In this document: one piece after another, positions 1 to 40,665 of the stretch
How the letters are laid out: each line of letters opens with the position of its first letter
Position numbering within the stretch: position 1 is the first letter of the stretch
IMG/VR virus record: IMGVR_UViG_2660238524_000003
Length of the DNA stretch: 40,665 nucleotides
Source of the DNA: a virus
Lineage: Duplodnaviria; Heunggongvirae; Uroviricota; Caudoviricetes
Strand: one strand, 5' to 3'
Notes under the pieces: model-generated
The model's input: the letters and a program-made list of their open reading frames with translations, nothing else
Told to the model about the DNA's origin: nothing
Database searches by the model: none
Program-made: the position numbers and the translations under genes

Positions 1-1293
<1,293 letters not shown>

Positions 1294-1313
1294 TACCCAA
1301 TTTTTCTGAATCT

Positions 1314-1336
1314 AAAAAGCGCCTGCGGGCGCTTTA
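1314..1336 (+). terminator. weak stem-loop just after serS
   Basis: agcgcc-tgcg-ggcgct hairpin at 1318-1333, short T tract. Confidence 0.35.
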
Positions 1337-1409
1337 AGTAGAGGTTTAATCATTTGAAAATAAATGGATTTTATTTTTAAGTGTCCATATAACGTCCATC
1401 TTTGAATGC

Positions 1410-1449
1410 AAAAAGCCCACAGCTTCTATGCTGTGGGCTTTGTTTTTTG
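1410..1449. terminator. bidirectional rho-independent terminator
   Basis: 9-bp stem agcccacag/ctgtgggct (1414-1439) flanked by A5 upstream and T-rich run downstream. Confidence 0.6.
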
Positions 1450-1467
1450 GTGTCCTCATGAGTGAGG

Positions 1468-1504
1468 GAACCAAAAAGAAAACCCGCAGTTTTTACGCTG
1501 CGGG
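1468..1504 (-). terminator. terminator for hok-like transcript
   Basis: Hairpin cccgcag/ctgcggg at 1483-1504 followed on the - strand by UUUUCUUUUU. Confidence 0.45.
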
Positions 1505-1598
1505 CTTGTTGTTCACGTCAACTGGAAATAGGGTGCCTTTTCGACCTTTACCCTGGCAACCGATTGACGGGGAAGTTGCCTTCCCCGTCGCGGTTTCC

Positions 1599-1739
1599 TT
1601 ACTGCTTACACTGTAAGAACGCCGCAAACTCCGCTCCCCAGAAACTCATCCGTATTTCACACAGCGAACCGTGCAGCATCCAGATGATGAGGATTGCCGT
1701 CACGCAGAATGTGATGGCCGTAAGCGATTTTTGCGACAT
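1599..1739 (-). CDS. Hok/Gef-family small membrane toxin (type I toxin-antitoxin)
   Basis: 46-aa ORF read manually (MSQKSLTAITFCVTAILIIWMLHGSLCEIRMSFWGAEFAAFLQCKQ), below the ORF-track cutoff. Hydrophobic N-terminus and SLCEIR...AAF motif resemble Hok/HokA; AAGGAG 8 nt upstream of ATG. Confidence 0.6.
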   Translation of the reverse strand: MSQKSLTAITFCVTAILIIWMLHGSLCEIRMSFWGAEFAAFLQCKQ

Positions 1740-1842
1740 AGCGCTTGCTCCTTTTTCGGGGAGGCGCTAACCTATCACTTGCTGAGGGTAGATGGTTAGG
1801 GCCTCGGGTTAACGTTAAAGTTGACTCGGGGCCTTTCCACAT
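1657..1842 (-). CDS. mok-like overlapping leader ORF of the hok-like locus
   Basis: 61-codon ORF starting upstream of and overlapping the hok-like ORF in another frame, as mok does in hok/sok loci. Confidence 0.3.
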   Translation of the reverse strand: MWKGPESTLTLTRGPNHLPSASDRLAPPRKRSKRYVAKIAYGHHILRDGNPHHLDAARFAV

Positions 1843-1930
1843 CTGGCCTTCGGGTATTCCCTCCGACCATCAGCCGAAAGGCACCCGCACGTAATCTATC
1901 GCTTTTTTGTTACTCCGGCAATTCTGCCTG

Positions 1931-2191
1931 TTAATTCTGAGATAAAGGCAAACTCATCTGATTGTTTCCCCTGTGTGAAGCTGGCAGATCATGCCACGGG
2001 ATACCTTCTGAAGAGTGAACGCCGGAGGCGTGTTTTGATGTGAATTTATGGAAAGCTTCCAGTGTTGAGAAGCATACGCCGCATTCCAGATTGTTACACT
2101 GGTAATACTTTTGCCGCACGGTGTTTGAATCATTTTCCGGACGACTGGTGCGGATACGGGCAGATGCGCCACAAAGCGGACAACGGAACAT
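1931..2191 (-). CDS. ogr: Ogr/Delta zinc-finger late-gene activator
   Basis: MFRCPLCG...CNNLEC four-Cys zinc finger typical of P2 Ogr; AAGGGAGG RBS upstream of ATG 2191. Confidence 0.85.
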   Translation of the reverse strand: MFRCPLCGASARIRTSRPENDSNTVRQKYYQCNNLECGVCFSTLEAFHKFTSKHASGVHSSEGIPWHDLPASHRGNNQMSLPLSQN

Positions 2192-2231
2192 AGCGACCTC
2201 CCTTAACGTGGTGCTGCCTATTCTAAGTTGC

Positions 2232-3341
2232 TCACTCTGTTTCCGCTATCCATTCCGGGATTTTTGCCTCAAGCTCAAGCTGCGTGGTAAAACCGCTGTT
2301 ATCAATGGTGTGCTCGGCTTTTGCAATGATCCAGTCCTGATTATCAATCTCGCTTTTAAATCCTGTTACCGTGCCATGCATTTCGGGGTAGAGTTCTGCA
2401 CGTCCACGCGCCAGCGTGATGGAGAATGATGCGGCTCCGCGTTGTAGTTGCTGCCACTTTGCCGCCGCTGCGCGTCTTGCTGCCTGCTCGTTCTGATAAG
2501 TCTTGCGTAACACAAACACATTGCCTTCCGCGCCTTCCATATAATCACCTTCGCGGCTGCTGCTTTTCTCCTTTTTGGGTTTTGGCGGTTTACGGCGTTT
2601 CACGCTGACTTTTTTCTTTTTCCCGTAATTAAGATCAAGCCAGTAAGCGCGTACCCCCGTATACGCTTCGCGGTCAGCAATGCGGAACTGATGGCGATCG
2701 CCGCTGCTGCGTGTGATGGCAAACGATGGCAACGGCTGGCCCTGTGCGTTCACGCCACCGCCGGGCATGATGAATAACAGATTACCGCTTTTTACCGTGG
2801 TGATTGCGCCCAGCATTTCCGCCATGCGCGTAAGGAAGGACATGTCGCTTTCTTCGGTCTGGTCGGCGTGGTCGATTTCGATATCCATCAGCATTTCGCT
2901 GATTTGCGGTTTCAGACCATACCGATGAGCGATGGCGGATACCACACGCTCAACGGTCACATCATGCCAGGACACCTCACGTTTAACGTTAAATTCATCC
3001 CGAAAATCTGCGCTTCTGGCTGAAACAGTCAGCCTGTCCGGCGGTCCTTCGTGAGCGATTTCATCAACAATGTAAGTGCCTTTTTCTGTCAGCGGTTCTC
3101 CTTTCCAGCCAATGAGAACCGTCAGGCGCGCGCCCCGTGGCGGTAGCTGCAACTGACCATCCGCATCATCCAGCGTGATGGTGAGCTGGTCCGCCTCAAA
3201 TCCCCGGTTGTCGGTCAGTGACAGGCTCATCAGGCGCTCTGCCACGCCTGACAGCGTTTTACCCTCCGCGAGAATATCAAAATCCGGCATTTTCACGGGG
3301 TCTGTGCCCTGACTGAGCAATTGCATGGTGGTGTCGGTCAT
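2232..3341 (-). CDS. P2 gpD-like tail protein (late control gene D)
   Basis: Similarity to P2 gpD; start placed at ATG 3341 (MTDTTMQLL) with GGAGGGAGG RBS. The longer track ORF to 3473 is an upstream extension. Confidence 0.88.
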   Translation of the reverse strand: MTDTTMQLLSQGTDPVKMPDFDILAEGKTLSGVAERLMSLSLTDNRGFEADQLTITLDDADGQLQLPPRGARLTVLIGWKGEPLTEKGTYIVDEIAHEGPPDRLTVSARSADFRDEFNVKREVSWHDVTVERVVSAIAHRYGLKPQISEMLMDIEIDHADQTEESDMSFLTRMAEMLGAITTVKSGNLLFIMPGGGVNAQGQPLPSFAITRSSGDRHQFRIADREAYTGVRAYWLDLNYGKKKKVSVKRRKPPKPKKEKSSSREGDYMEGAEGNVFVLRKTYQNEQAARRAAAAKWQQLQRGAASFSITLARGRAELYPEMHGTVTGFKSEIDNQDWIIAKAEHTIDNSGFTTQLELEAKIPEWIAETE

Positions 3342-3498
3342 CTGCTCCCTCCCTGTGCGGCATGGTCGCATGTGCGTGCGGAGGGGGTTACTGCTTTTTG
3401 TTGTCGCCGTGGCGGGAGAACGGCGCAGGGGTGAGATTACGCGCGTGGTGGGTGATGATTGTTGCCGAATCATTTAACGGATACAAGGGGCTGAAGCT

Positions 3499-4683
3499 AT
3501 GAGTGAAACTCGTTTTCATGGTGCCCGTGTCACGGAAAGTACCGACCTGGTAACAGCGATTAATGATGTTGATTCCAGCGTTATCGGTATCGTGGCAACG
3601 GCGGATGATGCGGATGCGGAGCTGTTCCCGCTGAACAAGCCCACACTGCTGACCCGCGTCAATGACGTGCTGGGAAAATGCGGGACTACGGGGACGCTTT
3701 ATCGTGCGCTTAAGGCTATCGCAGACCAGGTGAGCACAAAAGTGATCGTCGTTCGCGTGGCTGAACACAAAGAAGAAGGCGGTAGGACGCAGGATCAACT
3801 GGTTATCGGTGGTTCTGAATCTGACGGCAGCTATACGGGGATGTATGCGCTGCTTGTTGCAGAGCAGGATGAAAGCATCGGATACCGTCCGCGTATTCTG
3901 GCCGCGCCGGAGCTGGACACGGAGGCGGTGACAAAATCCCTGTGCGTGATTGCGGGTAAACTGCGCGCGTTTGTGTATGCCACATGTCATGGTTGTAACA
4001 CGATGGCTGAGGCGATTACCTACCGCCAGAAATTCAACGAACGTGAGGTGATGCTCTTATGGCCTGACTTCATCGCCTACAACCCGAAAAGTGGCAAAAA
4101 CGAAACGTTCCCCGCGCCTGCTTATGCGTGCGGCCTTCGTGCGTACATTGACCATGAGCAGGGCTGGCACAAATCGCTGTCCAACGTTCCGGTTAAAAAT
4201 GTGCTGGGGATGTCGAGGCATGTGTTCTGGTCGTTACAGGCCGAAGACAGTGATGCCAACAGCCTCAACAACAAAGAAATCACGACCATTATTCGTCGTA
4301 ACGGGTTCCGCTTCTGGGGCAACCGCACACCGGAAACGAACGCCTACATCTTTGAGGTGTATACCCGAACCGCACAGGTGCTGGCTGATTCAATTGCGGA
4401 AGCGCAGTTTGAAACCATCGACAGTCCACTGACGCCTGCGAACGTGAAGGATGTTATCAGTGCCATCAGGGCAAAATTGGATTCGCTGGTTACTGCCGGG
4501 AAACTGATTGGCGCGGAGTGCTGGTATGACGTGGTGGATAACGGCACCACGGATTTACGTCAGGGGCGTGTGCGTATTCGCTACAAATATACGCCCGTTC
4601 CCCCGCTGGAAGACATGGAGCTTTACCAGACGTTTACTGATGAATTCTTTGGTCCCGCATTTGCGGTGCTGGGAGGTGCCTGA
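3499..4683 (+). CDS. tail sheath protein FI
   Basis: 394 aa with P2 FI-like sequence and size; AAGGGG RBS. Confidence 0.93.
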   Translation: MSETRFHGARVTESTDLVTAINDVDSSVIGIVATADDADAELFPLNKPTLLTRVNDVLGKCGTTGTLYRALKAIADQVSTKVIVVRVAEHKEEGGRTQDQLVIGGSESDGSYTGMYALLVAEQDESIGYRPRILAAPELDTEAVTKSLCVIAGKLRAFVYATCHGCNTMAEAITYRQKFNEREVMLLWPDFIAYNPKSGKNETFPAPAYACGLRAYIDHEQGWHKSLSNVPVKNVLGMSRHVFWSLQAEDSDANSLNNKEITTIIRRNGFRFWGNRTPETNAYIFEVYTRTAQVLADSIAEAQFETIDSPLTPANVKDVISAIRAKLDSLVTAGKLIGAECWYDVVDNGTTDLRQGRVRIRYKYTPVPPLEDMELYQTFTDEFFGPAFAVLGGA

Positions 4684-5195
4684 TGGCTGTACCAAAACAT
4701 CTTCGCTTTTTTACGTTGTTTGTGGATGGTGAAAACGAAGTGGGTAAAGTGACATCCGTCACGCCGCCCAAACTGACGCGCAAAACCGACAGCTATCGTG
4801 GTGGTGGCATGATGGGAGCAGTAAGTATTGATCTCGGTCTGGACGACTCCGCGCTTGATGCGAGCTTTGTCATGGGGGGAGCTGTTCGTGCACTGTTCCT
4901 TAAGTATGGCGGCACGATTGACGGCACGCTGCTGCGTTTTGCGGGTGAATATTACACCGATGCAGAAAGCGATCTGTATGAAATCGAGATGCGCGGGCGT
5001 GTGACGGAAATTGATATGGGGGAGGCCAAACAGGGCGAAGCCACATCACACACTTACGCTGTCAAAAACACCTACTACAAGCTGAGCGTTAACGATCGCC
5101 CGCTGTGGGAAATCGACCTGTTGAACCACATCTACCGGAAGGACGGCAAGGACATTGTGCCTGACCGCATTCGTTCCGCGCTTGGGCTTGGCTGA
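4683..5195 (+). CDS. tail tube protein FII
   Basis: 170 aa; start overlaps FI stop (TGATG), as in P2. Confidence 0.9.
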   Translation: MAVPKHLRFFTLFVDGENEVGKVTSVTPPKLTRKTDSYRGGGMMGAVSIDLGLDDSALDASFVMGGAVRALFLKYGGTIDGTLLRFAGEYYTDAESDLYEIEMRGRVTEIDMGEAKQGEATSHTYAVKNTYYKLSVNDRPLWEIDLLNHIYRKDGKDIVPDRIRSALGLG

Positions 5196-5250
5196 TAAGT
5201 AATATGCAGGCGGCGCAGTGCGTCGCCTCTGACTGAAAAGGAGACAACTG

Positions 5251-5625
5251 ATGAAAGATATCGATACTGAAACCCGGAATAACACCGTAGCGGATGATGT
5301 GACGTCAGGTGAGGATATGGCTGTCGAACGTGGTGTAAAACTTTCCCGGCCAATTGAGCGTGGTGCCGAAAAAATCACATATGTGGAGATCACCGGGGCT
5401 ATTGAGCAGGCGGGATCCCTGCGTGGTCTGTCGCTGTCTGATGTGCTGAATCTGAAAGCGGATACCATGTTCACGCTGTTGCCTCGCGTGACCTCGCCAC
5501 GACTGGATGAAGTGATGATTAAAAAAATGTCGTCACGCGATTTTATTCAGTTGTGCGCTGTGGCTGTAAATTTTATGAGCGAGCCAGACTCTGGCGCGAA
5601 GAGCGTGCAGGAGACGGCAGCGTAA
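5251..5625 (+). CDS. tail assembly chaperone E
   Basis: Position between tube and tape measure; AAAGGAG RBS. Confidence 0.85.
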   Translation: MKDIDTETRNNTVADDVTSGEDMAVERGVKLSRPIERGAEKITYVEITGAIEQAGSLRGLSLSDVLNLKADTMFTLLPRVTSPRLDEVMIKKMSSRDFIQLCAVAVNFMSEPDSGAKSVQETAA

Positions 5626-5789
5626 TCACCCTGGTGTGCTTTGAGCACATCGAAGATCTGGTGGCGGATATTGCCGCCATTTTCAACTGGTCGCCCGCCG
5701 AAATCTTCATGATGACGCCCGGCGAAGTGGTTAGCTGGCGTGAGCGGGCGGCACTTCGCAGCGGGAATGCAGATAATGAAGACTCTTGA
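5251..5789 (+). CDS. E+E' fusion by programmed -1 frameshift
   Basis: The -1 frame opens at 5523, right after its own stop (5520-5522), inside an A7 run (5521-5527), and stays open to 5789 ending ...WRERAALRSGNADNEDS. Matches the conserved E/E' arrangement of P2-like phages. Confidence 0.55.
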
Positions 5790-8583
5790 CATCCGGGTCG
5801 CTTTCAGCGCCGTTGACAGGCTGACCCGGCCTGCCGAAAACGCCCGCCGCCTGATGGGGCAGTTTGGTGACTCCATTCAGCGAACGCAGGGGGCGATCAA
5901 AAATCTCGAGCGTCAGGCGCGTTCATTTGAGCGCGCCCGCGACGCTGTCAGTAAAGCGGATGCGGGTATCGTGAAAGCACGACGCCAGCTTAACGCCCTT
6001 AATCAGTTACAACGCACGGGTACAGTGCTCAGCGAAAAACAACAAAAGCTGATGCAGCAGTTAAGCACCCGGCTTGAACGCCTGAATGAATCGCGCACAC
6101 GGGAAATTCAGAAAATGCGGGAGCTTGGCGGAGAACTGAAACGCCACGGCATTTCCCTGACAGGCAGCGATAACACCATCCAGCAGGCCATCAGACGCAC
6201 CGAACAATACAACAACCAGCTTGAACGCGAACGGCAGGCGCTTGCGCGTGTAACGCAGGCTCGTGAGCGGTATTCGCGCGCGCAGGAAACCGCGGGAAAA
6301 CTGAAAACAGGTGGTGCGCTGGCAATTGGTGCGGCAGCGGCGGGCGGCTATGCTGCCGGGCGTTTTTTGCAGCCCGCGATCGGGTTCGGCAAAGAGATGT
6401 CCCGCGTTCAGGCGCTGACGCGAATCGACAAAAACAGCCCGCAGTTTAAGGCGCTGCGTGAGCAGGCGTTAAAACTTGGCTCTGAAACACAGTTTACTGC
6501 GAGTGATGCCGCCAGTGGGCAGAGCTTTCTGGCAATGGCTGGTTTTACTCCGCAGGCCATTCAGGCCGCATTGCCCGGTGTTCTTAATATGGCGCTGGCA
6601 GGTGGCGTCGAACTCGGCGAGACGGCTGATATAGGCTCCAATATCCTCACACAGTTCAACCTGACAGCCGATCAAATGGACCGGGTTGGCGATACGCTGA
6701 CAGCGGCATTCACCCGGACCAATACTGATTTACGCGCGCTGGGCGAAACCATGAAGTATACCGGTCCGGTTGCCGCAAAACTTGGTATCAGTCTTGAAGA
6801 AGCGGCAGCCATGGCCGGGATGCTTGCCAATAATGGTCTTCGTGGAAGCGATGCTGGTACGGCCATGCGCGCAAGTCTGTCCCGCCTTGCATCACCGCCA
6901 AAAGCTGCGGCTGATGCGCTGAAAGAGCTGGGGGTGTCAGTTGCTGACGCCAGAGGCAAAATGCGCCCGATGGAGGATGTGCTGCTTGATCTCTATAAGG
7001 CGACACAAAAATACGGACAGGTGGACCAGGTTTCCTTCTTCAAGGACATCGCCGGAGAAGAGGCGTTCGTTGGTTTGCAGACGCTTGTTGCGGCGGCTGG
7101 TTCAGGAGAGCTGCAAAAACTGACCAGAGAATTGCAGGGGGCAAGGGGAGAGGCCGATCGCGTTGCAAAAGTAATGGCCGATAATCTTGATGGGGACCTG
7201 AAAAATCTCGACAGCGCATGGGAAGGTCTTCGTATTCGCATCAGTGATCTGGTTGACGGTCCGCTGCGTTCTGTCACGCAGTGGCTCACGCGGGTGCTTG
7301 AAAAAATCACCTCGCTGGCGCAGGCCCATCCGGTACTGACGCGCCAGCTACTGATAGCAGGCGGTGCGTTGCTGGCAATGACTGCAACGGTTGGCTCGTT
7401 GTCGCTGGCTATTGGTGTGCTTGCTGGCCCGCTGGCAAAACTGCGTCTTGGCTTTTCCCTCCTGACCGGTTCAATGAATGCTGTCAGACTCCTGCCAGCA
7501 CTATGGGGAATGGTGACGGGTTCCGTTTCGTTACTGGGGGGCGCTATCGGGGCGTTGTTCAGTCCGGTCGGCCTTATCGTGGCTGCGCTTGCCGGAGCTG
7601 CCGTTCTCATCTGGAAATACTGGGATCCCATCAGGGCATTTTTTGCCGGGGTGTTCAGCGGGATTATGGAAAGGCTGACCCCGTTGCGCGAAACCTTTGA
7701 ACGGTTTGGTCCTGTTTTTGACGCAATCGGGAGTGGGATCAGCCAGGTGTTTAACTGGTTTAAATCGCTGCTGTCTCCGATGGAGTCCAGCAAGGAAACT
7801 CTGGATAAATGTACCAGTGCTGGCGAGATATTCGGTAACGTTCTTGGCGGTGCGTTACAACTTGTTCTGACACCTGCAAAAATGTTGCTGGATACGCTGG
7901 CGTGGATACTTGAAAAGCTTGGTGTGCTTCCGGATGAAGCGGAAAGGGCGCGCAAGAAAATCGAAGACGCACAGCGTGCGGCCATTCTTCAGGACAAGGT
8001 TGCCTTGCTTCAGGGGGACCTGGCGAAAATCAATCCGCCGAAGCCTGTGGAAAATGGCAATGGCACCGGAGGTGATAACCCCAAAGACAATAAACCGCTC
8101 ACAGACAGCAATACCGGTACGCTGCGCAGACTCAGCAAAATTGCTGATAACACAGGTAAGCTGGTTGAGGAGACGAAAAAACGCATTGGCCCCGGCGATA
8201 TTGTCTTTAAAAACCTGCCCCGAGCACTTGCTGTTCGTGGGGAGTGGCAGGAGCGGAAGATTGCGCAGGTCAGTAAGCCTGCCCCCGCAATTAATATCAC
8301 ACCCGTGGTCCCGGCTCCGCTGCCTCCGGCGCTGGTCCCTGTTGTTGCGGCCAGCTCCCGCCCGGTGGCGGAGGCTATACGATCTCCAGTGGCATCAGTT
8401 CCTGTAACTTCCCGTAACCGGGAGCCTGTTGCCTCCGGATTTGGTGGTGAAATTCATGTTCATCTGCATAACGTTGTTACGCAGAATCCCCGCGAACTGG
8501 CGAAACTGGTCGGTGAAATGGTCAGGGCAGAAATGGAACGGCGCGCCCGTGCCGGGCGTGGCAGTTTTTACGATAAAGATTGA
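5767..8583 (+). CDS. tail tape measure protein T
   Basis: About 940 aa, coiled-coil N-terminus and Ala/Gly-rich hydrophobic core. Start ambiguous (GTG 5740, ATG 5767 or 5776). Confidence 0.9.
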   Translation: MQIMKTLDIRVAFSAVDRLTRPAENARRLMGQFGDSIQRTQGAIKNLERQARSFERARDAVSKADAGIVKARRQLNALNQLQRTGTVLSEKQQKLMQQLSTRLERLNESRTREIQKMRELGGELKRHGISLTGSDNTIQQAIRRTEQYNNQLERERQALARVTQARERYSRAQETAGKLKTGGALAIGAAAAGGYAAGRFLQPAIGFGKEMSRVQALTRIDKNSPQFKALREQALKLGSETQFTASDAASGQSFLAMAGFTPQAIQAALPGVLNMALAGGVELGETADIGSNILTQFNLTADQMDRVGDTLTAAFTRTNTDLRALGETMKYTGPVAAKLGISLEEAAAMAGMLANNGLRGSDAGTAMRASLSRLASPPKAAADALKELGVSVADARGKMRPMEDVLLDLYKATQKYGQVDQVSFFKDIAGEEAFVGLQTLVAAAGSGELQKLTRELQGARGEADRVAKVMADNLDGDLKNLDSAWEGLRIRISDLVDGPLRSVTQWLTRVLEKITSLAQAHPVLTRQLLIAGGALLAMTATVGSLSLAIGVLAGPLAKLRLGFSLLTGSMNAVRLLPALWGMVTGSVSLLGGAIGALFSPVGLIVAALAGAAVLIWKYWDPIRAFFAGVFSGIMERLTPLRETFERFGPVFDAIGSGISQVFNWFKSLLSPMESSKETLDKCTSAGEIFGNVLGGALQLVLTPAKMLLDTLAWILEKLGVLPDEAERARKKIEDAQRAAILQDKVALLQGDLAKINPPKPVENGNGTGGDNPKDNKPLTDSNTGTLRRLSKIADNTGKLVEETKKRIGPGDIVFKNLPRALAVRGEWQERKIAQVSKPAPAINITPVVPAPLPPALVPVVAASSRPVAEAIRSPVASVPVTSRNREPVASGFGGEIHVHLHNVVTQNPRELAKLVGEMVRAEMERRARAGRGSFYDKD

Positions 8584-8595
8584 GGAGTCATGGCC

Positions 8596-9084
8596 ATGAT
8601 GATGATCTACGGCATGTTTGTTTTTGAGCTGCGCACGCTGCCGCATCAGCAGTTACAGCAAAACAAAAGCTGGCGGCATGTGAAAAATGAACGCGTTAAC
8701 CGTTCAGCAAGCTGGCAGTATATCGGTGCAGGTGATGATCGCATCGTTCTTTCTGGTGTGCTTTATCCTGAAATTACAGGTGGCGAAGTGTCGCTGTCGC
8801 TGCTGACCACGCAGGCGTATACAGGACGACCCTGGCCTTTGATTGATGGCGTCGGGCAGATTTACGGCATGTATGTCCTGACTGAAACGAATACGACCCG
8901 CTCCGAGTTTGATCGCTACGGTAAGGCGAAAAAGATAGAATTTTCACTGACTCTTGAACGCTGTGATGAGGATTTGCGGGAGCGCCTGCAATCCTCATCG
9001 TTCAGTGATATGCTGTCCGGCTTCAAAGATAAGGTGACATCATCTCTTAACAGCGCGGCCAGTTCAGTTAAAGGGCTGTTCTGA
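8596..9084 (+). CDS. tail protein U
   Basis: MMMIYGMFVFEL... resembles P2 gpU; GAGGAG at 8583-8588 favours ATG 8596 over 8590. Confidence 0.88.
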   Translation: MMMIYGMFVFELRTLPHQQLQQNKSWRHVKNERVNRSASWQYIGAGDDRIVLSGVLYPEITGGEVSLSLLTTQAYTGRPWPLIDGVGQIYGMYVLTETNTTRSEFDRYGKAKKIEFSLTLERCDEDLRERLQSSSFSDMLSGFKDKVTSSLNSAASSVKGLF

Positions 9085-9092
9085 TTTAACAC

Positions 9093-9131
9093 AAAAACCG
9101 CTAATGGTCAGATTAGCGGTTTTCATTTTCC
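9093..9131 (+). terminator. terminator after U, convergent with invertase 3' end
   Basis: Hairpin aaaccgctaat/attagcggttt (9095-9122) followed by T-rich run. Confidence 0.5.
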
Positions 9132-9712
9132 TGAGTCTGCCCGGTTGTTTCTTCAGTCTGTATATCGCCTACAGGGTGATAACGATAAATCGTCGATGTG
9201 CCAATGCCGTAAATTATTGCCAGTTGTTTTCTGTCGTGCCCGTTTTTGATTAGCCTTGCTATTTGCTCATGCTGTTCTTTTGTCAGCTTCGGTCGACGTC
9301 CGCCTGTGCGCCCCCTTGCGCGCGCTGCCGCCAGCCCGGCCAGTGTACGTTCAACAATTAATTCACGTTCCATTTCAGCCAGGGCACCCATCACGTGGAA
9401 GAAAAAACGCCCCATTGGAGAAGATGTGTCTATGCTGTCGGTCAGACTGCGAAAATTAATCCCTCGCTCCCGTAGTTCCCCGACGAGAGAAATCAGATGT
9501 TTCATGCTTCGCCCGAGGCGATCCAGTTTCCAGACAACCAGCGTGTCACCTTTTTGAAGGCGCTTTAAAGCGCGTTTTAATCCCGGTCGGTCTGTCTTTG
9601 TCCCGCTTAATTTATCTTCAAATATTTGTTCACATCCTGCACAAACAAGAGCGTTTCGTTGCAGGTCTGTATTCTGGTCATTTGTTGATACCCTTACATA
9701 GCCAATCAGCAC
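9113..9712 (-). CDS. serine DNA invertase (Gin/Pin/Cin/Hin family)
   Basis: N-terminus LIGYVRVSTNDQNTDLQRNAL and the rest closely resemble Gin/Pin. Start placed at GTG 9712 (GGGAGA RBS), reproducing the family N-terminus. Confidence 0.92.
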   Translation of the reverse strand: MLIGYVRVSTNDQNTDLQRNALVCAGCEQIFEDKLSGTKTDRPGLKRALKRLQKGDTLVVWKLDRLGRSMKHLISLVGELRERGINFRSLTDSIDTSSPMGRFFFHVMGALAEMERELIVERTLAGLAAARARGRTGGRRPKLTKEQHEQIARLIKNGHDRKQLAIIYGIGTSTIYRYHPVGDIQTEETTGQTQENENR

Positions 9713-9766
9713 ACTGAATCTCCCGTCCAAAAGCGCAAATCATGCCATGCAGGCCAGAAACGGCCA

Positions 9767-9792
9767 TTATTTAAAACCTCGGTTTACGAGAA
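9767..9792. other. gix/hix-like crossover site (left)
   Basis: TTATTTAAAACCTCGGTTTACGAGAA, a 26-bp imperfect palindrome with the AAACC-NN-GGTTT core of Gin/Hin/Cin sites as recalled. Confidence 0.6.
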
Positions 9793-10488
9793 CTCGGCAC
9801 AAGCGGGGAGAAAATACCGTTACTCAGTACAGCGAATACCTGGACCAATCGACAAACATTCAGCGGTGGCCTTTCTGGGGAACTGTCCGGCAATGCCGCT
9901 ACTGCAACAAAGCTGAAAACAGCACGAAAAATTGCTGGAGTTGGTTTTGATGGTTCTAGCGATATTTCAATTAGTGCCAAAAATGTCAATGCATTTGCAC
10001 TCCGACAAACAGGTAATACTGTTAATGGTGATACATCCGTTGGATGGAATTGGGATAGTGGTGCATATAACGCCATGATTGGTGGTGCATCTGCATTAAT
10101 TCTTCACTTTAATATAAATGCTGGTAGCTGTCCTGCCGTACAATTCCGTGTGAATTATAAAAATGGTGGCATTTCCTACAGGTCGGCTCGTGATGGTTAT
10201 GGGTTTGAATTAGGTTGGTCAGATTTCTATACCACGACACGAAAACCTTCAGCGGGAGATGTTGGTGCATATACGCGGACAGAATGTAACTCAAGGTTTA
10301 TTACAGGTATTCGCCTTGGCGGTCTGTCATCTGTTCAGACATGGAATGGTCCCGGCTGGTCTGACAGGTCAGGTTATGTCGTTACGGGTTCAGTTAACGG
10401 AAACCGTGATGAATTAATTGATACAACACAGGCAAGGCCAATTCAGTATTGCATTAATGGGACGTGGTATAACGCGGGGAGTATTTAA
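9775..10488 (+). CDS. alternative tail-fibre C-terminal variable cassette, silent in this orientation
   Basis: Frame open from 9775 with no start codon; encodes ...[29 protein letters not shown]..., parallel to but diverged from the expressed H C-terminus. Confidence 0.75.
   Translation, partial: NLGLRELGTSGEKIPLLSTANTWTNRQTFSGGLSGELSGNAATATKLKTARKIAGVGFDGSSDISISAKNVNAFALRQTGNTVNGDTSVGWNWDSGAYNAMIGGASALILHFNINAGSCPAVQFRVNYKNGGISYRSARDGYGFELGWSDFYTTTRKPSAGDVGAYTRTECNSRFITGIRLGGLSSVQTWNGPGWSDRSGYVVTGSVNGNRDELIDTTQARPIQYCINGTWYNAGSI
9776..9878. repeat. left inverted repeat of invertible segment
   Basis: 9776-9845 is an exact reverse complement of 12531-12462; identity continues with one mismatch to 9878/12429. 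Confidence 0.9.
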
Positions 10489-10490
10489 CG

Positions 10491-11024
10491 ATGATGCACT
10501 TAAAAAACATTACTGCTGGCAACCCTAAAACAAAAGAGCAATACCAGCTAACAAAGCAATTTAACATCAAATGGCTTTATTCAGCTGATGGAAAAAACTG
10601 GTATGAGGAACAAAAGAATTTCCAGCCAGACACTTTGAAAATGGTCTATGACCATAACGGCGTTATTATTTGTATTGAAAAGGATGTTTCAGCAATTAAT
10701 CCGGAAGGCGCAAGCGTCGTTGAATTACCTGATATTACAGCAAATCGCCGGGCTGATATTTCGGGGAAATGGATGTTCAAAGATGGCGTAGTGGTAAAGC
10801 GAACTTATACCGAGGAAGAGCAGAGGCAACAAGCGGAAAATGAAAAGCAGAGCCTGTTGCAACTTGTCAGGGATAAAACTCAGCTATGGGACTCACAGCT
10901 ACGGCTGGGCATCATTTCCGACGAGAATAAACAAAAATTAACCGAGTGGATGCTCTATGCGCAGAAAGTCGAATCCACAGACACCTCCAGCCTGCCAGTA
11001 ACATTTCCCGAACAACCTGAATGA
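10491..11024 (+). CDS. tail fibre assembly protein, alternative copy
   Basis: 177 aa, MMHLKNI... paralogous to the 11053-11580 copy. Confidence 0.85.
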   Translation: MMHLKNITAGNPKTKEQYQLTKQFNIKWLYSADGKNWYEEQKNFQPDTLKMVYDHNGVIICIEKDVSAINPEGASVVELPDITANRRADISGKWMFKDGVVVKRTYTEEEQRQQAENEKQSLLQLVRDKTQLWDSQLRLGIISDENKQKLTEWMLYAQKVESTDTSSLPVTFPEQPE

Positions 11025-11027
11025 GAC

Positions 11028-11058
11028 AAGGCCCGATAACGGGCCTTAATTTTTATTC
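11028..11058. terminator. stem-loop between convergent assembly genes
   Basis: ggcccg-ataa-cgggcc hairpin (11030-11045) followed by T-rich run. Confidence 0.45.
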
Positions 11059-11580
11059 AGGCTTTTGTGGCCATTCAGGATTTGCCGTATCCACACGGTT
11101 GACCAGAACACTGTAGCGTTCCCATGCTTCCAGTCGTGTGCGTTCCTCGTCTGTTGCCATATTCAGCCTGACAGCGCGTTCCAGCGGCTGGATGACTGAT
11201 TCAGCTTCGGAAAGCAATGCGGCCTTTTGTGATTCGGCCTGTTGTTGCTGTTCGTCAGCCGTATAAATCCGTTTAACCACAGCTCCGTCCTTAAACATCC
11301 ACTTACCGGAATCATCGGTCCGACGATTGGCCGTTATATCGGGAACCTCGACGACGCTAAAACCTTCGGGATTAAGCGTGGAGGCATCTCTGGTGATGGC
11401 GACAATAATATTATTTTCATCGTAAACAATCTTTATGGTGTCTGGCTGAAAGTTTTTCACTTCCTCATACCAGTTTTTTCCGTCCTCAGAGTAAAGCCAG
11501 ATAACTCCGTGTTTCTTTGTTAACTCATACTGTTCCAGTGTTTTAGCATTACCCGCTTTTATGTTCTTTAAGTGCATCAT
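11053..11580 (-). CDS. tail fibre assembly protein (expressed orientation)
   Basis: 175 aa, immediately downstream of H on the same strand. Confidence 0.88.
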
Positions 11581-11581
11581 A

Positions 11582-13804
11582 TTAAACGCTCGCTACATTA
11601 TACCAGGTGCCATTTATATACTTTTGAACGGGTCTGTAATAAACACCCGCTATATTATCGGCAGAGTTAGACCCTGTATCCTGAACATTAATACCAGACA
11701 ATACATGACCTGAAGGGCACTGGAAATTCCATGTTCGCCAGTTGTTCACTCCATAATATTGCTGTGAACCAAGTCGAACATCTTTCACATAACGGGAATC
11801 AAAGTTACCGTAATCCGAGGGATTAACACGCCCCGTAATATTTATGGTCTTATTACTTTGAATGCTTCCGGGAACAAAGCGCATAACATGGACGTAATTA
11901 GCATAAACATCCAGATTACCATCGCCATTTTGTTTAAAGCCCGTGTCATTATCACCCAATACAATCGAATTACCGCCAAGAGCACTGGATGTTCCGATAC
12001 CCAGTGCACCATTCAGTTGACCACCAGATAACGGCAGTGCACCAACATCTCCTGCTGAAGGTTTTCTGGTGGTGGTGTAAAATTCGGACCAGTCGGCTTC
12101 AAAACCATAACCATCACGGGCTGAACGATAAAAAATACCGCCATTTTTATAATTAATCCGAAACTGAGCTGCAGGACAACTTCCGTCTCCCATATAAAAA
12201 TGAATAATTAACGTTGATGCACCACCAATATTTGCGTTATAGGCTCCGCTACTCCAGTTCCATCCAACTGCTTTATCATTCGCAACGGTGCTTCCTGTTT
12301 TCCCTAAGGCAAACGCACCAACATGACTTGCTTTTAATGTGATATCGGAGGAACCATCAAAAGCCACATTGCTTATTTTCCTGGCAGTTTTTAATTTTGC
12401 AGCTGTAGAAGCATTGCCGGATAGTTCACCAGAAAGGCCACCGCTGAATGTTTGTCGATTAGTCCAGGTATTCGCTGTACTGAGTAACGGTATTTTCTCC
12501 CCGCTTGTGCCGAGTTCTCGTAAACCGAGGTATTCGATAACGGCAGCAACGGTCGATTTCGCAAGAATATCCCGCCCGACTTTTGTCAGGGTTGCCAGGC
12601 TGGCGACATCATTCCCCGTAAAATACGGAAACTTGCCTGCCGCAGTAGTAAGTCCGGCCAGCGCCGTCAGGGTGGCATCTTTCGGTTGCTTACCCGCAAG
12701 CGCGTTAGTCATGGTGGTCGCAAAATTCGGGTCGTTGCCCAGCGCCGCAGCCAGCTCGTTCAGCGTGTTCAGTGCATCAGGTGACGAATCTACAAGGGCG
12801 GCAATCGCAGCCATAACGAAAGCCGTGCTTGCGATTTGGGTATTATTCGTTCCCTGTCGCGCAGTTGGTGTTGTTGGCGTTCCGGTCAGTGCAGGACTAT
12901 TTAAGGGCGCTTTCTTGTTCGTTTCATCCATTACCGCCTTAACAGCTTTCGATGTCGCGGCCAGTGTTTCAGACGTGCTGTTGGTGGCACTACTGAGCTG
13001 GACTATCCCTTTTTGTGCCGTCGTGGCGTCCTGAGCGGTATATTTTGCGTTAGCAAGGTCATACGCGGCCTTTACTGCTTTCGGCGTTGCAGCCTGCGTT
13101 TCAGACGTGCTGTTGGTGGCGCTACTGAGCTGGACAAGGCCTTTTCGCGTCGTGCTGGCATCCTGCGCAGTATATTTACCGTTAGCAAGGTCATACGCGG
13201 CCTTTACTGCTTTCGGCGTTGCAGCCTGCGTTTCAGACACGCTGTTAGTGGCGCTACTGAGTTGAACAAAGCCTTTTGCGGTCAGCGAGGCGTCCGGGTG
13301 ACGTCGTGACTGTTCATGCTCTTTCAGTTTGTCATCCACGTAATCCACTGTGGCCATCACCATGGTGTTATCCACGGTAAGCACCACGGTGGCAGTGCTG
13401 GATACGGTCAGAATGGTGCGAAATGTTTGTGCACGACCGGACCCTTCGGCAACGGCTGGCTTGTAACTTTCGGCAGTATTGCCCACCGCGATTAAATCGC
13501 CGTGCTCATCAAATACACCAATTTCCCGGATCCAGAATCCGCCCGTTTCAGGAGGAATAACCAGCTCCGCAATAATGCGGTTCTGATGTGTTGCGTCCAG
13601 GATGACGCGATTAACAGTATGTCGCCACACCTCATGCACCAGACGGGTCTGCTTACTGTCTGGTGTGGGCAACGTGCCGCCACCGTCGCCCACGGCCATA
13701 TGAGTCAGGCGGACAGGCTTACCATCTGGCGCGGCTGCCTGAGCTAATTTTTTGGCACCCGTATCGGTGATAACGGTTTTAAATTTACGTGTTGTGGTAC
13801 TCAT
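11582..13804 (-). CDS. tail fibre protein H
   Basis: 740 aa; N-terminus resembles P2 H. The C-terminal ~310 codons lie inside the invertible segment. Confidence 0.92.
12429..12531. repeat. right inverted repeat of invertible segment
   Basis: Reverse complement of 9776-9878; gix-like site at 12515-12540. Confidence 0.9.
12934..13330. repeat. three tandem 132-bp repeats inside tail fibre gene
   Basis: gtttcagac(g/a)... recurs at 12966, 13098 and 13230; encodes three 44-aa repeats (...[33 protein letters not shown]...). Confidence 0.75.
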
Positions 13805-13806
13805 GC

Positions 13807-14337
13807 TTAATCGTCCGGATAAATGGTAATGACTTCGCCGTCGTAAGTTGCTGCCGCCGCGAAAATATCTCCCTGAATCTCCTGAATGATATTCAGCCCT
13901 GTCATGTGGCGGCTGACCGGGCGGGCATCAGCAATCAACCGCTCCATTTCCAGATACATTTCCTCCGTCACGCCACTGTCCAGCGTGCCGACTTCAACGG
14001 TAAATGTTCCCGGTTCTCCGCCGAACTCCCACCACTCAGACACGCGAATGAGGTATCCCAGCGGCTCAATGGCCCGGCGCAGTGCGCTGATGGTCCCTTT
14101 GTGTCGGTGTATCAGCCATGCATCACGAATCACCTGTCGCTTTGTCTCTTCCGGCCAGTTGCGATCCCAGCGGTCAACGGAAAATGCCCAGGCGAGATAA
14201 GGCAGCAGATGCACCGGGCAGGTGTCCGGTGACCACAGCGTGTTGAGGTCTACCGGGATGTCTGTAATGCGCGCTCCGACAGCTTCGGCGCAACGCATGA
14301 AATTGCTGGCTGATGGCGGTAACAGTGAATTACTCAT
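13807..14337 (-). CDS. baseplate protein I
   Basis: Position and size as P2 gpI; start at ATG 14337 with AAGGTGG RBS. Confidence 0.85.
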   Translation of the reverse strand: MSNSLLPPSASNFMRCAEAVGARITDIPVDLNTLWSPDTCPVHLLPYLAWAFSVDRWDRNWPEETKRQVIRDAWLIHRHKGTISALRRAIEPLGYLIRVSEWWEFGGEPGTFTVEVGTLDSGVTEEMYLEMERLIADARPVSRHMTGLNIIQEIQGDIFAAAATYDGEVITIYPDD

Positions 14338-15226
14338 TACGCCCACCTTCGCTGATGGTGAATGACTCACAGCGCGCCGCCTGTATGTCGCTGATGGCCA
14401 TATTCTGTGTGGGTTCGATTATCTCCACGCGTTGCACGCCGTGCACATGAAGTGCGGCAGCAATGGCTGACAACGCCACGTCCTGACCAATAAGCCCCTG
14501 CTCAGCCAGCCACTTCCTGAACGACGATTCAGCCGCAGCCAGAATAGGTTCGGATTCCGGGCCGGGGTAAAAGTACAGTTTTGCATTCAGCCGCCATGTC
14601 ACGATGCTGGCGCTCTGTACGGTCAGTCGGTCGGCCACCGGGCGGGTATCCTCTGCATTCAGAACGGCGCGAACGGTATTAAGCAACGCCTCCGTTGCTG
14701 TGCCGTCGCCTTCAGTGGACAGAATGGAAACCGTCACACAGGCCGGAGACGGGCTGATGGCCCGCGCATCACGCACCAGACCGCTGGCGCTGCGTGCAAA
14801 ATACTCGTATGCACCTGACGGGCCAGCAACACTCAGGCCGTCATACGCCCGCTGCGCCCGCAGTCTCAGCGAGGTGTCGCTCTCCATCACCGCGTCGGTG
14901 GTATCCGTTGCCGGAGTGATAACCAGGCGCTTTGTGTTCATATTGCCCGCGAGGTTGTCCAGGTTTGTCCCTGAACCGTGGCTTAACATGCAGGCGCGTG
15001 CGCCCTCGTTAACCCGCTGGCGTAACAGCATTTCACGAAACGACATGGTTTGAGCGATAACGTTCAGGGGTTCTGATTCCAGCTCCAGCGCGGCGGAGAC
15101 GGCTTCACGCTGTTCGGCAGGATAGGACGCAATCATCATGGCCTTTGTGTCAGCCAGAATTGCCTCAAAATCAGGCTCCGCGATGATGGCGGGTTCCGGT
15201 AACTGGGAAAGATCAACAGCAGGCAT
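14330..15226 (-). CDS. baseplate assembly protein J
   Basis: 298 aa, MPAVDLSQLPEP... resembles P2 gpJ. Confidence 0.9.
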   Translation of the reverse strand: MPAVDLSQLPEPAIIAEPDFEAILADTKAMMIASYPAEQREAVSAALELESEPLNVIAQTMSFREMLLRQRVNEGARACMLSHGSGTNLDNLAGNMNTKRLVITPATDTTDAVMESDTSLRLRAQRAYDGLSVAGPSGAYEYFARSASGLVRDARAISPSPACVTVSILSTEGDGTATEALLNTVRAVLNAEDTRPVADRLTVQSASIVTWRLNAKLYFYPGPESEPILAAAESSFRKWLAEQGLIGQDVALSAIAAALHVHGVQRVEIIEPTQNMAISDIQAARCESFTISEGGRNE

Positions 15227-15229
15227 GAT

Positions 15230-15580
15230 TTACTCTCTCAGCGTGATGGTTAATTCAACATTCTGCATGGTCTGCATGACAGTGCCCGACAGCGTCACCC
15301 CGGCGCGGCCTCCTGCCTTCCAGACAACGTCGATGGCGTCCAGGGCAATGCGGGGTTCCCATCGTGTCAGCGCAATCACGGCAGCACTCATGCATTGCAG
15401 ACGCGTGGTGTTATTCATGGGTTCGTCAATCAAATCAGGCACAAGGCTGCCATATTCCCGTCGCATAACCCGGCTTGCCAGCGGGGTGATCAGGATGTCC
15501 CTGACTGACTGTTTCAGGTGCTCCATATCGTTCAGGTTTCCCGTCCCGTCCGGGTTCATTCCTGTGTAGCGGGTTGTCAC
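15230..15580 (-). CDS. baseplate wedge protein W
   Basis: MTTRYTGMN... resembles P2 gpW; GTG start overlaps V stop (GTGA), GGAGG RBS. Confidence 0.88.
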   Translation of the reverse strand: MTTRYTGMNPDGTGNLNDMEHLKQSVRDILITPLASRVMRREYGSLVPDLIDEPMNNTTRLQCMSAAVIALTRWEPRIALDAIDVVWKAGGRAGVTLSGTVMQTMQNVELTITLRE

Positions 15581-16158
15581 TGCGGGCCTCCTGTCGAATC
15601 GCTGCCACCTTTAACGCCACCGTGCTTATGCGTATGCACGGTAATGCCGTTTGAGGTGAAATTGCCGCCGCTGTGCGTGATATTGCCGCTCATCTTTCCC
15701 TCTTTTGTGACGTCAAGCGTCGCCGTTCTCAGAAGGTTTGTGCATTCCACGACGGGCGTATCCAGTGTCACGCTGACGGATGCCTGCAGGGTGGCTGTTT
15801 TCATGCCGCTGGCGCTCAGTGCGCCAGCGTCTGCGTCGTAGCGGAACACCGCGCCATCCGGCGCGCTGACCACGATTTCTTTCAGGCTTTTGCCGGGGGC
15901 CGGACTGGCATCACTCCACAGGCTGCCAATTATCATGGCGGTTTCCGGGTTGCCGCCAATGCAGGCAATTACCACCTGTTCGCCTGGTGATGGCGGCAGC
16001 CACACATTGAAGGCTCCCGCGCGCGTGGTGTTCCAGCGCAACCAGCCTGTTTCCAGTTCGCCGCTGCGAACGCGCACGCGCCAGGACTTCTCATCAACTT
16101 CAGAGATGATCCCGGTGCGGATGATGTTGCTCAGCAGTCGCATGAGTTCTGCGCTCAC
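15577..16158 (-). CDS. baseplate spike protein V
   Basis: C-terminal ...HTHKHGG... as P2 gpV; GTG start with GGAGG RBS, overlapping S stop. Confidence 0.88.
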   Translation of the reverse strand: MSAELMRLLSNIIRTGIISEVDEKSWRVRVRSGELETGWLRWNTTRAGAFNVWLPPSPGEQVVIACIGGNPETAMIIGSLWSDASPAPGKSLKEIVVSAPDGAVFRYDADAGALSASGMKTATLQASVSVTLDTPVVECTNLLRTATLDVTKEGKMSGNITHSGGNFTSNGITVHTHKHGGVKGGSDSTGGPQ

Positions 16159-16790
16159 CGTACAGCCTCCGCAATCCGGCCCAGCACCGTGTTATAAATC
16201 AGGCGCTCATCTGCCTGGCTGATACCCAACAGCTCACGTACCGGGTAATCGGTGAAAATGCCCGGCGCAACCTGATCGCGCTCACCGAACTGATGAACGC
16301 GTGCAATACGTGCGGCCACGCCGCTGTAACCCACCGTCACACCGGAGGCATCTGCACGGGCTTTCAGGTAGCGGGCGGTGCGCAGTTTTACGAACATGGG
16401 GACGCGCTTTGTGCTGTCCTGGTTGATGCGCCGGGTGCGTATTTCCAGAAAACGGTCGATGTCATCCCGGTAAAACGTGCGGATATTGTTTTTATCCTCA
16501 TCCCACCCGGTAATGGTTCGCCCGTATTTCCCTGTGTCGTGATGCCAGTTTTTCAGCGTGCGTGCTTCGTTATTCCAGATAAAGCGAATGCGCTCCTGTA
16601 TCCGGGTTACGCGGCGTCTGCGTGGTGTCCATTCGGTCCCGTCCGGCGCTTTTTGTGACCGGATACGTGCCTGCTGGGCGCGACGTAAATCCTGTGCCAG
16701 CTTTCTGGCGATGTTATTGATGGCCTGCTGATTCAGGCTGTCGCGGATAGCCTCAAAGGTTTCATCCACGCGGGTGAATGCCTTATCCAT
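16155..16790 (-). CDS. tail completion / virion morphogenesis protein S
   Basis: Position between R and V; start at ATG 16790. Longer than P2 gpS, so assignment is by synteny. Confidence 0.65.
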   Translation of the reverse strand: MDKAFTRVDETFEAIRDSLNQQAINNIARKLAQDLRRAQQARIRSQKAPDGTEWTPRRRRVTRIQERIRFIWNNEARTLKNWHHDTGKYGRTITGWDEDKNNIRTFYRDDIDRFLEIRTRRINQDSTKRVPMFVKLRTARYLKARADASGVTVGYSGVAARIARVHQFGERDQVAPGIFTDYPVRELLGISQADERLIYNTVLGRIAEAVR

Positions 16791-17250
16791 CGCTTTCACC
16801 CCACGTCACATCCTGGAATACATGCGACCAGTCGCCTTCGGAAGAAGGCAGACGGGGTTTTGGCTCCGGCAGGTGTTCTGCCTGCGGTGTGCCCTGACTG
16901 TTGCGCGTGATGCGAACGCGTTCCCGCAGGGGGAGCGTAAACAGGAGATCGGCGCTGTCATCGTCATTGATAACGGCAGAAAATTTGATGTCCTGATTAC
17001 GCTCCGGATTGAGCAACAACTGTGGCTGATTTTCGGATAACCACGCCAGCAGCGGCAGCGTGAGGTCGTCCAGCTCTCCGGCGTAATCCATGACAAACAT
17101 CACCATCTGATAGCGGTAAACAAACGAGGGCGCTTCTCCGGTCGTTTCAATGTTGCCGCTCTCCACGAAAATGGTGAATTTCTCGGGATTAGCCTGGCAC
17201 CACCGACACCCATGAAGCATGGACTCTCGCAGACTGTTTGTCTTAAGCAT
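16783..17250 (-). CDS. tail completion protein R
   Basis: 155 aa, MLK..SLR... resembles P2 gpR. Confidence 0.8.
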   Translation of the reverse strand: MLKTNSLRESMLHGCRWCQANPEKFTIFVESGNIETTGEAPSFVYRYQMVMFVMDYAGELDDLTLPLLAWLSENQPQLLLNPERNQDIKFSAVINDDDSADLLFTLPLRERVRITRNSQGTPQAEHLPEPKPRLPSSEGDWSHVFQDVTWGESDG

Positions 17251-17273
17251 CTGTTTTGCTCTCCTGCTCTTCC

Positions 17274-19151
17274 TTATGCTGCGGGATTATTGATTTCCAG
17301 CACCAGGCTGCCGATATCGACGCCGTACGCGGCATTTTTAGTGATATCAGTTAACGTCAGCGCATTCAGCCCCAGTGTCAGACTGTCTTTTATGACCTGG
17401 AATGCCGGGCCAGCCACTCCATTCAGTTTCGGAGTAACCGTGGCACTGCCGGCGGTGAACACCAGCTCCAGCGTCTGCCAGTCGTTACTGTAATTCCCGA
17501 ACTCGCCCAACTTTGTGTTTCCTGCTTTCTTGTGATGCATCAGATTCAGTTTGCCGTCTGTGGTCTGGGTGAAGAACGACATCAGGAACGGGTTACCAGT
17601 CCCGGTCATCGCCACGACGTCAGGTAACGCTACATCGGTATACAGATAAATTCCCAGACCGAACTGATTGTTGGTCAGTGCGCCTGACAGTCGAAACTTA
17701 CAGCTCAGTCTGCCACCCCGTGTCAGCAGGGAGACTGCGTCATCCACCGGGCGCGTCAGGGACCAGGCTTTATTGCTCTGCTTGGTGATCTTAAATACAC
17801 CCTCTGACAACTGAATTCCGCCATTCTTAATGCTCCAGCCCTGCGCAGCAGCATCTCCGGCTGTCGGCAACAGGGAGATTGTGCGTACGGATGCATCTTC
17901 AGACGGCCCCGATGGCGTGTCGCCGCCGGGCGAGGGTTTGATTTCCGGTGCCTTACCACTGATGAAGGCTAAGGTGCGACCGGCTACGTTCAGAATAGCG
18001 GTTGCCATACGATCGGGAATAATGCCACGACGCGCCCATGAGCTGAAATGCGTCTGGCGATTTGATGATACCCAGTTTTTGTTCGTTCGGGATGCCGAAC
18101 CGTAATATCCCTCACTTGCAGCATCCGGATCTTCCGTTGGTGCGTTGGTGGAGGTATTGTTGCCACTACCATCGGTCAGGAACGGCACAAAGAAAACGTT
18201 GTCGCTCTCCCTGTTTTTGTACGCCCCGTAAATGGTGTCGTACTGCGTGCCGTAGGTGTTTTTCCAGTAATACGTCGTGTCACCACAAATCCATGGCACA
18301 CTTGCCGCTCTGCCTCCATGACACTGCGTGTTAAACTCGGTAATGTCCGCACGAAACTGTTTCAGCATGGCCGTAAACAGCGGAGGTTGCTGTGAGTACG
18401 TAGCGGCGCTCATGTCAAATTCGCCCTGCATCCAGCATACGGCCAGCAGCATGTTTTTTGGGTTTTTCTGCAATGCGGCCTTCGTGCGCAAAATCAGGTC
18501 CTGATATAAAGGTTTACCCACACCCCAGCGAGCCGAATCCTGACTGGCTCCTGTGGACTCGCTGAATGTCCCCTCCGCGCCCTGGGTGAATGCCGAACCA
18601 CCACGACAGCATGGAACCAGTAAAATCCCGGCATTCTGTGGAATGTAAGGCAACAGGCGTTTGGCAATATGCAAGCCCTGTCCGACACAGCCATACTGCC
18701 CTTTGCTCAGGTCTGCATTCGGGTGATTCAGTGCGCTCATATCCTGAACATCATGCAGGCAGTGGTCTGCCGGAATGATGTCGTTAAATGCGCATGCTTT
18801 ACCACCGGGAGTCACTGTGTTGCGACGGGCCAGTTGCTTAATGCGTGGGTGGGGCGCATCGTAAGAATCCGGCAGCGGCATTCCCTCACCATATGACATG
18901 GCATTGGATTGACCAGCAAGTACCACCACGTAATACCACTCCGGCACGCTGCCGTGCTGGGGGGAATCAGGTGAGATGTCTGTAGTGCCATCGGCCACCA
19001 TTGCCTGCATTAGATACCACGGGGTGCCGGGTTCGTAGGCAACCCGCGTCTCCCCCTGAAGATGCCACCCTTTCGCAAGATGTTCATTCACCTTTTGAGT
19101 CAGTTCAGCCTGTGTCATGGCTGTAATCAGTGCAAAGTTCTTACTGGTCAT
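17274..19151 (-). CDS. SGNH-hydrolase esterase, sialate O-acetylesterase (NanS-p)-like cargo protein
   Basis: 625 aa; GQSN block-I motif (VVVLAGQSNAMSYGEG) of the SASA esterase family, with N-terminal extra domain and long C-terminal domain. No P2 equivalent between lysC and R. Confidence 0.7.
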   Translation of the reverse strand: MTSKNFALITAMTQAELTQKVNEHLAKGWHLQGETRVAYEPGTPWYLMQAMVADGTTDISPDSPQHGSVPEWYYVVVLAGQSNAMSYGEGMPLPDSYDAPHPRIKQLARRNTVTPGGKACAFNDIIPADHCLHDVQDMSALNHPNADLSKGQYGCVGQGLHIAKRLLPYIPQNAGILLVPCCRGGSAFTQGAEGTFSESTGASQDSARWGVGKPLYQDLILRTKAALQKNPKNMLLAVCWMQGEFDMSAATYSQQPPLFTAMLKQFRADITEFNTQCHGGRAASVPWICGDTTYYWKNTYGTQYDTIYGAYKNRESDNVFFVPFLTDGSGNNTSTNAPTEDPDAASEGYYGSASRTNKNWVSSNRQTHFSSWARRGIIPDRMATAILNVAGRTLAFISGKAPEIKPSPGGDTPSGPSEDASVRTISLLPTAGDAAAQGWSIKNGGIQLSEGVFKITKQSNKAWSLTRPVDDAVSLLTRGGRLSCKFRLSGALTNNQFGLGIYLYTDVALPDVVAMTGTGNPFLMSFFTQTTDGKLNLMHHKKAGNTKLGEFGNYSNDWQTLELVFTAGSATVTPKLNGVAGPAFQVIKDSLTLGLNALTLTDITKNAAYGVDIGSLVLEINNPAA

Positions 19152-19429
19152 TGTGTTACTCCCGTCTGGTGTGTCAGTTCGGCTATTCTCTTATCCAGTT
19201 CAGCAATGGCCCGTTTATCCGCGTTACAGGTTTCCAGTGCATCCAGAAGGCGGTCGCCCCATATTCCGAGGTTTCCCCATGTGGGTGGGTCAGGGAAGGG
19301 GGGAGGCGTTACCGGCATGGTCAGCGTCTGCGGTATAAGCCGGACTGACGGCGCTGGCCCTGGCGCGTTCTGCGTGCCTGCGCAACCTGTCAGTAAAACG
19401 AGCGTCAGGCAAAGCGTGGGCGCATTCAT
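19148..19429 (-). CDS. o-spanin lipoprotein (LysC/Rz1-like)
   Basis: Signal peptide with lipobox LLTGC; begins embedded in the LysB frame and extends past it. Confidence 0.7.
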   Translation of the reverse strand: MNAPTLCLTLVLLTGCAGTQNAPGPAPSVRLIPQTLTMPVTPPPFPDPPTWGNLGIWGDRLLDALETCNADKRAIAELDKRIAELTHQTGVTQ

Positions 19430-19685
19430 CTTTTGCAATATCGTTGCGTAGCTGTTCACGTCTTACCTCTCCGTCCTGATTGCGTTGCTGATTTTCCGCG
19501 CGGAGCTGAGCCAGCACCTGCTGCATATCCTGTACCCCGGCGCTGATGATATTCAGTGTGTCGACGGTACTTTTCAGGGTGCTGGCCTGCGCTTCGTTTC
19601 TGGCGTTCTCCCGGCCCAGCGACCACGACAGACGCATGGATGTAATCAGAAGGAAAGCGACGCCAAGCGTGGGCCAGAGCTTCAT
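19290..19685 (-). CDS. i-spanin (LysB/Rz-like)
   Basis: N-terminal TM helix (MKLWPTLGVAFLLITS) followed by a charged, Gln-rich coiled coil; ATGA overlap with endolysin stop. Confidence 0.75.
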   Translation of the reverse strand: MKLWPTLGVAFLLITSMRLSWSLGRENARNEAQASTLKSTVDTLNIISAGVQDMQQVLAQLRAENQQRNQDGEVRREQLRNDIAKDECAHALPDARFTDRLRRHAERARASAVSPAYTADADHAGNASPLP

Positions 19686-20074
19686 GCCGGATAGGCTCCG
19701 TGTGGTAACTGAAAATGCGGTCCGTCTTTCAGGGTCTTCCAGTCGCCGCCCCATTCCACCGGAATATTCAGTTCCTGGCTGGCCTGTCTGAATGCTGCTG
19801 CGATTTTTTCGTACAGCGGCCATTCCCATGACACCTGGTTGCCGACATAAGCCACAACATCCACGGCATGCCCTGTGAGATGGCGACTGTTCATGGTCTG
19901 GCTCTTGCCTGTGGTCACGAGCTGCTTCTGACGATAACGACTGCGCAATCCTTCGGTGATACCAAAATCCACTTCCGAGATTTCCAGCGCCCGTCGGGTC
20001 ACTTTCACCAGATCAGGATTTACACCCTGCAAATTCTTTTCGCTCCGGCTGCTGAATTTAAATGTGTTGCTCAT
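19682..20074 (-). CDS. endolysin, peptidase M15-type
   Basis: 130 aa with NSRHLTGHAVD zinc-peptidase-like motif; GAAGGAGAGGA RBS. Confidence 0.7.
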   Translation of the reverse strand: MSNTFKFSSRSEKNLQGVNPDLVKVTRRALEISEVDFGITEGLRSRYRQKQLVTTGKSQTMNSRHLTGHAVDVVAYVGNQVSWEWPLYEKIAAAFRQASQELNIPVEWGGDWKTLKDGPHFQLPHGAYPA

Positions 20075-20394
20075 TCGTTCCTCTCCTTCACCCTGCGATC
20101 AAATATTGCAATAACCTTGTCGCGTGCTTTCTCTGCGCCCATAAAACCGATTGAGGCACCAAAAAACGTCACTGCATCCTCAGGGATCCCGAAGAAGCGC
20201 AGCGACCCGGCCACGGCCATGGCAAGAACGCCGCACGCCAGCGATCCCGTTACGGTCTGAACCAGTGTTCGTCCGTCATAAAGACTCATCAGCGCGGAAA
20301 TGCTGACCGCCGCGCCTACTGCATACACCGTTGGCAGGTGGTCAAAGAGCCACGCAATAACCTGCTCTGTGATCCCTGTTTGAATGGTGCTCAC
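20071..20394 (-). CDS. putative holin
   Basis: 107 aa, two or three hydrophobic helices and basic C-terminus; GTG start with GGGGGGAG RBS just after the gpX stop. Confidence 0.55.
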   Translation of the reverse strand: MSTIQTGITEQVIAWLFDHLPTVYAVGAAVSISALMSLYDGRTLVQTVTGSLACGVLAMAVAGSLRFFGIPEDAVTFFGASIGFMGAEKARDKVIAIFDRRVKERNE

Positions 20395-20396
20395 TG

Positions 20397-20603
20397 CTAC
20401 TCCCCCCACAACTGAATCATTTCTCGTTTCTTCTTCTCCGGCTCCGGCATCTCCACTTCCTGCCCGGCGTCCAGAAATACCTGCTGACAGAGTCCGGGGT
20501 TGGCATCCAGCACCTTTTCGGTGACGCCCTGTGTCGTGCCGTAGTACCGGAAACAGAGCGAATCCACGGTGTCGCCTTCCAGTGCCTTCACTTTCATCAG
20601 CAC
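20397..20603 (-). CDS. tail protein X
   Basis: 68 aa, ...RYYG.T.GV.E.VL.ANPGL... resembles P2 gpX. Confidence 0.85.
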   Translation of the reverse strand: MLMKVKALEGDTVDSLCFRYYGTTQGVTEKVLDANPGLCQQVFLDAGQEVEMPEPEKKKREMIQLWGE

Positions 20604-21091
20604 AGCTCCGCAAACATTCGCGGTCGTCCCAGAATGTCAGAGATGGCCCAGCTCACATCGCGCCACAAATCCGATGTCTGTATATCCAGTGCGTCCGCCC
20701 GGCGGTCGCCCTTGTCCGTTGTGTCCGCATCGCGGTAACGCTCCAGAATCAGGGCGCGTGTGGCGGTATAAACAGCATTGCGCCAGTGCCAGAGATTGAC
20801 GCTTTCTCCGTTAATTACAGGGGCCGGAACATCGGCCAGCGTCTGATAGCCAGCCGCCTGTTGTTCCTGCTGCCATGCTTCCAGCTCGCGGGTAACGTGT
20901 GCTATGGCCCCGGTGGCGGTATGCAGCAGGCGGGAGGTGGTCACGCGGCCCGGCAGTCGTACCGCCAGACGCAGCTCGCGCAGCACAATATCCGGCCAGA
21001 ATGCACCCGCTGAAATACGGGTATCGCCATCATCGGTGTCGGTGATGTCGTCCTCTGCGGGGCCGGGGTTAGTTCTGGCAACCATACTCAT
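20597..21091 (-). CDS. head completion protein L
   Basis: C-terminal ...LWRDVSWAISDILGRPR... resembles P2 gpL; start at ATG 21091 with AGGAG RBS. Confidence 0.85.
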   Translation of the reverse strand: MSMVARTNPGPAEDDITDTDDGDTRISAGAFWPDIVLRELRLAVRLPGRVTTSRLLHTATGAIAHVTRELEAWQQEQQAAGYQTLADVPAPVINGESVNLWHWRNAVYTATRALILERYRDADTTDKGDRRADALDIQTSDLWRDVSWAISDILGRPRMFAELC

Positions 21092-21192
21092 GGGGTTCAC
21101 TCCTGAAAAAATCGGGCGGTGGGTGCGCGGTGTAAACGGTCACGGAGTCAAACCGGAACACCGCGCACGCCGCCCGCTGACGGGGTCAGTCG

Positions 21193-21993
21193 TTAACCGC
21201 GCTTTGCCTTCTGCGTCGCGGTGGTTTTTCGTGTTGCAGGCTTCCGCGTTGTCTTTTTACTTTTGCTGCTTTCGTCCTGCGCCTGCTGTGCGCTGGCGTC
21301 TTCTGGTTCGGCTGCGGAATCGGCTTTTTTCAGGGCGCGGGAAAGGGTTGCAATCTCGCGTTTCACACCTGCGTTCGGGTTCAGGTGCATCGCTTCGCGC
21401 AGCAGCTTCAGTGATGAGGCCATGTTGTCTGCATCGGTCAGGCCACGACGGGCAAAGGCACACGCCTTGCATAATTTGGCGCGCACTTCGTCCGGCATGT
21501 CCTGGTTGGCGATAATTTCCCAAAGTGTGTCCAGTGGTTCGATAAAGGCGGATAAATCCGCGTCGGCATCCGTCCCAGCCTGCGTCAGTACCGGGTTGCA
21601 GATTTCTTCGGTCAGTACCGTGGCAGCAGTACGGCCAAAGTTATCCGGCATGATGAGGTTGTGACGGACCACATATGCACCAATACGCAGCGCCAGCGGA
21701 AGATCGCCGCAGTCAATCGCCCACACCATCAGCGTGGCAATTACTTCGTCCTGTTGCCCGCCGTCAGCCTCCAGCGTTCCCTCAATCCAGCCGGAAAAGT
21801 CCGGCAACAACTCTTTTTTGATGGCGGCTTTCGCGCTTCTGGCCTGTATGGCCTTTAGCCTGGCCTGTGCCAGACGCAGACGATACAGCACCTCTTCATG
21901 CGCGGTACACGCGGCGTGGTCCACACCTTCATTCGCCCGGCCTGCGCGCTGTGCCATCACGTTCTGCCAGTGTTGTTGTGCAGGAGTAATCAT
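21193..21993 (-). CDS. terminase endonuclease (small) subunit M
   Basis: 266 aa, position and size as P2 gpM; GGAGAG RBS. Confidence 0.88.
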   Translation of the reverse strand: MITPAQQHWQNVMAQRAGRANEGVDHAACTAHEEVLYRLRLAQARLKAIQARSAKAAIKKELLPDFSGWIEGTLEADGGQQDEVIATLMVWAIDCGDLPLALRIGAYVVRHNLIMPDNFGRTAATVLTEEICNPVLTQAGTDADADLSAFIEPLDTLWEIIANQDMPDEVRAKLCKACAFARRGLTDADNMASSLKLLREAMHLNPNAGVKREIATLSRALKKADSAAEPEDASAQQAQDESSKSKKTTRKPATRKTTATQKAKRG

Positions 21994-22010
21994 TTTTTCT
22001 CTCCGTTACA

Positions 22011-22029
22011 GGCGGGCATGATGCCCGCC
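22011..22029 (-). terminator. stem-loop downstream of capsid gene
   Basis: ggcgggcat/atgcccgcc perfect hairpin between N stop and M start; no U tract, possibly an attenuator. Confidence 0.4.
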
Positions 22030-22038
22030 GTGAGTTGA

Positions 22039-23091
22039 TTAGCTGTCGGCGAACTTCAGGCCAGTGACCATCGCGCACTTGCCATAGTCTTCAACGACAT
22101 AAGCGTCATTGATGGACTGGTAGGTGGCGATGCGGTTGTATTCCGGCTCGTCTTTCATCAGGCGACGCATTGAACCTTTCTGCCAGTAAATCGACAGGTT
22201 GTTGAACGAGGTGATAAGCATCGTTGCATCCGGGAAGAACGGCGCAAGGAACACGCCCAGCCCGCCAATGGTGCGCGATGACAGGATGAGCTGCCCGGCA
22301 AGTAATTCCGCATTGGGATTCTGGCCGCTGATGCTGTTCAGCACGGGCAGACGCAGCGAGTTAAACAGGTTGCGCCCCATAATCACCGCGAGGTCGTCAG
22401 CTTCCTTGTGCCATTCATCCAGCAGGGATGAGCGCGCATCCTGTACCAGAGCATCGGCATTCGCATACTTACCCGCGTGCGCCACAGTGTTGTCCATGTT
22501 GCGGGAGGTCAGCGTCACGTCATTCATTACGCGCTCGCTGGCATCGGTTCTGATGTGCTCCAGCCAGCCCACGTTAACGTCCTGAAGCAGCTTGTTGGTG
22601 TGAAAATCAGACTCGTAGGCGTGGGATGTGCCGTTAAAGCCAATCATGATGCGATCAAGCGCTACCTGCCGGGCGATCTGTGTACTGATACGGGACTGAA
22701 AATCGCTGTGGGCCGCCCAGGTATCAAGCTGTGGGTACGAAATAAAGGTATCGTAGTTCACCTGTTCGCACTGGTACTGACGAGACTTCATATCGATCAC
22801 GTTATTCGGGTTACGGCGTTTGATGCCGTCATAACTGCTATTCGTGCGCGCAATTGGCCCGGTGGTGTCCAGGAGGATTTTTTCGCCTTTCTGGTCGGTC
22901 ACGCCGATCACGTTAATTCTTTTCGTAAATTCGGTACTTTCCTTTGAGGCGTTTTCAAAACGCTGCTGCACCGCGGGTTCCACGGTAAATCGCGATACCA
23001 GTGCAGATACCGGGATATTGTTAAGCGACGCCTGCTGCGCCATATAGCAACCCAGCTTGTTGCGGGTAATATCTGACATCACCAGATTCAT
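22039..23091 (-). CDS. major capsid protein N
   Basis: 350 aa, ...FTVEP...GVTD.KGEK... resembles P2 gpN; AAGGAG RBS. Confidence 0.92.
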   Translation of the reverse strand: MNLVMSDITRNKLGCYMAQQASLNNIPVSALVSRFTVEPAVQQRFENASKESTEFTKRINVIGVTDQKGEKILLDTTGPIARTNSSYDGIKRRNPNNVIDMKSRQYQCEQVNYDTFISYPQLDTWAAHSDFQSRISTQIARQVALDRIMIGFNGTSHAYESDFHTNKLLQDVNVGWLEHIRTDASERVMNDVTLTSRNMDNTVAHAGKYANADALVQDARSSLLDEWHKEADDLAVIMGRNLFNSLRLPVLNSISGQNPNAELLAGQLILSSRTIGGLGVFLAPFFPDATMLITSFNNLSIYWQKGSMRRLMKDEPEYNRIATYQSINDAYVVEDYGKCAMVTGLKFADS

Positions 23092-23114
23092 AAAAAATTT
23101 GCTCCTTTGTCTTA

Positions 23115-23951
23115 TCAGAAGTCAGCCAGCTGGTCGGAGGCTGCGCCCGTTGCGGTGAAGCGGTTCTGCGGATCGCCGTCCTGCGTGCGCAGTTTTTCCT
23201 TCAATGCTGTCAGCTCTGTGGTCAGTGACGTGATTTTCTGGCGGTCCTGCTGATGGCGGGTTTCCAGCACATTAAAACGGTCGATAATGTCGGCCTGTGA
23301 CGTTGCAACGCCTTCCACCGCTTCCTGAATTCGGGAGAAACTGGCGTCATCCGCTTTGCGGCCACGACCAATAATCCCCATTACGCGGTTAAACCACTGG
23401 GTGCCTTCTTCCTGGCGTTGTTCTGCCATTTCGATGATTTCAGACTCGATGGCTTCGGAGATAAGCGGTGCTTCACCCTGGATACTGTTGAACGTCATCA
23501 CCGCCTGACGTTGCTGTGCCGTGAATTTCAGGCGCTCAGTGCCCAGGCTTGCCGGGGTGTCGGTCATCGCCAGCCCGACCAGATAGGCGCGCCCGTTAAC
23601 GGAGAACTGCGGGTGCAGTTCGATACTGGAATAGATTTTCTTGCCGTCAGCGACAAGCTGCTTCATGCGCTCGGTCGGTTCGATTTCTGCATACAGCGCA
23701 GTACGTCCGGCCAGCGGACCTTCCGTAATGTCTTCCGTACTCAGTGCGGTGACATCGCCCATTGCGGAAAATTCGCTTGACGGACATGGCGAGAGATAGT
23801 GCTCAACGTTCACGCGGGCAGCGTAAACATCCGGGTTGAAGTTCTCGGCGGCTTCACGCAGATGCACCGGACTGATTTCACGGCCATCAACAGTTGATCC
23901 GGAGACAGCCACGCGAAACTTTTTGCGGGATGTCTTTTTTTCATTAGCCAT
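23115..23951 (-). CDS. capsid scaffolding protein O
   Basis: MANEKKTSRKKFRVAVSG... resembles P2 gpO; start at ATG 23951 with GAGGGG RBS. Confidence 0.88.
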   Translation of the reverse strand: MANEKKTSRKKFRVAVSGSTVDGREISPVHLREAAENFNPDVYAARVNVEHYLSPCPSSEFSAMGDVTALSTEDITEGPLAGRTALYAEIEPTERMKQLVADGKKIYSSIELHPQFSVNGRAYLVGLAMTDTPASLGTERLKFTAQQRQAVMTFNSIQGEAPLISEAIESEIIEMAEQRQEEGTQWFNRVMGIIGRGRKADDASFSRIQEAVEGVATSQADIIDRFNVLETRHQQDRQKITSLTTELTALKEKLRTQDGDPQNRFTATGAASDQLADF

Positions 23952-24105
23952 AGTTTTTGCCCCTCTGACTGGTTCTTCAGTCATGATGGCAAAGCGTAAC
24001 AGGCTGATACAAAGGGCTTTTGTTGTAAGAAAACAGTCAGAACAGAGGGTTAAGGAGAACAGTTTCGCGCGCGGGTAATCTTCCTGTAATTACTCAGGGG
24101 GAGCA
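23952..24105. promoter_or_regulatory. divergent late promoter region between O and P
   Basis: Inferred from synteny with P2 PO/PP; only partial TGT-N12-ACA-like dyads seen. Confidence 0.35.
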
Positions 24106-25857
24106 ATGATTCAGGACGCTTTTGTGCGCCAGCGTGCGCGGCAACTTTACTGGCAGGGTTATCCGCCCGCAGAAATATCACGTCTGATGGGAATAAACCC
24201 GAACACGATTTATGCGTGGAAAAAACGTGACCAGTGGGATGAAACGCCACCCGTGCAGCGTGTCACGCAGTCCATCGATGCGCGCCTCATCCAGCTTACT
24301 GAAAAACAGAATAAAACAGGCGGTGACTTTAAGGAAATAGACCTGCTGACCCGGCAGCTTAAAAAGCTGCATGATGGCCAGCCGGATGTGATGGCCGCAG
24401 GAAAGAAAGGCCGGGCGAAAAAACTCAAAAATCATTTCACGCCGGAACAGATTGCCGCACTGCGGGAAAAAATCATCAGCAGGCTGGAGTGGCATCAGCG
24501 GGGCTGGTTTGACTCCCTGACCCTTTGCAGGGAAGCCGGGATACGTAACAGGATGATCCTGAAATCCCGACAGATTGGGGCGACCTGGTATTTTGCACAG
24601 GAAGCACTGCTGATGGCGCTGCGTGACGATGTGGCGCAACCTTACCAGCGTAACCAGATTTTTTTGTCTGCGTCGCGTCGTCAGGCGTTCCAGTTTAAAA
24701 GCATTATTCAGAAGGCCGCGGCTGAAGTTGATGTGGAGCTGAAAGGGGGCGATAAAATCATCCTCTCCAACGGCGCAGAGCTGCATTTTCTCGGCACTTC
24801 TGCTGCGTCGGCACAGTCCTATACGGGCAATTTTTATTTTGATGAATTTTTCTGGGTCAGTCGCTTTGCTGAACTGCGCAAGGTGGCTGGCGCTATGGCA
24901 ACCCTCAGCGGACTGCGGCGCACCTACTTCTCCACGCCATCCACCGAAACGCACGAGGCATACGCCTACTGGAACGGCGACCGCTGGAACGAGAAAAAGG
25001 CCTCGCATAAACGCCAGCGTTTTTCTGTGGACTGGAAAACGCTGCATAATGGGCTTATCTGCCCTGACCGGACGTGGCGGCAAATTGTCACGCTGGAAGA
25101 TGTGGTTAATCACGGCTGGAAACACACCGATATCGACGAAATTCGTGATGAAAACACCGAAGACGAGTTCCTCAATCTCTATATGTGTGAGTTTGTCCGC
25201 GAAGGGGAATCGGCATTTAACCTGAATATCCTGATTGGCTGCGGTGTTGACGGATACGACGACTGGAAAGACTGGAAACCTTTTGCTCCCCGCCCGATGG
25301 GGAATCGTCCGGTATGGATTGGGTATGACGCAAACGGCAGTAGTGGCAACGGCGACAGCGGCGCTGTGTCCGTGGTGGTTCCTCCGGCTGTTCCTGGCGG
25401 CCGTTTTCGAACGGTGGAGACGCGACGCGTTCAGGGGCTGGAGTTTGAAGAACAGGCCAGAGTCATTGAAGAGTTCACGTGTCGCTACAACGTGGAACAC
25501 ATCGGCATTGATGTGACGGGCGGGAACGGGGAGGCTGTTTATCAGATAGTGAAGCGGTTTTTCCCTGCTGCTATTCCGTACACCTTCACGCTGTCATCAA
25601 AACGGTCGCTGGTACTGAAAATGCTGCAAATAATGCGTGCCGGGCGGTGGGAATACGATCGCGCCGAACGCGAGCTGGTCGCGGCCTTTAACGCCGTGCG
25701 TAAGGTGAAAACACCGGGCGGCTTTATCACTTACGAAACGGACCGCGCGAGGGGGATCAGCCACGGCGACCTTGCGTGGGCAACCATGCTTGCTGTCATT
25801 AACGAACCAATTGGCGGCGAAGGAGAAAACGAGCGTTTCATGGTTATGGAGTTCTGA
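24106..25857 (+). CDS. terminase ATPase (large) subunit P
   Basis: 583 aa, size and position as P2 gpP. Confidence 0.93.
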   Translation: MIQDAFVRQRARQLYWQGYPPAEISRLMGINPNTIYAWKKRDQWDETPPVQRVTQSIDARLIQLTEKQNKTGGDFKEIDLLTRQLKKLHDGQPDVMAAGKKGRAKKLKNHFTPEQIAALREKIISRLEWHQRGWFDSLTLCREAGIRNRMILKSRQIGATWYFAQEALLMALRDDVAQPYQRNQIFLSASRRQAFQFKSIIQKAAAEVDVELKGGDKIILSNGAELHFLGTSAASAQSYTGNFYFDEFFWVSRFAELRKVAGAMATLSGLRRTYFSTPSTETHEAYAYWNGDRWNEKKASHKRQRFSVDWKTLHNGLICPDRTWRQIVTLEDVVNHGWKHTDIDEIRDENTEDEFLNLYMCEFVREGESAFNLNILIGCGVDGYDDWKDWKPFAPRPMGNRPVWIGYDANGSSGNGDSGAVSVVVPPAVPGGRFRTVETRRVQGLEFEEQARVIEEFTCRYNVEHIGIDVTGGNGEAVYQIVKRFFPAAIPYTFTLSSKRSLVLKMLQIMRAGRWEYDRAERELVAAFNAVRKVKTPGGFITYETDRARGISHGDLAWATMLAVINEPIGGEGENERFMVMEF

Positions 25858-26903
25858 TGAGCAGAAAAAATAAAAAAGTGCGCATGAGTTCACGCATTGA
25901 TCTCGCTGATGCGCTCAGGAAAGAATCATCGCTCAGTGCATTCACATTTGATGGTCCTTATCGCCTGACCGGGCATGACCTGCTGGACAATATGTACTGT
26001 GCTGATAACGGGCGGTGGTATGAAACCCCGGTGGACTGGTACGGTCTGGCAAGAGCAGCCCGGCAAACGTCCTGGCATCAGTCTGCGCTTTACTTTAAGC
26101 GCAATGTATTACTCGGTTGCTACATCCCGCACCCGCTGCTTTCCCGGCAGGATTTCTCGGCGCTGGCGCTGGACTGGTTTGTGTTCGGTAACGCATTCCT
26201 TGAGCTTCGAAGCAATATGCTCGGCGAACCGCTTAAATTACGGCACGCCCTGGCGAAATACATGCGACGCGGAAGCGATCTTGAATCATGGTGGTATGTG
26301 CAGGATGGCAAGGACGCGTTTCAGTTTCGTCCTGGCAAAGTGTGCCACCTGATGAATCCGGATATTAACCAGGAAATCTACGGCATGCCGGAATATCTTG
26401 GCGCATTACTCTCGGCCAGCCTTTCTCATTCGGCGGACATGTTCAGAAAACTGTACTACGACAACGGATCCCACGCCGGGTGCATCATCTACATCGGTGC
26501 AGCGCAGGTAAACCGCGAAAGCATGGACTCCCTGAAAGAAACGCTACAGGGGGCACGTGGTGGTGGTGCGTTTAAAAACGTGCTCATTCATGCGCCCAAC
26601 GGGGGCAAAGAGGGGGTGCAAATTTTGCCGTTCCAGCAGATCACCGCAAAAGATGAATTCATGAATGTTAAGGCGGCATCCCGTGATGATGTGCTGGCTG
26701 CGCACCGCGTTCCGCCGCAACTGATGGGGGCGATGCCGGGCGAAAAAAGTGCGTTTGGCGATGTGGAGAAGGCAGCGCGGGTTTACGCAATTAACGAGCT
26801 GATGCCCGTTATGGAGGCTATGAAGCACATCAATGACTGGCTTGGCGAAGAGGTGATCCGTTTTAACTCTTATGCTCTTCTTGATGAAAAAACAGCCCCG
26901 TGA
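25857..26903 (+). CDS. portal protein Q
   Basis: 348 aa, size and position as P2 gpQ; TGATG overlap with P. Confidence 0.93.
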   Translation: MSRKNKKVRMSSRIDLADALRKESSLSAFTFDGPYRLTGHDLLDNMYCADNGRWYETPVDWYGLARAARQTSWHQSALYFKRNVLLGCYIPHPLLSRQDFSALALDWFVFGNAFLELRSNMLGEPLKLRHALAKYMRRGSDLESWWYVQDGKDAFQFRPGKVCHLMNPDINQEIYGMPEYLGALLSASLSHSADMFRKLYYDNGSHAGCIIYIGAAQVNRESMDSLKETLQGARGGGAFKNVLIHAPNGGKEGVQILPFQQITAKDEFMNVKAASRDDVLAAHRVPPQLMGAMPGEKSAFGDVEKAARVYAINELMPVMEAMKHINDWLGEEVIRFNSYALLDEKTAP

Positions 26904-26917
26904 TGGGGCTGTCCTTT

Positions 26918-27442
26918 TTACCAGAGTTGAACCATTTTCTGGGTGCCGTCAGGCTTGAGATTATCAATTTCAGAGAGAACGTAATATTGAATGGCTTCAC
27001 AAACGGTGGTGTAGGGTGAATTACCTTCTTTAAGTGGCACGATATTATTATTAACGCGAACCTGTATTTCATCGTTATACATTGCGATCGAAACAGGAGT
27101 GTGCACGAACGCGACTTCGCCAGGTGTGTCGTCAACCACCGTTTCAATACTAAAAGTCAGTTTTCGCTCATCATTGCTGCCCCGTGCTTTGGGGGTAGCG
27201 GCAGGGATCTGGGATAAAGGCATTCTGCGAAATCCTTCGGCTGCTTCCAGTCCGCATGAAACGTAATGCTGGCGATTACCGTCGCTATCTGTCCAGGTCT
27301 GTGATGGCAGCTCCAGCGAGATTTCATAAGCATCAACAATGCCCTGGGCAAGGCGTACAAGCGGGGTCAGATCTTCATTGCGGCGAAAGCTCTCCTTTAC
27401 CTGCTCCCGTTTTTCTCTTAACTGCTTGTAATTAATGACCAT
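26918..27442 (-). CDS. hypothetical protein (cargo between portal gene and cos-like region)
   Basis: 174 aa from ATG 27442 with GGAGG RBS 8 nt upstream; no family recognised. Confidence 0.6.
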   Translation of the reverse strand: MVINYKQLREKREQVKESFRRNEDLTPLVRLAQGIVDAYEISLELPSQTWTDSDGNRQHYVSCGLEAAEGFRRMPLSQIPAATPKARGSNDERKLTFSIETVVDDTPGEVAFVHTPVSIAMYNDEIQVRVNNNIVPLKEGNSPYTTVCEAIQYYVLSEIDNLKPDGTQKMVQLW

Positions 27443-27817
27443 AAGACAGCCTCCATTGATTTCTTTGCTCGTATTTTGCACTTATGAAGTATGGTCGGCA
27501 AGGTGCCGTATCGCTGACGCGCTTCGCTTGTCTGCTGCTTCGCCGGGGCATAAAAAATTTATGCCCCGGCTCTCCAGCTCCTGTATCAATCAGATAATTT
27601 CACGACGCCTTCCAGTTTATCGCCACCATCGACGGTCAGACTCTTACGCAATTCCACCGCGTTGACTGCATGTTCTCGCTGCCTCAGTGCGATTTTGACG
27701 GCCTTACCTTTCACCCCATCAAATCAAAAGCCCTCACGCCTTTTTCATGCTCAGCGTGAGAAATATGGCCATTCTGTTGTGTCTCTGCGACATCGTTCAG
27801 GGAATGCTATTTACCCC

Positions 27818-27835
27818 CTGAAACGCGGGCTGTTC
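27818..27835 (-). other. candidate cos-like sequence
   Basis: - strand GGTGACGGGGGAACAGCC loosely resembles the P2 cohesive end as recalled (GGCGAGGCGGGGAAAGCAC). Confidence 0.2.
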
Positions 27836-27941
27836 CCCCGTCACCTGCGCGCAGAAAAAGCGCGTTTTTTTGTGCACGCACGGATCCTTGACGGATCCAG
27901 CCGCCATGCGGGCCGGAAGGGTAAAAAGTCGTTCAAAAAAA

Positions 27942-27968
27942 TTGTGCAAATTTGTGCACTTTTGTGCA
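27942..27968 (+). repeat. three tandem 10-bp TTGTGCA repeats
   Basis: TTGTGCA at 27942, 27952 and 27962 (exact 10-bp phasing), just upstream of a TTGACC -35-like element. Confidence 0.7.
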
Positions 27969-27988
27969 GGTAAGCATGCCTATATATT

Positions 27989-28020
27989 TGACCGTGGCTT
28001 GCCTTTGATGTAGTTTATAC
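27989..28020 (+). promoter_or_regulatory. candidate promoter of cargo locus
   Basis: TTGACC followed ~17 nt later by TAGTTT/TATAC. Confidence 0.3.
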
Positions 28021-28068
28021 GTCACAAAAACCACAAAACGTGGTTATGATTTCTATGAGGGGGTTGAT

Positions 28069-28104
28069 ATGAAAAAAATGTATGATGAATTTGATGGTTT
28101 CTAA
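28069..28104 (+). CDS. 11-codon leader micro-ORF (MKKMYDEFDGF)
   Basis: GAGGGG RBS 6 nt upstream; followed 20 nt later by a strong terminator. Confidence 0.3.
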   Translation: MKKMYDEFDGF

Positions 28105-28123
28105 GCTACGTTGACCTCTAATG

Positions 28124-28151
28124 AGGCGGGGATTTGCTCCCCGCCTTTTTT
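28124..28151 (+). terminator. rho-independent terminator upstream of cargo gene
   Basis: gaggcgggga/tccccgcc 8-bp GC stem followed by T6. Confidence 0.7.
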
Positions 28152-28165
28152 ATGGATGAAATAGG

Positions 28166-28663
28166 ATGAACCCAATAACACTACAAATCATCAGCAATGC
28201 TATTGTTCTGCTTGGCGTTTTGGTTGCCATTGGAACCATTATCTACAATGTGCGTACCGCAAAAAAAACTCAAACGGCCAACTTTCTTTTTGAGAGTCGG
28301 CAAGATATGCAATATATAGAGTCATTGCATACCCTGAAACAAGTGCATCGTTCAGGCAAATCATTTCGTTCTTATGTTTTTCCTTGTGATGGTTGCATAA
28401 TAACAGATGAAGAAATGGCCGAGCGTCGAAAATTTCAATATATTTTAAATTTTTACGAGCGAGTTGCTGTAAGTATTCGTGAAGGTATTTATGATGAAAA
28501 AATGATAAAAAGAACATCTTACACAACAGTTGTAGAGACATATGATATTGCCGAGCCATTAATTAAAGCAATCAGAGAAAGCATTAATTCGGATACTACA
28601 TATCAAGAATTCGAATGGTTAGTAAGAAGATGGAAAGCTAATCCTTTACGGAAAAACAAATAA
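28166..28663 (+). CDS. membrane-anchored hypothetical protein (cargo gene 1)
   Basis: 165 aa; N-terminal TM helix (ITLQIISNAIVLLGVLVAIGTIIY) then a charged domain; AT-rich codon usage unlike the phage core. Confidence 0.7.
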   Translation: MNPITLQIISNAIVLLGVLVAIGTIIYNVRTAKKTQTANFLFESRQDMQYIESLHTLKQVHRSGKSFRSYVFPCDGCIITDEEMAERRKFQYILNFYERVAVSIREGIYDEKMIKRTSYTTVVETYDIAEPLIKAIRESINSDTTYQEFEWLVRRWKANPLRKNK

Positions 28664-28874
28664 TGTTTTACCCTTTAATTTACAAGTAACACAGGGGGAA
28701 GTGTGACACAGAATCCGTTTTCATTTTATGACTTTTTGGGCTATCTAATTCCAGGTGGGTTATTCCTGTTTATCCTTTTTTTGTTTTCTATTGAAATTAA
28801 CCCTGTTTATATAGAAGGTATTCTTAACCATATCCTGAAATATAAAGAAATAATAAGTGTATTTATATATGTGG

Positions 28875-28882
28875 TATTAATC
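28875..28882. repeat. IS1 target-site duplication (left copy)
   Basis: TATTAATC immediately left of the IS1 end. Confidence 0.85.
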
Positions 28883-28897
28883 GGTAATGACTCCAAC

Positions 28898-29401
28898 TTA
28901 CTGATAGTGTTTTATGTTCAGATAATGCCCGATGACCTTGTCATGCAGCTCCACCGATTTTGAGAACGACAGTGACTTCCGTCCCAGCCTTGCCAGATGT
29001 TGTCTCAGATTCAGGTTATGCCGCTCAATTCGCTGAGTGTAACGCTTGCTGATTACGTGCAGCTTTCCCTTCAGGCGGGATTCATACAGCGGCCAGCCAT
29101 CCGTCATCCATACCACGACCTCAAAGGCCGACAGCAGGCTTAGAAGACGCTCCAGTGTGGCCAGAGTGCGTTCACCGAATACGTGCGCAACAACCGTCTT
29201 CCGGAGCCTGTCATACGCGTAAAACAGCCAGCGCTGGCGCGATTTAGCCCCGACGTATCCCCACTGTTCGTCCATTTCCGCGCAGACGATGACGTCACTG
29301 CCCGGCTGTATGCGCGAGGTTACCGACTGCGGCCTGAGTTTTTTAAATGGCGGAAAATCGTGTTGAGGCCAACGCCCATAATGCGGGCGGTTGCCCGGCA
29401 T
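28898..29401 (-). CDS. insB: IS1 transposase InsB
   Basis: 167-aa ORF recognised as IS1 InsB; made as an InsAB' frameshift fusion. Confidence 0.9.
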
Positions 29402-29595
29402 CCAACGCCATTCATGGCCATATCAATGATTTTCTGGTGCGTACCGGGTTGAGAAGCGGTGTAAGTGAACTGCAGTTGCCATGTTTTACGGCAGTGAGAG
29501 CAGAGATAGCGCTGATGTCCGGCGGTGCTTTTGCCGTTACGCACCACCCCGTCAGTAGCTGAACAGGAGGGACAGCTGATAGAAACAGAAGCCAC
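29320..29595 (-). CDS. insA: IS1 InsA
   Basis: 91-aa ORF ([23 protein letters not shown]...) recognised as IS1 InsA. Confidence 0.9.
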
Positions 29596-29650
29596 TGGAG
29601 CACCTCAAAAACACCATCATACACTAAATCAGTAAGTTGGCAGCATCACC

Positions 29651-29658
29651 TATTAATC
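29651..29658. repeat. IS1 target-site duplication (right copy)
   Basis: TATTAATC immediately right of the IS1 end. Confidence 0.85.
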
Positions 29659-29721
29659 GTTCTATCATATATTTCAGGTCACTTCATATCTATTCTATCA
29701 TCCTGTTTAATTGAAAAATAC

Positions 29722-30321
29722 ATGAACAGTAAACTTGGGTATCCTTCAATTTATCTGTTTTCTAAAAGAAGCTCCCTGAAAATAAAACGACATAATACTA
29801 AGTTCAGTATAGTTAATTTTATTCGTGGAGTTTTTTTATTTCCTGTATCAGCTTTTGATAAAGCAGAACATCATAAAACCACACTGCATTCTATACTTAT
29901 TAAAGTCTTTTGGCCGCAAATACGAGATGGTTATATAAATGTTTTTTCTGTATCTACGCTATATCGACGTAAGGGCTTGAGGGGCGATCTTTTTCGCCTT
30001 GCTTATCATTATGTGTATGAACATTCTAAAAATCATCAGGTGAAAATGCAAAACTATGTTGCTTTGTATGGTTTTTGTAGAAACATTACATTTGTTTTTC
30101 TCGCTTCAGTCTGGTTGCTTATGTTCCTGCTCCTTCTATCCTTTTTAATAGATATAAATATCAGACTGTTACCTTTTTGTTTTCTTCTCTTGTTTTGTAT
30201 TGCTGCATCCCGAGTATTTTATTATGGTTTTGTTAAGTATTATCGCCGCTATTCTCTTGAGGTTTTAATGGCATTTGCGGTACTTCAGCACGATAAAAAA
30301 ACTTCGGCAATTTCATCATGA
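29722..30321 (+). CDS. C-terminal ORF of the IS1-split membrane protein gene
   Basis: 199-aa ORF from an internal in-frame ATG; C-terminal TM helices; no obvious SD. Confidence 0.5.
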   Translation: MNSKLGYPSIYLFSKRSSLKIKRHNTKFSIVNFIRGVFLFPVSAFDKAEHHKTTLHSILIKVFWPQIRDGYINVFSVSTLYRRKGLRGDLFRLAYHYVYEHSKNHQVKMQNYVALYGFCRNITFVFLASVWLLMFLLLLSFLIDINIRLLPFCFLLLFCIAASRVFYYGFVKYYRRYSLEVLMAFAVLQHDKKTSAISS

Positions 30322-30332
30322 TTTGAAACATT

Positions 30333-30355
30333 GGCACCCTGTTAGCAAGGGTGCC
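30333..30355. terminator. stem-loop between convergent cargo and partition genes
   Basis: ggcaccct/agggtgcc 8-bp stem. Confidence 0.35.
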
Positions 30356-30404
30356 AGAATGATGTGTTGGTCTGTATTTTATTAGTTCACATACAATTAT
30401 CAGA

Positions 30405-30719
30405 TTATTCTGGGAATAAGGTCTGAATATTCTTTTTTATTTTATAAAAATTGCATTCAACTCCGCTAGGCTGATTATCCTGGTATGTTTCCTTGATGCT
30501 AACGGTATTGAAGGGGAGGTTGTCCTCTGGCCATTCGGCCATCCAGTAGGCAAATGCTGGGTTGCGCTTTATGAGCGCTAGCCCAGCCAGAAAGGCCGCG
30601 CGTTGCGCGCGGCTGCGTTCGGAGGCTGGCAGGCTATCGAGGTAATTGCACGCCTCCTGTTCACTCTTGACGGCGGCGGGCTTCAGATAGAAACTTATCC
30701 GTCTGGTTGGTGTCGTCAT
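30405..30719 (-). CDS. ParR/StbB-like centromere-binding adaptor
   Basis: 104 aa from ATG 30719 (AAGGAG RBS), directly downstream of the ParM-like gene; ...LDSLPASERSRAQRAAFLAGLAL... resembles R1 ParR as recalled. Confidence 0.65.
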   Translation of the reverse strand: MTTPTRRISFYLKPAAVKSEQEACNYLDSLPASERSRAQRAAFLAGLALIKRNPAFAYWMAEWPEDNLPFNTVSIKETYQDNQPSGVECNFYKIKKNIQTLFPE

Positions 30720-30723
30720 TGGT

Positions 30724-31683
30724 TTACTCCTTGTCCATTGCGTACAGCCCATTAACCAGAGCAAACTGTGGCACCCCGTCCGCGATGAAAGTCGCATTAA
30801 CTCCGCAGACTTCGCGGATAGCGGGTGCCACAATCTCCGCCCCTCCACCGACAACCATCACCCGCCCGTAACCCGAAAAAACCGCCAGCGCGCGGATCAC
30901 GCGTTGTTTCAGTGTTTCTTCCTTTTCACGAATAACCGCCATCAGGCTGGCGTAATGCGCGTCATTGTGGATGTGCTGGCGCAGCCAGGCTTCATCATGG
31001 CGATGTTCGATAATGGTATTGGCGATGTGGTGACTGGTGCGCATACCGTTAGTGGCCATCACCGACAGTACGGCATCGGCCATCAGGGAAACGCCTACGT
31101 GTGGATCGCAAAACACCTGGCTGATACCTGCCAGTTGCCCTTGAACCTTTGCCACATCCAGCGTGGTTCCGCCTAAATCCACAATCAGCAGGGATTCAAA
31201 CGGACTCATGTCAGCCAGTGCTTTAAAGCCAGCCGGAATGGATTCAGGCATAACCCGCACGTTACGGATAGTGAATGCTTCGCCGTTCTGGTATTCCACC
31301 GGGCGCATAACGTTCGCTTTTTTGCGGTTGATGTTGGCCATGTCCGGCTGTGCGTTTGTGTCGAAATACTCGCTCAGTGGCAGGGTGACAACCACATCCA
31401 CCTCCTGTGGCGTGATGCCTGATTTGACCAGCGCGTGATGAATGGCGATTACATTCACATCGCTGTACTGGTATTGCGTGTCGGTCGTCTGGACAAAGCG
31501 ATCGCTAACCGGATCAAAACCATAGCGCACGCCATCAAGCATGTAGTTCGCGGGCTGCATGCCACCGAACGGCGCAGACCATTCCGACTTGAAGCTGTTC
31601 GGGCTGATGGCGTTGCGGCGTTCGCCATTCTCAGTCCATGCCAGCTTGATGTTGGTGGAGCCGTCGTCGATACAAATTTTCAT
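30724..31683 (-). CDS. ParM/StbA-like actin-family partition ATPase
   Basis: 319 aa; N-terminal MKICIDDGSTNIKLAW and later blocks (VMPESIPAG, IVDLGGTT, VGGGAE) match the ParM/StbA actin fold. Confidence 0.85.
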   Translation of the reverse strand: MKICIDDGSTNIKLAWTENGERRNAISPNSFKSEWSAPFGGMQPANYMLDGVRYGFDPVSDRFVQTTDTQYQYSDVNVIAIHHALVKSGITPQEVDVVVTLPLSEYFDTNAQPDMANINRKKANVMRPVEYQNGEAFTIRNVRVMPESIPAGFKALADMSPFESLLIVDLGGTTLDVAKVQGQLAGISQVFCDPHVGVSLMADAVLSVMATNGMRTSHHIANTIIEHRHDEAWLRQHIHNDAHYASLMAVIREKEETLKQRVIRALAVFSGYGRVMVVGGGAEIVAPAIREVCGVNATFIADGVPQFALVNGLYAMDKE

Positions 31684-31714
31684 GTCGCTTTTCCTTATGT
31701 TGATTAATTAATCG

Positions 31715-31826
31715 TTTACGGGATTCTGAAATCCCGTTTTTGCCTGTTTTGTGCGCGCTTCATATATCGCTGCGCGTTTTTTGCTCATTTACGGGATTCG
31801 TAAGTCCCGTTTCTGTCTGTTTTTTG
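31715..31826. repeat. two ~39-bp palindrome-containing direct repeats upstream of the ParM-like gene
   Basis: TTTACGGGATTCTGAAATCCCGTTT (31715-31753, intergenic) and TTTACGGGATTCGTAAGTCCCGTTT (31788-31826, within the 3' end of gene A), 73 bp apart. Confidence 0.6.
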
Positions 31827-34582
31827 TTTCCACTGGTCAGGCCACCCCGCAGCAGGTCTGCTTTGCGGCTGGCGCGTTCAGTGGTTTCACTGATTCTCTG
31901 TGCGTGCTCTGCGTCGCGGATGGCGCGCAGCATGTCAGAAAGCACGGTAACGGGTGTTTTCATGGTGTTCTGGCCCTGCTGAAGTGTGGATGCCAGGCGT
32001 GCGGCGGCTTCAGGGTCTGATGCCCCCAGCTGTGCCAGATAGCTGGCGACCGGGTTATGGCGGATCTCCGTGCTGCTTACGCCATGATTACGGCTCAGGC
32101 GCTGCCAGAGCTGCGTGATTCGGCTGTCCGGGCGGGTATCCGGTTTGCGTACAATTTCAAATCCCTGCGGTGCAATGATGCTGCCGTCAACGTACAGACT
32201 GCCGCCCCGTAACAGGTGCTGCATCTGTTGTTCACCGATATGCAGGCCGAGAGATTCAGCAGACTCCCGCCATTCTTTAGCGAGTAATTCGTGGTTATCA
32301 GGCAAAGGCCGCTGCTGTTTGCGGCTCTGTGTCCAGCTCTGCATTTCATCGCTGCTGTTTTTTGCCTGTTTGTCACGAAGCGAACGCATCAGCGCCCGGC
32401 GTTCGTGTCGTTTCAGTGAGCGCATCCATTCGTTCACTTCAACGCCGTCAGGGAGCTGCGGCCACGGTGCTGGCCGTTCTTCCGGCTGTTCTGTCCCGTT
32501 GTTGTCCGTTTCCTGTACACGGGGACAGTTATTGCCACGAGTCCAAGGGGCGGCAGGGCCGCCCTGAAGGTCAAAACCATTTTCGCGGGCGCTGTCTTCC
32601 GCTTCCGGTTTACGTCTTACCAGCTTCCAGTTATCCGGATGCGTGCACACACGGGAGGATTCCCCGATGAGTGGTGACCAGATCCCGTAAATCTGTACGC
32701 TCTGTTCGCCGTAATCGTTCAGCTCATCTGCGAGGTCGTAGGCGGTGCGAATCAGGTAGTCCTTGCGTGGAACAAGCACGCCACCCTGTTTTTCAATGTA
32801 GGTGGCAAAACACCCGGCATCGGCGGCAGCGAGTACCGCATCCATTGCATCATCTTTCAGCCGTTGCGGGCCTTCCGGATTGCGTGCCATCTGGCTGGCA
32901 AGGCGGCGCAGTTCACGCCACACCTGACGGGAGGGGATGCCAAAGAACTGGAACTGACGGACCCGGTGAAGGCGCGCCCAGCCGATGGCGCGCTCCACGC
33001 TCTCGGCCATTGATTTTCCGGTTTCGTGGTCCACGCGTGGCTTGCCCGTTTTCGGGTCGATGCCATCCACGGCGCGGCTGTCCAGGTTCTTTCCGATGTA
33101 GGTGGCGATGTAGCTGGTTGGCGTGCCTTTTGAGCCGTCGACATACTCCACCTTAAAGCGCGGAGTAATATCATTGCCCAGCTCGTGGCGGTCTTCCTGA
33201 ATGGCAATATCGCGGGTATGGGACACAATGGTGTCGATTTCTTCCGGATGTGCAAAGACCATCATATGCCAGTGCACGGTGCCGTCATGATGAGGCTCCA
33301 CCGTGCGGATGCCATACCAGCGCAGGCCGTCGCGGTTCAGTTTTTTGCGGACCGCCGCAAAAAACGTGTTAACCAGGTAATCGCTGGAGTCGCGCATTGT
33401 GGCCCCGTTCCATTTGGGATTCGGATGACCGTTCTCCGTTGTGGCGTGGTATTTTGACGGGCAGGTGACAGTCAGAAACACCGCTTTGTCGCCACGGGCT
33501 TCGGCCAGAAGTTCCAGTCCCTTCATGGTGGCCATCATTTCTGCCTTACGGTGAACCGGGTTACTTACTCCCGCGTAATACACTGTCTCGAGATCAATCG
33601 TGAACCCGTCTTCATTTTCCAGCATGAAACTTTTCAGGAAATCGCGTGTTTTCTCGCGCTGTGCGCGAAACTCGCTTAACGCGTCCTGGCTCAGATAGGG
33701 TGATGTTTTTCTGGAAACCAGACAGGCGGCGCGGAGTTGTTCTTCTCTCCACTCGCAACGTAACAGCCACAGTTTGCGTTTCCACCATTCCGCACAGGTC
33801 AGGCGAAGGATTGCGCCCGGCAGCAGCTCCGTGTCCGGTTCGTTCCTCCGGTCTTTGTCTGTTGTCAGTGCGTCATAATGTGGAGGCATGGCGTGCAGGT
33901 GTAACGCCATGCGGGCCAGCATCTGATACGCCTTCAGGGTTACATCCATGGTCAGCTCGCCATCGGTCGCGCCAAAGCCATCGCAGAGTTTTTCGAAGGT
34001 GCTGCTGAACATCGCCGCCGTCATGGTGGCCAGCGTCTGTATCTGGTGTTTGTTGAGCTGCGGCAGGTAAAGCAAATCGTCCAGGCGTTCGCGTCCGGCA
34101 AGGGAGCGATAACCCGGTGTCAGCCAGCGTCCGTCAGTGCTATCCAGACGTTCGAATATTTTGCGCAGGGTTCCGCGTGCATAGCGTTCCGCCTGCCAGC
34201 TCTTTTTGCCTTTCCGGCGATCGGCTTCCTGTTTTTTGCGCAGGAAGGAGAGGTGGCGAATAAGCGGATCGCGCAGATAGGACGGCAGCAGGCGCAGCGA
34301 GGCCATGGCTTCATCCACCGCGCCACGTGCCTGTTTTCTGGCGTCTCCTGCCAGTGTGATGGTTTTGTCCTGTTTTTCCTGTGCGTCCAGGCTTTTATTA
34401 ATCAGGTTGCCCAGCGGCGTGGCTGAGAACGCCGCATCAGCCATTTCCTGGCGGCGCTCGTTCTCTGCCCGGTAGGCATCCAGCCAGGAGGAAAGCGCGG
34501 ATTCAGGAGCGGGGATCCCCGTTCCTTCACGCCCCACTGCGTGGCGCGGTTGTTGCCAGTCCCTGAGGTACTCTGCCGTCAT
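31760..34582 (-). CDS. replication initiation endonuclease A (rolling-circle)
   Basis: 940 aa; H-x-H metal motif (HWHMMVF) and position as in P2-like phages. Confidence 0.88.
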   Translation of the reverse strand: MTAEYLRDWQQPRHAVGREGTGIPAPESALSSWLDAYRAENERRQEMADAAFSATPLGNLINKSLDAQEKQDKTITLAGDARKQARGAVDEAMASLRLLPSYLRDPLIRHLSFLRKKQEADRRKGKKSWQAERYARGTLRKIFERLDSTDGRWLTPGYRSLAGRERLDDLLYLPQLNKHQIQTLATMTAAMFSSTFEKLCDGFGATDGELTMDVTLKAYQMLARMALHLHAMPPHYDALTTDKDRRNEPDTELLPGAILRLTCAEWWKRKLWLLRCEWREEQLRAACLVSRKTSPYLSQDALSEFRAQREKTRDFLKSFMLENEDGFTIDLETVYYAGVSNPVHRKAEMMATMKGLELLAEARGDKAVFLTVTCPSKYHATTENGHPNPKWNGATMRDSSDYLVNTFFAAVRKKLNRDGLRWYGIRTVEPHHDGTVHWHMMVFAHPEEIDTIVSHTRDIAIQEDRHELGNDITPRFKVEYVDGSKGTPTSYIATYIGKNLDSRAVDGIDPKTGKPRVDHETGKSMAESVERAIGWARLHRVRQFQFFGIPSRQVWRELRRLASQMARNPEGPQRLKDDAMDAVLAAADAGCFATYIEKQGGVLVPRKDYLIRTAYDLADELNDYGEQSVQIYGIWSPLIGESSRVCTHPDNWKLVRRKPEAEDSARENGFDLQGGPAAPWTRGNNCPRVQETDNNGTEQPEERPAPWPQLPDGVEVNEWMRSLKRHERRALMRSLRDKQAKNSSDEMQSWTQSRKQQRPLPDNHELLAKEWRESAESLGLHIGEQQMQHLLRGGSLYVDGSIIAPQGFEIVRKPDTRPDSRITQLWQRLSRNHGVSSTEIRHNPVASYLAQLGASDPEAAARLASTLQQGQNTMKTPVTVLSDMLRAIRDAEHAQRISETTERASRKADLLRGGLTSGNKKQTETGLTNPVNEQKTRSDI

Positions 34583-34588
34583 AGTGAT

Positions 34589-34954
34589 TTACTTCGTCAT
34601 GCCATTCAGGGTGTCGCGGCAGACTGTAGCCAGCCGCTGAATTTCCAGCACGGTGTCTTCTGTGTCGGCATGGCGATGTGTGATGCGGATGCTGTCGGCA
34701 ATCACATCGACGATTGCAGAGGATGGGCGCTGGTAAATGCCAATAACGGACGGGGTGCCACCTTCAATGCGGTAAAGCCTGTAATTTCCCTCGTGGCTGT
34801 CAATCATGTAGCGACCATCAATAACAATCTTTCCGTCAGCGAGCTGCGGTACAGGCAGGGATTTCAGGTACATGTCATAACGATCACGCACGCGAGCGGC
34901 AAGATCACGTTCTGTATTGAGCAGGTATTCAAGAAAGTCGTTGGCGAGAATCAT
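34589..34954 (-). CDS. hypothetical early protein
   Basis: 121 aa, AAGAGGA RBS, immediately upstream of A. Confidence 0.55.
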   Translation of the reverse strand: MILANDFLEYLLNTERDLAARVRDRYDMYLKSLPVPQLADGKIVIDGRYMIDSHEGNYRLYRIEGGTPSVIGIYQRPSSAIVDVIADSIRITHRHADTEDTVLEIQRLATVCRDTLNGMTK

Positions 34955-35026
34955 TGCGGCAATCCTCTTGTTACAGATGTGCGAAGGCCTCCCGCCGCAA
35001 GGTGCAGGAAAGGCCCGGAACAGGAA

Positions 35027-35257
35027 TTAATGGAGTTTGTTTTGCTGCTGGATGAGCTGTTGAAGCTCGTGCAGATCATCCGCCAGATAGCTGAAAACAG
35101 AGGCGGAATAAATGTTTGATAGTGCGTGGCTGCGCTCATGCAGCATATTGATGTGCATGATTTGCGCGACGCGTGATGCGCGGGAAAGTCTGCGGTTGAT
35201 TTCAGTCTGGATGTGACGACGCTCCGCGATAGCGCGGTGCTGTTTGCGGTTTGCCAT
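35027..35257 (-). CDS. hypothetical early protein (basic, 76 aa)
   Basis: ORF with AAGGGG-type RBS embedded in the adjacent repeat element. Confidence 0.5.
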   Translation of the reverse strand: MANRKQHRAIAERRHIQTEINRRLSRASRVAQIMHINMLHERSHALSNIYSASVFSYLADDLHELQQLIQQQNKLH

Positions 35258-35579
35258 GGTGTGGCCCCTTGTGTAGTAAGTTGTGAAAACTCACCATCCA
35301 GAGCTGCGAAACTGTGGGTGGCGAGACGTACGAGGTTCGCAGTACCGGCTACACAAGAACCCGGCCCGACCGAAGTCGGCCCCGTACGCCCCGCCATAAT
35401 TCTGACGCGAAAAAAACGTGGCAATACAGTACGCACAAAAAAACCGCTGGCGCGGTTGTGCGCTTGTGTAGTCAGCAGGCTGCGAAACCCGGCACCCGTT
35501 TTATGAGGTGCAGCGGAAATGTAACCTGACTGATTGCGGCATGGCAAGCGGTTTTTTTGTGTGTGCATGCTCTGGTTTC
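35258..35579 (-). ncRNA. structured non-coding element with nested complementary repeats
   Basis: About 320 bp without a credible ORF. CTTGTGTAG and GCTGCGAA(A)C each occur twice direct (35268/35463; 35303/35479) and once inverted (35349-35357; 35335-35342). Confidence 0.4.
35433..35457 (-). terminator. intra-operon rho-independent terminator
   Basis: aaccgc-tggc-gcggtt hairpin followed on the - strand by UUUUUUU. Confidence 0.6.
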
Positions 35580-35879
35580 TTACTGGTTCAGAAAAAAATC
35601 AAAAACCTTGTCAATACGTTGCAGCAGCTCTTGCTGTATTGCTTCCGGCGTTTCCGGTTCGCCTGGCACCTCCAATGTCGCGCAGAAATCAGCGATTTCA
35701 TGATGGAGCGTCAGGCGAATGGCAGGAGCCGTGGTTCTGGCGTGCTCCAGCTCATCCAGCAATGCCAGCGCAGCAGACGGCGAGAGCATTGCGCGAAATG
35801 CCAGTAATTTTTGAGGTGTTGCCATTCGTTGCAGGGCAAATGCCAGTTCGCGTAGCTTCTGGTGGTTGATGGTGCTCAT
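35580..35879 (-). CDS. hypothetical early protein
   Basis: 99 aa; ATGA overlap with upstream gene. Confidence 0.55.
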   Translation of the reverse strand: MSTINHQKLRELAFALQRMATPQKLLAFRAMLSPSAALALLDELEHARTTAPAIRLTLHHEIADFCATLEVPGEPETPEAIQQELLQRIDKVFDFFLNQ

Positions 35880-36142
35880 GTTCTGGCTTCCTTCAGTAGC
35901 TGGTTAAACATGTGAGTAAGTGGATTGCTACACCCGAACGGCATCGGGTTTACGTGGTAAGAAGCCTGGCCTCCAGTTTTGCGAGCGCGACCACCTGTGC
36001 TGCGGTTTGTTCTGATGACTAAGCCGCCGCGCCAAAGTTGGCGTAACTCAGCATTAATGGCTGTGGTTGGAGTATTCAGTGCTGCGGCGATCTCTCCGCC
36101 GCTACACCCCGGATGAGTAGCGATGTAGTCCAGAATGGTCAT
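35876..36142 (-). CDS. hypothetical small protein, possible winged-helix DNA binding
   Basis: 88 aa; ...GCSGGEIAAALNTPTTAINAELRQL... helix-turn-helix-like; ATGA coupling. Confidence 0.5.
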   Translation of the reverse strand: MTILDYIATHPGCSGGEIAAALNTPTTAINAELRQLWRGGLVIRTNRSTGGRARKTGGQASYHVNPMPFGCSNPLTHMFNQLLKEART

Positions 36143-36342
36143 CTGCGTGGCTCCTGTACCTGTCGGATAAGGTTTACCCGCGCCACATTAGTGGCGCAGA
36201 AGTAAGTGCCGTCAGTGAGGTAGATGTGGTGTGCATCCTTTTCCGAACGATGTTTGTCGATAGTGGTAATCAGGCGTTCGTCGACCTCGTATTCGCGCCC
36301 TCTGGAGGTAAAGCGAACGACGGGAAAATGCTTAATTGCCAT
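36139..36342 (-). CDS. hypothetical early protein
   Basis: 67 aa; translationally coupled. Confidence 0.5.
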   Translation of the reverse strand: MAIKHFPVVRFTSRGREYEVDERLITTIDKHRSEKDAHHIYLTDGTYFCATNVARVNLIRQVQEPRR

Positions 36343-36365
36343 TGCGCCCCCTTTGTCCAGTAACT

Positions 36366-36776
36366 CTATGCGTTAAATACGGTGCACTGTGCGTCATCAA
36401 TGAATGCGACTTGAGAGCGCTCTATCAGGCGGAGATTTGTCAGAATTTCTGATTCCCTTATGGGGTGAGGAGTGATCAGGTATTTATCCTGTAACCCGGC
36501 GATAATGGTGTATCGCTGTAGCTCCGAGCCAATTGTGTAAATAAGGCGTCCGGTGTTAGACAAATCCAGTCCGGTGACTGGTTGTGTTCTGAGAACCGCC
36601 AGTTCAGCATCCTGTTTTGCGATAATTTCGGCTGCTTCTGCCGTGACTCTTGCGACTATCAGTGTGTGGGTTGCGACGTCCATATGATTATTTGCTATGG
36701 CTTTTTTCGCTACTTCGTTTTCTGTCTTTGAAATTTCTTTCAGTGCTCTGATGATACCTTCTTCTTTTGCGTGCAT
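36366..36776 (-). CDS. hypothetical early protein
   Basis: 136 aa ORF on early-operon strand. Confidence 0.5.
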   Translation of the reverse strand: MHAKEEGIIRALKEISKTENEVAKKAIANNHMDVATHTLIVARVTAEAAEIIAKQDAELAVLRTQPVTGLDLSNTGRLIYTIGSELQRYTIIAGLQDKYLITPHPIRESEILTNLRLIERSQVAFIDDAQCTVFNA

Positions 36777-36869
36777 TTTTGTATCTCCGTTATTTGCGTG
36801 TGCGAATACCTCCGTTAATACGGATGGTTTTCACGTTTTCTTATTTAATTTGATGTTTTATTTGTATCG

Positions 36870-36983
36870 TTATTCACCAGTGAAAAAACGTTCAATCTTT
36901 TTTACTGAATGAATAATTCGCACAATGCCAATTGCGCAGACCACTGAAATAATCAGAACAATCCATGACATAAATATACTCAT
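36870..36983 (-). CDS. 37-aa hydrophobic peptide (MSIFMSWIVLIISVVCAIGIVRIIHSVKKIERFFTGE)
   Basis: Read manually; ATG overlaps the stop of the upstream gene (ATGA); single predicted TM helix. Below track cutoff. Confidence 0.3.
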   Translation of the reverse strand: MSIFMSWIVLIISVVCAIGIVRIIHSVKKIERFFTGE

Positions 36984-37222
36984 GCGATATTCCCCAGCTT
37001 ATACGGTTCAATATGTTCCCCGCATTCTGCGGCACAGATCAGCTCGGAAAGTTCGTTAAGTGCATCCAGATCATCAGCGTAAAAAGCCACGTCATACAGA
37101 CTCCGGATTGCCCTGGTCAATGAGTCACGGGCTGCACGTTCAGCATGAGCGCCTGATGCACTTAAGCGAAAATAAAAACGCTCAAGTGCTTTGTTAATGA
37201 GAGTTTTATATTCTTTGCCCAT
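36980..37222 (-). CDS. hypothetical early protein
   Basis: 80 aa from ATG 37222 (AAAGGG RBS); track ORF extends to 37273. Confidence 0.5.
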   Translation of the reverse strand: MGKEYKTLINKALERFYFRLSASGAHAERAARDSLTRAIRSLYDVAFYADDLDALNELSELICAAECGEHIEPYKLGNIA

Positions 37223-37233
37223 CGCAACGCCCT

Positions 37234-37512
37234 TTAATCTGCTTTCTGAATTTCTGCTTCTGAATCCATACAAATAATTTCGATATAGGGTTCATCGCCA
37301 TTAGTCTTACGTGCTTTTTCCGCTTCGCTAATGATTTCGTGTACAGTCTGGTACGGAAGTTCTACGGTCAGGCGCGTGCCGTTCAGATAAACGTAAGTAG
37401 CTGCATTTTTTTCGGATGGAACAACTCCGTCAATGGCTGATGCGCGTAATAACAGTTCACCGCGAAAATCAATAAAACGGATAAATACACCTTGTGCATG
37501 CTCTTTGGTCAT
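37234..37512 (-). CDS. hypothetical early protein
   Basis: 92 aa from ATG 37512 (AGGTG RBS). Confidence 0.5.
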   Translation of the reverse strand: MTKEHAQGVFIRFIDFRGELLLRASAIDGVVPSEKNAATYVYLNGTRLTVELPYQTVHEIISEAEKARKTNGDEPYIEIICMDSEAEIQKAD

Positions 37513-37522
37513 AAAGCACCTG

Positions 37523-37873
37523 TTATAAATCAGCCTGTTTAATAAAACTTTGCCCGTGAAGCAGACGATCAACCGTGCGAAGTGCTTCGTATAATGTGAA
37601 ATCCTGCCCGAACTGATTGTCGCCGTTGCTCAGTGCAAAAATGCGGTTTCCGGTAAATGGGTTGCGCTGGCATCTGTGAACCACGATTCCTGCTTTTTCA
37701 ATCAGCCAAGTGTGTTCACCAATTTGTTTTACTGGGTAGCCATCCGGCGTTGCGTGTGTTTCGCTCAGGCTGTAGCGAGAGTTGCTACGTGATGCACTGG
37801 TAGCGAAACGGTTAGCATGGCGTTCCGCACCGTTGCGGAAGCGCTGCTGTGAAGAATTGCGCTGTAGTTTCAT
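37523..37873 (-). CDS. hypothetical early protein
   Basis: 116 aa ORF. Confidence 0.5.
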   Translation of the reverse strand: MKLQRNSSQQRFRNGAERHANRFATSASRSNSRYSLSETHATPDGYPVKQIGEHTWLIEKAGIVVHRCQRNPFTGNRIFALSNGDNQFGQDFTLYEALRTVDRLLHGQSFIKQADL

Positions 37874-38010
37874 ATTAAAACTCTGTACCTTCGGTAAGGT
37901 GTACTCGTGTCACCTTGTATTGATTTGTGGTATTTTTTTTGTGTGTCTAGGACTTGGACTGGCCGGTTCAGGTCCTGGCTTATGTTTAATTAAATTGTTA
38001 AGAGGTTTTC

Positions 38011-38202
38011 ATGTCAGAAGATAAAAAAGTTGTTAATTTGTTGAGTGAACTTAGTGCTGCTCTGGATAACATTAACCCTCCCAGGGTAAAAACGACGGGT
38101 GATAAAGACGCATTAAACACAGAGATTCATATATTACTGGCGTTAGTAACTGACAAAATTCAGCGTAAATACCCACCTGTCACACAACTGGTTGATTTTT
38201 AA
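38011..38202 (+). CDS. hypothetical 63-aa protein on the opposite strand
   Basis: AAGAGG RBS 6 nt upstream of ATG; hairpin right after its stop. Confidence 0.45.
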   Translation: MSEDKKVVNLLSELSAALDNINPPRVKTTGDKDALNTEIHILLALVTDKIQRKYPPVTQLVDF

Positions 38203-38208
38203 TTTGAT

Positions 38209-38631
38209 TTATGCCGGGCTGCTCCCGGCATCTTCTAGCTGCCATAATGTCTCGTCACCTGATAGAGCAAAACGAAATGAGTGAAGTATATCCCCCCGAG
38301 AGAAGCTCACGGCTACAGCTGCGGGAAAGTCAAATATAATCCCACCTTCATTTTTAAAACGATTACGCAATTGATAGGCTATCGGTTTGATTTGTGCAGG
38401 AAGAGTATCTATATCTCTTCCATTGACAACAGAATCTTTGTTTTCAAGTACTGATTTAGCGATTAGATATAGATGCCAGTAACTGGTTACAATTGTTACT
38501 CCTGTGATGTGTCGTAAATTAATTGCAATTCGTCCGTTATTATGTTTTTCCGCAAGGTATTTCAGGTTATCAATTAATGCTTGGTCATTTTTTGAAATAG
38601 TTATTGTGAAATCTGACGTGTTTGTTTTCAT
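38209..38631 (-). CDS. hypothetical early protein
   Basis: 140 aa from ATG 38631 (GAGG RBS); the longer track ORF to 38874 overlaps the upstream gene out of frame. Confidence 0.45.
   Translation of the reverse strand: MKTNTSDFTITISKNDQALIDNLKYLAEKHNNGRIAINLRHITGVTIVTSYWHLYLIAKSVLENKDSVVNGRDIDTLPAQIKPIAYQLRNRFKNEGGIIFDFPAAVAVSFSRGDILHSFRFALSGDETLWQLEDAGSSPA
38211..38231. terminator. hairpin between convergent genes
   Basis: atgccggg-ctgct-cccggcat 8-bp stem; weak U tracts. Confidence 0.35.
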
Positions 38632-38635
38632 ACGA

Positions 38636-39157
38636 TTAGTTGCCTCTGTTGTTTCTGAGTTGGTCCAGTTTTGAGCTTCTGCCTGTATAAACTCGCTTAC
38701 CGTTAATGGTCTGGCAGTCTTCTTTATTAGCTGGAGAGAACTTCCTTTTCTGGCGGTCATACGTCCAGTAACTTTTCCAGTTGTGCCATTCTGGGGGCTC
38801 GTGCTCTGGTAGCTCATCAGCCAACTTGTCCCACTCTTTGGCGTTAAACCACCATACTCCGTCTGAGTTTTCATCTTCCGGGTTTGTGCGCGTCTTGTGT
38901 CCCGGCATTTGACCGCGATGAATGGCTACGCGCAGTGCAGATTTTGTTAGCCCAATATATGCCGCGCCTTTTTCCAGAGAGCAAAGCCCGGCGATCGGAC
39001 CATCCAGCCGCAAAGTCGCTCCTTTTTTGTAGGAACGCTTTTTCTTGTTTTCTTCGTGCTCGTCGTCGTTGGCGGCATCAATGGATCCGCTGAGTGCGTC
39101 ACTTTCCTGAAGTGGTTGGTGGTCAGATAACTCTTTATCGGCAATGAAGTCCCGCAT
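38636..39157 (-). CDS. first early-operon gene, possible Cox/Apl-like HTH regulator
   Basis: AAGAGGA RBS; helix-turn-helix-like segment (AAYIGLTKSALRVAIHRGQMPG); divergent from the repressor gene. Longer than P2 Cox, so function is inferred from position. Confidence 0.5.
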   Translation of the reverse strand: MRDFIADKELSDHQPLQESDALSGSIDAANDDEHEENKKKRSYKKGATLRLDGPIAGLCSLEKGAAYIGLTKSALRVAIHRGQMPGHKTRTNPEDENSDGVWWFNAKEWDKLADELPEHEPPEWHNWKSYWTYDRQKRKFSPANKEDCQTINGKRVYTGRSSKLDQLRNNRGN

Positions 39158-39216
39158 TTGTTATCCTCTTGCGTTGGTGCGCTTGTCGCGCCTTGTGATG
39201 GTTTGTTTTGGCTTGT

Positions 39217-39240
39217 AAAGATAACCAAAAGGTTATCTTT
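39217..39240. promoter_or_regulatory. operator-like palindrome in divergent promoter region
   Basis: AAAGATAACC-AAAA-GGTTATCTTT perfect 10-bp arms; additional GGTTATCTT half-site at 39264-39272. Confidence 0.55.
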
Positions 39241-39261
39241 GTGCGAGAGGTTAATACTCAA

Positions 39262-39603
39262 ATGGTTATCTTGTCAATAGACTACGCAAAAAAGTTACGT
39301 CAGATACGTAAGGCGGAAGGGTTAACACAAAAGCAGTTTGCGGATATTACTGGGTTGTCTTTGGCAACCATAAGGAATTACGAATCGGGGCAAAAGAACG
39401 CTAGAGCAAAAATCGTTGAGGCGGTTCTGCAAGTCGATCGCTTTGAAAAATACATGCTGTGGCTAATAAAAGATAAGACGCTACCTGTCGCCGGGCAGAT
39501 TGCTCCGGCTCTCTCTCTTGATGGATCTATTCAGTCGGAGGGCGATCAGGTTTCAATCGGTATTACCCAAAAATCACCCCGATCAGGCCGCAATGTTGGC
39601 TGA
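39262..39603 (+). CDS. immunity repressor, HTH XRE-family
   Basis: ...LRQIRKAEGLTQKQFADITGLSLATIRNYESGQ... helix-turn-helix; start ATG 39262 with GAGAGG RBS. Confidence 0.8.
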   Translation: MVILSIDYAKKLRQIRKAEGLTQKQFADITGLSLATIRNYESGQKNARAKIVEAVLQVDRFEKYMLWLIKDKTLPVAGQIAPALSLDGSIQSEGDQVSIGITQKSPRSGRNVG

Positions 39604-39672
39604 CTCTACACATTGAGCGAATTACATATCGCAAGGAGTGTTTAGTTAATTTATCCGTTGGAGGGGCTAATC

Positions 39673-40665
39673 ATGTCGATTAAGCAACTCAAAGACGGAC
39701 GTTATCAGGTCGATGTCAGACCGCAGGGGGCGGAAGGAAAGCGGATTCGAAAAATCTTTGCCCTGAAATCAAAGGCTCAGGAGTTTGAGAAGTATGTGTT
39801 ACAGAACTTTCATGACAAGCCATGGCAGGCTAAGCCAGCTGATCAGCGGCGATTATCAGAGCTGCTTGATGCGTGGTGGATGCTTGATGGGCGTAATCAG
39901 GCTTACGGGGATAGCTACAGGGTTAGGCTAGGGAAGGTTGTTCGTGAAATGGGAGATCCTCGCGCCAGTCAGATGACGCGAAAATTTATGCTTGAATATC
40001 GGTCAGAGAAATTACAGGCCGGATTAATGCCGTCCAGTATTAATCGTGACTTATGCGTACTGTCTACCATGTTCACGGTGCTGATTGAAGCTGAGGTCTT
40101 TCACAACGCGAACCCTGTACGCGGTATACGAAAACTGAAAGTTCAGAACACAGAGATGGCCTTTCTTTCTGATGATGAGATTGAACGGCTTCTTGAGCGA
40201 CTGGAGGGTGATGTGCGTCGTGTTGCCATTCTGTGTCTTTCTACTGGTGCCCGATGGAGTGAAGCATCGGAACTACGTGGAGAGCATATCGTTGGCAACC
40301 GGGTGACGTTCTTTAACACCAAAAACGGAAAATCCCGTTCGGTTCCTGTGGCGGATTCGGTCGTGCCTCTGATTAAAACCCGTCGAACGGGGTTATTGTA
40401 TCAGGTTGATTATCTGAAGTTCCGGGAGATTCTTCAGGAGGTGAAACCGGATTTGCCGAAGGGGCAGGCTACGCATGTCATGCGTCATACATTTGCCACA
40501 CACTTTATGATGAATGGCGGAAATATTGTTACGTTGCAACGAATCCTGGGGCACGCAACGATTCAGCAAACAATGACGTACGCTCATTTTTCGCCGGACT
40601 TTTTACTGGACGCGATCAACTTTAATCCGCTGGCTGAAAGTGTCCATAAACTGTCCATCGATTAG
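39673..40665 (+). CDS. int: tyrosine integrase (P2 Int-like)
   Basis: C-terminal catalytic region ...HVMRHTFATHF...LGHATIQQTMTYAHF...; start ATG 39673 with GGAGGGG RBS; stop at the last window bases. Confidence 0.9.
   Translation: MSIKQLKDGRYQVDVRPQGAEGKRIRKIFALKSKAQEFEKYVLQNFHDKPWQAKPADQRRLSELLDAWWMLDGRNQAYGDSYRVRLGKVVREMGDPRASQMTRKFMLEYRSEKLQAGLMPSSINRDLCVLSTMFTVLIEAEVFHNANPVRGIRKLKVQNTEMAFLSDDEIERLLERLEGDVRRVAILCLSTGARWSEASELRGEHIVGNRVTFFNTKNGKSRSVPVADSVVPLIKTRRTGLLYQVDYLKFREILQEVKPDLPKGQATHVMRHTFATHFMMNGGNIVTLQRILGHATIQQTMTYAHFSPDFLLDAINFNPLAESVHKLSID

Follow-up and report, generated by a model that had tools for sequence, protein, structure and literature searches.

The inversion of the tail genes FI to U in this DNA is an old, fixed feature of a lineage of P2-like phages. 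The window, as we call the whole stretch of 40,665 nucleotides that was analyzed, is a P88-like (Xuanwuvirus) Escherichia coli prophage inserted beside serS. Its FI-U genes form a block of 5,586 bp on the plus strand, with D and ogr on one side and the invertase gene, H and G on the other, all on the minus strand. The same layout is standard across recognized P2-like subgroups, and it is therefore ordinary rather than a new rearrangement. We consider it very likely that the region as a whole is explained by one ancient, fixed inversion of FI-U, together with an Ogr site common to the predicted promoters of FI (P_F) and D (P_D) and a predicted bidirectional terminator downstream of U.

Gene map of the tail region

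Every gene of the cluster was assigned with Pfam and PHROG profiles (Table 1). The set is that of a P2-like (Peduoviridae) contractile tail, with sheath, tube, the chaperone pair E/E' and its -1 frameshift, tape measure, gpU, gpD and an activator of the Ogr/Delta family. The organization is not that of the F operon of P2 (genus Peduovirus). The P2 genome (NC_001895) confirms the order V-W-J-I-H-G / FI-FII-E-E'-T-U-D-ogr on one strand, whereas in the window FI-U lie on the plus strand and D, ogr, H, G and V-I on the minus strand. An earlier note on this DNA had described FI-FII-E/E'-T-U as a plus-strand block amid minus-strand genes, and the open reading frame map and the profile matches bear this out to the base. 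It had also given a divergent D/FI leader of 157 bp, and this length is exact: the start of D at 3341 follows a GGGAGG ribosome-binding site, and residue 1 of D aligns with residue 1 of the P88-like D proteins, which together fix the limits of the spacer. For T we use the ATG at 5776, the start annotated in P88 and in RefSeq. Translation of both frames confirmed E', the -1 frame being open past the slippery sequence A AAT TTT until 5789, and in an identical prophage RefSeq places a "GpE family phage tail protein" at the E/E' position.

At the other end of the block a small correction is needed. The junction had been given as 9085-9131, but the spacer between U and the invertase gene is only 28 bp long, 9085-9112. 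The hairpin at this junction is predicted to be a bidirectional terminator common to U and the convergent invertase gene, and as such it would stop both the FI-U transcript and the transcript that approaches it from the invertase side.

Table 1. Features of the tail region and of the related late spacer, in window coordinates
Feature	Position	Strand	Basis or remark
ogr-like late activator (86 aa zinc-finger protein)	1931-2191	-	Pfam Ogr_Delta E 5e-14; phrog_603 transcriptional regulator; 40 bp 3' of D
D (tail/baseplate hub, 369 aa)	2232-3341	-	Pfam Phage_GPD; phrog_52 E 2e-166
Divergent D/FI spacer, 157 bp	3342-3498	.	sequence
Predicted -10 hexamer, D side (GACCAT, TG before)	3362-3367	-	conserved position; predicted start ~3355
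P2-type activator dyad TGT-N12-AGA, center 3410.5	3402-3419	.	within TTGTTGT-N12-AGAAC, 3398-3421
Predicted -10 hexamer, FI side (GATGAT, P_F equivalent)	3454-3459	+	conserved position; predicted start ~3466
FI tail sheath	3499-4683	+	Pfam Phage_sheath_1, Gp18_domIII_N, Phage_sheath_1C; phrog_23
FII tail tube	4683-5195	+	Pfam Phage_tube E 2e-45
E	5251-5625	+	phrog_103
E+E' (-1 frameshift product)	5251-5789	+	slippery A AAT TTT at 5568-5574
T tape measure	5776-8583	+	Pfam PhageMin_Tail E 1.6e-56; longest ORF from GTG 5740
U tail protein	8590-9084	+	Pfam Phage_P2_GpU E 5.5e-39
Hairpin with a perfect stem of 12 bp, flanked by an A-run and a T-run	9094-9123	.	overlaps invertase 3' end
Gin/Pin-type serine invertase	9113-9730	-	Pfam Resolvase + HTH_7; phrog_125 DNA invertase
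Left gix-like crossover site of tail-fiber invertible segment	9767-9792	.	window gix consensus
Tail-fiber assembly gene	11053-11580	-	
H	11582-13804	-	
Right gix-like crossover site, within H	12515-12540	.	window gix consensus
Comparison dyad TGT-N12-AGA, divergent O/P (capsid/terminase) spacer	24024-24041	.	

Distribution and origin of the inverted layout

Xuanwuvirus relatives are 92-95% identical in nucleotide sequence over 82-93% of window positions 1500-14000. Between 14000 and 38900 the window is about 96% identical to P88 over 73% of the region and 100% identical to an "Entero_P88" record (ST131). Judged by these regional identities the window falls within Xuanwuvirus, and it has the gene order of that genus, V-W-J-I-H-G / (invertase) / inverted U-T-E-FII-FI / D-ogr, as seen in the P88 and phiSM annotations and by tblastn. 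From V to ogr, P88, phiSM and other Xuanwuvirus members match the window in gene order and strands; their D/FI spacer, too, is 157 bp long, and the invertase gene likewise adjoins U. The window differs from the P88-like genomes in an added 625-aa esterase-like gene between the lysis genes and R, in an additional IS1 copy in the cargo region and in the C-terminal cassette of its tail fiber. A PADLOC scan of the cargo open reading frames returned no matches.

Comparison of synteny with P2 and related prophages, which the earlier note had proposed, places FI-U in inverted orientation relative to P2 and in identical orientation in the P88-like relatives. The layout is the same in P88, the type of the genus Xuanwuvirus, in Citrobacter phage phiSM, in SEN5 (Senquatrovirus) and in Kp4871-3 (Reginaelenavirus), and besides these three genera it is found in prophages of about 20 genera of Enterobacterales. 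P2, Cartapus and ST437-OXA245phi4.1 are collinear. P88 and phiSM, which share both order and orientation with the window, are functional, plaque-forming phages, plaque formation by phiSM having been reported (PMC6456863). In the orientation tables obtained with tblastn, all 122 fetched loci with a D protein at least 60% identical to that of the window were inverted, and all 8 fetched loci at or below 53% identity, P2 among them, were collinear. These loci were retrieved with D-derived patterns and form a large sample rather than a formal phylogeny, so that a single inversion event is the parsimonious reading of their orientations.

The idea of an old fixed inversion or a lineage-specific layout, which the earlier note had offered as a guess, was right. 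That the same layout is the norm in recognized P2-like subgroups, which the note had named as its refutation, means that the layout is not unusual. On the strength of deposited and classified genomes the layout is already known. No explicit account of the FI-U inversion was found in the P88 paper (PMC5285337), in the paper on SEN4 and SEN5 (PMC5261728) or in a literature search on tail-sheath inversion in the Peduoviridae, and for this reason we base the statement on those genomes.

A misassembly or a recent, strain-specific rearrangement would have nothing in its favor beyond the difference from P2, and we assign it virtually no probability. Among 5,426 complete E. coli genomes, 1,355, about a quarter, have an unbroken D/FI junction at 95% identity or more, and 621 have the U/invertase junction; these counts rule out an assembly artifact. 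The same junctions also occur in independently sequenced phages.

On this reading the inversion happened once, long ago, and became fixed in the ancestor shared by a large clade of Peduoviridae; one breakpoint would have lain directly upstream of the activator site of P_F and the other where U meets D. Within the block, identity to P2 is 46% for FI, 43% for FII and 46% for U; for the flanking genes it is 48% for D, 45% for V, 44% for W and 54% for J. Block and flanks are about equally diverged from P2, which fits an inversion in place. The block could instead have been gained as a foreign FI-U cassette that happened to enter in the opposite orientation. P2-like genomes are mosaic, and the neighboring tail-fiber/invertase cassette is clearly horizontal, being about 90% identical to Mu and present only in some close relatives. 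Nevertheless, the divergence of FI, FII and U from P2 and from Cartapus equals that of their neighbors D, W, J and I, and the block has retained a P_F of the P2 type whose dyad is the motif that the phage also has at its O/P spacer. We therefore regard such a replacement as quite improbable.

The invertase gene adjoins the U end of the block, and one might suppose that FI-U is a second invertible segment, reversibly flipped by this serine recombinase, with the window caught in one of its two states. The evidence leaves this a negligible probability. When the whole window was scanned with its own gix consensus, the only matches were the sites at 9767-9792 and 12515-12540, which lie in a 170-nt inverted repeat (9763-9932 / 12375-12544); the published Mu gix sequence had no match in the window within 3 mismatches. 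Alignment of the two FI-U junctions gave no inverted repeat above chance (best local score 7, shuffle mean 7.25), nor did a search over positions 1-15000 yield any repeat above chance linking them. The absence of a gix-like site at either junction, claimed from inspection of the sequence, thus holds, and FI-U lacks the crossover sites at both ends that mark segments of the Gin/Hin/Cin/Pin type. Relatives do not exhibit both orientations: all 122 loci of the clade face the same way, and the majority of inverted loci carry no invertase. The D/FI spacer, furthermore, is built like a fixed divergent promoter region. The gix scans, the junction alignment and the inverted-repeat search effectively rule out invertase-driven flipping of FI-U; the adjacent invertase serves the tail-fiber segment.

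These results provide a simple rule for the scanning of P2-like prophages. When gpD is at least about 60% identical to that of P88, an inverted FI-U block is to be expected, and a scan should not report it as a sign of rearrangement, misassembly or invertase action.

A predicted shared activator site between D and FI

The length of the D/FI spacer and blocks of its sequence are conserved in 46 non-redundant relatives. Near its middle lies a dyad of the type found in the Ogr-dependent late promoters of P2, TGT-N12-ACA (PMC3931495). The right half-site is AGA in the window rather than ACA, a mismatch in one half-site, and many relatives have a perfect ACA. In 99 of 101 non-redundant relatives a motif TGT-N12-A.A precedes the ATG of FI by 78.5-88.5 nt, the background expectation being 0.011. 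Of the longer form TTGTTGT-N12-ANAAC the window has exactly two copies, one per divergent late spacer (D/FI and O/P), and P88 has exactly this pair as well. A third, weaker dyad-like site at 19605-19628 on the minus strand was rejected as a promoter, there being no.A..AT hexamer at +44.

The candidate -10 elements were assigned from conservation and geometry. On the FI side an.A..AT hexamer is present at +44 from the dyad center in 92% of 99 non-redundant spacers; on the D side 79% of the 99 have it at +44 and another 8% at +45. With hexamers at this distance to the left and right, the dyad would be at about -55.5 with respect to each start, and the two predicted starts are 111 bp apart. Against the D-side promoter it can be said that its hexamer in the window (GACCAT) is weak and that D would have a leader of no more than some 14 nt. 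In the O/P spacer of the window the P side has TAATCT, at +44, and the O side has CATCAT, at +45. A scan for the sigma-70 consensus detected no promoter-like site in the D/FI spacer. The spacer thus has the sequence features of Ogr/Delta-dependent late promoters, in which a -10-like element is combined with a dyad centered at about -55 and a -35 element is lacking. In addition, a GC-rich block, CAcGCGCGCG, is conserved on the D side of the spacer, where the window itself has GCACGCAC. The heptamer GCGCGCG is found close to the predicted D-side promoter of relatives, and in the window close to the promoter on the P side. As a special shared element it was discarded, since its 16 occurrences in the window are no more than the expected number (15.9).

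The inversion means that D is no longer the final gene of the F operon. The earlier note had concluded that D is uncoupled from this operon, which is correct for its physical position; in regulation the conserved Ogr-type dyad, symmetric between D and FI, speaks against uncoupling. A single dyad midway between the two genes argues that both units are still co-regulated, and D is probably controlled together with FI through one predicted shared Ogr site. Through the inversion P_F would have come to lie beside the start of D, together with its Ogr-binding site, which has dyad symmetry. This one site would now serve two divergent promoters, P_F of the FI-U unit and P_D of the D-ogr unit, at a distance of about 55.5 bp in either direction. 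D would then be a separate transcription unit that is nevertheless under late control of the Ogr type. We lean toward the view that the inversion could be tolerated and become fixed because an activator site of the P2 type is a dyad, and that the Ogr site of P_F was co-opted in this manner for a new, divergent D-ogr promoter.

Alternatively, D-ogr might be transcribed from a promoter independent of the dyad, constitutive or differently regulated, in which case the uncoupling of D from FI-U would be genuine. In P2 a separate promoter for ogr lies between D and ogr, the D-side hexamer of the window is poor, and the conserved GC-rich block on the D side has no assigned role. We nonetheless hold an independent promoter to be unlikely. 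The sigma-70 scan found nothing promoter-like on the minus strand of the spacer, the D-side hexamer keeps the exact mirror position of +44 over a range of 60-100% D identity while the intervening sequence varies, and the 111-bp geometry copies that of P2 P_P/P_O.

The biological interest of the region is modest and resides in this prediction of one Ogr-type dyad for two divergent tail operons, with the 111-bp geometry of P_P/P_O; both P88 and the ST131 prophage, which is very common, allow a direct test of it. If co-regulation through the shared dyad is correct, the D/FI spacer is a second bidirectional late promoter of the P_P/P_O kind, with starts 111 bp apart. It would be a natural case of promoter bidirectionalization that rescued an essential gene severed from its operon, conserved in at least three phage genera, and would show how such a gene stays under late control after the separation.

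Comparison with known systems

A close known counterpart is the P2 F operon, which has the same gene set, the same internal order of FI-U, the E/E' -1 frameshift and ogr after D. P_F of P2 has the build predicted for the FI promoter of the window, and the dyad has been kept, some 83-88 bp ahead of the ATG of FI. The proteins of the two phages, by contrast, are only 33-61% identical. In P2, D is the last gene of the F operon and its start overlaps the stop of U, whereas in the window D opens a divergent unit of its own. The spacer itself is like that of P2 P_P/P_O, where a single TGT-N12-NNA dyad lies midway between divergent late units and the annotated starts, 3016 and 3127, are 111 bp apart around one activator site; the starts in the window are predicted. 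The O/P spacer of the window has the motif too. The P2 pair serves capsid and terminase genes, and the D/FI pair would serve the tail genes of D-ogr and FI-U.

Stenotrophomonas phage Smp131, likened here from its published description, has tail operons that are reshuffled relative to P2 and that keep late promoters of the TGT-N12-ACA type, and one dyad is used for both P_P' and P_O' (PMC3931495). Its rearrangement is a different one, in a different lineage.

The segment at 9767-12540 is exactly of the type known from the Mu G segment with Gin, P1 Cin, e14 Pin and Salmonella Hin, with a serine invertase, crossover sites of 26 bp in inverted orientation, and alternative C-termini of the tail fiber along with the assembly genes that belong to them. 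Its nucleotide identity to Mu is about 90%, and the invertase has about 90% nucleotide identity to the gin region of Mu/D108. The FI-U block differs from all such segments in having neither crossover sites nor inverted repeats, nor an alternative orientation in any relative.

Gene order and setting of the tail block

The window begins with the host gene serS and ends at the stop codon of a phage integrase (40665). In an E. coli chromosome where the two junction probes (window 2900-3900 and 8650-9550) both match at 100%, the corresponding prophage occupies the serS/dmsA interval. An ORF map together with Pfam and PHROG scans bore out the identity of every gene that the earlier note had named. 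In the P2 record V-W-J-I-H-G and FI-FII-E-E'-T-U-D-ogr all lie on one strand, and comparison with the window's ORF map shows that the note had correctly placed FI to U in the inverted orientation. The start codon of D is preceded by a GGGAGG ribosome-binding site and aligns with residue 1 of D in the P88-like relatives. With this start fixed at 3341, the divergent D/FI interval is exactly 157 bp, the length originally proposed. E' is reached by a -1 shift at A AAT TTT (5568-5574), the entered frame being open to 5789. At the other end of the block 28 bp separate U from the convergent invertase gene, and a hairpin (9094-9123) whose 12-bp stem is perfect is common to both.

Features of the window, with the genes from ogr to V assigned from the ORF map and the Pfam and PHROG scans
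Feature	Position	Strand	Remark
serS	1-1293		host gene
ogr	1931-2191	-	
D	2232-3341	-	
FI	3499-4683	+	
FII	4683-5195	+	
E	5251-5625	+	
T	5740/5776-8583	+	
U	8590-9084	+	
serine invertase	9113-9730	-	
tail-fibre assembly gene	11053-11580	-	
H	11582-13804	-	
I, J, W, V		-	
D/FI dyad	3402-3419		TGT-N12-AGA
predicted D-side hexamer GACCAT	3367-3362		preceded by TG; predicted start near 3355 (-)
predicted FI-side hexamer GATGAT	3454-3459		predicted start near 3466 (+)
second TTGTTGT-N12-ANAAC copy	24020-24043		divergent O/P (capsid/terminase) spacer
third, weaker dyad-like site TCGTGGTCGCTGGGCCGGGAGAAC	19605-19628	-	inside lysis-gene region
625-aa gene	17274-19151	-	between lysis cassette and tail gene R
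Hok/Gef-family toxin gene	~1599-1739	-	between serS and ogr; by annotation of relatives
IS1 copy	~28700-29600		transposase ORF 28898-29401 (-)
C4 antisense RNA, isrK Hfq-binding sRNA	35314-35401, 35437-35511	-	prophage early/immunity region

Several other elements of the window were recorded. The Hok/Gef-family gene, which is annotated in P88 and in an identical E. coli prophage, lies near several strong hairpins around 1412-1590. The 625-aa gene occupies a position where P88 has only a short gap; its domains, DUF1737, SASA (sialate O-acetylesterase) and DUF6645, form a combination that may resemble the NanS-p esterases of Stx prophages. It gave no match in PADLOC and looks like a cargo ("moron") gene. 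IS1 lies between the portal gene and parM, in cargo DNA of low GC content (0.36 at 28001-29000), and the annotated layout of strain 4/1-1 departs from the window there, matching it otherwise. The C4 and isrK RNAs both exceed their Rfam gathering scores, at 83 and 65 bits. In RefSeq record NZ_CP023844 (4754-5607 and 23715-24515) D is given only 801 nt and a partial pseudogene, and gpM, the small terminase subunit, is flagged as a pseudogene with an internal stop. The 5' 442 nt of D (window 2900-3341) match this strain at 100% and the D ORF of the window is intact; at the gpM position the window has an open 266-aa ORF (21193-21993).

Distribution of the inverted layout

When 1500-14000 was used as a megablast query, P88, Xuanwuvirus P884B11 and Citrobacter phage phiSM matched with 92-95% identity over 82-93% of its length. 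P88 is the type of the genus Xuanwuvirus. In their annotated records the order and strands are those of the window: U, T, E, FII and FI run opposite to H, G, the invertase, D and ogr, and the D/FI spacer measures 157 bp. Outside this region, identity is about 96% to P88 and 100% to a record from an O25b:H4-ST131 strain. The window belongs to the P88-like phages. Since P88 and phiSM are inducible and form plaques (PMC5285337; PMC6456863), the inverted layout is functional.

The layout extends well beyond these records. A scan with the D protein, taking one genome per bacterial species, yielded 47 loci (Salmonella, Edwardsiella, Serratia, Erwinia, Pantoea, Enterobacter, Klebsiella, Kosakonia, Brenneria, Symbiopectobacterium and others), and in all the informative ones V to H are co-directional with D-ogr and FI-U is opposite. 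A scan of viral contigs with the D alignment added 80 loci. FI, FII, T and U oppose D in 122 of the 122 loci whose D is at least 60% identical to that of the window, and all 8 loci at 53% or less, P2 among them, are collinear, so that D identity splits the orientations perfectly over all loci. SEN5 (Senquatrovirus) and Kp4871-3 (Reginaelenavirus) are inverted; Cartapus (Elveevirus) and ST437-OXA245phi4.1 (Gegevirus) are collinear. Of 5,426 complete E. coli genomes, 1,355 have the 1-kb piece spanning the D/FI junction in one contiguous stretch, and 621 have the U/invertase junction so.

The earlier note had taken as its refutation the finding that a recognised P2-like subgroup normally has this arrangement, and synteny shows just that: the layout is standard for Xuanwuvirus, Senquatrovirus and Reginaelenavirus, which are ICTV genera of Peduoviridae, and for many unclassified enterobacterial prophages. 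The inversion was correctly observed and is an ordinary, lineage-defining gene order. Our literature search found no published account that spells it out; the layout itself is already known from genomes that have been deposited, annotated and classified.

In the phiSM record (OR565851, Citrobacter phage Shae_phiSM, 2294-4745) D goes under the name "ogr", and "late control gene D protein" is the name given to the sheath gene. This phage has been described with a long non-contractile siphovirus tail (PMC6456863), although its genome has the P2-type cluster for sheath and tube in full.

Origin of the inversion

A search of the window found crossover sites (TTCTCGTAAACCGAGGT.TT..ATAA) only at 9767-9792 and 12515-12540, enclosing a Mu-like tail-fibre segment with about 90% nucleotide identity to the G region of Mu and D108. 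Comparison of the two FI-U junctions revealed no common inverted repeat above chance, and the absence of a gix-like site at either junction, as first noticed, is confirmed. The invertase is missing from most relatives with the inverted block, several of them at 95% D identity or more. The possibility that FI-U is a switch is ruled out by the gix positions, the junctions and the fixed orientation in relatives without the enzyme; the block lacks the invertase control of a Gin-type segment. The window also lacks the F-operon organisation of P2. The invertase/tail-fibre cassette (9356-11644), about 90% identical in nucleotides to gin/G of Mu and D108, occurs in some of the window's close relatives and is missing from others, even at D identities of at least 95%, and because of this patchiness appears to be a mobile add-on at the G/U junction.

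Identity to P2 is similar inside the block (FI 46%, FII 43%, U 46%) and outside it (D 48%, V 45%, W 44%, J 54%), which speaks for an inversion in place rather than the import of a foreign cassette. That D identity separates the two orientations so cleanly supports the suggestion of an old fixed inversion or lineage-specific layout, and on grounds of parsimony would most simply reflect a single old event at the base of a clade.

A predicted bidirectional late promoter

Upstream of D nothing is co-directional: the 5.6 kb of tail genes there are antisense to it and lie behind a strong hairpin. Because FI-U is inverted and these phages nevertheless make tails, D needs its own promoter. When 46 non-redundant D/FI spacers were aligned, conserved blocks stood out from variable sequence, the strongest being TTGTTGT-N12-A.AAC, the P2 late-promoter dyad; TGT-N12-ACA occurs in the four Ogr-dependent late promoters of P2 (PMC3931495). 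In 99 of 101 non-redundant clade spacers the centre of a TGT-N12-A.A falls 78.5-88.5 nt before the ATG of FI (background expectation, 0.011). Exact TTGTTGT-N12-ANAAC is found just twice in the 40.7 kb, in the D/FI and O/P spacers, and P88 has the same two sites. Alignment of the spacers at the centre of the dyad placed a -10-like hexamer (.A..AT) equally far out to either side, and did so in all identity bands between 60% and 100%. On the FI side it begins at +44 in 92% of spacers; on the D side 79% have it at the mirror position, +44, and 8% more have it at +45.

On the D side of the dyad, relatives also carry a GC-rich block (CAcGCGCGCGcG) that is strongly conserved among them but degenerate in the window (CATGTGCGTGCGG, 3369-3381); a similar CGCGCGCG directly precedes the P-side -10 element of the O/P spacer (24066-24073), and in the window as a whole the heptamer shows no enrichment. 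The third dyad-like site, also in P88, closely resembles the D/FI site. It has no.A..AT hexamer at +44, and CTGAAAAGTACC nearby resembles the P2 P_F -10 region; the site may be the P_V equivalent for the R-S-V-W-J-I-H operon.

In P2, late P_F transcripts read into ogr. The inversion would have moved the P_F activator site beside D, where, being a dyad, it could work in both directions. The proposed uncoupling of D from the F operon would thus hold insofar as D forms a separate transcription unit, including ogr 40 bp downstream, but the shared dyad suggests that late Ogr-type control is retained. A second P_P/P_O-like bidirectional late promoter, predicted purely from conservation and geometry, is plausible and somewhat favoured; it is the only new element here, modest and testable. 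At the sequence level the window has the features of P2-type late promoters. P_F of P2 has the same build as the predicted pair, on a single side. The predicted starts each lie about 55.5 bp from the dyad centre, 111 bp apart, and in the P2 record a single activator site, TGT-N12-CCA centred at 3071.5, serves P_P and P_O, whose starts at 3016 and 3127 surround it and are likewise 111 bp apart.

Follow-up and report, generated by a model that had tools for sequence, protein, structure and literature searches.

Among the closest described systems are the DNA inversion switches served by Gin, Hin, Cin and Pin. Their enzymes are small serine recombinases of about 190 aa, with an N-terminal resolvase domain and a C-terminal HTH_7 domain, which act on two inversely oriented 26-bp sites, in each of which a 2-bp core separates two imperfect 12-bp half-sites, the core dinucleotides of the two sites being identical. 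Gin and Cin also use a Fis-dependent recombinational enhancer in cis, located within the 5' part of the invertase gene. In phage Mu, three Fis sites fall inside the gin coding region (PMC3378877). In E. coli ST131 strain EC958, prophage Phi1 was reported to carry two 26-bp sites and a 2773-bp segment, each orientation of which accounted for approximately 50% of the PacBio reads (Forde et al. 2014, PLoS One 9:e104400, PMC4134206). The same authors suggested that the enzyme acts in trans on a second prophage, Phi4, whose own invertase is truncated (PMC4134206).

The window analysed in the present study is a 40,665-nt (40.7-kb) stretch comprising a P88-like (Xuanwuvirus, Peduoviridae) prophage adjoining serS in E. 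coli ST131. The element examined within it is the tail-fibre switch of EC958 Phi1, which is already known and whose flipping was shown in 2014 (PMC4134206). The locus, part of the P88-like prophage beside serS, is almost certainly an invertase-driven switch between two tail-fibre states, of the type seen in the G segment of Mu and the C segment of P1, and no observation speaks against this reading.

Anatomy of the invertible segment

The features of the locus are given below in order of position, with the strand in brackets where one applies.

9094..9123: terminator-like hairpin between the gpU (tail) end and the invertase gene end, from a consensus scan only
9113..9712 (-): DNA invertase, a Gin-type small serine recombinase of 199 aa with a GTG start, assigned by Pfam, Mu Gin and PDB comparisons
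9473..9712 (-): first 240 nt of the invertase coding sequence; putative enhancer region, from identity to the stretch of Mu gin in which the Fis-bound recombinational enhancer is reported to lie
9767..9792: left 26-bp gix-like crossover site, core TC at 9779-9780, same sequence as Phi1_3prime (PMC4134206, Table 3)
9776..9878: left arm of the inverted repeat, exact over 70 bp and with a single mismatch over 103 bp
9781..10488 (+): S'v, silent alternative fibre C-terminus of 235 aa without its own start codon or promoter, an open frame from the core
10491..11024 (+): U', silent alternative tail-fibre assembly chaperone of 177 aa (Pfam Caudo_TAP, E 3.6e-37)
11028..11047: palindromic terminator-like hairpin between the converging U' and U, from a consensus scan only
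11053..11580 (-): U, expressed tail-fibre assembly chaperone of 175 aa (Pfam Caudo_TAP, E 4.2e-38)
11582..12526 (-): Sv, fibre C-terminus of 314 aa expressed in this orientation, continuous with Sc in a 740-aa open reading frame
12429..12531: right arm of the inverted repeat
12515..12540: right 26-bp gix-like crossover site, inverted, core at 12527-12528, within the fibre gene, same sequence as Phi1_5prime (PMC4134206, Table 3)
12527..13804 (-): Sc, constant fibre N-terminus of 426 aa outside the invertible segment, by Pfam

The two crossover sites are inverted relative to each other, both have core TC on the aligned strand, and each is an imperfect palindrome, symmetric at 8 of the 12 half-site positions. 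The left site reads TTATTTAAAACC-TC-GGTTTACGAGAA (9767-9792, plus strand) and the right site TTATCGAATACC-TC-GGTTTACGAGAA (12515-12540, minus strand); gix in the Mu record is TTATCCAAAACC-TC-GGTTTACAGGAA. Across the whole 40.7 kb, a degenerate gix pattern with up to three mismatches returned these two sites only, against a chance expectation of 0.02, and no further gix-like sites were found elsewhere in the window, including the ends of the FI-U tail block (3473-3499 and 9084-9113).

From core to core the segment measures 2746-2748 bp, or 2774 bp with both sites. The longest exact run of the flanking inverted repeat is 70 bp (9776-9845 versus 12531-12462), and in an ungapped register (9763-9932 / 12375-12544) the repeat covers 170 nt at 89% complementarity, beyond which weaker similarity (72%) runs on to approximately 10269/12038. 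An earlier note on this DNA had described a 2.75-kb segment within 103-bp inverted repeats, 70 bp of them exact, with 26-bp gix/hix-like palindromes at their outer ends; the repeat lengths were confirmed, the 103 bp including one mismatch, and the only two such sites in the window lie at those ends.

The number of sites bears on whether the locus might be a shufflon, a multi-site system of the kind known from Min of p15B and from plasmid R64, which can take more than two states. Near-identical sites are present in the second EC958 prophage, Phi4 (PMC4134206), so the enzyme probably acts in trans too, but the 40.7-kb window contains just two sites and two cassette pairs. We rejected the shufflon reading on these counts and consider it extremely improbable.

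The cassettes are those of a two-state switch of the Mu G / P1 C type, with a constant N-terminus outside the segment and, inside it on opposite strands, two C-termini with their own chaperones, both in frame. As found, the full fibre gene S encodes 740 aa (11582-13804, minus strand). Its Sc portion matches the Phage_tail_fib N-terminal domain (E 3e-53) and Phage_fiber_2 repeats (E 6.8e-61), and is 73% identical to the N-terminus of P2 H. Sv and S'v share 80% identity over their first 163 aa and approximately 35% at the distal tip, and the last 165 aa of S'v are 88% identical to the C-terminus of Mu S'. Of the chaperones, U shows an identity of 90% with Mu U and 89% with P2 G; for U' the values are 97% with Mu U' and 57% with the U of the window. 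The S'v frame is open from the crossover core at 9781 to 10488, with a TAA directly outside the core and the first in-frame start not before 10075. Because the codon phase is the same at both cores, a flip gives an in-frame S' of 661 aa, and a 661-aa S'v fusion is annotated as such in EC958. An expressed fibre C-terminus and assembly gene had been proposed to face a diverged silent pair on the other strand, and this is what the frames reveal: Sv and U against a startless, stop-preceded, in-frame S'v with U'. A sigma-70 scan of the silent cassettes and the invertase gave no convincing promoter, and its two matches against 7.3 expected are uninformative.

The invertase and its putative enhancer region

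The invertase start was assigned to the GTG at 9712, which has a GGGAGA Shine-Dalgarno sequence ahead of it, in place of the TTG at 9730 in the open reading frame listing. The protein contains the Resolvase (PF00239, E 1.4e-50) and HTH_7 (PF02796, E 4e-13) domains. It has the resolvase domain with active-site serine (Ser9) and the C-terminal HTH_7 of the Gin/Hin/Cin/Pin family. Residues 1-119, including the VRVSTNDQ motif, differ from Mu Gin at two positions, M114 is wild type relative to Mu Gin, and the Gin structures 4m6f and 3uj3 in the PDB were matched at E 3e-100. The C-terminal DNA-binding domain is approximately 52% identical to that of Gin, and the helix-turn-helix resembles that of Hin (PDB 1hcr, E 5e-13). 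The domains, the near-identity to the catalytic domain of Gin and the intact frame support the suggestion that a Gin/Pin-like invertase sits beside the segment. Its contacts with the sites are assumed to be like those of Gin, despite the approximately 52% identity of the DNA-binding domain.

Identity to Mu gin is 98.5% over coding nucleotides 1-200 and 97.5% over nucleotides 1-240, and a weak motif scan placed Fis-like motifs at equal positions in the two genes. A scan for Fis pairs in the invertase 5' end (canonical spacing 48 bp) returned just loose matches 46 bp apart, identical in Mu, and was not decisive. We infer from the homology that inversion probably depends on Fis and the enhancer.

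Judged from the sequence, the invertase could be a natural chimera, in which the Gin catalytic domain and enhancer-bearing 5' end were joined at approximately codon 118-120 to a partly Hin-like DNA-binding domain, the outer half-site bases having changed along with it. Such an enzyme could form a separate site-specificity class acting in trans on matching sites of other prophages in the same chromosome, and could also have made larger rearrangements, for example the genus-wide FI-U inversion. We regard this proposal as speculative and rather unlikely. The invertase was separately considered as the cause of the FI-U inversion and rejected, there being no gix-like sites at the block ends (3473-3499 / 9084-9113).

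Evidence of inversion

Once 9781-12526 is reverse-complemented in silico, the window agrees with EC958 over a 10-kb stretch, apart from four unrelated bases. Flip boundaries compatible with EC958 lie only inside the 70-bp exact stretch containing the core, and the genome comparison thus places the crossover within that stretch, at a resolution coarser than the dinucleotide. Synthetic junctions of the as-found and the flipped state were each found, with identity and coverage both at 100%, in many complete ST131 genomes, among them isolates that, by name, probably come from shared studies (S2-S9, 1162C versus 1162T7, p4A versus p11A). The segment therefore inverts: both orientations occur in close genomes, EC958 is flipped relative to the window, and the published EC958 reads show both. 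The inversion proposed in the earlier note is borne out by the alternate orientation at 100% identity in many near-identical ST131 genomes and by the roughly equal division of the EC958 reads. The note had named a single orientation together with an inactivated invertase as evidence against it; instead, the invertase is intact and both orientations exist.

Inversion could in principle be the product of RecA-dependent homologous recombination between imperfect inverted repeats of approximately 100-500 bp, with the invertase and gix-like sites as bystanders or relics. The exchange point can be placed no more finely than the 70-bp exact stretch, which is also the likeliest spot for homologous recombination. 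RecA acting on 70 bp of identity is expected to give far less than approximately 50% flipped. The proportion flipped in one culture, approximately 50% (PMC4134206), is far above that expectation; furthermore, the invertase has an intact frame and differs little from active Gin, and the two best gix matches in 40 kb are exactly at the outer ends of the repeats, inverted. We consider a RecA-only origin very improbable.

It might also be supposed that the switch is a fossil, locked in this genome in the orientation seen, since a single assembled window can show one orientation only. The window nevertheless matches EC958 Phi1, which flips often (PMC4134206), but for the flip and the four unrelated bases, and the invertase frame, both sites and both cassettes are intact. 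There is hardly any likelihood of a locked switch, and with intact parts and approximately 50% flipping in EC958, the RecA-only and fossil readings were both rejected in favour of an active two-state switch.

Proposed mechanism

In the mechanism that we propose, the Gin-type recombinase would bind both inverted 26-bp sites, assisted by a Fis-bound enhancer presumably located inside the 5' part of its own gene. Staggered cuts would be made at the central TC/GA dinucleotide and the strands rotated and religated, as judged from related enzymes, and strand exchange would flip the 2.75-kb segment. Outside it, Sc (the first 426 codons) would stay in place together with the start codon and promoter of the fibre gene. 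In the orientation of the window, a Sc-Sv fusion followed by chaperone U would be expressed; in the flipped state, an in-frame Sc-S'v fusion followed by U'. The two states would yield virions with different distal fibre tips, which presumably adsorb to different hosts, and homology to Mu S/S' suggests that receptor specificity changes between orientations.

Prophage context

Compared with P2, the FI-U tail block (3499-9084) is turned round, and P88_4B11 shows the same arrangement. The switch had been said to occupy the position of the P2 Z/fun locus, which is correct on one side only. Like Z/fun in P2, it comes after the G homologue. On the other side, the reversal of the FI-U block in this genus makes gpU the neighbouring gene, with its 3' end next to the switch and its coding sequence on the opposite strand. 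In P2, Z/fun is flanked by G and the FI promoter and the tail operons on both sides are co-directional, an arrangement that this locus does not share. PADLOC found no defence genes among ten other open reading frames of the prophage.

Implications for annotation

Any ST131 assembly captures the segment in just one of the orientations present in a mixed population, and differences at this locus among genomes should not be taken as phylogenetic signal or assembly error. The 'partial' fibre gene beside the invertase is a functional alternative cassette and no pseudogene. The locus is a further example of Mu-type fibre cassettes moving among unrelated phage backbones. Beyond correct annotation its importance is small; the switch is real but ordinary.

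Comparison with known systems

The locus shares enzyme family and 26-bp site architecture with Hin/hix, Cin/cix and Pin/pix. Hin differs in that it controls a flagellin promoter and not fibre C-termini, and DNA comparison with the Hin, Cin and Pin systems is limited to P1/P7 matches to U, U' and S'v.

The gene order is that of the Mu G segment (Sc / gix / Sv U U' S'v / gix / gin, the 5' end of gin pointing toward the segment), and the TC core and inner half-sites agree with those of Mu gix. The catalytic domain is nearly that of Gin (2 of 119 residues different), and the S'v tip, U' and U are 88-97% identical to Mu as proteins. At the DNA level, S'v-U'-U is 88% identical to the G segment over 1656 bp, and the 5' end of gin with the gix region 91%. 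In contrast, the switch here lies in a P2-like backbone whereas Mu is transposable, Sc has a P2 H-type N-terminus, the segment is 2.75 kb as opposed to approximately 3.06 kb, the Sv tip is different, and the DNA-binding domain of the invertase has been swapped (~52% identity), with half-site positions 5-7 also differing.

Xuanwuvirus P88, P88_4B11 and Citrobacter phage phiSM have the same genome layout, including the inverted FI-U block. Among the Xuanwuvirus phages S'v is 98% identical and the flanking DNA 96-97%; in P88_4B11 the switch layout is annotated alike and the invertase sequence is identical. The Sv cassette (11636-12520), however, is without DNA homology to P88_4B11, its tip having 40% protein identity, a difference that is ordinary fibre mosaicism.

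The closest match is EC958 Phi1, which shares both 26-bp sites, the 2773/2774-bp segment, the invertase and the chromosomal neighbourhood (at approximately 958 kb of the EC958 record). The two differ in orientation, S'v and U' being expressed in the EC958 reference and Sv and U in the window.

Organisation of the fibre cassettes

This is a textbook fibre switch of the Gin family; the same copy was published previously, with read-level evidence that it inverts. The constant fibre N-terminus (Sc) lies outside a 2.75-kb invertible segment, which holds the alternative C-termini Sv and S'v, each followed by an assembly chaperone (U and U', respectively).

9113-9730, minus: invertase ORF as listed, Resolvase catalytic domain (E 1.4e-50) and HTH_7 (E 4e-13)
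9094-9123: terminator-like hairpin between gpU and invertase (consensus scan only)
9767-9792, plus: left 26-bp crossover site, TTATTTAAAACC-TC-GGTTTACGAGAA
9781-10488, plus: S'v, open from the left core
10491-11024, plus: U', next after S'v
11028-11047: palindromic terminator-like hairpin between U' and U (consensus scan only)
11053-11580, minus: U, next after the fibre gene
11582-13804, minus: fibre gene, 740 aa, P2 H-type N-terminal domain and three fibre repeats
12515-12540, minus: right 26-bp crossover site, TTATCGAATACC-TC-GGTTTACGAGAA

The right crossover site falls inside the fibre gene, leaving codons 1-426 (Sc) outside the segment and 427-740 (Sv) inside. A TAA stands directly outside the left core, ahead of S'v, and no in-frame start codon for S'v was found before 10075. 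The segment thus carries Sv and U on the minus strand and a startless S'v and U' on the plus strand, as proposed in the earlier note, which had described an expressed C-terminus with its assembly gene opposite a diverged pair. Because both cores share an identical codon phase, inversion yields an in-frame 661-aa S'. Sv and S'v are 80% identical across their first 163 residues and only ~35% identical in the distal tip, and U and U' share 57% identity. Within the constant part, three tandem 132-bp repeats (12936-13331; 75-83% identical) encode the three Phage_fiber_2 repeats.

Inverted repeats and crossover sites

A repeat finder returned inverted arms of 170 nt at 89% complementarity (9763-9932 and 12375-12544), with a 330-nt arm at 72% continuing beyond them. 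Base-by-base comparison gave a longest exact run of 70 bp (9776-9845 versus 12531-12462), extending to 103 bp once one mismatch was allowed, figures identical to those claimed previously. The gix/hix-like sites claimed for the outer end of each repeat are likewise borne out, since a degenerate gix pattern with up to three mismatches matched the 40,665 bases only twice (chance expectation 0.02), at the two 26-bp sites that form those ends. Their half-sites are symmetric at 8 of 12 positions, making them imperfect palindromes; gix in the Mu record is TTATCCAAAACC-TC-GGTTTACAGGAA.

Invertase gene

The Resolvase and HTH_7 domains, together with just two differences from Mu Gin over residues 1-119, agree with the Gin/Pin-like invertase recognised earlier beside the segment. 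Translation truly starts at a GTG (9712) with GGGAGA upstream as the Shine-Dalgarno sequence, so the protein has 199 aa; it has Ser9 and, at position 114, the wild-type Met. Identity to Mu gin is 98.5% over coding nt 1-200 and 94.7% over nt 1-360, but just 52-58% over nt 361-540, and the gene is a sharp DNA-level mosaic with a breakpoint near coding nt 350-360 (~window 9353-9363). The DNA-binding domain at the C-terminus shares ~52% identity with its Gin counterpart and is about equally similar to that of Hin. This swapped domain is common to P88-like and some other P2-like prophages.

Evidence for inversion

Two 1000-nt junctions were constructed, one joining the invertase flank to S'v as found and the other joining the same flank to Sv as predicted from inversion at the core. 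For each, many complete E. coli genomes gave full-length matches at 100% identity, including JJ2434, MNCRE44, S3, S6, S9, 1162C and p4A for the as-found junction and EC958, JJ1886, S2, S4, S5, S7, S8, 1162T7 and p11A for the flipped one. At a coverage of at least 80% there were 157 genomes as found and 286 flipped, counts that may include partial cross-matches. Strain JJ1887 carries an annotated IS1A within the switch region, and its junction match is split in two.

Window positions 4981-14980, with 9781-12526 reverse-complemented, equal a 10-kb stretch of EC958 (E. coli ST131) save four bases in the tape-measure gene. Shifting the flip boundaries beyond the 70-bp exact stretch introduced extra mismatches, which places the exchange within 9776-9845, core included. 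The tape-measure difference (7852-7855; GTGCGTT versus GTTGCGT), the only one outside the flip, alters two codons, giving Ala-Leu versus Cys-Val, and may be genuine variation or reflect a sequencing error in either record.

In the EC958 prophage Phi1, a 2773-bp fibre segment occurs in both orientations, each in ~50% of PacBio reads (Forde et al. 2014, PMC4134206). Table 3 of PMC4134206 gives gccgTTATCGAATACCTC GGTTTACGAGAA at 961070-961095 and gccaTTATTTAAAACCTC GGTTTACGAGAA at 958322-958347; these are the two sites of the window, and by junction match the left one lands at 958322 in the EC958 record, in agreement. These authors also suggested trans action of the Phi1 invertase on prophage Phi4 (Forde et al. 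2014, PMC4134206). Both orientations, which the earlier note had advised looking for in raw reads, are found among complete genomes and in published reads.

An intact enzyme, two inverted sites, compatible frames and the occurrence of both states in nature and in one culture support an invertase-driven tail-fibre switch. By analogy with Gin and Hin, a Fis-bound enhancer would lie in the 5' end of the invertase gene; Mu gin, in which Fis sites have been reported, is 98.5% identical there. Cleavage would be staggered at the TC core and followed by 180-degree subunit rotation, and receptor specificity would change with orientation. Sandmeier 1994, cited by Forde et al. 2014, reviews this class of mechanism.

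Prophage setting and comparison with P2 and Mu

1-1293: serS, window start
39658-40665: integrase, window end

These genes enclose a P2-like prophage that agrees in layout with Xuanwuvirus phage P88_4B11 nearly coordinate for coordinate. A 625-aa ORF (17274-19151, minus) with DUF1737, SASA carbohydrate (sialate O-acetyl) esterase and DUF6645 domains looks like a prophage cargo esterase; it sits between tail-completion and lysis genes, where P88_4B11 has only small genes. The prophage also contains an IS1 transposase ORF (28898-29401, minus) and a ParM-type actin-like segregation protein (30724-31683, minus; E 2.7e-82) adjoining the gpA replication initiator (31760-34582, minus).

The switch had been assigned to the position of the P2 Z/fun locus, which holds on one side only. 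P2 has the order V W J I H G, fun(Z), FI FII E T U D, with both tail operons in the same direction. In the window the switch follows G, as Z/fun does, but past it the other strand carries U, T, E, FII and FI, in that order (plus, 3499-9084). This block is inverted relative to P2, whereas D (2232-3473, minus) and the V-to-G operon (11053-16799, minus) are not, so that the two tail operons converge on the switch. P88_4B11 has the same arrangement, and a search of the block ends found neither a gix-like site nor an inverted repeat.

DNA around the switch is 96-97% identical in P88_4B11, but the expressed Sv cassette (11636-12520) has no DNA-level match there; one side of the switch has therefore had its cassette exchanged. 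P2-like phages of Yersinia and Escherichia do match over this part. With the Mu G segment, S'v(C-terminus)-U'-U shares 88% DNA identity; the left site together with the gin 5' end matches Mu at 91%, and the tip of S'v shows 88% identity with Mu S'. Compared with P2, Sc shares 73% protein identity with H, U 89% with G, and the Sv tip 40% with the H tip. A Mu-type cassette module has thus been grafted on a P2-type fibre, and the switch is only mildly non-standard, in having a chimeric invertase (catalytic half of Gin type, DNA-binding half of another) and outer half-site bases that differ correspondingly.

Follow-up and report, generated by a model that had tools for sequence, protein, structure and literature searches.

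Within the 40,665-nucleotide stretch of viral DNA analysed here (hereafter the window), we found a gene that, judged by its sequence, encodes a real and intact sialic-acid O-acetyl esterase of the NanS-p type, a family known from Shiga-toxin phages. The predicted protein is a chimera in which a head of the P2 lineage is joined to an esterase-lectin body. The best explanation, to which we give a probability of about 0.8, is a three-module NanS-p sialate 9-O-acetylesterase carried in a late O-type operon, made in lytic growth and freed by lysis. The gene product had been called NanS-like already in 2017, as EC958_1029 (PMC5425062); new here are its chimerism, a P2-specific head clade in a fixed slot, the purifying selection on this head and a third head type in Mu-like prophages. 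NanS-p esterases have so far been discussed almost solely as fitness cargo of Shiga-toxin phages, and here the same enzyme lies in the late structural/lysis operon of P2-like prophages, including those of the pandemic ExPEC clone ST131 and of the O104:H4 outbreak strain. Because of this P2-like carriage, phage-driven access to O-acetylated mucus sialic acids would not be confined to STEC or to lambdoid phages.

The nanS-p-like gene (17274..19151, minus strand; 625 aa plus stop) has an ATG start codon in the open reading frame list and is of the EC958_1029 / WP_000202148 type, as supported by Pfam, phrog_143 and the RefSeq CDS in EC958. Since phrog_143 matches the protein over its full length (1068 bits) and the gene occurs unchanged in hundreds of genomes, the reading frame is not a chance one. 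As the original prediction had it, the gene lies between lysC and R and carries GQSN (residues 80-83), and its ATG overlaps the stop codon of the spanin gene: the plus-strand letters 'tcat' at 19148-19151 read ATGA on the minus strand, with the ATG at 19151-19149 and the lysC TGA at 19150-19148. Given this ATGA overlap, translational coupling to lysC is possible; the gene has, however, its own Shine-Dalgarno sequence, GGGAG at 19159-19163, separated from the ATG by a 7-nt spacer (start region 19148..19163, minus). The junction motif GGAGTAAnnnnATGA was kept in every P2-type carrier examined.

On the upstream side the gene is preceded by a holin (20071-20394, RefSeq annotation), an endolysin (19682..20074, minus; an M15 peptidase by Pfam Peptidase_M15_4 and an endolysin by phrog_465), a lysB-like i-spanin with DUF2570 (19290..19685, minus; phrog_214 Rz-like spanin, E=1.7e-39, and RefSeq coordinates) and the o-spanin gene lysC (19148..19459, minus, as the longest ORF, with the RefSeq start at 19408; Pfam LysC, PF23793, E=1.6e-13), of which the last ~17 codons are unlike P88. 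Downstream, a 23-nt spacer (17251..17273, minus) holds GGAGAG, which is the Shine-Dalgarno sequence for R. No hairpin was found in this spacer, whereas in the loci L033 and L034 the gene is followed by a GC-rich hairpin. The spacer is followed by R, a tail completion/terminator protein whose first 14 codons are unlike P88 (16783..17250, minus; Pfam P2_Phage_GpR, PF06891, E=1.4e-38), and by S (16155..16799, minus; Pfam Phage_tail_S and P2 annotation), which acts in virion morphogenesis/tail completion and is the last gene of the P2-type O operon.

The domain search bore out the idea of a NanS-like SGNH esterase such as those of Stx prophages, recovering all three NanS-p domains and the catalytic Ser and His. 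The head (aa 1-55; 18987..19151, minus) is a DUF1737 domain of a P2-type clade (Pfam PF08410, scoring 28.8 bits where the cut-off is 24). EPGxPW is inserted in its loop between beta2 and beta3, and its AF2 secondary structure (beta5-11, alpha14-26, beta30-38, beta46-53) corresponds to a helix-plus-three-strand fold. A Ser/Pro-rich first linker (DISPDSP; aa 56-68; 18948..18986, minus), predicted to be disordered (pLDDT <50), leads to an SGNH type II (SASA) sialate O-acetylesterase domain (aa 69-398; 17958..18947, minus), assigned by phmmer, Foldseek and Pfam. In phmmer this domain matches NanS 3pt5 over aa 69-388 at E=1.7e-125; the Foldseek TM score is 0.81, its Pfam SASA match has E=2e-11, and it is ~65% identical to the chromosomal NanS 3pt5 over 320 residues. 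The GQSN motif is encoded at 18903-18914, with Ser82 at 18906-18908, and His368 at 18048-18050. Ser82, Gln81 and His368 align to Ser19, Gln18 and His301 of NanS (NanS residues from PMC9063846), and G80, Q81, S82, N83 and H368 were invariant both in 12 diverse homologues and in 37 sequences.

The esterase assignment had originally been made to depend on a Ser/His/Asp set of residues. Ser82 and His368 are present and the Asp is absent, which does not refute the assignment because the canonical catalytic Asp is missing throughout the NanS family, where a Ser-His pair is combined with a Gln in the oxyanion hole (PMC9063846). By this alignment the protein would be an SGNH type II esterase with Ser82 as the nucleophile, His368 as the base and Gln81 in the oxyanion hole. 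Confidence in the AF2 model is low at the loop of the catalytic Ser (pLDDT <50), and the active-site geometry is therefore based on the 65% identity to 3pt5 and not on the model.

Beyond a second linker (Pro/Ser/Gly-rich; aa 399-422; 17886..17957, minus), which is also predicted to be disordered (pLDDT <50), lies a C-terminal lectin-like jelly-roll domain (DUF6645; aa 423-625; 17277..17885, minus; Pfam PF20350, E=2.1e-19). The solved NanS-p C-terminal domain 6yp6 matches it at E=1.7e-29 (Foldseek TM 0.85, rmsd 2.1 Å), and the Foldseek matches that come after 6yp6 are lectins and sialic-acid-binding modules. The residues proposed to form a carbohydrate site in vb_24B_21 (Y510, Y515, Y540, F611) align to F497, Y502, F527 and L593; three of the four are aromatic and the fourth is Leu, as it is in 434 and EC958_1546. 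The domain, which is of the 434/JLK type and shares only about 36% identity with the phi24B domain solved by crystallography, probably binds carbohydrate. No signal peptide was seen in the protein when judged by eye.

The prophage is P88-like (Xuanwuvirus), belongs to the P2 family and adjoins serS. It had been stated that P2 has nothing between lysC and R, and this is correct: in P2, lysC (8202-8492) overlaps R (8455-8922), and in P88 the two genes overlap by the stop codon of the one and the start codon of the other, again with no gene between them. The gene is absent from P88 and from seven other Xuanwuvirus-type records, the flanks of which are 96% identical. When P88 was compared with the window by blastn, identities of 95-97% extended up to 19204 and resumed from 17208. 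By this comparison the exchanged unit is the segment without P88 homology (17209..19203, minus), made up of the lysC 3' end, nanS-p, the spacer and the R 5' end, and the gene probably entered the phage when P2-like phages recombined via lysC and R. Thus the earlier view of the gene as Stx-prophage cargo stands as regards the type of enzyme, but not as a plain lambdoid insertion, given that the exchange covers the ends of lysC and R, the slot is conserved and the head is P2-specific.

In the P2 annotation O-N-M-L-X-Y-K-lysA-lysB-R-S form one transcript with a terminator after S, and the gene order of the window is syntenic with this O operon; the predicted placement with late lysis and tail genes is right as a location, namely the lysis/tail-completion part of the late operon. 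Promoter or terminator signals above chance were not found in 16700-20700 (2 promoter-like and 4 terminator-like sites against 2.7 and 3.6 expected), and none of the sites in these 4 kb brackets the nanS-p-like gene. Because the gene is embedded in the operon, R and S are most probably transcribed through it, although they might not strictly need read-through, since a sigma-70-like match (9-of-12) at the gene's 3' end precedes R (17314-17286). Upstream of gpO there was no exact site for the P2-type activator dyad TGT-N12-ACA, and the promoter regions of P2 and the window do not align, so that the argument for late control is one of synteny. From this synteny and the absence of signals of its own, we infer late co-expression of the gene with the operon. 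The GC content is 54.1% for the gene and 54.6% for the head, compared to ~55.5% for the surrounding late region, i.e. there is no compositional anomaly. The gene had been labelled a moron. It is accessory, missing from P2 and P88 between conserved genes, but no classic moron, since a promoter or terminator of its own and a deviant composition were not found. This is also how it compares with the known P2 moron slots (orf30, Z/fun, tin/old), which it resembles in being non-essential, variably present and flanked by conserved essential genes, and from which it differs in being co-oriented within an operon. To our knowledge, the lysC-R slot is not among the described P2 hotspots. PADLOC gave no match on the accessory hotspot.

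The protein as a whole is ~80% identical to NanS-p of 434, JLK-2012 and a Stx1a phage, a figure that conceals two very different parts. Residues 70-625 are ~87% identical to these lambdoid proteins and the head only about 30%, with a sharp break in identity at PEWYY (aa 70-74). The last ~800 nt of the gene are 98-100% identical at the nucleotide level to EC958_1546, the copy in the lambdoid prophage Phi4 of the ST131 strain EC958. This paralogue has the same architecture and a C-terminal domain 97% identical at the protein level, but its head is only 30% and its catalytic domain 83% identical, in a mosaic fashion. Head identities amount to 21-37% with lambdoid heads and 47-100% inside the P2 clade, and the EPGxPW loop motif (a 4-residue insertion, YEPG, then W45 and Y46) occurs in 8/9 P2-type heads and in 0/73 lambdoid heads. 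In every context examined, P2-type heads were located solely in the lysC-R slot of P2-like phages, and the slot is kept even where the P2-like capsid protein is only 62% identical (structural proteins across such lineages are 46-62% identical). The host of the distant P2-like carriers (L033 and L036) is E. coli, as shown via P0090 and P0057, and neither of the two had a megablast match in the phage collection.

In Mu-like prophages the same body stands behind a third, unrelated head of ~115 aa that is not DUF1737, and in one rare member (P0102; two metagenomic contigs, at a prophage end) it is attached to a lambda Stf-like tail-fibre N-terminus (PF08400). Searched with the head alone, a 5.8-billion-protein index yielded nothing beyond contig-end fragments of the same allele. 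An exhaustive HMMER search with the head over 1.84 billion representatives produced just 10 matches, and the P2-type head profile had no match in the GTDB species-representative genomes. The protein is modular, as is clear from a common, recombining body that bears different heads in different lineages. Its esterase-lectin body is exchanged with lambdoid nanS-p copies of the same host, through recombination and gene conversion. Within one chromosome the P2-borne and lambdoid copies have nearly identical 3' halves, which document that gene conversion between unrelated prophages is ongoing and which could also give rise to chromosomal rearrangements.

The lysC junction with the gene was present in 376 of 5,426 complete E. 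coli genomes (~7%), ST131 and O104:H4 C227-11 among them, and the reading frame was intact in about 373 of these 376. In O104:H4 C227-11 the P2-borne allele, WP_000202135, is one among five nanS-like loci; across E. coli genomes the median is 2 nanS-like copies, with up to 19. Truncated or frameshifted copies occur in related loci (L020, L025, L026 and L029), and because of these and of its absence from P88 the gene is dispensable for the phage. The dN/dS values were well below 1 in all three domains (head, 0.06-0.21; catalytic domain, 0.10-0.15); by this measure purifying selection acts on the head no less strongly than on the catalytic domain.

Among known proteins, the closest in design are the lambdoid/Stx NanS-p (933W L0105/z1466, phi24B vb_24B_21/gp84 and those of EDL933 and O104:H4), with which the window protein shares the DUF1737, SASA and DUF6645 domains, the Ser/His/Gln residues, the lack of a secretion signal and a predicted late gene adjoining the lysis cassette. 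It differs from them in being carried by a P2-family myovirus, in lying after the spanins inside a capsid/lysis/tail-completion operon instead of between Q/stx and the holin S, in the separate clade of its head and in having no adjacent DUF1378 gene. Chromosomal NanS (YjhS, 3pt5) has the same SGNH type II fold and active-site residues, but it consists of one domain only and is encoded in the nanCMS operon, whereas the window protein is phage-encoded, with an extra DUF1737 head and a lectin-like C-terminus.

For the expression, release and substrate of the enzyme we infer the following course. The protein would be produced only after the prophage has switched to lytic growth, alongside capsid, lysis and tail-completion proteins, and, since it has no secretion signal, it would leave the cell through phage lysis, free or virion-bound. 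It would then take 9-O-acetyl groups off Neu5,9Ac2, either free or on mucin-type glycans, so that sialidases, and the Nan catabolic pathway in sibling lysogens that survive, could reach the sialic acid. In lambdoid phages, induction of nanS-p goes together with that of the late genes (PMC10462455, PMC8065619). NanS-p enzymes from EDL933 and O104:H4 have esterase activity on Neu5,9Ac2, allow growth on this compound and remove O-acetyl groups from mucin glycans (PMC8065619).

Another reading is compatible with this explanation as far as catalysis is concerned, and changes the beneficiary (the phage particle) and the role of the head. It takes the P2-type DUF1737 head as a lineage-matched anchor on the gpN capsid hexons, which would make the protein a capsid decoration with esterase and lectin, possibly cleaved later at the Ser/Pro linkers, that aids virions in binding or crossing O-acetylated sialomucin. 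We consider this possible but doubtful. In phi24B, cryo-EM and proteomics place the DUF1737 head of the NanS-p gp84 as a hexamer plugged into the capsid hexon pores, with the rest of the protein proteolytically removed (bioRxiv 10.64898/2026.04.10.717836). The original prediction had set homology to a structural tail protein against the esterase, and with a homologue that itself decorates the capsid this split between cargo and structural protein is outdated. The window head shares the helix-plus-three-strand fold (by Pfam and AF2), its 4-residue insertion falls in the beta-hairpin loop that is the putative counterpart of the phi24B capsid-anchor loop (Tyr42), and capsid genes are in the same operon. 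Moreover, the head clade tracks the phage lineage in every context examined, the non-DUF1737 head being confined to Mu-like prophages, and bodies are swapped across lineages; head divergence (50-54%) runs parallel to gpN divergence (62%), and the selection on the head matches that on the catalytic domain.

The phi24B finding makes a virion anchor matched to the phage lineage a plausible hypothesis. It might tentatively be extended to the N-terminal module of NanS-p in general, as an interchangeable, lineage-specific virion anchor (the lambdoid and P2-like DUF1737 clades, the Mu-like module and the occasional tail-fibre N-terminus); that the esterase-lectin body is a cassette common to these phages and moving by recombination belongs to this same reading and is put forward with similar reserve. 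However, head type is distinct for lambdoid, P2-like and Mu-like phages and yet does not track the capsid among lambdoids: the capsid of 434 is lambda gpE-type and that of JLK-2012 a 645-aa protease-capsid fusion, the two being unrelated (BLASTP E=14), yet the heads are 82% identical, which lowers the standing of the virion anchor. On the T=9 shell of phi24B, binding of the head is limited to flat hexons in the centres of the facets; the T=7 capsid of P2 has no such hexon, and we know of no decoration protein for P2. Close relatives such as P88 form virions without the gene, lineage-specific heads might simply come from recombination that swaps just the homologous body, and the phi24B result is a single preprint. 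No solved DUF1737 structure, phi24B gp84 included, was found in the PDB.

In general design the protein recalls decoration proteins of the capsid that attach to mucus glycans, such as T4 Hoc and the phi24B gp84 head, with a small N-terminal fold of the capsid-binding type (DUF1737), flexible linkers and glycan-directed domains, but T4 Hoc has no enzyme domain, and the observed binding to the capsid is that of gp84. If the head does anchor the protein to virions, the window gene would encode a capsid decoration protein, the first in the P2 family, enzymatic and mucin-directed, and the natural head swaps would be a ready test of what DUF1737 recognises. The heads, together with the capsid binding in phi24B, offer a handle on whether NanS-p is a virion decoration or a lysogenic-conversion factor.

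It is improbable that the esterase acts on the bacterial surface, stripping O-acetyl groups from O-antigen or polysialic/K-type capsule glycans and so exposing a receptor or freeing virions from debris. A review mentions this as a possibility for NanS-p, but all the reported biochemistry of the family was on free or mucin-bound Neu5,9Ac2 and none on bacterial glycans (PMC8065619). Production alongside tail-completion proteins would suit such a role, and the Stf-like fusion (P0102, PF08400) has the architecture expected of a receptor-acting enzyme; however, just those two contigs have it, at the end of a prophage, and it may have been left over from recombination. Against this role, chromosomal NanS, to which the catalytic domain is 65% identical, works in catabolism; the protein lacks domains of tail fibres or for attachment to a baseplate; and the phi24B homologue is on the capsid, not the tail. 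That the gene is instead a functionless passenger, a hitch-hiking remnant kept by its operon position and homogenised by gene conversion with active lambdoid copies, is highly improbable, for although it is dispensable (absent in P88 and P2), has truncated or frameshifted variants, gave no phenotype on overexpression in EC958 (PMC5425062) and is accompanied by many nanS-like copies in E. coli genomes, its frame is nearly always intact, its catalytic residues are invariant, its slot is kept across P2-like lineages 46-62% identical in structural proteins and its dN/dS is low in all three domains, including the head, which lambdoid gene conversion cannot reach.

In the overexpression experiments EC958_1029 had no motility phenotype and EC958_1546 raised motility (PMC5425062); the motility assay says nothing on esterase activity. 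Two phage records, vB_EcoM-569R5 and 705R2, were considered as proof of induction and rejected, as they are in-silico prophages from clinical genomes, the ends of which inside nanS are extraction or assembly limits. A defective prophage, suggested by the FI-U block on the opposite strand and a gpD annotated with 267 aa, was also rejected, since the layout of P88 is identical; gpD is an intact 370-codon ORF, 99% identical to P88 gpD.

The window is a segment of an E. coli chromosome, with a probe 100% identical to ST131 genomes such as EC958, and extends from serS across a complete P2-family prophage as far as the prophage integrase. The ORF listing contains, as originally predicted, a 625-aa ORF between lysC and R, located on the minus strand (17274..19151, ATG start) and carrying GQSN at residues 80-83. 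The proposed ATGA overlap with the spanin stop is indeed found at 19148-19151, where the upstream ORF ends in TGA (19150-19148) and the ATG occupies 19151-19149, strand being the only detail omitted from the original prediction; a Shine-Dalgarno sequence, GGGAG, lies 7 nt 5' of the ATG. Based on Pfam and PHROGs, the 5' neighbours are LysC and, further upstream, a LysB-like spanin and an M15 endolysin, while GpR and GpS follow 3' after a hairpin-free nanS-R spacer of 23 nt. P2 itself has nothing in this slot, as had been claimed: its lysC and R overlap by 38 nt, and P88, a close relative, likewise has a lysC stop that overlaps the R start.

The expectation of a NanS-like SGNH esterase was supported by domain searches. 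Pfam domains above the gathering cut-off were DUF1737 (aa 4-53, the head), SASA (aa 75-271) and DUF6645 (aa 476-586), and phrog_143 was matched over its whole length (1068 bits). Among solved structures, NanS/YjhS (3pt5) was matched by aa 69-388 (E=1.7e-125, ~65% identity) and 6yp6, the crystallised C-terminal domain of the phi24B NanS-p, by aa 430-622 (E=1.7e-29). An AlphaFold model (37 family sequences as input, mean pLDDT 73.8) retrieved the same two structures (TM 0.81 for 3pt5 and 0.85 for 6yp6), followed by lectins and sialic-acid-binding modules. In NanS the catalytic residues are Ser19 and His301, Gln18 belongs to the oxyanion hole and a catalytic Asp is lacking (PMC9063846); these residues align to Ser82, His368 and Gln81 here and are invariant in every homologue compared. 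Because several catalytic-domain loops are poorly modelled, the active site rests on the identity to 3pt5 and not on the model. Of the four aromatic residues proposed to bind carbohydrate in the phi24B domain, three positions are aromatic in the window protein and one is Leu. The original interpretation of the gene was, in essence, right.

RefSeq labels this protein as DUF6645 or DUF1737 domain-containing. In a TraDIS study of EC958 the same gene appears as EC958_1029, with 82.7% identity to the NanS-like EC958_1546 of the lambdoid prophage Phi4; overexpression of EC958_1546, not of EC958_1029, raised motility (PMC5425062). The NanS-p family has been characterised experimentally in EDL933 and O104:H4 (PMC8065619; PMC10462455). 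Homologues are encoded in 353 of 50,697 phage-collection records, all but three of them lambdoid/Stx phages; the three P2-like exceptions are in-silico prophages of clinical isolates. A literature search found no paper on P2-like carriage of NanS-p, its slot, its chimerism or its head types. The window gene is a further member of the NanS-p family, in a phage family without an earlier description of NanS-p, and is already annotated, with one prior mention in the literature.

An IMG/VR scan with the head as query retrieved 37 loci, 26 of which have window-type P2 lysis genes upstream, usually with R and S downstream where the contig is long enough. Seven others (L033-L039) are distant P2-like phages in which Pfam identifies a P2-family capsid protein, LysC and GpR (identities to the window of 62% for gpN, 70% for gpL, 56% for R and 46% for S), and cluster names (P0090, 277 members) assign these phages to E. 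coli as well. Their lysC-R slot holds a three-domain homologue of 642-656 aa, and the start region GGAGTAAnnnnATGA is kept in all distant P2-like carriers. Two more divergent P2-type proteins (P0076 and P0106) likewise lie between lysis genes and R. A head + lysC junction probe matched 376 of 5,426 complete E. coli genomes, O104:H4 C227-11 among them, with full coverage in all; the full lysis-nanS-R arrangement was present in 373. Four P2-like loci (L020, L025, L026, L029) carry deleted or frameshifted copies (ORFs of 218-286 aa) and, since their flanks are intact, nanS can be lost without loss of the phage.

Illegitimate insertion of a lambdoid gene would not account for the window copy, since the exchanged segment extends into both neighbours. 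Homology to P88 (95-97% nt) ends at 19204, inside lysC and 52 nt short of the nanS start, and picks up again at 17208, 43 nt into R. With both breaks inside genes, the exchanged unit (17209-19203) brings its own version of the lysC 3' end and of the R 5' end, and would be the expected product of recombination between two P2-like phages.

Per-domain comparison revealed a sharp break in identity at PEWYY (aa 70-74). Against the lambdoid 434 and JLK-2012 proteins, the head (aa 1-69) is ~30% identical, the catalytic domain 85-86% and the C-terminal domain 87-88%, while against the distant P2-like proteins the pattern is reversed (50-54%, 66-70% and 31-39%). The heads form two clades, with 47-100% identity within the P2 type, 47-98% within the lambdoid type and 21-37% between them; a 4-residue insertion (EPGxPW motif) occurs in 8 of 9 P2-type and 0 of 73 lambdoid cluster representatives. 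Among loci with 100% identical heads, body identity ranges from 87% to 100%. Within EC958, nucleotide identity to the lambdoid paralogue EC958_1546 is 98-100% over the last ~800 nt and ~51% in the head region, which indicates recent gene conversion between two unrelated prophages of one chromosome. We infer that recombination or gene conversion with lambdoid copies exchanges the body but leaves out the head. When window 17274-18070 is set against the EC958_1546 locus (L047:18189-20042), the 3' ~800 nt are near-identical and the catalytic part is a mosaic (62-96%).

Three IMG/VR contigs (L007, L019, L023) have P2-type lysis genes and a P2-type head upstream, while downstream of the esterase the place of R is taken by a holin S of lambdoid type, with 93% identity to that of 434. 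They are either real P2-lambdoid recombinants through the common body or repeat-induced misassemblies; the R flank is missing in at most 3 of the 376 junction-bearing complete genomes.

The same body also occurs behind other N-termini. Six cluster representatives (e.g. P0133, P0080) have, instead of DUF1737, an unrelated N-terminus of ~115 aa without a match in Pfam or PHROG; both members examined are in Mu-like prophages, 3' of tail-fibre and invertase genes. In these Mu-like loci (L052-L054, L057) the esterase gene, which precedes mom in L057, has DUF1378 and DUF826 genes behind it, an arrangement shared with Stx2a phage F451. The small DUF1378 gene (50-60 aa) lies directly 3' of nanS-p in lambdoid F451, Mu-like loci and some P2-like loci (L058 9046-9213; L059 9105-9257; L044 4573-4752; L052 10235-10417), and is absent from this position in the window. 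Two rare fusions were also seen: P0102 (L050, 917 aa), at a prophage end adjoining grxB-pyrC-dinI, joins a lambda Stf-like tail-fibre N-terminus (PF08400) to the esterase-lectin body, and in P0020 (752 aa) a phage tail-collar domain (PF07484) takes the place of the last ~25 residues of the window protein.

That the head is a decaying leftover was rejected by its low dN/dS (0.06 for two unsaturated pairs, 0.12-0.21 for deeper ones); values were 0.10-0.15 for the catalytic and 0.18-0.52 for the lectin domain. A possible role, which we consider rather unlikely, is that of a virion (capsid) anchor matched to the phage lineage. In phi24B, the NanS-p gp84 is reported to be a capsid decoration protein whose DUF1737 hexamers plug the central hexons of the T=9 shell via a Tyr42 loop, its esterase and lectin parts being cleaved off (2026 preprint, bioRxiv 10.64898/2026.04.10.717836). 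The window head is modelled with the helix-plus-three-strand fold of the phi24B domain and a disordered Ser/Pro linker after it, and the lineage-specific insertion is located in the beta2-beta3 hairpin loop. Such an anchor would be consistent with a common body behind lineage-specific heads, with purifying selection on the head and with its divergence in step with the P2 structural module. However, the heads of 434 and JLK-2012 are 82% identical although their capsid proteins are unrelated (BLASTP E=14), P2 capsids are T=7 and have no facet-centre hexons, and close relatives without the nanS gene form virions. The lineage-specificity could also merely reflect recombination being possible only in the homologous body. 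What the locus adds is a conserved P2 slot, head/body chimerism with ongoing gene conversion, and lineage-specific N-terminal modules, which together open the proposed capsid-anchor role of DUF1737 to direct testing.

The gene is intact, with its catalytic residues conserved, and sits in the block that forms the O operon in P2, for which the P2 annotation gives a single transcription start ahead of O and a terminator behind S. Around the gene (16700-20700), promoter- and terminator-like signals did not exceed chance, and late control rests on synteny because a search for a P2-type activator dyad found none. Transcription of nanS would then most probably occur only in lytic development, with R and S transcribed through it. 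As the N-terminus is a DUF1737 fold without an evident signal peptide, the enzyme would leave the cell at lysis. By analogy with other NanS-p family members, for which this activity has been shown (PMC8065619), it would probably de-O-acetylate Neu5,9Ac2, and surviving lysogens would be the beneficiaries.

Elsewhere in the prophage, an IS1 insertion (region 28700-29600, transposase ORF 28898-29401) sets the window apart from EC958. It interrupts a hypothetical gene 3' of a DUF4760 gene (28166-28663). This part of the prophage is an accessory region that separates the portal gene from the replication genes and corresponds in position to the P2 tin/old hotspot; PADLOC matched no ORF of this region. 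A plasmid-type segregation pair (30405-31683), unusual for an integrated P2-like phage, adjoins the replication endonuclease gene in the early region and consists of a Plasmid_stab_B-family protein (30405-30854) and a ParM-like protein (30724-31683). RefSeq splits the gpD of EC958 into a truncated protein of 267 aa and a pseudogene fragment; we rejected this truncation as an annotation artefact, the window having an unbroken 370-codon ORF (2232-3341) with 99% identity to P88 gpD. P88-like phages normally carry the FI-U block on the opposite strand, as here. A Cin/Hin-type invertase gene (9113-9712) adjoins a tail-fibre shufflon (region 9113-12500), whose inverted repeats (9807-10269 and 12038-12500, 72-88% complementary) have alternative tail-fibre C-termini and assembly proteins between them. 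A hok/gef-family toxin gene (1599-1739), which P88 has too, lies beside ogr at the prophage end that adjoins serS.

Follow-up and report, generated by a model that had tools for sequence, protein, structure and literature searches.

The gpA-gpQ interval adjacent to cos is a recognized hotspot of P2-like phages, in which 1,650 gene arrangements have been described (Rousset et al. 2022, PMC9122126). The hotspot was confirmed by a 2026 study, in which only 15-32% of unknown P2 hotspot proteins were classed as antiviral by machine learning (PMC13586616). In P2 itself, old and tin occupy the gpA side of cos in this hotspot. On the other side, the portal gene Q starts 187 bp from cosL, which bears out the premise of an earlier note on the DNA analyzed here that Q adjoins cos in P2, and the space between Q and cosL holds only a terminator. 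The cos of P2 is marked by the 19-nt cohesive end GGCGAGGCGGGGAAAGCAC. Satellites of the P4 type must carry the packaging signal of their helper. Morons, in the concept of Hendrix and Juhala, are autonomous promoter-gene-terminator units inserted between conserved genes of temperate phages.

The stretch of DNA that we analyzed (40,665 nucleotides, hereafter the window) represents a P2-family prophage inserted between serS, at the window start, and dmsA. Among named phages, the P88-like ones (Xuanwuvirus, Peduoviridae) are nearest to it, and a prophage at 0.95-0.99 Mb in Escherichia coli ST131 strain JJ1886 is essentially identical to it, with the same order of portal, ORF174 and gpA. Rfam placed two RNAs in the prophage early region above gathering score, a C4 antisense RNA (35314-35401, minus strand) and isrK (35437-35511, minus strand). 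The genes that frame the locus, and the open reading frame that is our subject, are the following.

24106-25857, plus strand: large terminase (clear Pfam match)
25857-26903, plus strand: portal gene, gpQ homologue (Pfam Phage_portal, E 8e-18)
26918-27442, minus strand: ORF174 (WP_000236495.1; PHROG 5091), ATG start, 174 aa
27450-27454, minus strand: Shine-Dalgarno sequence GGAGG, 7 nt 5' of the ATG (read from sequence)
31760-34582: gpA-type replication gene (position in the window)

We consider it likely that ORF174 is a real gene and optional cargo, and that it is located on the portal side of cos in the known hotspot. The well-initiated frame of 174 aa that had been noticed beside the portal gene was recovered on the minus strand, convergent with the portal gene, and only 14 bp separate the two stops. 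Its longest reading would start from a GTG at 27481 and encode 187 aa. The product matched the PHROG 5091 profile over its full length (residues 1-168 against positions 1-164 of 164; E 1.4e-67), as did all 46 of the aligned relatives. The family is annotated as 'function unknown'. Searches of Pfam, NCBIfam and PADLOC gave no match to ORF174, so that the former statement that no family could be recognized stands for these three collections and falls for PHROG. The 46 relatives produced nothing in Pfam and PADLOC beyond one marginal PADLOC match (E 0.009).

Homologues with 46-96% identity are found in E. coli, Salmonella and Trabulsiella, and a profile search of 1.84 billion representative proteins retrieved 89 representative relatives, mostly of 155-175 aa. 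The family shares the motifs Y..SL.LP...W.D..G....YV and F.I.TV.DD.P, while its alignment contains no conserved stretch of 7-10 residues and no conserved catalytic motif. Comparison of ORF174 with the Salmonella copy yielded pN 0.25 and pS 0.78, a value at which synonymous sites are saturated, and the Salmonella and Trabulsiella homologues differ with a dN/dS of 0.16. These substitution patterns indicate that ORF174 is under purifying selection.

The encoded protein (19.8 kDa, pI 5.0) is of the soluble alpha+beta kind, and no signal peptide or membrane segment is apparent in its sequence. Homology and structure searches, which the earlier note had proposed as a check, led to PHROG 5091 and to a confident AlphaFold2 model from the 46-sequence alignment (pLDDT 90.5, pTM 0.80). 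The predicted fold consists of two N-terminal helices, an antiparallel sheet of about 8 strands, and a C-terminal helix. A profile search of the PDB with the family returned nothing below E 0.09, and no solved structure corresponds to it. Designed helical repeat proteins retrieved by a PDB sequence search (E 2.7e-7) were rejected as relatives; the match is an artefact, since it sums three weak matches of about 11 bits to a repeated unit. Note that in one protein of 3,099 aa (P0049) 10 separate stretches match family profile positions 90-135, the central beta-hairpin region; this may be a repeat protein built of a similar hairpin unit.

The comparison of the window with P88, base by base, defines the segment to which ORF174 belongs. 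Nucleotide identity is 98.7% through the portal gene to about 26860-26865, is then lost, and resumes at 27514 (CTGACGCGCTT...), in a stretch that holds the portal stop in P88. The segment in between is an indel relative to P88-type phages that brings a new C-terminus for the portal protein, a terminator, and ORF174 with its promoter region. The last 12 or so codons of the portal gene are supplied by this cassette, and the protein ends in ...YALLDEKTAP* here versus ...YALLDTQPTS* in P88. The signals of the cassette are listed with their coordinates.

26868-27513 (approximate boundaries), no strand: accessory cassette of about 645 bp
26892-26912, no strand: hairpin of a bidirectional intrinsic terminator, ACAGCCCC-GTG-ATGGGGCTGT, set between an A-run and a T-run
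27473-27501, minus strand: putative weak sigma-70 promoter of ORF174 (TTGCCG, 17-nt spacer, CAAAAT)

The terminator scan gave the hairpin a stem of 9 bp with 6 GC pairs, and the same element was recovered as inverted repeat I3. It overlaps the portal stop codon, fills the 14-bp gap, and is shared by the portal gene and ORF174. The sequence at 27473-27501 is probably the promoter of ORF174 and a weak one: the Salmonella homologue has the same TTG..-N17-CAAAAT arrangement upstream, amid otherwise diverged DNA, and in a consensus promoter scan the candidate scored 8/12, below threshold, and was not called. No Ogr-type box (TGT-N12-ACA) was found at the expected distance upstream of ORF174. Two matches to this pattern occur in the region, at 27775 and 28009, and are by our own estimate not clearly above chance. 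Read in this way, the cassette would constitute a self-contained transcription unit made of a probable weak sigma-70 promoter, GGAGG, the open reading frame and a bidirectional terminator, and the same terminator would also end the terminase-portal operon. The G+C content of ORF174 (47.4%) differs modestly from that of the terminase (54.1%) and portal (52.9%) genes.

The distribution of the cassette is that of an optional element. ORF174 is absent from P88, P88_4B11, 520873, 500465-2, Chuche and Shae_phiSM, in which the flanks are 93-99% identical to the window and the portal stop directly precedes sequence equivalent to window positions 27514 onward. It is present in 397 of 5,426 complete E. 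coli genomes (about 7%), and the flanking sequence or P88-like prophage type occurs in about 1,120 of those genomes, about 725 of them without ORF174. A tblastn search found it in only 4 of 50,697 phage records, and P2 has no counterpart between Q and cosL. The absences in the six relatives and in most genomes with the prophage type show that it is not a conserved gene of the P2 family, an identity that would have been fatal to the idea of cargo put forward earlier. That idea is further strengthened by the precise indel relative to P88, the terminator of its own, the lower G+C, and the occurrence of relatives at moron sites in unrelated prophages. On these sequence comparisons, the ORF174 cassette is optional cargo, a single-gene 'moron' of PHROG 5091. 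It was most likely gained or exchanged by recombination via the conserved portal and cos sequences that flank it.

Two segments follow the cassette.

27518-27807, no strand: non-coding spacer from the cassette/portal to cos, specific to the P88 lineage and in all P88-like records
27808-27968, no strand: putative cos (packaging) region, a 160-bp non-coding block conserved while its flanks diverge

The 27808-27968 block is nearly invariant in P88-like phages and in prophages of Salmonella (L010) and Trabulsiella (L008), and the Salmonella P2-like prophage that carries it has a portal protein only 75% identical. It recurs at 82% identity in a P4-like satellite (L012). Furthermore, LR595891, the only linear record of the group, starts and ends at the equivalent of 27923|27924. 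Because of this conservation across elements and one record end, that of LR595891, we place the putative cos in 27808-27968. The satellite-like element is located beside hpt in E. coli PEC122 (NZ_CM168021.1, 3881050-3893204) and encodes an integrase, a toprim primase, an Icd-like protein, ogr/delta and its own 'P2 family major capsid protein', a capsid gene being unusual for a satellite of the P4 type.

Three sub-blocks of the region are invariant (27829-27852, 27867-27881 and 27910-27968). The last contains three TTGTGCA repeats with a 10-bp spacing (27942, 27952 and 27962), which could form a binding array for the small terminase subunit. All three repeats are kept unchanged in P88 and in both prophages (Salmonella and Trabulsiella), and the satellite shares the first two. 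The palindromes and the cos-like G-rich motif that had been pointed out earlier are present as well: a perfect 13-bp inverted repeat in the spacer (27542-27570), a GC hairpin (27847-27865), ACGGATCC occurring twice at 27880-27898, and the G-rich motif (about 27825-27846) at the very start of the conserved block. Rfam returned nothing over 26800-28300. Two P88 annotations within the spacer, 'gp21' and 'gp22' (27518-27807; L002 4273-4564), are probably no genes, given that they fail simple coding tests; the gp21 equivalent has an in-frame stop in the window, and 6 of the 11 differences of gp22 from P88 fall at codon position 2.

The putative packaging region resembles the cos of P2 in that it is non-coding, follows the portal gene and is common to helper and satellite. 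However, it is without the cohesive end of P2: the 19-mer is absent from the window and from the Salmonella and Trabulsiella prophages, even with up to 3 mismatches. It is also farther from the portal stop than the 187 bp of P2, and its triple TTGTGCA repeat was not found in that form in P2. A short likeness links CCGTCA(CCT)GCGCGCAG here with CCGTCAGCGCGCAG, which abuts the P2 nick, and the orientations of the resemblances to the P2 cos flanks conflict.

With cos in this block, the order portal gene, ORF174, cos that the earlier note had proposed holds for E. coli, and it holds equally for Salmonella, the position of cos being taken from conservation. Conversely, cos cannot lie between Q and ORF174, since the gap is just 14 bp, and the conserved block begins some 370 bp past the ORF174 start. 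The distance from the portal stop to the block is 300-480 bp in lineages that lack the open reading frame versus about 900 bp here, where the cassette is present. Positioned between the portal gene and the putative cos, the cassette would fall at the edge of the gpA-gpQ hotspot. Its interval (gene A ... cos ... portal Q) and its variation in presence and absence are those of the hotspot, in whose published catalogue it also figures: Table S5 of PMC9122126 includes the exact protein WP_000236495, as 'hypothetical', among hotspot loci, together with a DUF4760 gene, ParM/StbA, Plasmid_stab_B and WP_000193205 as its neighbors, and the protein is not among the tested systems of Table S2. Consequently, the 'second likely cargo site' previously suggested is indeed a cargo site, but it is neither separate nor new, being the portal-side edge of the published hotspot. 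Unlike old and tin of P2, which are on the gpA side, and unlike the 187 bp that separate cos from Q there, a cassette has here been wedged in on the portal side and rewrites the last portal codons.

Other cargo is found across cos. A DUF4760 gene of low G+C (35%) occupies 28166-28663. In front of it lie a promoter-like site (28021-28050), a mini-ORF of 11 codons (28070-28105, MKKMYDEFDGF) that has a ribosome-binding site, and the hairpin of a strong terminator (28123-28147), and the layout of 28021-28147 resembles a leader-peptide attenuator. A complete IS1 (28884-29650), flanked by the 9-bp target duplication TATTAATCG (28875-28883 and 29651-29659), splits a PHROG 12528 gene (28703... and ...30321), whose intact counterpart in JJ1886 is WP_000193205. 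ParM and Plasmid_stab_B partition genes (30405-31683) lie between gpA and the hotspot cargo. Such genes occur in about one quarter of P2-like phages, for which plasmid-like maintenance has been suggested as possible (PMC9122126).

The relatives of ORF174 occupy varied contexts. The Salmonella homologue is located between the portal gene and the putative cos, as in E. coli, and the Trabulsiella relative (46% identical) follows gpA on the opposite side of cos, with HicB and Phd/Fic modules after it. Relatives in lambdoid prophages were found directly after antiterminator Q (L021), between a NinG-adjacent gene of 207 aa and the holin gene (L016), and, in another prophage, between lysis genes and a lambda-type terminase. 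Another relative sits by itself in a chromosomal islet. These sites have neither a partner gene nor an upstream element in common, and the small ORFs found upstream are unrelated. PHROG 5091 is a stand-alone module. In having a single gene, its own terminator, a probable promoter of its own, deviating G+C and absences in close relatives, the cassette resembles a moron, and members of the family are found at sites typical of lambdoid morons, next to antiterminator Q and in the interval from the lysis genes to the terminase. The putative promoter of ORF174 may, as in morons, be active in the lysogen.

What the protein does can be approached from its predicted structure and its contexts. The matches of the modeled fold, none of them significant, are confined to interaction, chaperone or immunity domains of a non-enzymatic kind. 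The product, a small, soluble, mildly acidic alpha+beta protein, would most likely act stoichiometrically by binding another protein. On the most economical reading, ORF174 would be a small binding protein in phage-host or phage-phage conflict. Within this frame, we tentatively favor a prophage-encoded exclusion or defence factor directed against competing phages or satellites. No PADLOC defence model matches ORF174, and literature searches on the accession, on DUF4760 and on the cos of P88 returned no functional information.

A helper of the phage's own lytic cycle, acting for example in counter-defence, is a possibility to which we give less credence, and other host modulation accounts for the remainder. 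In a specific version that we regard as rather doubtful, ORF174 would serve counter-defence or host takeover, being produced while the phage grows and neutralizing a host protein through binding. The lambdoid relatives lie in the late operon in sense orientation, positions that favor late expression, and there is a weak fold resemblance to the inhibitor-type AcrIIA11 and to the PI31 FP domain. However, these fold matches are not significant, and P2-like phages carry the gene in antisense to the late P-Q operon, with no Ogr-type box at the expected distance and with what looks like a plain, weak promoter of sigma-70 type. The plain promoter, the antisense orientation and the missing Ogr box together favor expression in the lysogen in P2-like phages.

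It is unlikely, to a marked degree, that ORF174 is part of a multi-gene system with the DUF4760 and PHROG 12528 genes across cos. The three proteins do appear together in more than 160 rows of Table S5 (PMC9122126) and again in phages 569R5, 705R2 and PV468777, but this co-occurrence is largely clonal, at 100% identity, and the Salmonella, Trabulsiella, lambdoid and chromosomal relatives are without both neighbors. Furthermore, the G+C contents diverge (47% in ORF174 versus 30-35% in the neighbors), cos and terminators separate the genes, and in the window IS1 disrupts the PHROG 12528 gene, whereas ORF174 is intact.

More improbable still is an accessory of packaging or head assembly tied to the portal and cos, such as a cos-binding or portal-associated protein. 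ORF174 adjoins the portal gene less than 400 bp from cos in two diverged lineages, in E. coli and Salmonella, and a variant of the portal C-terminus travels with it. Yet it is missing from most P88-like prophages and from P88, which the abstract of PMC5285337 describes as inducible and infective. Relatives are also carried by lambdoid phages with unrelated types of terminase and portal, by the chromosomal islet, and, in Trabulsiella, across cos, and the protein bears no resemblance to known morphogenesis families. Finally, that ORF174 is a chance open frame and no gene is already refuted by the conservation data, in that the lack of a curated family match and an annotation of only 'hypothetical' weigh little against conservation of the family over its full length, a strong ribosome-binding site, a fold predicted with high confidence, and restrained non-synonymous change where synonymous change is saturated.

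As a genome feature, the cassette adds little to what has been published, given that both the hotspot and the presence of the protein in it were already on record; ORF174 is an uncharacterized moron, and with the idea of the cargo site published before, the finding is an ordinary one. It nonetheless refines the picture of the hotspot, in which cargo can sit on the portal side of cos and replace the last codons of the portal gene together with its terminator. As a by-product, the analysis delimits a candidate cos for the P88 lineage, distinct from the cos of P2. The gene itself is present in about 7% of complete E. coli genomes, including pandemic ST131 (the JJ1886 copy is identical), and its family populates accessory sites of both P2-like and lambdoid prophages. 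ORF174 is a reasonable and cheap candidate for a defence or counter-defence screen, in which its interest would be low to moderate. We finally advance, as a conjecture that is rather unlikely to hold, that PHROG 5091 may represent a new class of single-protein, non-enzymatic immunity factor in several types of temperate phage. Such a factor would bind a protein of a competing phage, or of a satellite with the same cos, and would thereby block it. If this were true, the placement of the gene on the portal side beside cos would allow its exchange along with the packaging signal.

What the first reader, a model, noticed from the sequence alone, without database searches (positions are those of the whole stretch)
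27942..28151. Phased TTGTGCA repeats, leader peptide and terminator upstream of the cargo locus
Three TTGTGCA motifs at exact 10-bp spacing lie on one helical face just upstream of a -35-like hexamer. An 11-codon ORF and a strong terminator follow immediately before the first cargo gene. This looks like a regulator-binding array plus an attenuation-type leader controlling the cargo genes.
Basis: seen in the sequence. Interest (0 to 1): 0.4.

Follow-up and report, generated by a model that had tools for sequence, protein, structure and literature searches.

The report
Phage packaging repeats beside micro-gene leader
The three phased repeats most likely belong to the DNA-packaging (cos) signal of a P2-like prophage rather than to a gene switch, and the tiny 11-codon gene plus terminator next to them is a deeply conserved, so far undescribed partner of the cargo gene family DUF4760.

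Summary
TTGTGCA sits at 27942, 27952 and 27962, with a fourth copy at 27870. A TTGACC -35 hexamer, an 11-codon ORF (28069-28104) and a strong terminator (28123-28151) follow.

The interval holds two separable elements.

1. **Packaging region, 27827-27968.** This is the cos region of a P88-like (Xuanwuvirus, P2 family) prophage of E. coli ST131. It reads: a cohesive-end-like 19-mer, a GC hairpin, a lone site S, 72 bp, then three phased sites. P2, 186 and P4 have the same geometry with ATGCA instead of TTGTGCA. The S motif and the array motif always belong to the same class. The array is kept next to about 69 different cargo junctions. I infer terminase recognition sites (cosB-like); binding was not shown.

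2. **Cargo cassette, from 27969.** This is the left end of a DUF4760 cassette with its own conserved promoter. The micro-ORF MKKMYDEFDGF and its terminator precede DUF4760 homologues down to 30% identity (35 of 37 independent loci). The C-terminus is held at the peptide level.

The leader idea is partly supported, but no antiterminator was found.

The parts
27827..27845 (+). Predicted cohesive-end (cosN-like) 19-mer GGGCTGTTCCCCCGTCACC. Its reverse complement is GGTGACGGGGGAACAGCCC.
   Evidence: It lies in register with the annotated cos of P2, 186 and P4. It matches the P2 end GGCGAGGCGGGGAAAGCAC at 13 of 19 positions without gaps. Sister lineages carry the P2 12-mer CCCCGCCTCGCC at the same place. 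Physical ends were not mapped, so the cut positions are uncertain by 1-2 nt.
27847..27865 (+). GC hairpin followed by a T-run, in the same position as the hairpin right after cos in P2, 186 and P4.
27870..27876 (+). Lone TTGTGCA site ('S'), exactly 72 bp upstream of repeat 1.
   Evidence: The S-to-R1 distance is 72 bp in 147 of 149 unique TGTGCA-class sequences.
27877..27941 (+). Variable spacer. It holds ACGGATCC twice (27880-87 and 27891-98), a GC-rich partial palindrome, and an A7 tract (27935-41) that abuts repeat 1.
   Evidence: Mean column identity in the spacer is 0.59, against 0.81-0.92 in the repeats.
27942..27968 (+). Three phased TTGTGCA sites (R1 27942-48, R2 27952-58, R3 27962-68). 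This is the last conserved phage-backbone sequence before the variable cargo.
27988..28016 (+). Sigma-70-type promoter of the DUF4760 cassette: TTGACC, 17 bp, TAGTTT. The spacer carries a degenerate copy of the family palindrome ATTACC-N4-GGTAAT.
   Evidence: It is conserved in cassettes with and without an upstream array. The transcription start is inferred at about 28023-24 and was not measured.
28029..28045 (+). 5' stem-loop of the leader RNA (AACCAC...GTGGTT).
   Evidence: Relatives keep a hairpin here with different stems (TTCAC/GTGAA, GACTAC/GTAGTC).
28057..28104 (+). Shine-Dalgarno GAGGGGG (28057-63) and the micro-ORF 28069-28104, encoding MKKMYDEFDGF.
28110..28119 (+). Anti-SD element GUUGACCUCU. 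It is predicted to pair with the micro-ORF's own SD and start region.
   Evidence: All 24 relatives form a duplex of -10 to -13 kcal/mol. The advantage of cognate over non-cognate partners is weak (permutation p = 0.04).
28123..28151 (+). Intrinsic terminator between the micro-ORF and DUF4760.
   Evidence: Phage Shae_phiSM has a compensatory change, GGGGA/TCCCC to GGAGA/TCTCC. A hairpin plus T-run is present in 31 of 35 DUF4760-anchored loci.
28152..28169 (+). Conserved ATGGATGAAA stretch. It forms a 5-codon mini-ORF whose TGA overlaps the DUF4760 ATG, and probably also serves as the SD region for DUF4760.
28166..28663 (+). First cargo gene, a DUF4760 protein of 165 aa with an N-terminal hydrophobic segment that looks like a membrane anchor.
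   Evidence: PF15956, E = 1.8e-34. No PADLOC or NCBIfam match.

Best explanation
Two unrelated elements abut at 27968/27969.

**(A) The packaging region, 27827-27968.** This is the cos region of a P88-like, P2-family prophage. It reads: a 19-nt cohesive-end sequence, a GC hairpin, a lone TTGTGCA (S), a 65-bp variable spacer ending in an A-tract, and three TTGTGCA at 10-bp phase. S and the array sit 72 bp apart, about 7 helical turns, so they lie on one face of the DNA. I infer that they are the sites where the phage terminase, most likely the small subunit gpM, assembles to recognise its own DNA before cutting at cos. That would be a cosB-like function. The geometry and the conservation are shown. 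Protein binding is inferred.

**(B) The cargo cassette, from 27969.** A DUF4760 cassette starts here with its own promoter (TTGACC-17-TAGTTT). The transcript begins with a 5' hairpin. It then encodes an 11-residue micropeptide, MKKMYDEFDGF, from a strong SD, carries an anti-SD, and meets an intrinsic terminator. DUF4760 lies right behind the T-run, so it is made only from read-through transcripts. The most likely logic is a two-gene module. The micropeptide, or its short terminated RNA, is produced in excess, and the membrane-anchored DUF4760 protein is kept low by partial termination. Whether termination is regulated is not known.
For: **(A) Packaging region**
- The window is a P2-family prophage. 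The terminase and portal genes lie just upstream and the replication gene lies beyond the cargo. This is the cos-proximal hotspot of Rousset et al. 2022 (PMC9122126).
- In-register comparison gives TGCA cores at 105/177/187/199 in P2, 105/177/187/196 in 186, 105/177/187/200 in P4 and 106/178/188/198 in the window. The annotated cos of the first three lies at 61-79.
- Loci retrieved by the cos sequence alone, not by the repeats, carry an array at the same offset.
- The S motif and the array motif never mix classes: 149 unique sequences have TGTGCA at both, 45 have ATGCA at both, 10 pair a CATGCrGGTGA site S with a GATCC array, and none are mixed. The spacing is 72 bp in 147 of 149 and in 39 of 45.
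- In 32 lineage representatives, column identity is 0.92, 0.89 and 0.81 for R1, R2 and R3, against 0.59 in the spacer.
- The motif classes are monophyletic on the gpM tree.
- P4-like satellites share only cos with P2 (PMC9122126). They keep S and the triple even at 62-65% Psu identity.
- The array is followed by about 69 different junctions.

**(B) Cargo cassette**
- The promoter is conserved with and without an array.
- Of the downstream ORFs behind ...DEFDGF* micro-ORFs, 49 of 52 are DUF4760.
- Of unique loci found through the DUF4760 protein alone, 35 of 37 (100% down to 30% identity) have an upstream micro-ORF ending [DEN][DENG][FYWN]D[GW][FY]-stop. Of those 35, 31 have a hairpin plus T-run. 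The chance rate was 0 in 1850 shuffles.
- Among leaders retrieved independently of the ORF, every one carried DEFDGF, and the aligned relatives differ in these codons only at synonymous third positions.
- The terminator stem carries a compensatory change in phage Shae_phiSM.
Against: **(A) Packaging region**
- No binding or packaging data exist for the array.
- The only documented P2/P4 cos requirement I could find cited is a 55-bp conserved core (Ziermann and Calendar 1990, as cited in PMC5694545 and PMC3931495). By my alignment that core reaches S but not the array.
- In P4 and 186 the second and third sites also form a hairpin, which in P4 is the psu terminator. Their conservation there has a second possible cause.
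- Motif class follows the phylogeny of the whole phage, gpP as much as gpM. Co-variation therefore does not single out gpM.
- One public record (LR595891) is linearised between S and the array, at the window equivalent of 27923/24, not at my predicted cos.

**(B) Cargo cassette**
- No transcript data were available.
- No antiterminator was found.
- The SD/anti-SD helix rests mostly on invariant bases.
Confidence: 0.6

Rival explanations
1. The three TTGTGCA are operator or activator sites for a transcription factor that controls the cargo promoter 20 bp downstream.
For: The array ends 19 bp upstream of the -35. That distance is similar in other DUF4760 cassettes at this hotspot. In P2 the third ATGCA site overlaps the -35 of the mapped old-tin promoter. 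A protein bound here could therefore influence transcription as a side effect.
Against: - The array and the promoter separate in both directions. About 57 or more of roughly 69 right-hand junction types have no such promoter, and many start with a convergent terminator. The same promoter and leader also occur with no array in Enterobacter genomes and on 47-kb plasmids.
- 186 and P4 keep the array with no promoter beside it.
- The promoter family has its own candidate operator, the palindrome ATTACC-N4-GGTAAT in the spacer.
- The model does not explain site S at exactly 72 bp.
Confidence: 0.1
2. The array is the centromere (parC) for the ParM/ParR pair encoded 2.4-3.7 kb to the right.
For: ParR proteins bind phased short direct repeats (established knowledge of plasmid R1 parC). 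The prophage encodes ParM and a Plasmid_stab_B protein.
Against: Of 73 loci with a TGTGCA-type array and at least 6 kb of right flank, 41 have no ParM homologue. P2, 186 and P4 have the same architecture without ParMR. A separate candidate parC lies directly upstream of parM: two 42-nt direct repeats at 31712-53 and 31785-826.
Confidence: 0.03
3. The array binds another phage DNA-binding protein, such as a Cox/Apl-type protein or a late-gene activator. Its role would be recombination directionality, late transcription or replication rather than packaging.
For: Cox and Apl proteins of P2-like phages bind arrays of direct repeats at about 10-bp phase (established knowledge). The prophage encodes a Cox-family protein. 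One TTGTGCA lies in the cox-repressor intergenic region at 38392.
Against: The switch region has a single copy, not an array. P4-like satellites keep S and the triple next to cos, and the cos region is described as the only region homologous between P4 and P2 (PMC9122126). Position and geometry are fixed relative to cos in every lineage.
Confidence: 0.07
4. The micro-ORF is a purely cis-acting leader. The nascent DEFDGF peptide stalls the ribosome at the stop codon, or translation otherwise modulates the terminator 18 nt downstream. The result is regulated read-through into DUF4760, which would be true attenuation.
For: - The order is SD-ORF, 15-18 nt, terminator, DUF4760, with no second promoter.
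- The C-terminal six residues are conserved at the peptide level, as in known arrest peptides.
- An anti-SD follows the stop codon.
Against: - No mutually exclusive antiterminator was found.
- A ribosome at the stop codon would cover up to about 28117 and would not reach the terminator stem (inference).
- The stop-to-terminator distance ranges from about 15 to about 65 nt in distant relatives. The most distant relatives have no terminator at all and overlapping stop and start codons.
- The promoter, ORF and terminator persist at 80% nucleotide identity on plasmids without DUF4760.
Confidence: 0.25

Closest known systems
The 55-bp conserved cos core of P2, P4 and 186 (Ziermann and Calendar 1990, as cited in PMC5694545 and PMC3931495)
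   Same: Same genomic place: between the portal gene and the variable hotspot. Same order of elements: GCGCGC, a GC-rich 19-mer, a hairpin, then a T-run with an xTGCA site. The window matches this in register.
   Different: The 19-mer differs (13 of 19 positions match P2). The site motif is TTGTGCA rather than AATGCA. By my alignment the three-site array 72 bp away lies outside the 55-bp core. I found no description of it in the searchable literature.
Lambda cosB (gpNu1 R3-R2-R1 sites with an IHF bend)
   Same: Several copies of a short motif beside the nicking site. One site is set apart from the others by a spacer. The specificity is phage-specific.
   Different: The small terminase here is gpM (Pfam PF05944). 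From memory, that is a different family from gpNu1. The sites are 7-mers in direct repeat at 10-bp phase. No IHF site was established.
Phage P1 pac site (clusters of TGATCA/G hexamers flanking the cut; recalled from memory)
   Same: Two clusters of a short repeated motif bracket or adjoin the terminase cut site. A sister P2-like lineage even uses GATCC repeats at the array position.
   Different: P1 is a headful packager and its pac site is controlled by Dam methylation. TTGTGCA has no GATC.
Leader-peptide transcription attenuators (trp, his, pyrBI)
   Same: A short translated ORF is followed by an intrinsic terminator in front of the structural gene.
   Different: No antiterminator hairpin and no run of regulatory codons. 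The peptide sequence itself is conserved.
Nascent-peptide sensors (TnaC, SecM, SpeFL)
   Same: A very short ORF whose C-terminal residues are conserved at the amino-acid level and end at or near the stop codon.
   Different: Stalling has not been shown. The DEFDGF motif is not a known arrest sequence and appears in no relevant paper in the library.
Type III toxin-antitoxin or abortive-infection gene order (ToxIN)
   Same: The order is promoter, small first product, intrinsic terminator, then effector reached by read-through. This arrangement gives an excess of the first product. The module sits in a phage defence hotspot.
   Different: The first product here is a translated 11-residue peptide, not a repetitive RNA. 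DUF4760 matched no PADLOC defence model, ToxN-type included.

Membership tests
P2-family cos region | Lies between the portal gene (Q) and the variable region in front of the replication gene (A). | tested here: met
   The portal gene ends at 26903 and the replication endonuclease lies at 31760-34582. This is the hotspot described in PMC9122126.
P2-family cos region | A GC-rich 19-nt cohesive-end sequence related to GGCGAGGCGGGGAAAGCAC, flanked by GCGCGC and followed by a hairpin, a T-run and an xTGCA site. | tested here: met
   27827-27845 matches at 13 of 19 positions without gaps. Sister lineages share CCCCGCCTCGCC. The flanks are in register.
P2-family cos region | Virion DNA ends with 5' overhangs at this site. 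| not testable with these tools
   No terminus data were available. LR595891 is linearised 78 bp further on, for unknown reasons.
cosB-type terminase recognition sites | Repeated short motif next to the cut site, conserved above its surroundings. | tested here: met
   Column identity is 0.92, 0.89 and 0.81 for R1-R3 against 0.59 for the spacer, in 32 lineages retrieved without reference to the array.
cosB-type terminase recognition sites | The motif changes together with the terminase. | tested here: inconclusive
   Motif classes are monophyletic on the gpM tree, but they track gpP and overall phylogeny equally well.
cosB-type terminase recognition sites | Bound by the small terminase and needed for packaging. 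| not testable with these tools
   This needs EMSA or footprinting and cos-plasmid transduction assays.
Lambda cosB by homology | The small terminase belongs to the gpNu1 family. | tested here: not met
   The window's small terminase matches only Phage_term_smal, PF05944. The resemblance is in function, not ancestry.
Operator of the cargo promoter | The sites co-occur with the promoter they control. | tested here: not met
   The array occurs without the promoter in most junction types. The promoter occurs without the array.
ParR centromere (parC) | The repeats co-occur with parMR and lie at its promoter. | tested here: not met
   41 of 73 array loci lack ParM. The array lies about 3.7 kb from the parM start. 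Other repeats sit upstream of parM.
Cox/Apl binding arrays | The same motif is arrayed at the lysis-lysogeny switch and at attP. | tested here: not met
   There is one isolated TTGTGCA at 38392 and no array.
Classical leader-peptide attenuator | A short ORF with an SD, followed by an intrinsic terminator before the gene. | tested here: met
Classical leader-peptide attenuator | A mutually exclusive antiterminator structure controlled by ribosome position, plus regulatory codons. | tested here: not met
   Single-sequence and alignment folds show the terminator together with an SD/anti-SD helix and no competitor. The ORF has no codon runs.
Nascent-peptide arrest leaders | The C-terminal peptide is conserved independently of the nucleotide sequence. 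| tested here: met
   35 of 37 DUF4760-anchored loci. Motif variants include DEFDGF, DEYDWF, DEYDGF, EEFDGF, EDFDGF, GWDGF, GWDGY and ENDGY.
Nascent-peptide arrest leaders | The ribosome stalls on the peptide. | not testable with these tools
   This needs toeprinting or ribosome profiling.
Known RNA families (Rfam 15) | A match at the family's gathering score. | tested here: not met
   The best hit was SorX at 19.3 bits, against a gathering score of 46.6.

The most novel reading that the evidence does not exclude
The micro-ORF is not a mere leader. It encodes a functional 9-20-residue micropeptide with an invariant acidic-aromatic C-terminus, ...(D/E)(E)(F/Y/W)DG(F/Y)-COOH, and this peptide is the obligate partner of the membrane-anchored DUF4760 protein.

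Together they would form a widespread, undescribed two-component module of phage defence hotspots. It would work like a toxin-antitoxin or abortive-infection system: the peptide is made in excess because of the terminator and holds DUF4760 in check.

The tail resembles the C-terminal tips of single-stranded-DNA-binding proteins (E. coli SSB ...DDDIPF, T7 gp2.5 ...DGDF). That resemblance is recalled from memory and was not tested. If it is meaningful, the peptide could be a decoy whose displacement by an invading phage protein triggers DUF4760. The stand-alone copies on 47-kb plasmids would then be orphan 'antidotes'.
Probability: 0.15. Interest if true: 0.8.

Novelty: new variant of a known kind. 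Interest (0 to 1): 0.55.

Why it matters
**Packaging.** If S and the three-site array are terminase recognition sites, the P2 family would have at least three packaging-specificity classes (TGTGCA, ATGCA, GATCC) built on one fixed geometry.
- This would predict which helper phages a P4-like satellite can exploit. All 66 unique satellite sequences sampled were ATGCA class.
- It would tell engineers which cos fragment to use for P2/P4-based delivery cosmids.
- It would explain why the defence hotspot begins at exactly this base: the array is the last sequence the phage cannot afford to lose.

**Cargo.** DUF4760 is catalogued as a frequent occupant of the P2 hotspot (Table S5 of PMC9122126) but has no known function. 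Finding that it always travels with a peptide-level conserved micro-ORF, which genome annotation misses, and usually with an internal terminator, gives a concrete and testable handle on the family. It is also a reminder that hotspot 'systems' can include unannotated micro-genes.

Tried and rejected
- **Rfam scan of 27500-28400 at E up to 10.** Nothing came near a gathering score.
- **The generic promoter call GTCACA-18-TATGAT (28021-50).** Rejected because it is not conserved in relatives. TTGAC-N17-TAATTT is conserved.
- **The ends of LR595891 as a cos marker.** The record is cut between S and the array with no overlap. I could not tell whether this is a measured terminus. It conflicts with the in-register P2/186/P4 alignment, so I did not use it.
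- **P4-like satellites with a TTGTGCA-type cos.** These would have been an independent test. None were found: no Psu homologue lies in any array locus, and all 66 unique Psu-anchored satellite sequences are ATGCA class.
- **Covariation support for the SD/anti-SD helix.** RNAalifold did not recover it. Cognate duplexes beat non-cognate ones only weakly, with p about 0.04.
- **Literature.** I found no paper on phased repeats in P2-family cos, none on DEFDGF, and only an incidental mention of DUF4760. The primary cos paper (Gene 1990) is not held.
- **PADLOC and NCBIfam.** No model matches DUF4760. The second cargo protein has only a weak Csx27 match, E = 1e-5.
- **Structure prediction of DUF4760.** Not run. 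It would not have decided the question about the DNA elements.

Full report
**What the window is.** The 800 bp around the finding are 100% identical to a prophage of E. coli ST131 (EC958, JJ1886 and many others). They are 92-95% identical, over their left part only, to P88-like phages of the genus Xuanwuvirus, family Peduoviridae. In the EC958 annotation the order of genes is as follows:
- terminase large subunit (24106-25857) and portal (25857-26903);
- a small hypothetical gene on the opposite strand;
- a non-coding stretch;
- DUF4760 (28166-28663) and a 280-aa membrane protein;
- parR and parM;
- the replication endonuclease.

This is the cos-proximal defence hotspot of P2-like phages described by Rousset et al. 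2022 (PMC9122126). That paper's supplementary table lists exactly this gene set.

**The observation.** Three corrections apply:
- The micro-ORF runs from 28069 to 28104.
- There is a fourth TTGTGCA at 27870, exactly 72 bp before the first of the three.
- The generic promoter scan prefers a different, non-conserved hexamer pair.

The 7-mer is not enriched in the window overall. The phased triple, however, is the only one of its kind in 40.6 kb, and none appeared in 300 shuffles.

**The repeats belong to the phage backbone, not to the cargo.** Similarity to other P88-like phages stops at 27968, the last base of repeat 3. A pattern scan of IMG/VR returned 120 loci, of which 113 had the P2-like context with a GTGCA copy at or within 1 bp of 72 bp upstream. 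That set was selected on the triple, so I repeated the retrieval using only the putative cos sequence as anchor.
- All 132 loci with the window-type anchor carry an array at the same offset. About three quarters have three exact TGTGCA cores at 10-bp phase. The rest have one-base variants, mostly in the third site.
- In 32 lineage representatives whose spacers differ by more than 20%, mean column identity is 0.92, 0.89 and 0.81 for R1, R2 and R3. It is 0.59 in the spacer and 0.64 in the triplets between repeats.
- To the right of the array, 186 loci fall into about 69 unrelated junction types. Many start with the terminator hairpin of a gene that converges on the array. Only 8 clusters match a strict TTGAC promoter pattern, and a few near-variants raise this to about 12.

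**The same geometry occurs in P2, 186 and P4.** I read each genome from the portal gene through the annotated cohesive end. The TGCA cores fall at these positions:

| Genome | Lone site | Three-site array |
|---|---|---|
| P2 | 105 | 177, 187, 199 |
| 186 | 105 | 177, 187, 196 |
| P4 | 105 | 177, 187, 200 |
| this window | 106 | 178, 188, 198 |

- In the three reference genomes, cos occupies positions 61-79 and is followed by a GC hairpin and a T-run.
- The window has GGGCTGTTCCCCCGTCACC at 60-78 (27827-27845), followed by a hairpin and a T-run.
- Sister lineages with TTGTGCA arrays carry the P2 12-mer CCCCGCCTCGCC at that place.
- The published cohesive ends of other P2-like phages (GGTGAGGCGGGG... 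in phiRSA1, GGCGTGGCGGGG... in Smp131) resemble the window's reverse complement, GGTGACGGGGGAACAGCCC.

I therefore place cos at 27827-27845. This rests on homology. No physical mapping was available.

**The lone site and the array change together.** Among unique cos-anchored sequences the pairings are as follows:

| Site S | Array | Unique sequences |
|---|---|---|
| TGTGC | TGTGCA | 149 |
| AATGCA | ATGCA | 45 |
| CATGCrGGTGA | GATCC | 10 |
| mixed classes | | 0 |

The S-to-R1 distance is 72 bp in 147 of 149 and in 39 of 45. All three classes occur behind the identical P2-type cut-site 12-mer, so the cut site and the flanking sites are separate modules. The classes are monophyletic on a tree of the small terminase gpM. 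They track the large subunit equally well, so this does not identify the binding protein.

P4-like satellites share only the cos region with P2 (PMC9122126). They keep S and the triple even where Psu is only 62-65% identical and the spacer has changed. One caution applies: in P4 the second and third sites also form the psu terminator hairpin.

The literature available to me describes only a 55-bp conserved cos core. By my alignment that core reaches S but not the array.

**Alternatives for the repeats.**
- *Operator of the cargo promoter.* The array and the promoter occur independently of each other.
- *ParR centromere.* 41 of 73 array loci have no ParM, and other repeats lie upstream of parM.
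- *Cox-type sites.* The switch region holds only one isolated copy.

The best reading is a cosB-like terminase recognition region. Sites that lie 72, 82 and 92 bp from S are all near one face of the helix. That fits DNA bent or wrapped on an oligomeric small terminase, but this is inference.

**The leader belongs to the cargo cassette and is conserved.** Homologues of 27985-28155 exist in three settings:
- On 47-kb E. coli, E. fergusonii and Klebsiella plasmids, at 80% identity. They have the same promoter, hairpin, SD, ORF (MKKRYDEFDGF) and terminator, but no DUF4760.
- In Citrobacter phage Shae_phiSM, as MKKVFDEFDGF. The terminator stem carries a compensatory change, and a diverged DUF4760 follows.
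- In IMG/VR and GTDB genomes. A back-translated pattern for (Y/F)DEFDGF-stop found 66 IMG/VR contigs and 16 GTDB genome contigs, most of the latter from Enterobacterales. Of 52 downstream ORFs, 49 are DUF4760.

That search fixed the peptide in advance, so I repeated it in two independent ways.
- *Anchored on the anti-SD and terminator arm.* Every genuine leader found this way encodes ...DEFDGF. In the aligned relatives these codons differ only at synonymous third positions.
- *Anchored on the DUF4760 protein in metagenomes (100% down to 30% identity).* Of 37 unique upstream regions, 35 contain a micro-ORF ending in [DEN][DENG][FYWN]D[GW][FY]-stop. The two exceptions are a read-through variant and DEFEGF. 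Of the 35, 31 are followed by a hairpin and T-run. None of 1850 shuffled controls matched.

The promoter TTGAC(T/C/G)-N17-TA(A/G)(T/A)TT is conserved too. Most copies carry a palindrome, ATTACC-N4-GGTAAT, in the spacer; the window's copy is degenerate.

**How the leader may work.** The predicted RNA has three structural elements: a 5' hairpin, a helix pairing the SD and start region with GUUGACCUCU just after the stop codon, and the terminator. The whole fold scores -39 kcal/mol, z = -2.9. The SD/anti-SD duplex is present in all 24 relatives, but it rests mostly on invariant bases.

I found no antiterminator. The stop-to-terminator distance is 15-18 nt in enterobacterial copies but up to about 65 nt in distant ones. 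The most distant copies have overlapping stop and start codons and no terminator.

DUF4760 starts about 15 nt after the T-run, so it depends on read-through. I favour a two-gene module with a ratio-setting terminator, giving micropeptide or short RNA in excess and DUF4760 at a low level. A true arrest-peptide attenuator remains the main rival.

No Rfam family, PADLOC model, NCBIfam model or paper in the library covers the micro-ORF or explains DUF4760.

**Verdict.** The 'regulator array' reading is replaced by a packaging-signal reading at moderate confidence. The 'leader plus terminator' reading is partly upheld and extended to a family-wide, peptide-level conserved micro-gene. Neither element is described in the literature I could search. 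Both are variants of known kinds of element, and both can be tested directly.

Noticed in passing
window 28884-29650: An IS1 copy (InsA and InsB on the minus strand, 9-bp target duplication) interrupts the second cargo gene. That gene is an intact 280-aa membrane protein in EC958.
   Followed up: partly
window 9763-12544: The tail-fibre and assembly-gene segment next to a recombinase-family gene is inverted relative to EC958. This suggests an invertible host-range switch.
   Followed up: no
window 31712-31753 and 31785-31826: Two 42-nt direct repeats, 73 bp apart. Each has an internal palindrome ACGGGATT-N4-AATCCCGT. They lie just upstream of parM, partly inside the 3' end of the replication gene. 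They are a candidate parC centromere.
   Followed up: no
window 26918-27481 (minus strand): An extra 187-aa hypothetical gene lies between the portal gene and cos. It has no Pfam or PADLOC match and is absent at this place in phage P88_4B11. This looks like a second small variable spot on the portal side of cos.
   Followed up: partly
window 27880-27898: ACGGATCC occurs twice, 11 bp apart, in the spacer just after site S. A sister P2-like lineage has GATCC repeats at the array position instead of TTGTGCA. Both contain Dam sites, which recalls the methylation-controlled P1 pac site (from memory).
   Followed up: no
L111 8064-13613 (IMGVR_UViG_2913167280... contig): A satellite-like element. It carries a P4-type integrase, HicB and a ProQ/FinO protein, then a cos-like region with S, 72 bp and TTGTGCA x3, then a truncated GPO scaffold, a P2-family capsid protein and its own small terminase. 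No portal or large terminase gene is nearby.
   Followed up: partly
L284 2470-2700 (pCREC783_47k) and about six other 46-49-kb plasmids: A stand-alone copy of the promoter, hairpin, micro-ORF (MKKRYDEFDGF) and terminator with no DUF4760 downstream. It lies near ParA and XRE genes on non-mobilisable plasmids.
   Followed up: partly
L294 and L298 (contigs of 102 and 173 kb); L305, L317 and others: ORFs ending in ...FDEFDGF-stop also occur in unrelated phage contexts. One example lies directly upstream of a 340-aa protein whose N-terminus reads MKILHTGDWHLG, which from memory resembles Mre11/SbcD-type nucleases. The acidic-aromatic tail may therefore be a more general interaction motif.
   Followed up: no
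Promoter spacers of DUF4760 cassettes, e.g. L006, L075, L323, L351 (window equivalent 28000-28016): A conserved inverted repeat ATTACC-N4-GGTAAT overlaps the -10 region. This looks like an operator for an unidentified repressor. The window's copy is degenerate, CTTGCC TTTG ATGTAG.
   Followed up: no
L344 (IMG/VR): A deletion variant joins ...gccgccatgcg directly to cgtggcttgcc.... The deletion removes the A-tract, all three repeats and the -35 hexamer. This is probably a packaging-defective prophage remnant.
   Followed up: no
L002/L003 (LR595891 ends; window equivalent 27923/27924): The public P88_4B11 record is linearised between site S and the array, with no overlap or gap. It is unclear whether this reflects a measured terminus or an arbitrary cut.
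   Followed up: partly
L414-L493 (P4-like satellites): In P4-like satellites the variable hotspot starts immediately on the other side of cos, at the GCGCGC. The whole cos, S, spacer and triple block is nearly invariant. The second and third ATGCA sites double as the arms of the psu terminator hairpin.
   Followed up: partly

What the first reader, a model, noticed from the sequence alone, without database searches (positions are those of the whole stretch)
27989..30355. AT-rich two-gene membrane cargo locus at the old/tin-equivalent position: candidate uncharacterised defence or exclusion system
The locus sits between the replication/partition genes and the packaging end, where P2 carries old and tin and where P2-like phages are known to exchange anti-phage cargo. 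It is strongly AT-rich compared with the phage core. It has its own promoter-like element, an 11-codon leader ORF followed by a strong terminator, then a 165-aa N-terminally anchored protein and a ~280-aa polytopic membrane protein. I recognise neither protein.
Basis: partly seen in the sequence, partly recalled or inferred. Interest (0 to 1): 0.8.

Follow-up and report, generated by a model that had tools for sequence, protein, structure and literature searches.

The report
Stacked prophage cargo with conserved micro-ORF
The AT-rich island is not a two-gene system: it is two separable, function-unknown phage accessory cassettes in a known P2 hotspot, one broken by IS1, the other (DUF4760) always preceded by a tiny conserved peptide gene and a terminator that nobody seems to have described.

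Summary
The cargo spans about 27970-30364 between portal gpQ and ParMR/gpA of a P2-like prophage. GC is 0.34-0.38 against 0.52-0.60 in the core. It holds an 11-codon ORF, a strong terminator, a 165-aa single-TM protein (Pfam DUF4760), and a 4-TM protein split by IS1. Removing IS1 restores 280 aa.

The locus is already catalogued, apparently untested, as "System #3, DUF4760" (1102 occurrences) in Rousset 2022.

The two-gene reading fails. Outside one near-identical E. coli lineage, 28 genomic and 53 viral DUF4760 loci lack gene 2, and 59 of 66 gene-2 loci lack DUF4760.

Three things appear new:
- DUF4760's constant partner is the micro-ORF (…DEFDGF-stop) plus terminator. It is present in about 92 of 93 loci, down to 26% protein identity, with third-codon-position variation only.
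- The same micro-ORF occurs in at least 84 phage loci without DUF4760.

A defence or exclusion role is inferred from position only.

The parts
27943..27969 (+). Three TGTGCA repeats spaced 10-11 bp, at the last conserved backbone bases before the variable cargo
   Evidence: Read from the sequence. The 81 nt ending at about 27969 are 96-100% identical in hundreds of E. coli genomes that then diverge.
27988..28016 (+). Promoter-like element of the DUF4760 cassette (TTGACC, 17-nt spacer, TAGTTT)
   Evidence: Read from the sequence. Conserved in the Kluyvera cassette. Not listed by the consensus scan. Function is inferred.
28029..28045 (+). 5' stem-loop AACCAC-aaaac-GTGGTT in the putative 5' UTR
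   Evidence: One search lists the hairpin. The stem is kept in Kluyvera copies while the loop differs.
28069..28104 (+). Micro-ORF (leader) MKKMYDEFDGF*, preceded by SD GAGGGGG at 28057-28063
   Evidence: An equivalent micro-ORF ending in an acidic/aromatic motif was found by pattern upstream of 82 of 93 DUF4760 loci. 10 of the 11 misses carry variants. In 29 unique versions of the last six codons, the third position varies in 80 of 174 cells, against 3 of 174 at position 1 and 15 of 174 at position 2. No Rfam family matches.
28114..28118 (+). ACCTC (anti-SD-like) motif 10-14 nt after the leader stop
   Evidence: Conserved in cassettes whose protein is at least about 73% identical. It can form an 8-10 bp duplex with the leader SD region (-10 to -13 kcal/mol; z about -1 to -2.8). 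It is absent in distant clades.
28123..28151 (+). Intrinsic terminator (GAGGCGGGGA / TCCCCGCCTT plus T-run) between the leader and DUF4760
   Evidence: 42 of 47 unique cassettes have a hairpin plus T-run. It starts 16-18 nt after the stop in 29 of them and 19-24 nt in 10. At least 12 different stem sequences all pair.
28152..28169 (+). Mini-ORF MDEIG* whose stop overlaps the DUF4760 start (ATGA), inside the conserved ATGGATGAAA box
   Evidence: Read from the sequence. Similar overlapping mini-ORFs occur in several but not all cassettes. Its significance is unknown.
28166..28663 (+). Gene 1: 165-aa DUF4760 protein with an N-terminal TM helix and a cytoplasmic all-helical domain
28703..28882 (+). 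Gene 2, 5' part (GTG start, codons 1-60)
   Evidence: Annotated as a single 843-nt CDS in IS1-free phages.
28883..29650 (-). IS1 (768 bp; insA 29320-29595 and insB 28898-29401 on the minus strand), with 8-bp target duplication TATTAATC at 28875-28882 and 29651-29658
   Evidence: This exact junction was not found in 5,426 complete E. coli genomes.
29659..30321 (+). Gene 2, 3' part. The restored protein is 280 aa with 4 TM segments and a K/R-rich central loop
   Evidence: reconstruction. phrog_12528. No Pfam family. The PADLOC Csx27 HMM is hit by 16 of 16 family members, best E 5.6e-8, mostly through the N-terminal ~65 residues. 1,107 clusters at 50% identity reach E<=1e-3.
30333..30355 (.). GC-rich hairpin GGCACCCT/AGGGTGCC between convergent gene 2 and parR
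   Evidence: Read from the sequence. No T-run on either side. A role as a bidirectional terminator is inferred.

Best explanation
The interval holds two independent accessory ('moron') cassettes stacked in the gpQ-gpA hotspot of a P2-like prophage.

Cassette 1 (about 27970-28663) is self-contained. It comprises a promoter, a well-translated 11-codon micro-ORF (MKKMYDEFDGF), a strong intrinsic terminator and the DUF4760 gene. The DUF4760 start codon lies about 15 nt after the T-run and has no good SD. Most transcripts should therefore end after the micro-ORF, and DUF4760 should be made only by read-through. I infer that read-through is set by how the ribosome handles the conserved nascent peptide at its stop codon, that is, leader-peptide attenuation. 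DUF4760 itself is an N-out/C-in single-pass inner-membrane protein with an EP-domain-like helical bundle in the cytoplasm.

Cassette 2 is a 4-TM inner-membrane protein with a Csx27-like N-terminal module. Elsewhere it is a solitary gene next to xis/int of lambdoid prophages. Here IS1 has inactivated it.

Both are most likely lysogen-expressed membrane proteins that exclude or abort superinfecting phages. That function is inferred from position only.

Shown: the anatomy, the separability of the two genes, conservation of the micro-ORF plus terminator, and the fold and HMM resemblances.
Inferred: attenuation, topology, and the defence role.
For: Separability:
- None of 28 species-representative DUF4760 loci has a gene-2 homologue within 8 kb.
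- 53 of 62 IMG/VR DUF4760 loci lack it. The 9 that have it are at least 98.8% identical to the window.
- 59 of 66 gene-2 loci lack DUF4760.
- Gene-2 homologues (44% identity) sit alone beside xis/int in lambdoid prophages.
- DUF4760 is the sole gene between portal and gpA in Kluyvera P2-like prophages. It also sits next to int, cI or Arc/Bro elsewhere.

Micro-ORF plus terminator:
- Found in about 92 of 93 loci, including Pseudomonas, Alteromonas, Acinetobacter, Pasteurellaceae and Rhodovulum homologues at 26-37% identity.
- The codon-position pattern shows selection on the peptide.
- 42 of 47 unique cassettes have a hairpin plus T-run, starting 16-24 nt after the stop in 39 of them, with many compensatory stem versions.

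Gene 2: Csx27 HMM hit in 16 of 16 members.

Hotspot: Rousset 2022 lists the pair as System #3 with 1102 occurrences and validated other cargo of the same hotspot as defence.
Against: - No antiterminator structure was found, and the ACCUC:SD pairing is clade-specific.
- A ribosome at the stop codon would end about 5-8 nt short of the hairpin. This is my estimate from published ribosome footprints. How stalling would relieve termination is therefore not shown.
- The same DEFDGF micro-ORF occurs in at least 84 phage loci without DUF4760. Some are at operon ends facing a convergent gene, with nothing to attenuate. That favours a peptide acting in trans.
- No PADLOC defence model matches DUF4760, and no experiment links either protein to phage resistance.
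- Foldseek E-values for the EP domain are not significant (0.2-0.9). No sequence-profile link to the EP domain was detected.
- The Csx27 similarity is mainly the N-terminal ~65 residues.
Confidence: 0.5

Rival explanations
1. The micro-ORF is a gene in its own right. It makes a free acidic micropeptide (…DEFDGF-COOH) that acts in trans, and the terminator simply ends its abundant short transcript. With DUF4760 it could work as a labile antitoxin-like inhibitor: when infection shuts off host expression the peptide is lost and the membrane protein is released. Alternatively it could mimic acidic C-terminal tails ending in Phe, such as those of SSB or T7 gp2.5, and bind their partner proteins.
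For: - DEFDGF-stop micro-ORFs occur in at least 84 IMG/VR loci without DUF4760, in 23 sequence contexts. These include after antiterminator Q, overlapping the stop of a gp49/66-family gene opposite the terminase, and before an unrelated 175-aa P2-hotspot gene. Most are followed by a hairpin 2-22 nt away.
- The motif is duplicated in some (MKDEFEWCDEFDGF*).
- The leader has a strong SD while DUF4760 has none.
- The peptide resembles DUF4760's most conserved motif, YQEFEWL.
- It also resembles the T7 gp2.5 tail …DEDGDF*.
Against: - Free peptides of 8-13 residues are normally degraded within minutes.
- There is no covariation between peptide variants and the invariant protein motif.
- The hairpin distance is tightly constrained (16-18 nt) in DUF4760 cassettes. 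A plain gene-end terminator would not need that.
- No binding test was possible.
Confidence: 0.3
2. The first reader's reading, which is also the catalogue entry: DUF4760 and the 4-TM protein form one cooperative two-gene membrane defence system, for example sensor plus pore.
For: - The two genes lie 39 nt apart on the same strand with no terminator between them.
- The pair is fixed in 289 of 5,426 complete E. coli genomes.
- It is listed as one system with 1102 occurrences.
Against: - Co-occurrence is limited to one near-identical lineage.
- Each gene is autonomous in all other lineages, including the same backbone without gene 2.
- IS1 (this window) and IS421 (strain LS4) insertions in the locus are tolerated.
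Confidence: 0.1
3. The cassettes are not anti-phage. They might serve the phage's own cycle or host fitness, for example envelope or stress modulation in the lysogen, lysis timing, or DNA entry and exit.
For: - The P2 hotspot also carries non-defence cargo such as ParMR and cytolethal distending toxin.
- There is no match to validated defence models.
- DEFDGF micro-ORFs sit in late-operon and packaging regions.
Against: - DUF4760 recurs at classic exclusion-gene positions: next to cI, int or immI-like genes, and in the old/tin hotspot.
- Gene 2's N-terminal module is shared with Cas13b-associated Csx27/tm_4 and PADLOC candidate PDC-M48A.
Confidence: 0.2

Closest known systems
Rousset et al. 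2022 (PMC9122126), P2-hotspot 'System #3: DUF4760'
   Same: Both protein sequences are identical and sit in the same gpQ-gpA hotspot. The table notes '1 TM in protein 1, 4 TM in protein 2' and 1102 occurrences.
   Different: It is a catalogue entry only. The sequences are absent from that paper's tables of cloned systems, and no leader peptide, fold or separability analysis is given. This window's copy has IS1 in protein 2.
Leader-peptide transcription attenuators and arrest peptides (trp/pheL-type; TnaC, SpeFL and MsrDL-type nascent-peptide sensors; named from general knowledge)
   Same: A short, well-initiated uORF followed by an intrinsic terminator just upstream of the regulated gene. Conservation is concentrated in the last residues before the stop codon.
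   Different: There are no runs of regulatory codons and no antiterminator was found. The inducing signal is unknown. The same uORF also occurs where there is no downstream gene.
EP domain of plant EDS1/PAD4/SAG101
   Same: It is the best structural match of the DUF4760 model by two methods, with 137-155 residues aligned. Both are all-helical bundles in immunity-associated proteins.
   Different: Sequence identity is only 6-11% and there is no profile match. DUF4760 has no lipase-like domain and is membrane-anchored. Ligand binding is untested. No TIR partner is nearby. The 1-TM protein of the P2-like AC1 2TM+1TM+TIR system is unrelated.
Csx27 (type VI-B1 CRISPR accessory membrane protein) and PADLOC tm_4 / PDC-M48A
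   Same: A shared N-terminal motif plus the first TM helices. The HMM is hit by 16 of 16 close and 6 of 10 distant family members. Both are polytopic membrane proteins.
   Different: There is no Cas13b or CRISPR in the window. Gene 2 is about 280 aa against about 200 aa for Csx27. Its central cytoplasmic domain and C-terminal half are family-specific. E-values are only 1e-4 to 5e-8.
P2 old / tin / fun(Z) and other prophage exclusion genes
   Same: The same hotspot position and AT-rich, horizontally exchanged cargo. In P2, old is likewise transcribed opposite to the A gene.
   Different: There is no sequence or domain relationship. The phenotype is unknown.

Membership tests
Pfam DUF4760 (PF15956) | Full-length match to the family HMM above the gathering score | tested here: met
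   E 1.8e-34, 119 bits against a cutoff of 25; residues 12-156 cover profile positions 2-141 of 141.
P2-like gpQ-gpA hotspot cargo (Rousset 2022) | Variable DNA lying between portal gpQ and replication gene gpA, flanked by conserved backbone | tested here: met
   Portal at 25857-26903 and gpA at 31760-34582. Backbone homology stops at about 27969 and resumes at about 30365. Identical proteins are listed in Table S5B.
Multi-gene defence system (gene 1 + gene 2) | Conserved co-occurrence of the component genes across diverged lineages | tested here: not met
   0 of 28 genomic loci and 0 of 53 diverged viral DUF4760 loci carry gene 2. 59 of 66 gene-2 loci lack DUF4760.
Multi-gene defence system (gene 1 + gene 2) | Anti-phage phenotype that requires both genes | not testable with these tools
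   Needs cloning and phage challenge.
Leader-peptide transcription attenuator | Short translated ORF with an SD upstream of the regulated gene | tested here: met
   28069-28104 with SD GAGGGGG. The peptide is under purifying selection.
Leader-peptide transcription attenuator | Intrinsic terminator between the leader and the gene | tested here: met
   28123-28151. Present in 42 of 47 unique cassettes with compensatory stem changes.
Leader-peptide transcription attenuator | Mutually exclusive antiterminator structure, or a ribosome position that blocks the terminator | tested here: inconclusive
   No conserved antiterminator was found. The SD:ACCUC pairing occurs only in one clade. Stop-codon read-through coupling was rejected. 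The stop-to-hairpin distance is conserved at 16-18 nt.
EDS1-family EP domain | EP-domain fold | tested here: inconclusive
EDS1-family EP domain | Sequence-profile match to the EP family, and fusion to an N-terminal lipase-like domain | tested here: not met
   Pfam returned only DUF4760. The PDB sequence-profile search gave no EDS1, PAD4 or SAG101 hit. The protein is 165 aa with a TM helix in place of a lipase-like domain.
EDS1-family EP domain | Binding of TIR-derived ribosylated nucleotides in a basic cavity | not testable with these tools
   Needs biochemistry.
Csx27 (type VI-B accessory) | Match to the Csx27 HMM | tested here: inconclusive
   E 1.1e-5 for the window protein. 16 of 16 family members hit (best 5.6e-8), but mostly through profile positions 3-65.
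Csx27 (type VI-B accessory) | Encoded next to cas13b and a CRISPR array | tested here: not met
   Neighbours are the DUF4760 gene and parR here, and xis/int in lambdoid prophages.
IS1 | 768 bp, terminal inverted repeats, insA/insB, 8-9 bp target duplication | tested here: met
   It is 96-97% identical to annotated IS1 copies.

The most novel reading that the evidence does not exclude
The …DEFDGF-stop micro-ORF is a previously undescribed, widespread phage element. It would be either a ribosome-sensing arrest peptide or a free acidic micropeptide mimicking SSB/gp2.5-type tails. It would gate diverse prophage cargo. Its commonest partner, DUF4760, would be a membrane-tethered viral or bacterial relative of the plant EDS1 EP domain that triggers exclusion or abortive infection when the peptide signal changes.
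Probability: 0.15. Interest if true: 0.85.

Novelty: new variant of a known kind. Interest (0 to 1): 0.6.

Why it matters
This is the third most frequent cargo of the E. coli P2-like defence hotspot: 1102 occurrences in Rousset 2022, and 289 of 5,426 complete genomes here. Its function is still unknown.

Showing that the real conserved unit is micro-ORF plus terminator plus DUF4760, rather than the annotated gene pair, tells experimenters what to clone and what to mutate.

If the micro-ORF senses translation or acts as a peptide ligand, it would be a new way for prophages to keep a membrane effector silent until infection. It recurs in many other phage contexts.

An EP-domain-like fold in phages would bear on the unexplained origin of the plant EDS1 family. 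A Csx27-like module in about 1,100 protein clusters gives Csx27 a wider family in which to study it.

Tried and rejected
- PADLOC, Pfam and PHROGs scans of both proteins gave no characterised family.
- The Foldseek afdb50 library was unavailable.
- A PDB sequence-profile search with the DUF4760 alignment gave only chance hits at E 1.4.
- I tested whether the 1-TM protein of the P2-like AC1 2TM+1TM+TIR system is a DUF4760 relative. hhalign gave probability 0.4%, so this was rejected.
- I tested the P22 SieA-type annotation idea. tblastn against 50,697 phage records found no named exclusion protein, only 'hypothetical', 'DUF4760' and one 'putative promembrane protein'.
- Stop-codon read-through of the leader, coupling into DUF4760, was rejected. 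The next in-frame stop is not conserved.
- SD:anti-SD (ACCUC) sequestration as a universal feature was rejected. It occurs only in the clade with at least 73% protein identity.
- A CCUC:GAGG mini-antiterminator has only 3-4 bp. I judged it too weak by inspection.
- An Rfam search of 27400-30500 gave nothing near gathering scores.
- The P2 cos 19-mer, recalled from memory, was not found in the window.
- Literature searches for DUF4760, DEFDGF and the WP accessions found nothing describing function or leader.
- A search for the exact IS1 junction in complete E. coli genomes found none.
Full report
CONTEXT AND OBSERVATION

The window is a P2-like (Peduoviridae) prophage. The relevant genes are:
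- capsid and terminase genes, then portal gpQ (25857-26903, +)
- a 187-aa ORF of unknown function (26918-27481, -; phrog_5091)
- ParR-like and ParM partition genes (30405-31683, -)
- a 940-aa gpA replication protein (31760-34582, -)

The finding lies between ORF187 and parR. GC falls to 0.34-0.38 there, against 0.52-0.60 in the phage core. The one exception is a 0.55 block, which is IS1.

- a promoter-like TTGACC-17-TAGTTT (27988-28016)
- an 11-codon ORF, MKKMYDEFDGF* (28069-28104), behind a strong SD
- a 10-bp-stem terminator (28123-28147 plus T-run)
- a 165-aa ORF (28166-28663)
- a GTG-started ORF cut by a 768-bp IS1 (28883-29650) with an 8-bp duplication

Removing IS1 restores a 280-aa protein. 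Three deposited phages carry the IS1-free locus at 100% identity, annotated as two genes.

289 of 5,426 complete E. coli genomes carry at least 80% of the locus. Hundreds more share only the last 81 backbone bases on the left, or the parR end on the right. That fixes the cargo at about 27970-30364.

WHAT THE PROTEINS ARE

Gene 1 is a full-length member of Pfam DUF4760 (E 1.8e-34). It has one N-terminal TM helix followed by K/R-rich sequence, so the remaining ~135 residues should be cytoplasmic (topology is inferred).

Gene 2, once restored, has four TM segments and a basic central loop. It has no Pfam family and belongs to phrog_12528. Its family is large: 1,107 clusters at 50% identity reach E<=1e-3. 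All 16 aligned members hit the PADLOC HMM for Csx27, the membrane accessory protein of type VI-B1 CRISPR systems (best E 5.6e-8). Some also hit tm_4 and PDC-M48A. In distant members the match is confined to the N-terminal ~65 residues, which carry the NPFSFYDFLGYLIPGG motif and the first helices. The original Csx27 paper reported no Csx27 outside VI-B loci. This is remote similarity of one module, not membership. The gene-2 model (pLDDT 70) gave no informative fold match.

ARE THE TWO GENES ONE SYSTEM?

No evidence supports that.
- Gene-2 homologues at ~44% identity are solitary genes just upstream of xis/int in lambdoid prophages of E. coli and Enterobacter.
- DUF4760 homologues at 62-88% identity are solitary in several settings. 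In Kluyvera P2-like prophages, DUF4760 is the only gene between portal and gpA. In Lelliottia it follows int. In Serratia, Klebsiella and Providencia it sits among Bro/Arc/Ant-type accessory genes. In a Pseudomonas phage it is next to cI. In Alteromonas and Acinetobacter phages it is next to int.
- 0 of 28 species-representative loci pair the two genes.
- In IMG/VR, only the 9 DUF4760 loci at least 98.8% identical to the window have gene 2.
- 59 of 66 gene-2 loci lack DUF4760.
- L073/L074 have the same backbone (portal 99%, gpA 97.7%, ParM 98.7%) with a 78%-identity DUF4760 allele and no gene 2.

The pair is therefore a recent juxtaposition in one successful E. coli prophage lineage.

THE CONSTANT PARTNER OF DUF4760 IS THE MICRO-ORF

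Aligning the upstream regions from four unrelated contexts showed that the 11-codon ORF and the hairpin travel with DUF4760.

Of 93 loci with enough upstream DNA, 82 match a simple pattern for the peptide. Ten of the other 11 carry variants:
- …DEFEWV*
- …WDENDGF*
- …VIGGF*
- …NEGWGG*
- …QEGFGGN*
- an extended …DEFDGFYIMK*

In the remaining locus a rearrangement removed the leader.

Phage homologues only 26-37% identical still have it:
- Pseudomonas: …EEYEGI*
- Alteromonas: MNLRDGWDDI*
- Acinetobacter: …MNEGWDF*

The identical peptide MKKFDEFDGF precedes proteins that share only ~40% identity with the window protein.

In 29 distinct nucleotide versions of the last six codons, the third position departs from the majority base in 80 of 174 cells. 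Position 1 departs in 3 of 174 and position 2 in 15 of 174. Selection therefore acts on the peptide, not on the RNA.

42 of 47 unique cassettes have a hairpin plus T-run after the stop. It begins 16-18 nt downstream in 29 of them and 19-24 nt in 10. At least a dozen different stem sequences all pair.

The DUF4760 start follows the T-run by about 5-20 nt and lacks an SD. A conserved ATGGATGAAA box there often opens a 4-5-codon mini-ORF that overlaps the start codon.

Rfam has no matching family. Full-text searches for DUF4760 or the peptide found nothing relevant.

HOW IT MAY WORK

The anatomy is that of a leader-peptide attenuator. Most transcripts should stop at 28151, so DUF4760 would be made only on read-through. 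The residues next to the stop codon are the conserved ones, as in nascent-peptide sensors.

I could not find the switch.
- No antiterminator is conserved.
- The ACCUC box 10-14 nt after the stop can pair with the leader SD (8-10 bp), but only in the clade with at least 73% protein identity.
- Read-through coupling is excluded.

Only 35 of 119 matches precede a DUF4760 gene. The other 84 are also micro-ORFs, nearly all of 8-34 codons, in 23 sequence contexts:
- MYDEFDGF* after antiterminator Q and a terminator, ahead of the lysis genes
- MKDEFDGF* overlapping the stop of a gp49/66-family gene and followed by a terminator, opposite the terminase gene
- MKKKRMNDEFDGF* after a ClpX-zinc-finger protein and before an unrelated 175-aa gene of the same P2 hotspot
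- duplicated forms such as MKDEFEWCDEFDGF*
- a 21-aa form ahead of an SbcD/Mre11-like gene (my reading of the sequence; not scanned) in >160-kb phage contigs

Most are again followed by a hairpin. Because some have no downstream gene to regulate, a trans-acting micropeptide is a serious rival.

The peptide resembles acidic tails ending in Phe. T7 gp2.5 ends …DEDGDF* and T7 gp4 ends …NDTDF*. E. coli SSB ends …DDDIPF (from memory). It also resembles DUF4760's own most conserved motif, YQEFEWL. Both resemblances are unexplained leads.

KNOWN OR NEW?

Rousset et al. 2022 catalogued this hotspot. The sequences do not occur in their tables of cloned systems, so it appears untested.

They did validate other cargo of this hotspot, including a 2TM+1TM+TIR system in phage AC1. 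That system's 1-TM protein is unrelated to DUF4760. A 2026 survey notes that 19% of P2-like elements carry only unknown genes at their main defence loci.

So the cargo, its position and its 'unknown candidate' status are already known. Four things appear new:
- the separability of the two genes
- the conserved micro-ORF plus terminator and its wider distribution
- the EP-like fold
- the Csx27-like module

VERDICT

In this window gene 2 is dead (IS1), while the DUF4760 cassette is intact. A defence or exclusion role is plausible but unshown.

Noticed in passing
IMG/VR loci L183-L299 (e.g. L185, L187, L189, L197, L212, L231, L253): DEFDGF-stop micro-ORFs of 8-34 codons occur in at least 84 phage loci with no DUF4760 gene, in 23 sequence contexts. 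Most are followed by a hairpin or terminator 2-22 nt away, and some have the motif duplicated. This looks like a widespread, undescribed phage micro-gene or regulatory device.
   Followed up: partly
L212 8755-9382; L186, L190, L240: A second P2-hotspot cassette uses the same kind of leader. MKKKRMNDEFDGF* plus a hairpin precedes a 174/175-aa protein (MKKYEYMLMKEALR…) with no Pfam or PADLOC match, next to an Ead/Ea22-like gene. In L186, L190 and L240 the leader's 5' part is replaced by the 3' end of parR.
   Followed up: partly
window 28601-28633 (protein residues 146-156): The most conserved stretch of DUF4760 proteins, YQEFEWLxxRW, is near-invariant down to ~28% identity and diverges only in the two most distant Acinetobacter phage homologues (26-27%). 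It resembles the leader's C-terminal hexapeptide (DEFDGF, DEFEWV). No covariation was seen.
   Followed up: partly
window 26918-27481 (-): The 187-aa ORF (phrog_5091, no Pfam) between portal and the cargo is itself variable. It is present in some, and absent from other, otherwise near-identical loci (L049, L051 and L056 have it; L050, L052, L053 and L055 do not). It is a third independent cassette.
   Followed up: partly
window 27943-27969: Three TGTGCA repeats 10-11 bp apart sit at the exact backbone/cargo junction. They are shared by hundreds of P2-like prophages with different cargo. They could be a protein-binding or recombination site.
   Followed up: no
window 28883-29650: This IS1 insertion junction was not found in any of 5,426 complete E. 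coli genomes, so it looks private to the source strain. Strain LS4 (NZ_CP024717) has an IS421 in the same locus.
   Followed up: partly
window 30405-31683 (-): A ParM/ParR (StbA / Plasmid_stab_B) partition module lies next to gpA. This fits the published remark that about a quarter of P2-like phages carry one. The longest ORF for parR (149 aa, TTG start) overlaps parM, and deposited annotations start it later (104 aa).
   Followed up: no
window 9501-12500 and 36501-39000: Two further low-GC stretches (0.40-0.48) lie elsewhere in the prophage. They may be additional exchanged cargo or tail-fibre cassettes.
   Followed up: no
L182 2207-3067 (Acinetobacter phage A3926.3): A DUF4760-like region lies inside a longer 286-aa annotated ORF, with no recognisable leader micro-ORF. 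It may be a fusion or a divergent architecture.
   Followed up: no

Follow-up and report, generated by a model that had tools for sequence, protein, structure and literature searches.

Between the portal and replication genes of a P2-like prophage, two short open reading frames (ORFs) lie on either side of an insertion sequence. This arrangement raises the question of whether they are two genes or the remains of one and, if one, whether its loss was favored and what the intact gene may do. The stretch of DNA analyzed here (40,665 nucleotides; referred to as the window) begins with serS (1-1293) and continues as the prophage, with the integrase gene running from 39658 to the window end; sheath, tape-measure, and fiber genes elsewhere in the window confirm the P2-like type. 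The cargo region is bracketed by the terminase (24106-25857) and portal (25857-26903) genes on one side and by gpA (31760-34582, minus strand) on the other, and the gene order is terminase, portal, DUF4760, the interrupted gene (here called the 4-TM gene, after the four transmembrane [TM] helices of its product), ParR-like, ParM, and gpA. The interrupted gene thus occupies the portal (gpQ) to replication (gpA) cargo hotspot of P2 phages described by Rousset et al. (2022; PMC9122126). The initial annotation of this DNA had called it the second cargo gene, and it is indeed prophage cargo that lies downstream of DUF4760.

Positions 28883 to 29650 are a complete IS1 of exactly 768 bp with the transposase on the minus strand, as judged by its length, ends, Pfam domains, and identity to circulating copies. 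Its terminal inverted repeats, an IRR-type end at 28883 to 28905 (GGTAATGACTCCAACTTACTGAT, plus strand) and an IRL-type end at 29628 to 29650 (GGTGATGCTGCCAACTTACTGAT, on the minus strand), agree at 19 of 23 positions. The 8-mer TATTAATC abuts the element on both sides, at 28875 to 28882, where it closes codons 1 to 60 of the cargo gene, and at 29651 to 29658; element and repeats together span 28875 to 29658. Two 8-mers abutting IS1 would agree by chance with a probability of ~4^-8, this 8-mer occurs only four times in the window on both strands, and the target is present as a single copy in IS1-free alleles. The intact 768-bp IS1 between 8-bp direct repeats reported in the initial annotation is borne out by these exact ends and flanking copies.

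The minus strand of the element carries insA (91 aa, 29320 to 29595; Pfam Zn_ribbon_InsA, E = 1.2e-19, and HTH_Tnp_IS1, E = 1.7e-30), the insB' reading frame with its DDE transposase domain (28898 to 29401; Pfam DDE_Tnp_IS1, E = 2.9e-75), and, read from the sequence, an intact A6C motif (AAAAAAC) at 29338 to 29344. This motif is the programmed -1 frameshift site of IS1, and InsAB' is expressed through the frameshift. Many chromosomes and plasmids of E. coli hold IS1 copies that are 100% identical to the element over all 768 bp; the IS1 copies at two other loci considered in this study (L008 and L014) are likewise 100% identical to it, and the one at L014 carries the annotation of a fused 232-aa product. 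The window copy is complete and presumably active. It shares with the known IS1 family the 768-bp length, the imperfect terminal inverted repeats of ~23 bp (GGTRATG...), the insA and insB' frames, the frameshift motif, a short target duplication, and an AT-rich target. IS1 target duplications are usually 9 bp, and 8-bp duplications are less common but documented; the 8-bp duplication sets the window insertion apart from the usual case, with nothing essential different.

Frame arithmetic relates the two flanks of the element to each other. The segment ahead of it (28703 to 28882, plus strand) has a GTG start, consists of exactly 60 codons, and encodes TM1 and the first half of TM2 as placed by hydropathy. 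The segment behind it (29659 to 30324, plus strand) holds codons 61 to 280 and the stop codon and matches the intact allele. Fused, the two give 280 codons in a single open frame, free of internal stops, which passes the ATG at 29722 (Met82) and ends at the stop at 30322-30324, whereas a junction offset by 1 or 2 nt gives 12 to 17 stops; removal of IS1 and one repeat had been predicted to join the frame at codon 60 without a stop, and it does. In the window as it stands, the frame of the 5' part enters IS1 and meets a stop at 28961-28963, producing a chimeric 86-aa ORF, and the ATG at 29722 makes the 3' part resemble a separate 199-aa ORF.

The source assembly annotates two ORFs here, of 86 aa and 221 aa, and IS1 is highly repeated in E. 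coli (a median of 11 matching places per genome), so that its misplacement by an assembler is possible. The chance that the 86-aa and 199-aa ORFs are two real genes, or that the element was put here by repeat misassembly, is nevertheless close to negligible. We constructed an IS1-free version of the locus (1695 bp including flanks) and searched for it in 5426 complete E. coli genomes. The restored 1695 bp was found at 100% identity and as a single piece in many of these genomes, mostly ST131 (e.g., EC958 and JJ1886); three phage records contain it too. In EC958, the position is annotated as one 843-bp CDS (280 aa, WP_000193205.1) directly after the DUF4760 gene (WP_001068329.1). IS1-free relatives, which the initial annotation had proposed as a check, thus hold one gene rather than two, in agreement with its claim that the two apparent ORFs are a single gene recently split by IS1. 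Misassembly, the other doubt it raised, would not create exact IS1 termini together with a perfect target duplication.

The same conclusion is reached from the protein. Homologues of 277 to 288 aa, at 42 to 48% identity, cover 96 to 99% of the restored protein, and phrog_12528 matches residues 1 to 273 against profile positions 1 to 285 of 288 (E = 8.1e-72). When 1.84 billion representative proteins were searched with a profile, 1124 clusters at 50% identity (E <= 1e-3) were returned, and among the best 150 of these 1124 nearly all are full-length, at ~260 to 340 aa. One homologue, P0005, appeared to be truncated at residue 123; it comes from a metagenome contig on which unrelated genes adjoin it, and was treated as a chimeric assembly. 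AlphaFold2 run on a 127-sequence alignment gave a single compact all-helical fold (pLDDT 91.4, pTM 0.89); a first model, for which 13 close homologues were used, reached a pLDDT of only 55 and was set aside. The restored 280-aa ORF is therefore one gene, since homologues, PHROG profile, and structure model all span the junction and invariant family residues are found on either side of it. The annotation of 86-aa and 199/221-aa "genes" is corrected accordingly to a single pseudogene.

The exact IS1 junction was absent from the 5426 complete E. coli genomes, and the chimeric 86-aa ORF was found on one public contig only (GCA_001030365.1, KQ087679.1). The insertion is private to one assembly. It is also recent, because the target duplication is perfect, because both halves of the gene are 100% nucleotide-identical to the intact allele, and because the IS1 is identical to other circulating copies. 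A single recent transposition of IS1 into this 280-codon accessory gene of a P2-like prophage made the 8-bp target duplication.

The insertion point falls within the TM2 coding region according to both hydropathy and the model. Insertion after codon 60 leaves an 86-aa N-terminal chimera and a C-terminal part that can be started only at Met82. Residues invariant in the family flank the break, with Y14 before it and Y64, G67, S74, E79, R201, and K253 after it, and for this reason we infer that the split gene is a null allele. The insertion spares both the DUF4760 gene upstream and the convergent parMR genes. The event might instead have changed or added a function, with a 199-aa protein expressed from an outward promoter at the IS1 end or with the 86-aa TM1 chimera acting as a modified or dominant-negative membrane protein. 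The 199-aa frame from the ATG at 29722 does keep the conserved central region and TM3 to TM4, and weak promoter-like hexamers occur near the IS1 end. However, these hexamers are on the minus strand only; the sequence scan found no promoter-like site directed rightward out of IS1 and no obvious ribosome-binding site ahead of 29722, and the 199-aa fragment is without the invariant Y14, Y64, G67, S74, and E79. We regard a gain or change of function as very improbable.

A further issue is whether the loss was selected. The initial annotation suggested that a costly or toxic membrane effector had been lost, in which case the IS1 insertion would have been favored in the host. Several other lesions at the locus count in favor of this suggestion. 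At locus L016, an IS1 end is joined after codon 42 (window 28828/28829), and the metagenome scaffold L009 is interrupted at that site by a gap with the 9-bp duplication GTATTAATC on its two sides. A T7 homopolymer in codons 25 to 27 of the cargo gene (28776 to 28782, plus strand), wild type in the window, is T6 in L010 to L012 and T8 in L014; the tract may be a hotspot of slippage by which the gene loses its frame, or the variation may partly be sequencing error, the T6 form being found in several Illumina-based assemblies. L014 also has an IS1-mediated deletion that extends into the DUF4760 gene, and in five complete genomes, including NZ_OX637964.1 (L002), a copy of IS421 (IS4 family) lies just upstream of DUF4760. 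It has entered a G+C-rich hairpin followed by a T-run (28123 to 28147, plus strand), which is 19 bp upstream of the start codon of DUF4760. The insertion duplicated 13 bp (28129 to 28141) and could uncouple the cassette from upstream signals. The 199-aa C-terminal ORF is, in addition, called as a separate gene on 48 contigs.

As a separate observation on L014 (GCA_024546765.1), its IS1, at 1686 to 2453, joins the middle of DUF4760 (~28400) to tail-fiber-assembly genes; it has no target duplication and marks an IS1-mediated deletion or rearrangement of the prophage. Two further sets of sequences were considered as signs of frequent IS hits and set aside. Many draft contigs start inside the gene (restored positions 957 to 995); they are free of IS sequence, and assembly may simply have broken off there in AT-rich DNA. 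A 90% cluster with 860 "partial" proteins includes unrelated MarR/PapX fragments.

Against selection stands the state of the cassette in the population. It is carried by 289 of the 5426 complete E. coli genomes, all 289 covering at least 80% of its length; in each of 45 carriers sampled across the ranking it is one uninterrupted 1380-bp piece, which is 100% identical in 35 of them. The exact intact protein occurs on at least 1000 contigs, and the pandemic ST131 lineage retains the intact gene stably, as do phage records that bear the names of distinct phages. Comparison with an 87%-identical allele gives a dN/dS of ~0.28, that is, purifying selection. AT-rich DNA, moreover, draws IS1 irrespective of selection, and many of the "partial" proteins may be mere contig breaks in such DNA. 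With all sampled carriers uninterrupted, a low dN/dS, and an AT-rich target, the proposed loss of a costly or toxic product is left unsupported and is, in our judgment, unlikely; the label "effector" is itself unproven for the 4-TM protein. The independent lesions in draft assemblies do leave some room for selection against the gene.

The G+C content is 32.9% in the cargo, 25% within 25 bp on either side of the target, and 52% in the window. IS1 has a preference for AT-rich DNA, which suffices to account for the insertion. Since the cassette, at 33% G+C, lies in a window of 52% G+C, the hit was most likely incidental, which is simpler than selection. The best overall explanation of the locus, one that we consider highly probable, is that one recent and most likely incidental IS1 insertion splits a single 280-codon gene of a P2-like prophage.

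The intact upstream cargo gene (28166 to 28663, plus strand) encodes a DUF4760 protein of 165 aa (PF15956, E = 1.8e-34) that has a single TM helix at its N terminus and is identical to WP_001068329.1. Both proteins of the pair appear in Table S5B of Rousset et al. (2022; PMC9122126) as system #3, "DUF4760," with sequences verbatim identical to those of the window pair, 1102 occurrences, and the remark "1 TM in protein 1, 4 TM in protein 2." The proteins are the same, the portal-gpA position is the same, and in both cases the pair lies beside a StbA/Plasmid_stab_B partition module; the window differs in that protein 2 is interrupted by IS1. The cassette is therefore already catalogued in the literature, and the insertion is a textbook event. 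The pair was found neither in that study's table of evaluated systems nor among those it validated (PMC9122126), and PADLOC has no system model for a DUF4760 plus 4-TM pair.

Whether the two cargo genes form one system was assessed from their distribution. They were seen together only in alleles at least 87% identical. With custom HMMs, no DUF4760 gene was found within ~5 kb at any of 90 loci holding members of the 4-TM family (L019-L108), and no member of the 4-TM family was found at any of five loci holding DUF4760 homologues. Homologues of DUF4760 are likewise found on their own, one of them in a P2-like hotspot of Pectobacterium that has no 4-TM gene, and relatives of the 4-TM protein stand alone beside xis/int in lambdoid prophages. 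One allele (L115), with a 4-TM protein 87% identical to that of the window, keeps the pairing, with a dS of 0.28 for the TM gene versus 0.04 for DUF4760; this unequal divergence indicates recombination in which only one gene of the pair was swapped. Because each gene occurs alone elsewhere and because the two have diverged unequally, they are probably independent single-gene cargo modules that are neighbors by chance.

Several other features of the prophage deserve mention in their own right. The hotspot also holds a partition module on the minus strand (30405 to 31683), composed of ParM/StbA (30724 to 31683) and a Plasmid_stab_B ParR-like gene; the latter encodes 104 aa in EC958, and the 149-aa ORF at 30405 to 30854 overlaps parM and is probably overextended. 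Such modules are the commonest "system" of the P2 hotspot (4592 occurrences), and maintenance as a plasmid has been suggested (Rousset et al., 2022; PMC9122126). Between the portal and DUF4760 genes lies a third hotspot ORF (26918 to 27481, minus strand), which is WP_000236495-like, matches phrog_5091, and has no Pfam match. The gpA protein (940 aa) has a Phage_GPA domain at residues 178 to 502 only, with long unannotated N- and C-terminal extensions. In the tail-fiber region, a 625-aa protein (17274 to 19151, minus strand) combines DUF1737, SASA (sialate O-acetylesterase-like), and DUF6645 and may serve the tail as an accessory protein of the receptor-modifying or depolymerase type. Finally, a short ORF with a strong ribosome-binding site (GAGGGGG) starts at the ATG at 28070 (MKKMYDEFDGF), stops at 28103-28105, and is followed by the hairpin and T-run described above. 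The layout of this region (28058 to 28147) resembles a leader peptide plus terminator; alternatively, it could be part of a cos region. A P2 cos sequence used as the query had no match in the window at <=3 mismatches.

We now turn to the protein that the intact gene encodes. Hydropathy places four TM helices at residues ~12 to 30, 50 to 75, 200 to 222, and 230 to 250, and the helices of the AlphaFold2 model agree. Phobius, as given in Table S5B of Rousset et al. (2022; PMC9122126), also assigns "4 TM" to protein 2. The protein has no family in Pfam or NCBIfam, and structure searches found no solved structure or viral model resembling its fold. The PADLOC model for Csx27 (PDLC01605) matches residues 6 to 244, albeit weakly (E ~1e-5, 24 bits) and with the caveat that HMM scores can be inflated for membrane proteins; among 127 diverse members of the family, 72 are matched, the best at E = 2.2e-10. 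The 4-TM protein is a member of a very large uncharacterized family that, from these profile matches, appears to be remotely similar to Csx27.

The summary in PMC7642515 describes Csx27 as a 4-TM accessory protein of type VI-B1 CRISPR that belongs to a wide family. Csx27, an accessory protein of type VI-B1 CRISPR-Cas13b, is like the cargo protein family in having four TM helices and a similar size. It is CRISPR associated, whereas the window protein is prophage cargo with neither Cas13b nor a CRISPR array nearby. Makarova and colleagues reportedly placed Csx27, in 2019, in a wide family of predicted nucleic-acid membrane channels and are said to have described competence, ubiquitin-like, and WYL genes with it. 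None of these three kinds of gene was among the commonest Pfam families of the immediate neighbors (25 families listed on each side) at ~70 loci of the 4-TM family, and no Cas13b was seen beside family members at these loci, a result that rests on neighbor sizes only; we know of no Pfam model for cas13b. The neighbors at the ~70 loci, which come from many phyla, are heterogeneous. Some are restriction-modification, AbiGi, or integrase genes, and others are glycosyltransferases; neighborhoods with polysaccharide-synthesis genes make a role unrelated to defense possible. A search for a conserved partner gene at 80 loci from many phyla found none.

A family alignment (A2) contains many invariant or near-invariant polar residues (D10, Y14, Y64, H68, S74, E79, H177, E181, H186, K189, N192, R201, K253, and E261), with an H-x3-E-x4-H stretch just ahead of TM3. 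This pattern looks like a specific binding or catalytic site more than a simple pore. A 288-aa paralogue (P0023, 44% identity) is extremely common in E. coli, where it is found on at least 1000 contigs (loci L019-L022, gene at 6001 to 6867). It lies in a CPS-53/KpLE1-like prophage remnant, after YfdP-, DUF2303-, and YfbR-like genes and before a PrtN-like gene. Its counterpart in K-12 may be the yfdS/yfdT region.

Taken together, these properties suggest that the intact gene encodes an inner-membrane cargo protein with four TM helices that stands alone and belongs to a large Csx27-like family. Like SieA/SieB of P22, RexB of lambda, and Imm of T4, which are prophage membrane proteins for superinfection exclusion or abortive infection, it is a small multipass inner-membrane protein encoded by a single cargo gene, and its family occupies accessory positions of prophages, either within the P2 hotspot or, in lambdoid prophages, next to xis/int. 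On the basis of this location and analogy, we tentatively propose that the protein might counter incoming phage or foreign nucleic acid at the membrane, in the manner of superinfection exclusion or abortive infection. Such a barrier function, if real, would be lost in the lysogen that carries the IS1 insertion. The broader proposal, that the Csx27-like 4-TM family as a whole (more than 1100 clusters at 50% identity, in many phyla) could be a single-gene membrane barrier to incoming phage or foreign DNA with a specific binding or catalytic site, is a doubtful one.

As a mutation, the insertion carries little weight: it is a textbook IS1 knockout of an AT-rich accessory gene and a private allele. 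It does, however, point to a very common cargo gene, present in 289 of 5426 complete E. coli genomes and with 1102 occurrences in P2 hotspots, which makes it the third most common cargo of the E. coli P2 hotspot. The remote link to Csx27 is the sole lead on a large family that has neither a Pfam domain nor a solved structure. A natural null allele that exists beside identical intact alleles in ST131 makes isogenic comparisons possible and, if the membrane-barrier reading is true, the IS1, IS421, and T-tract alleles would be ready natural knockouts.
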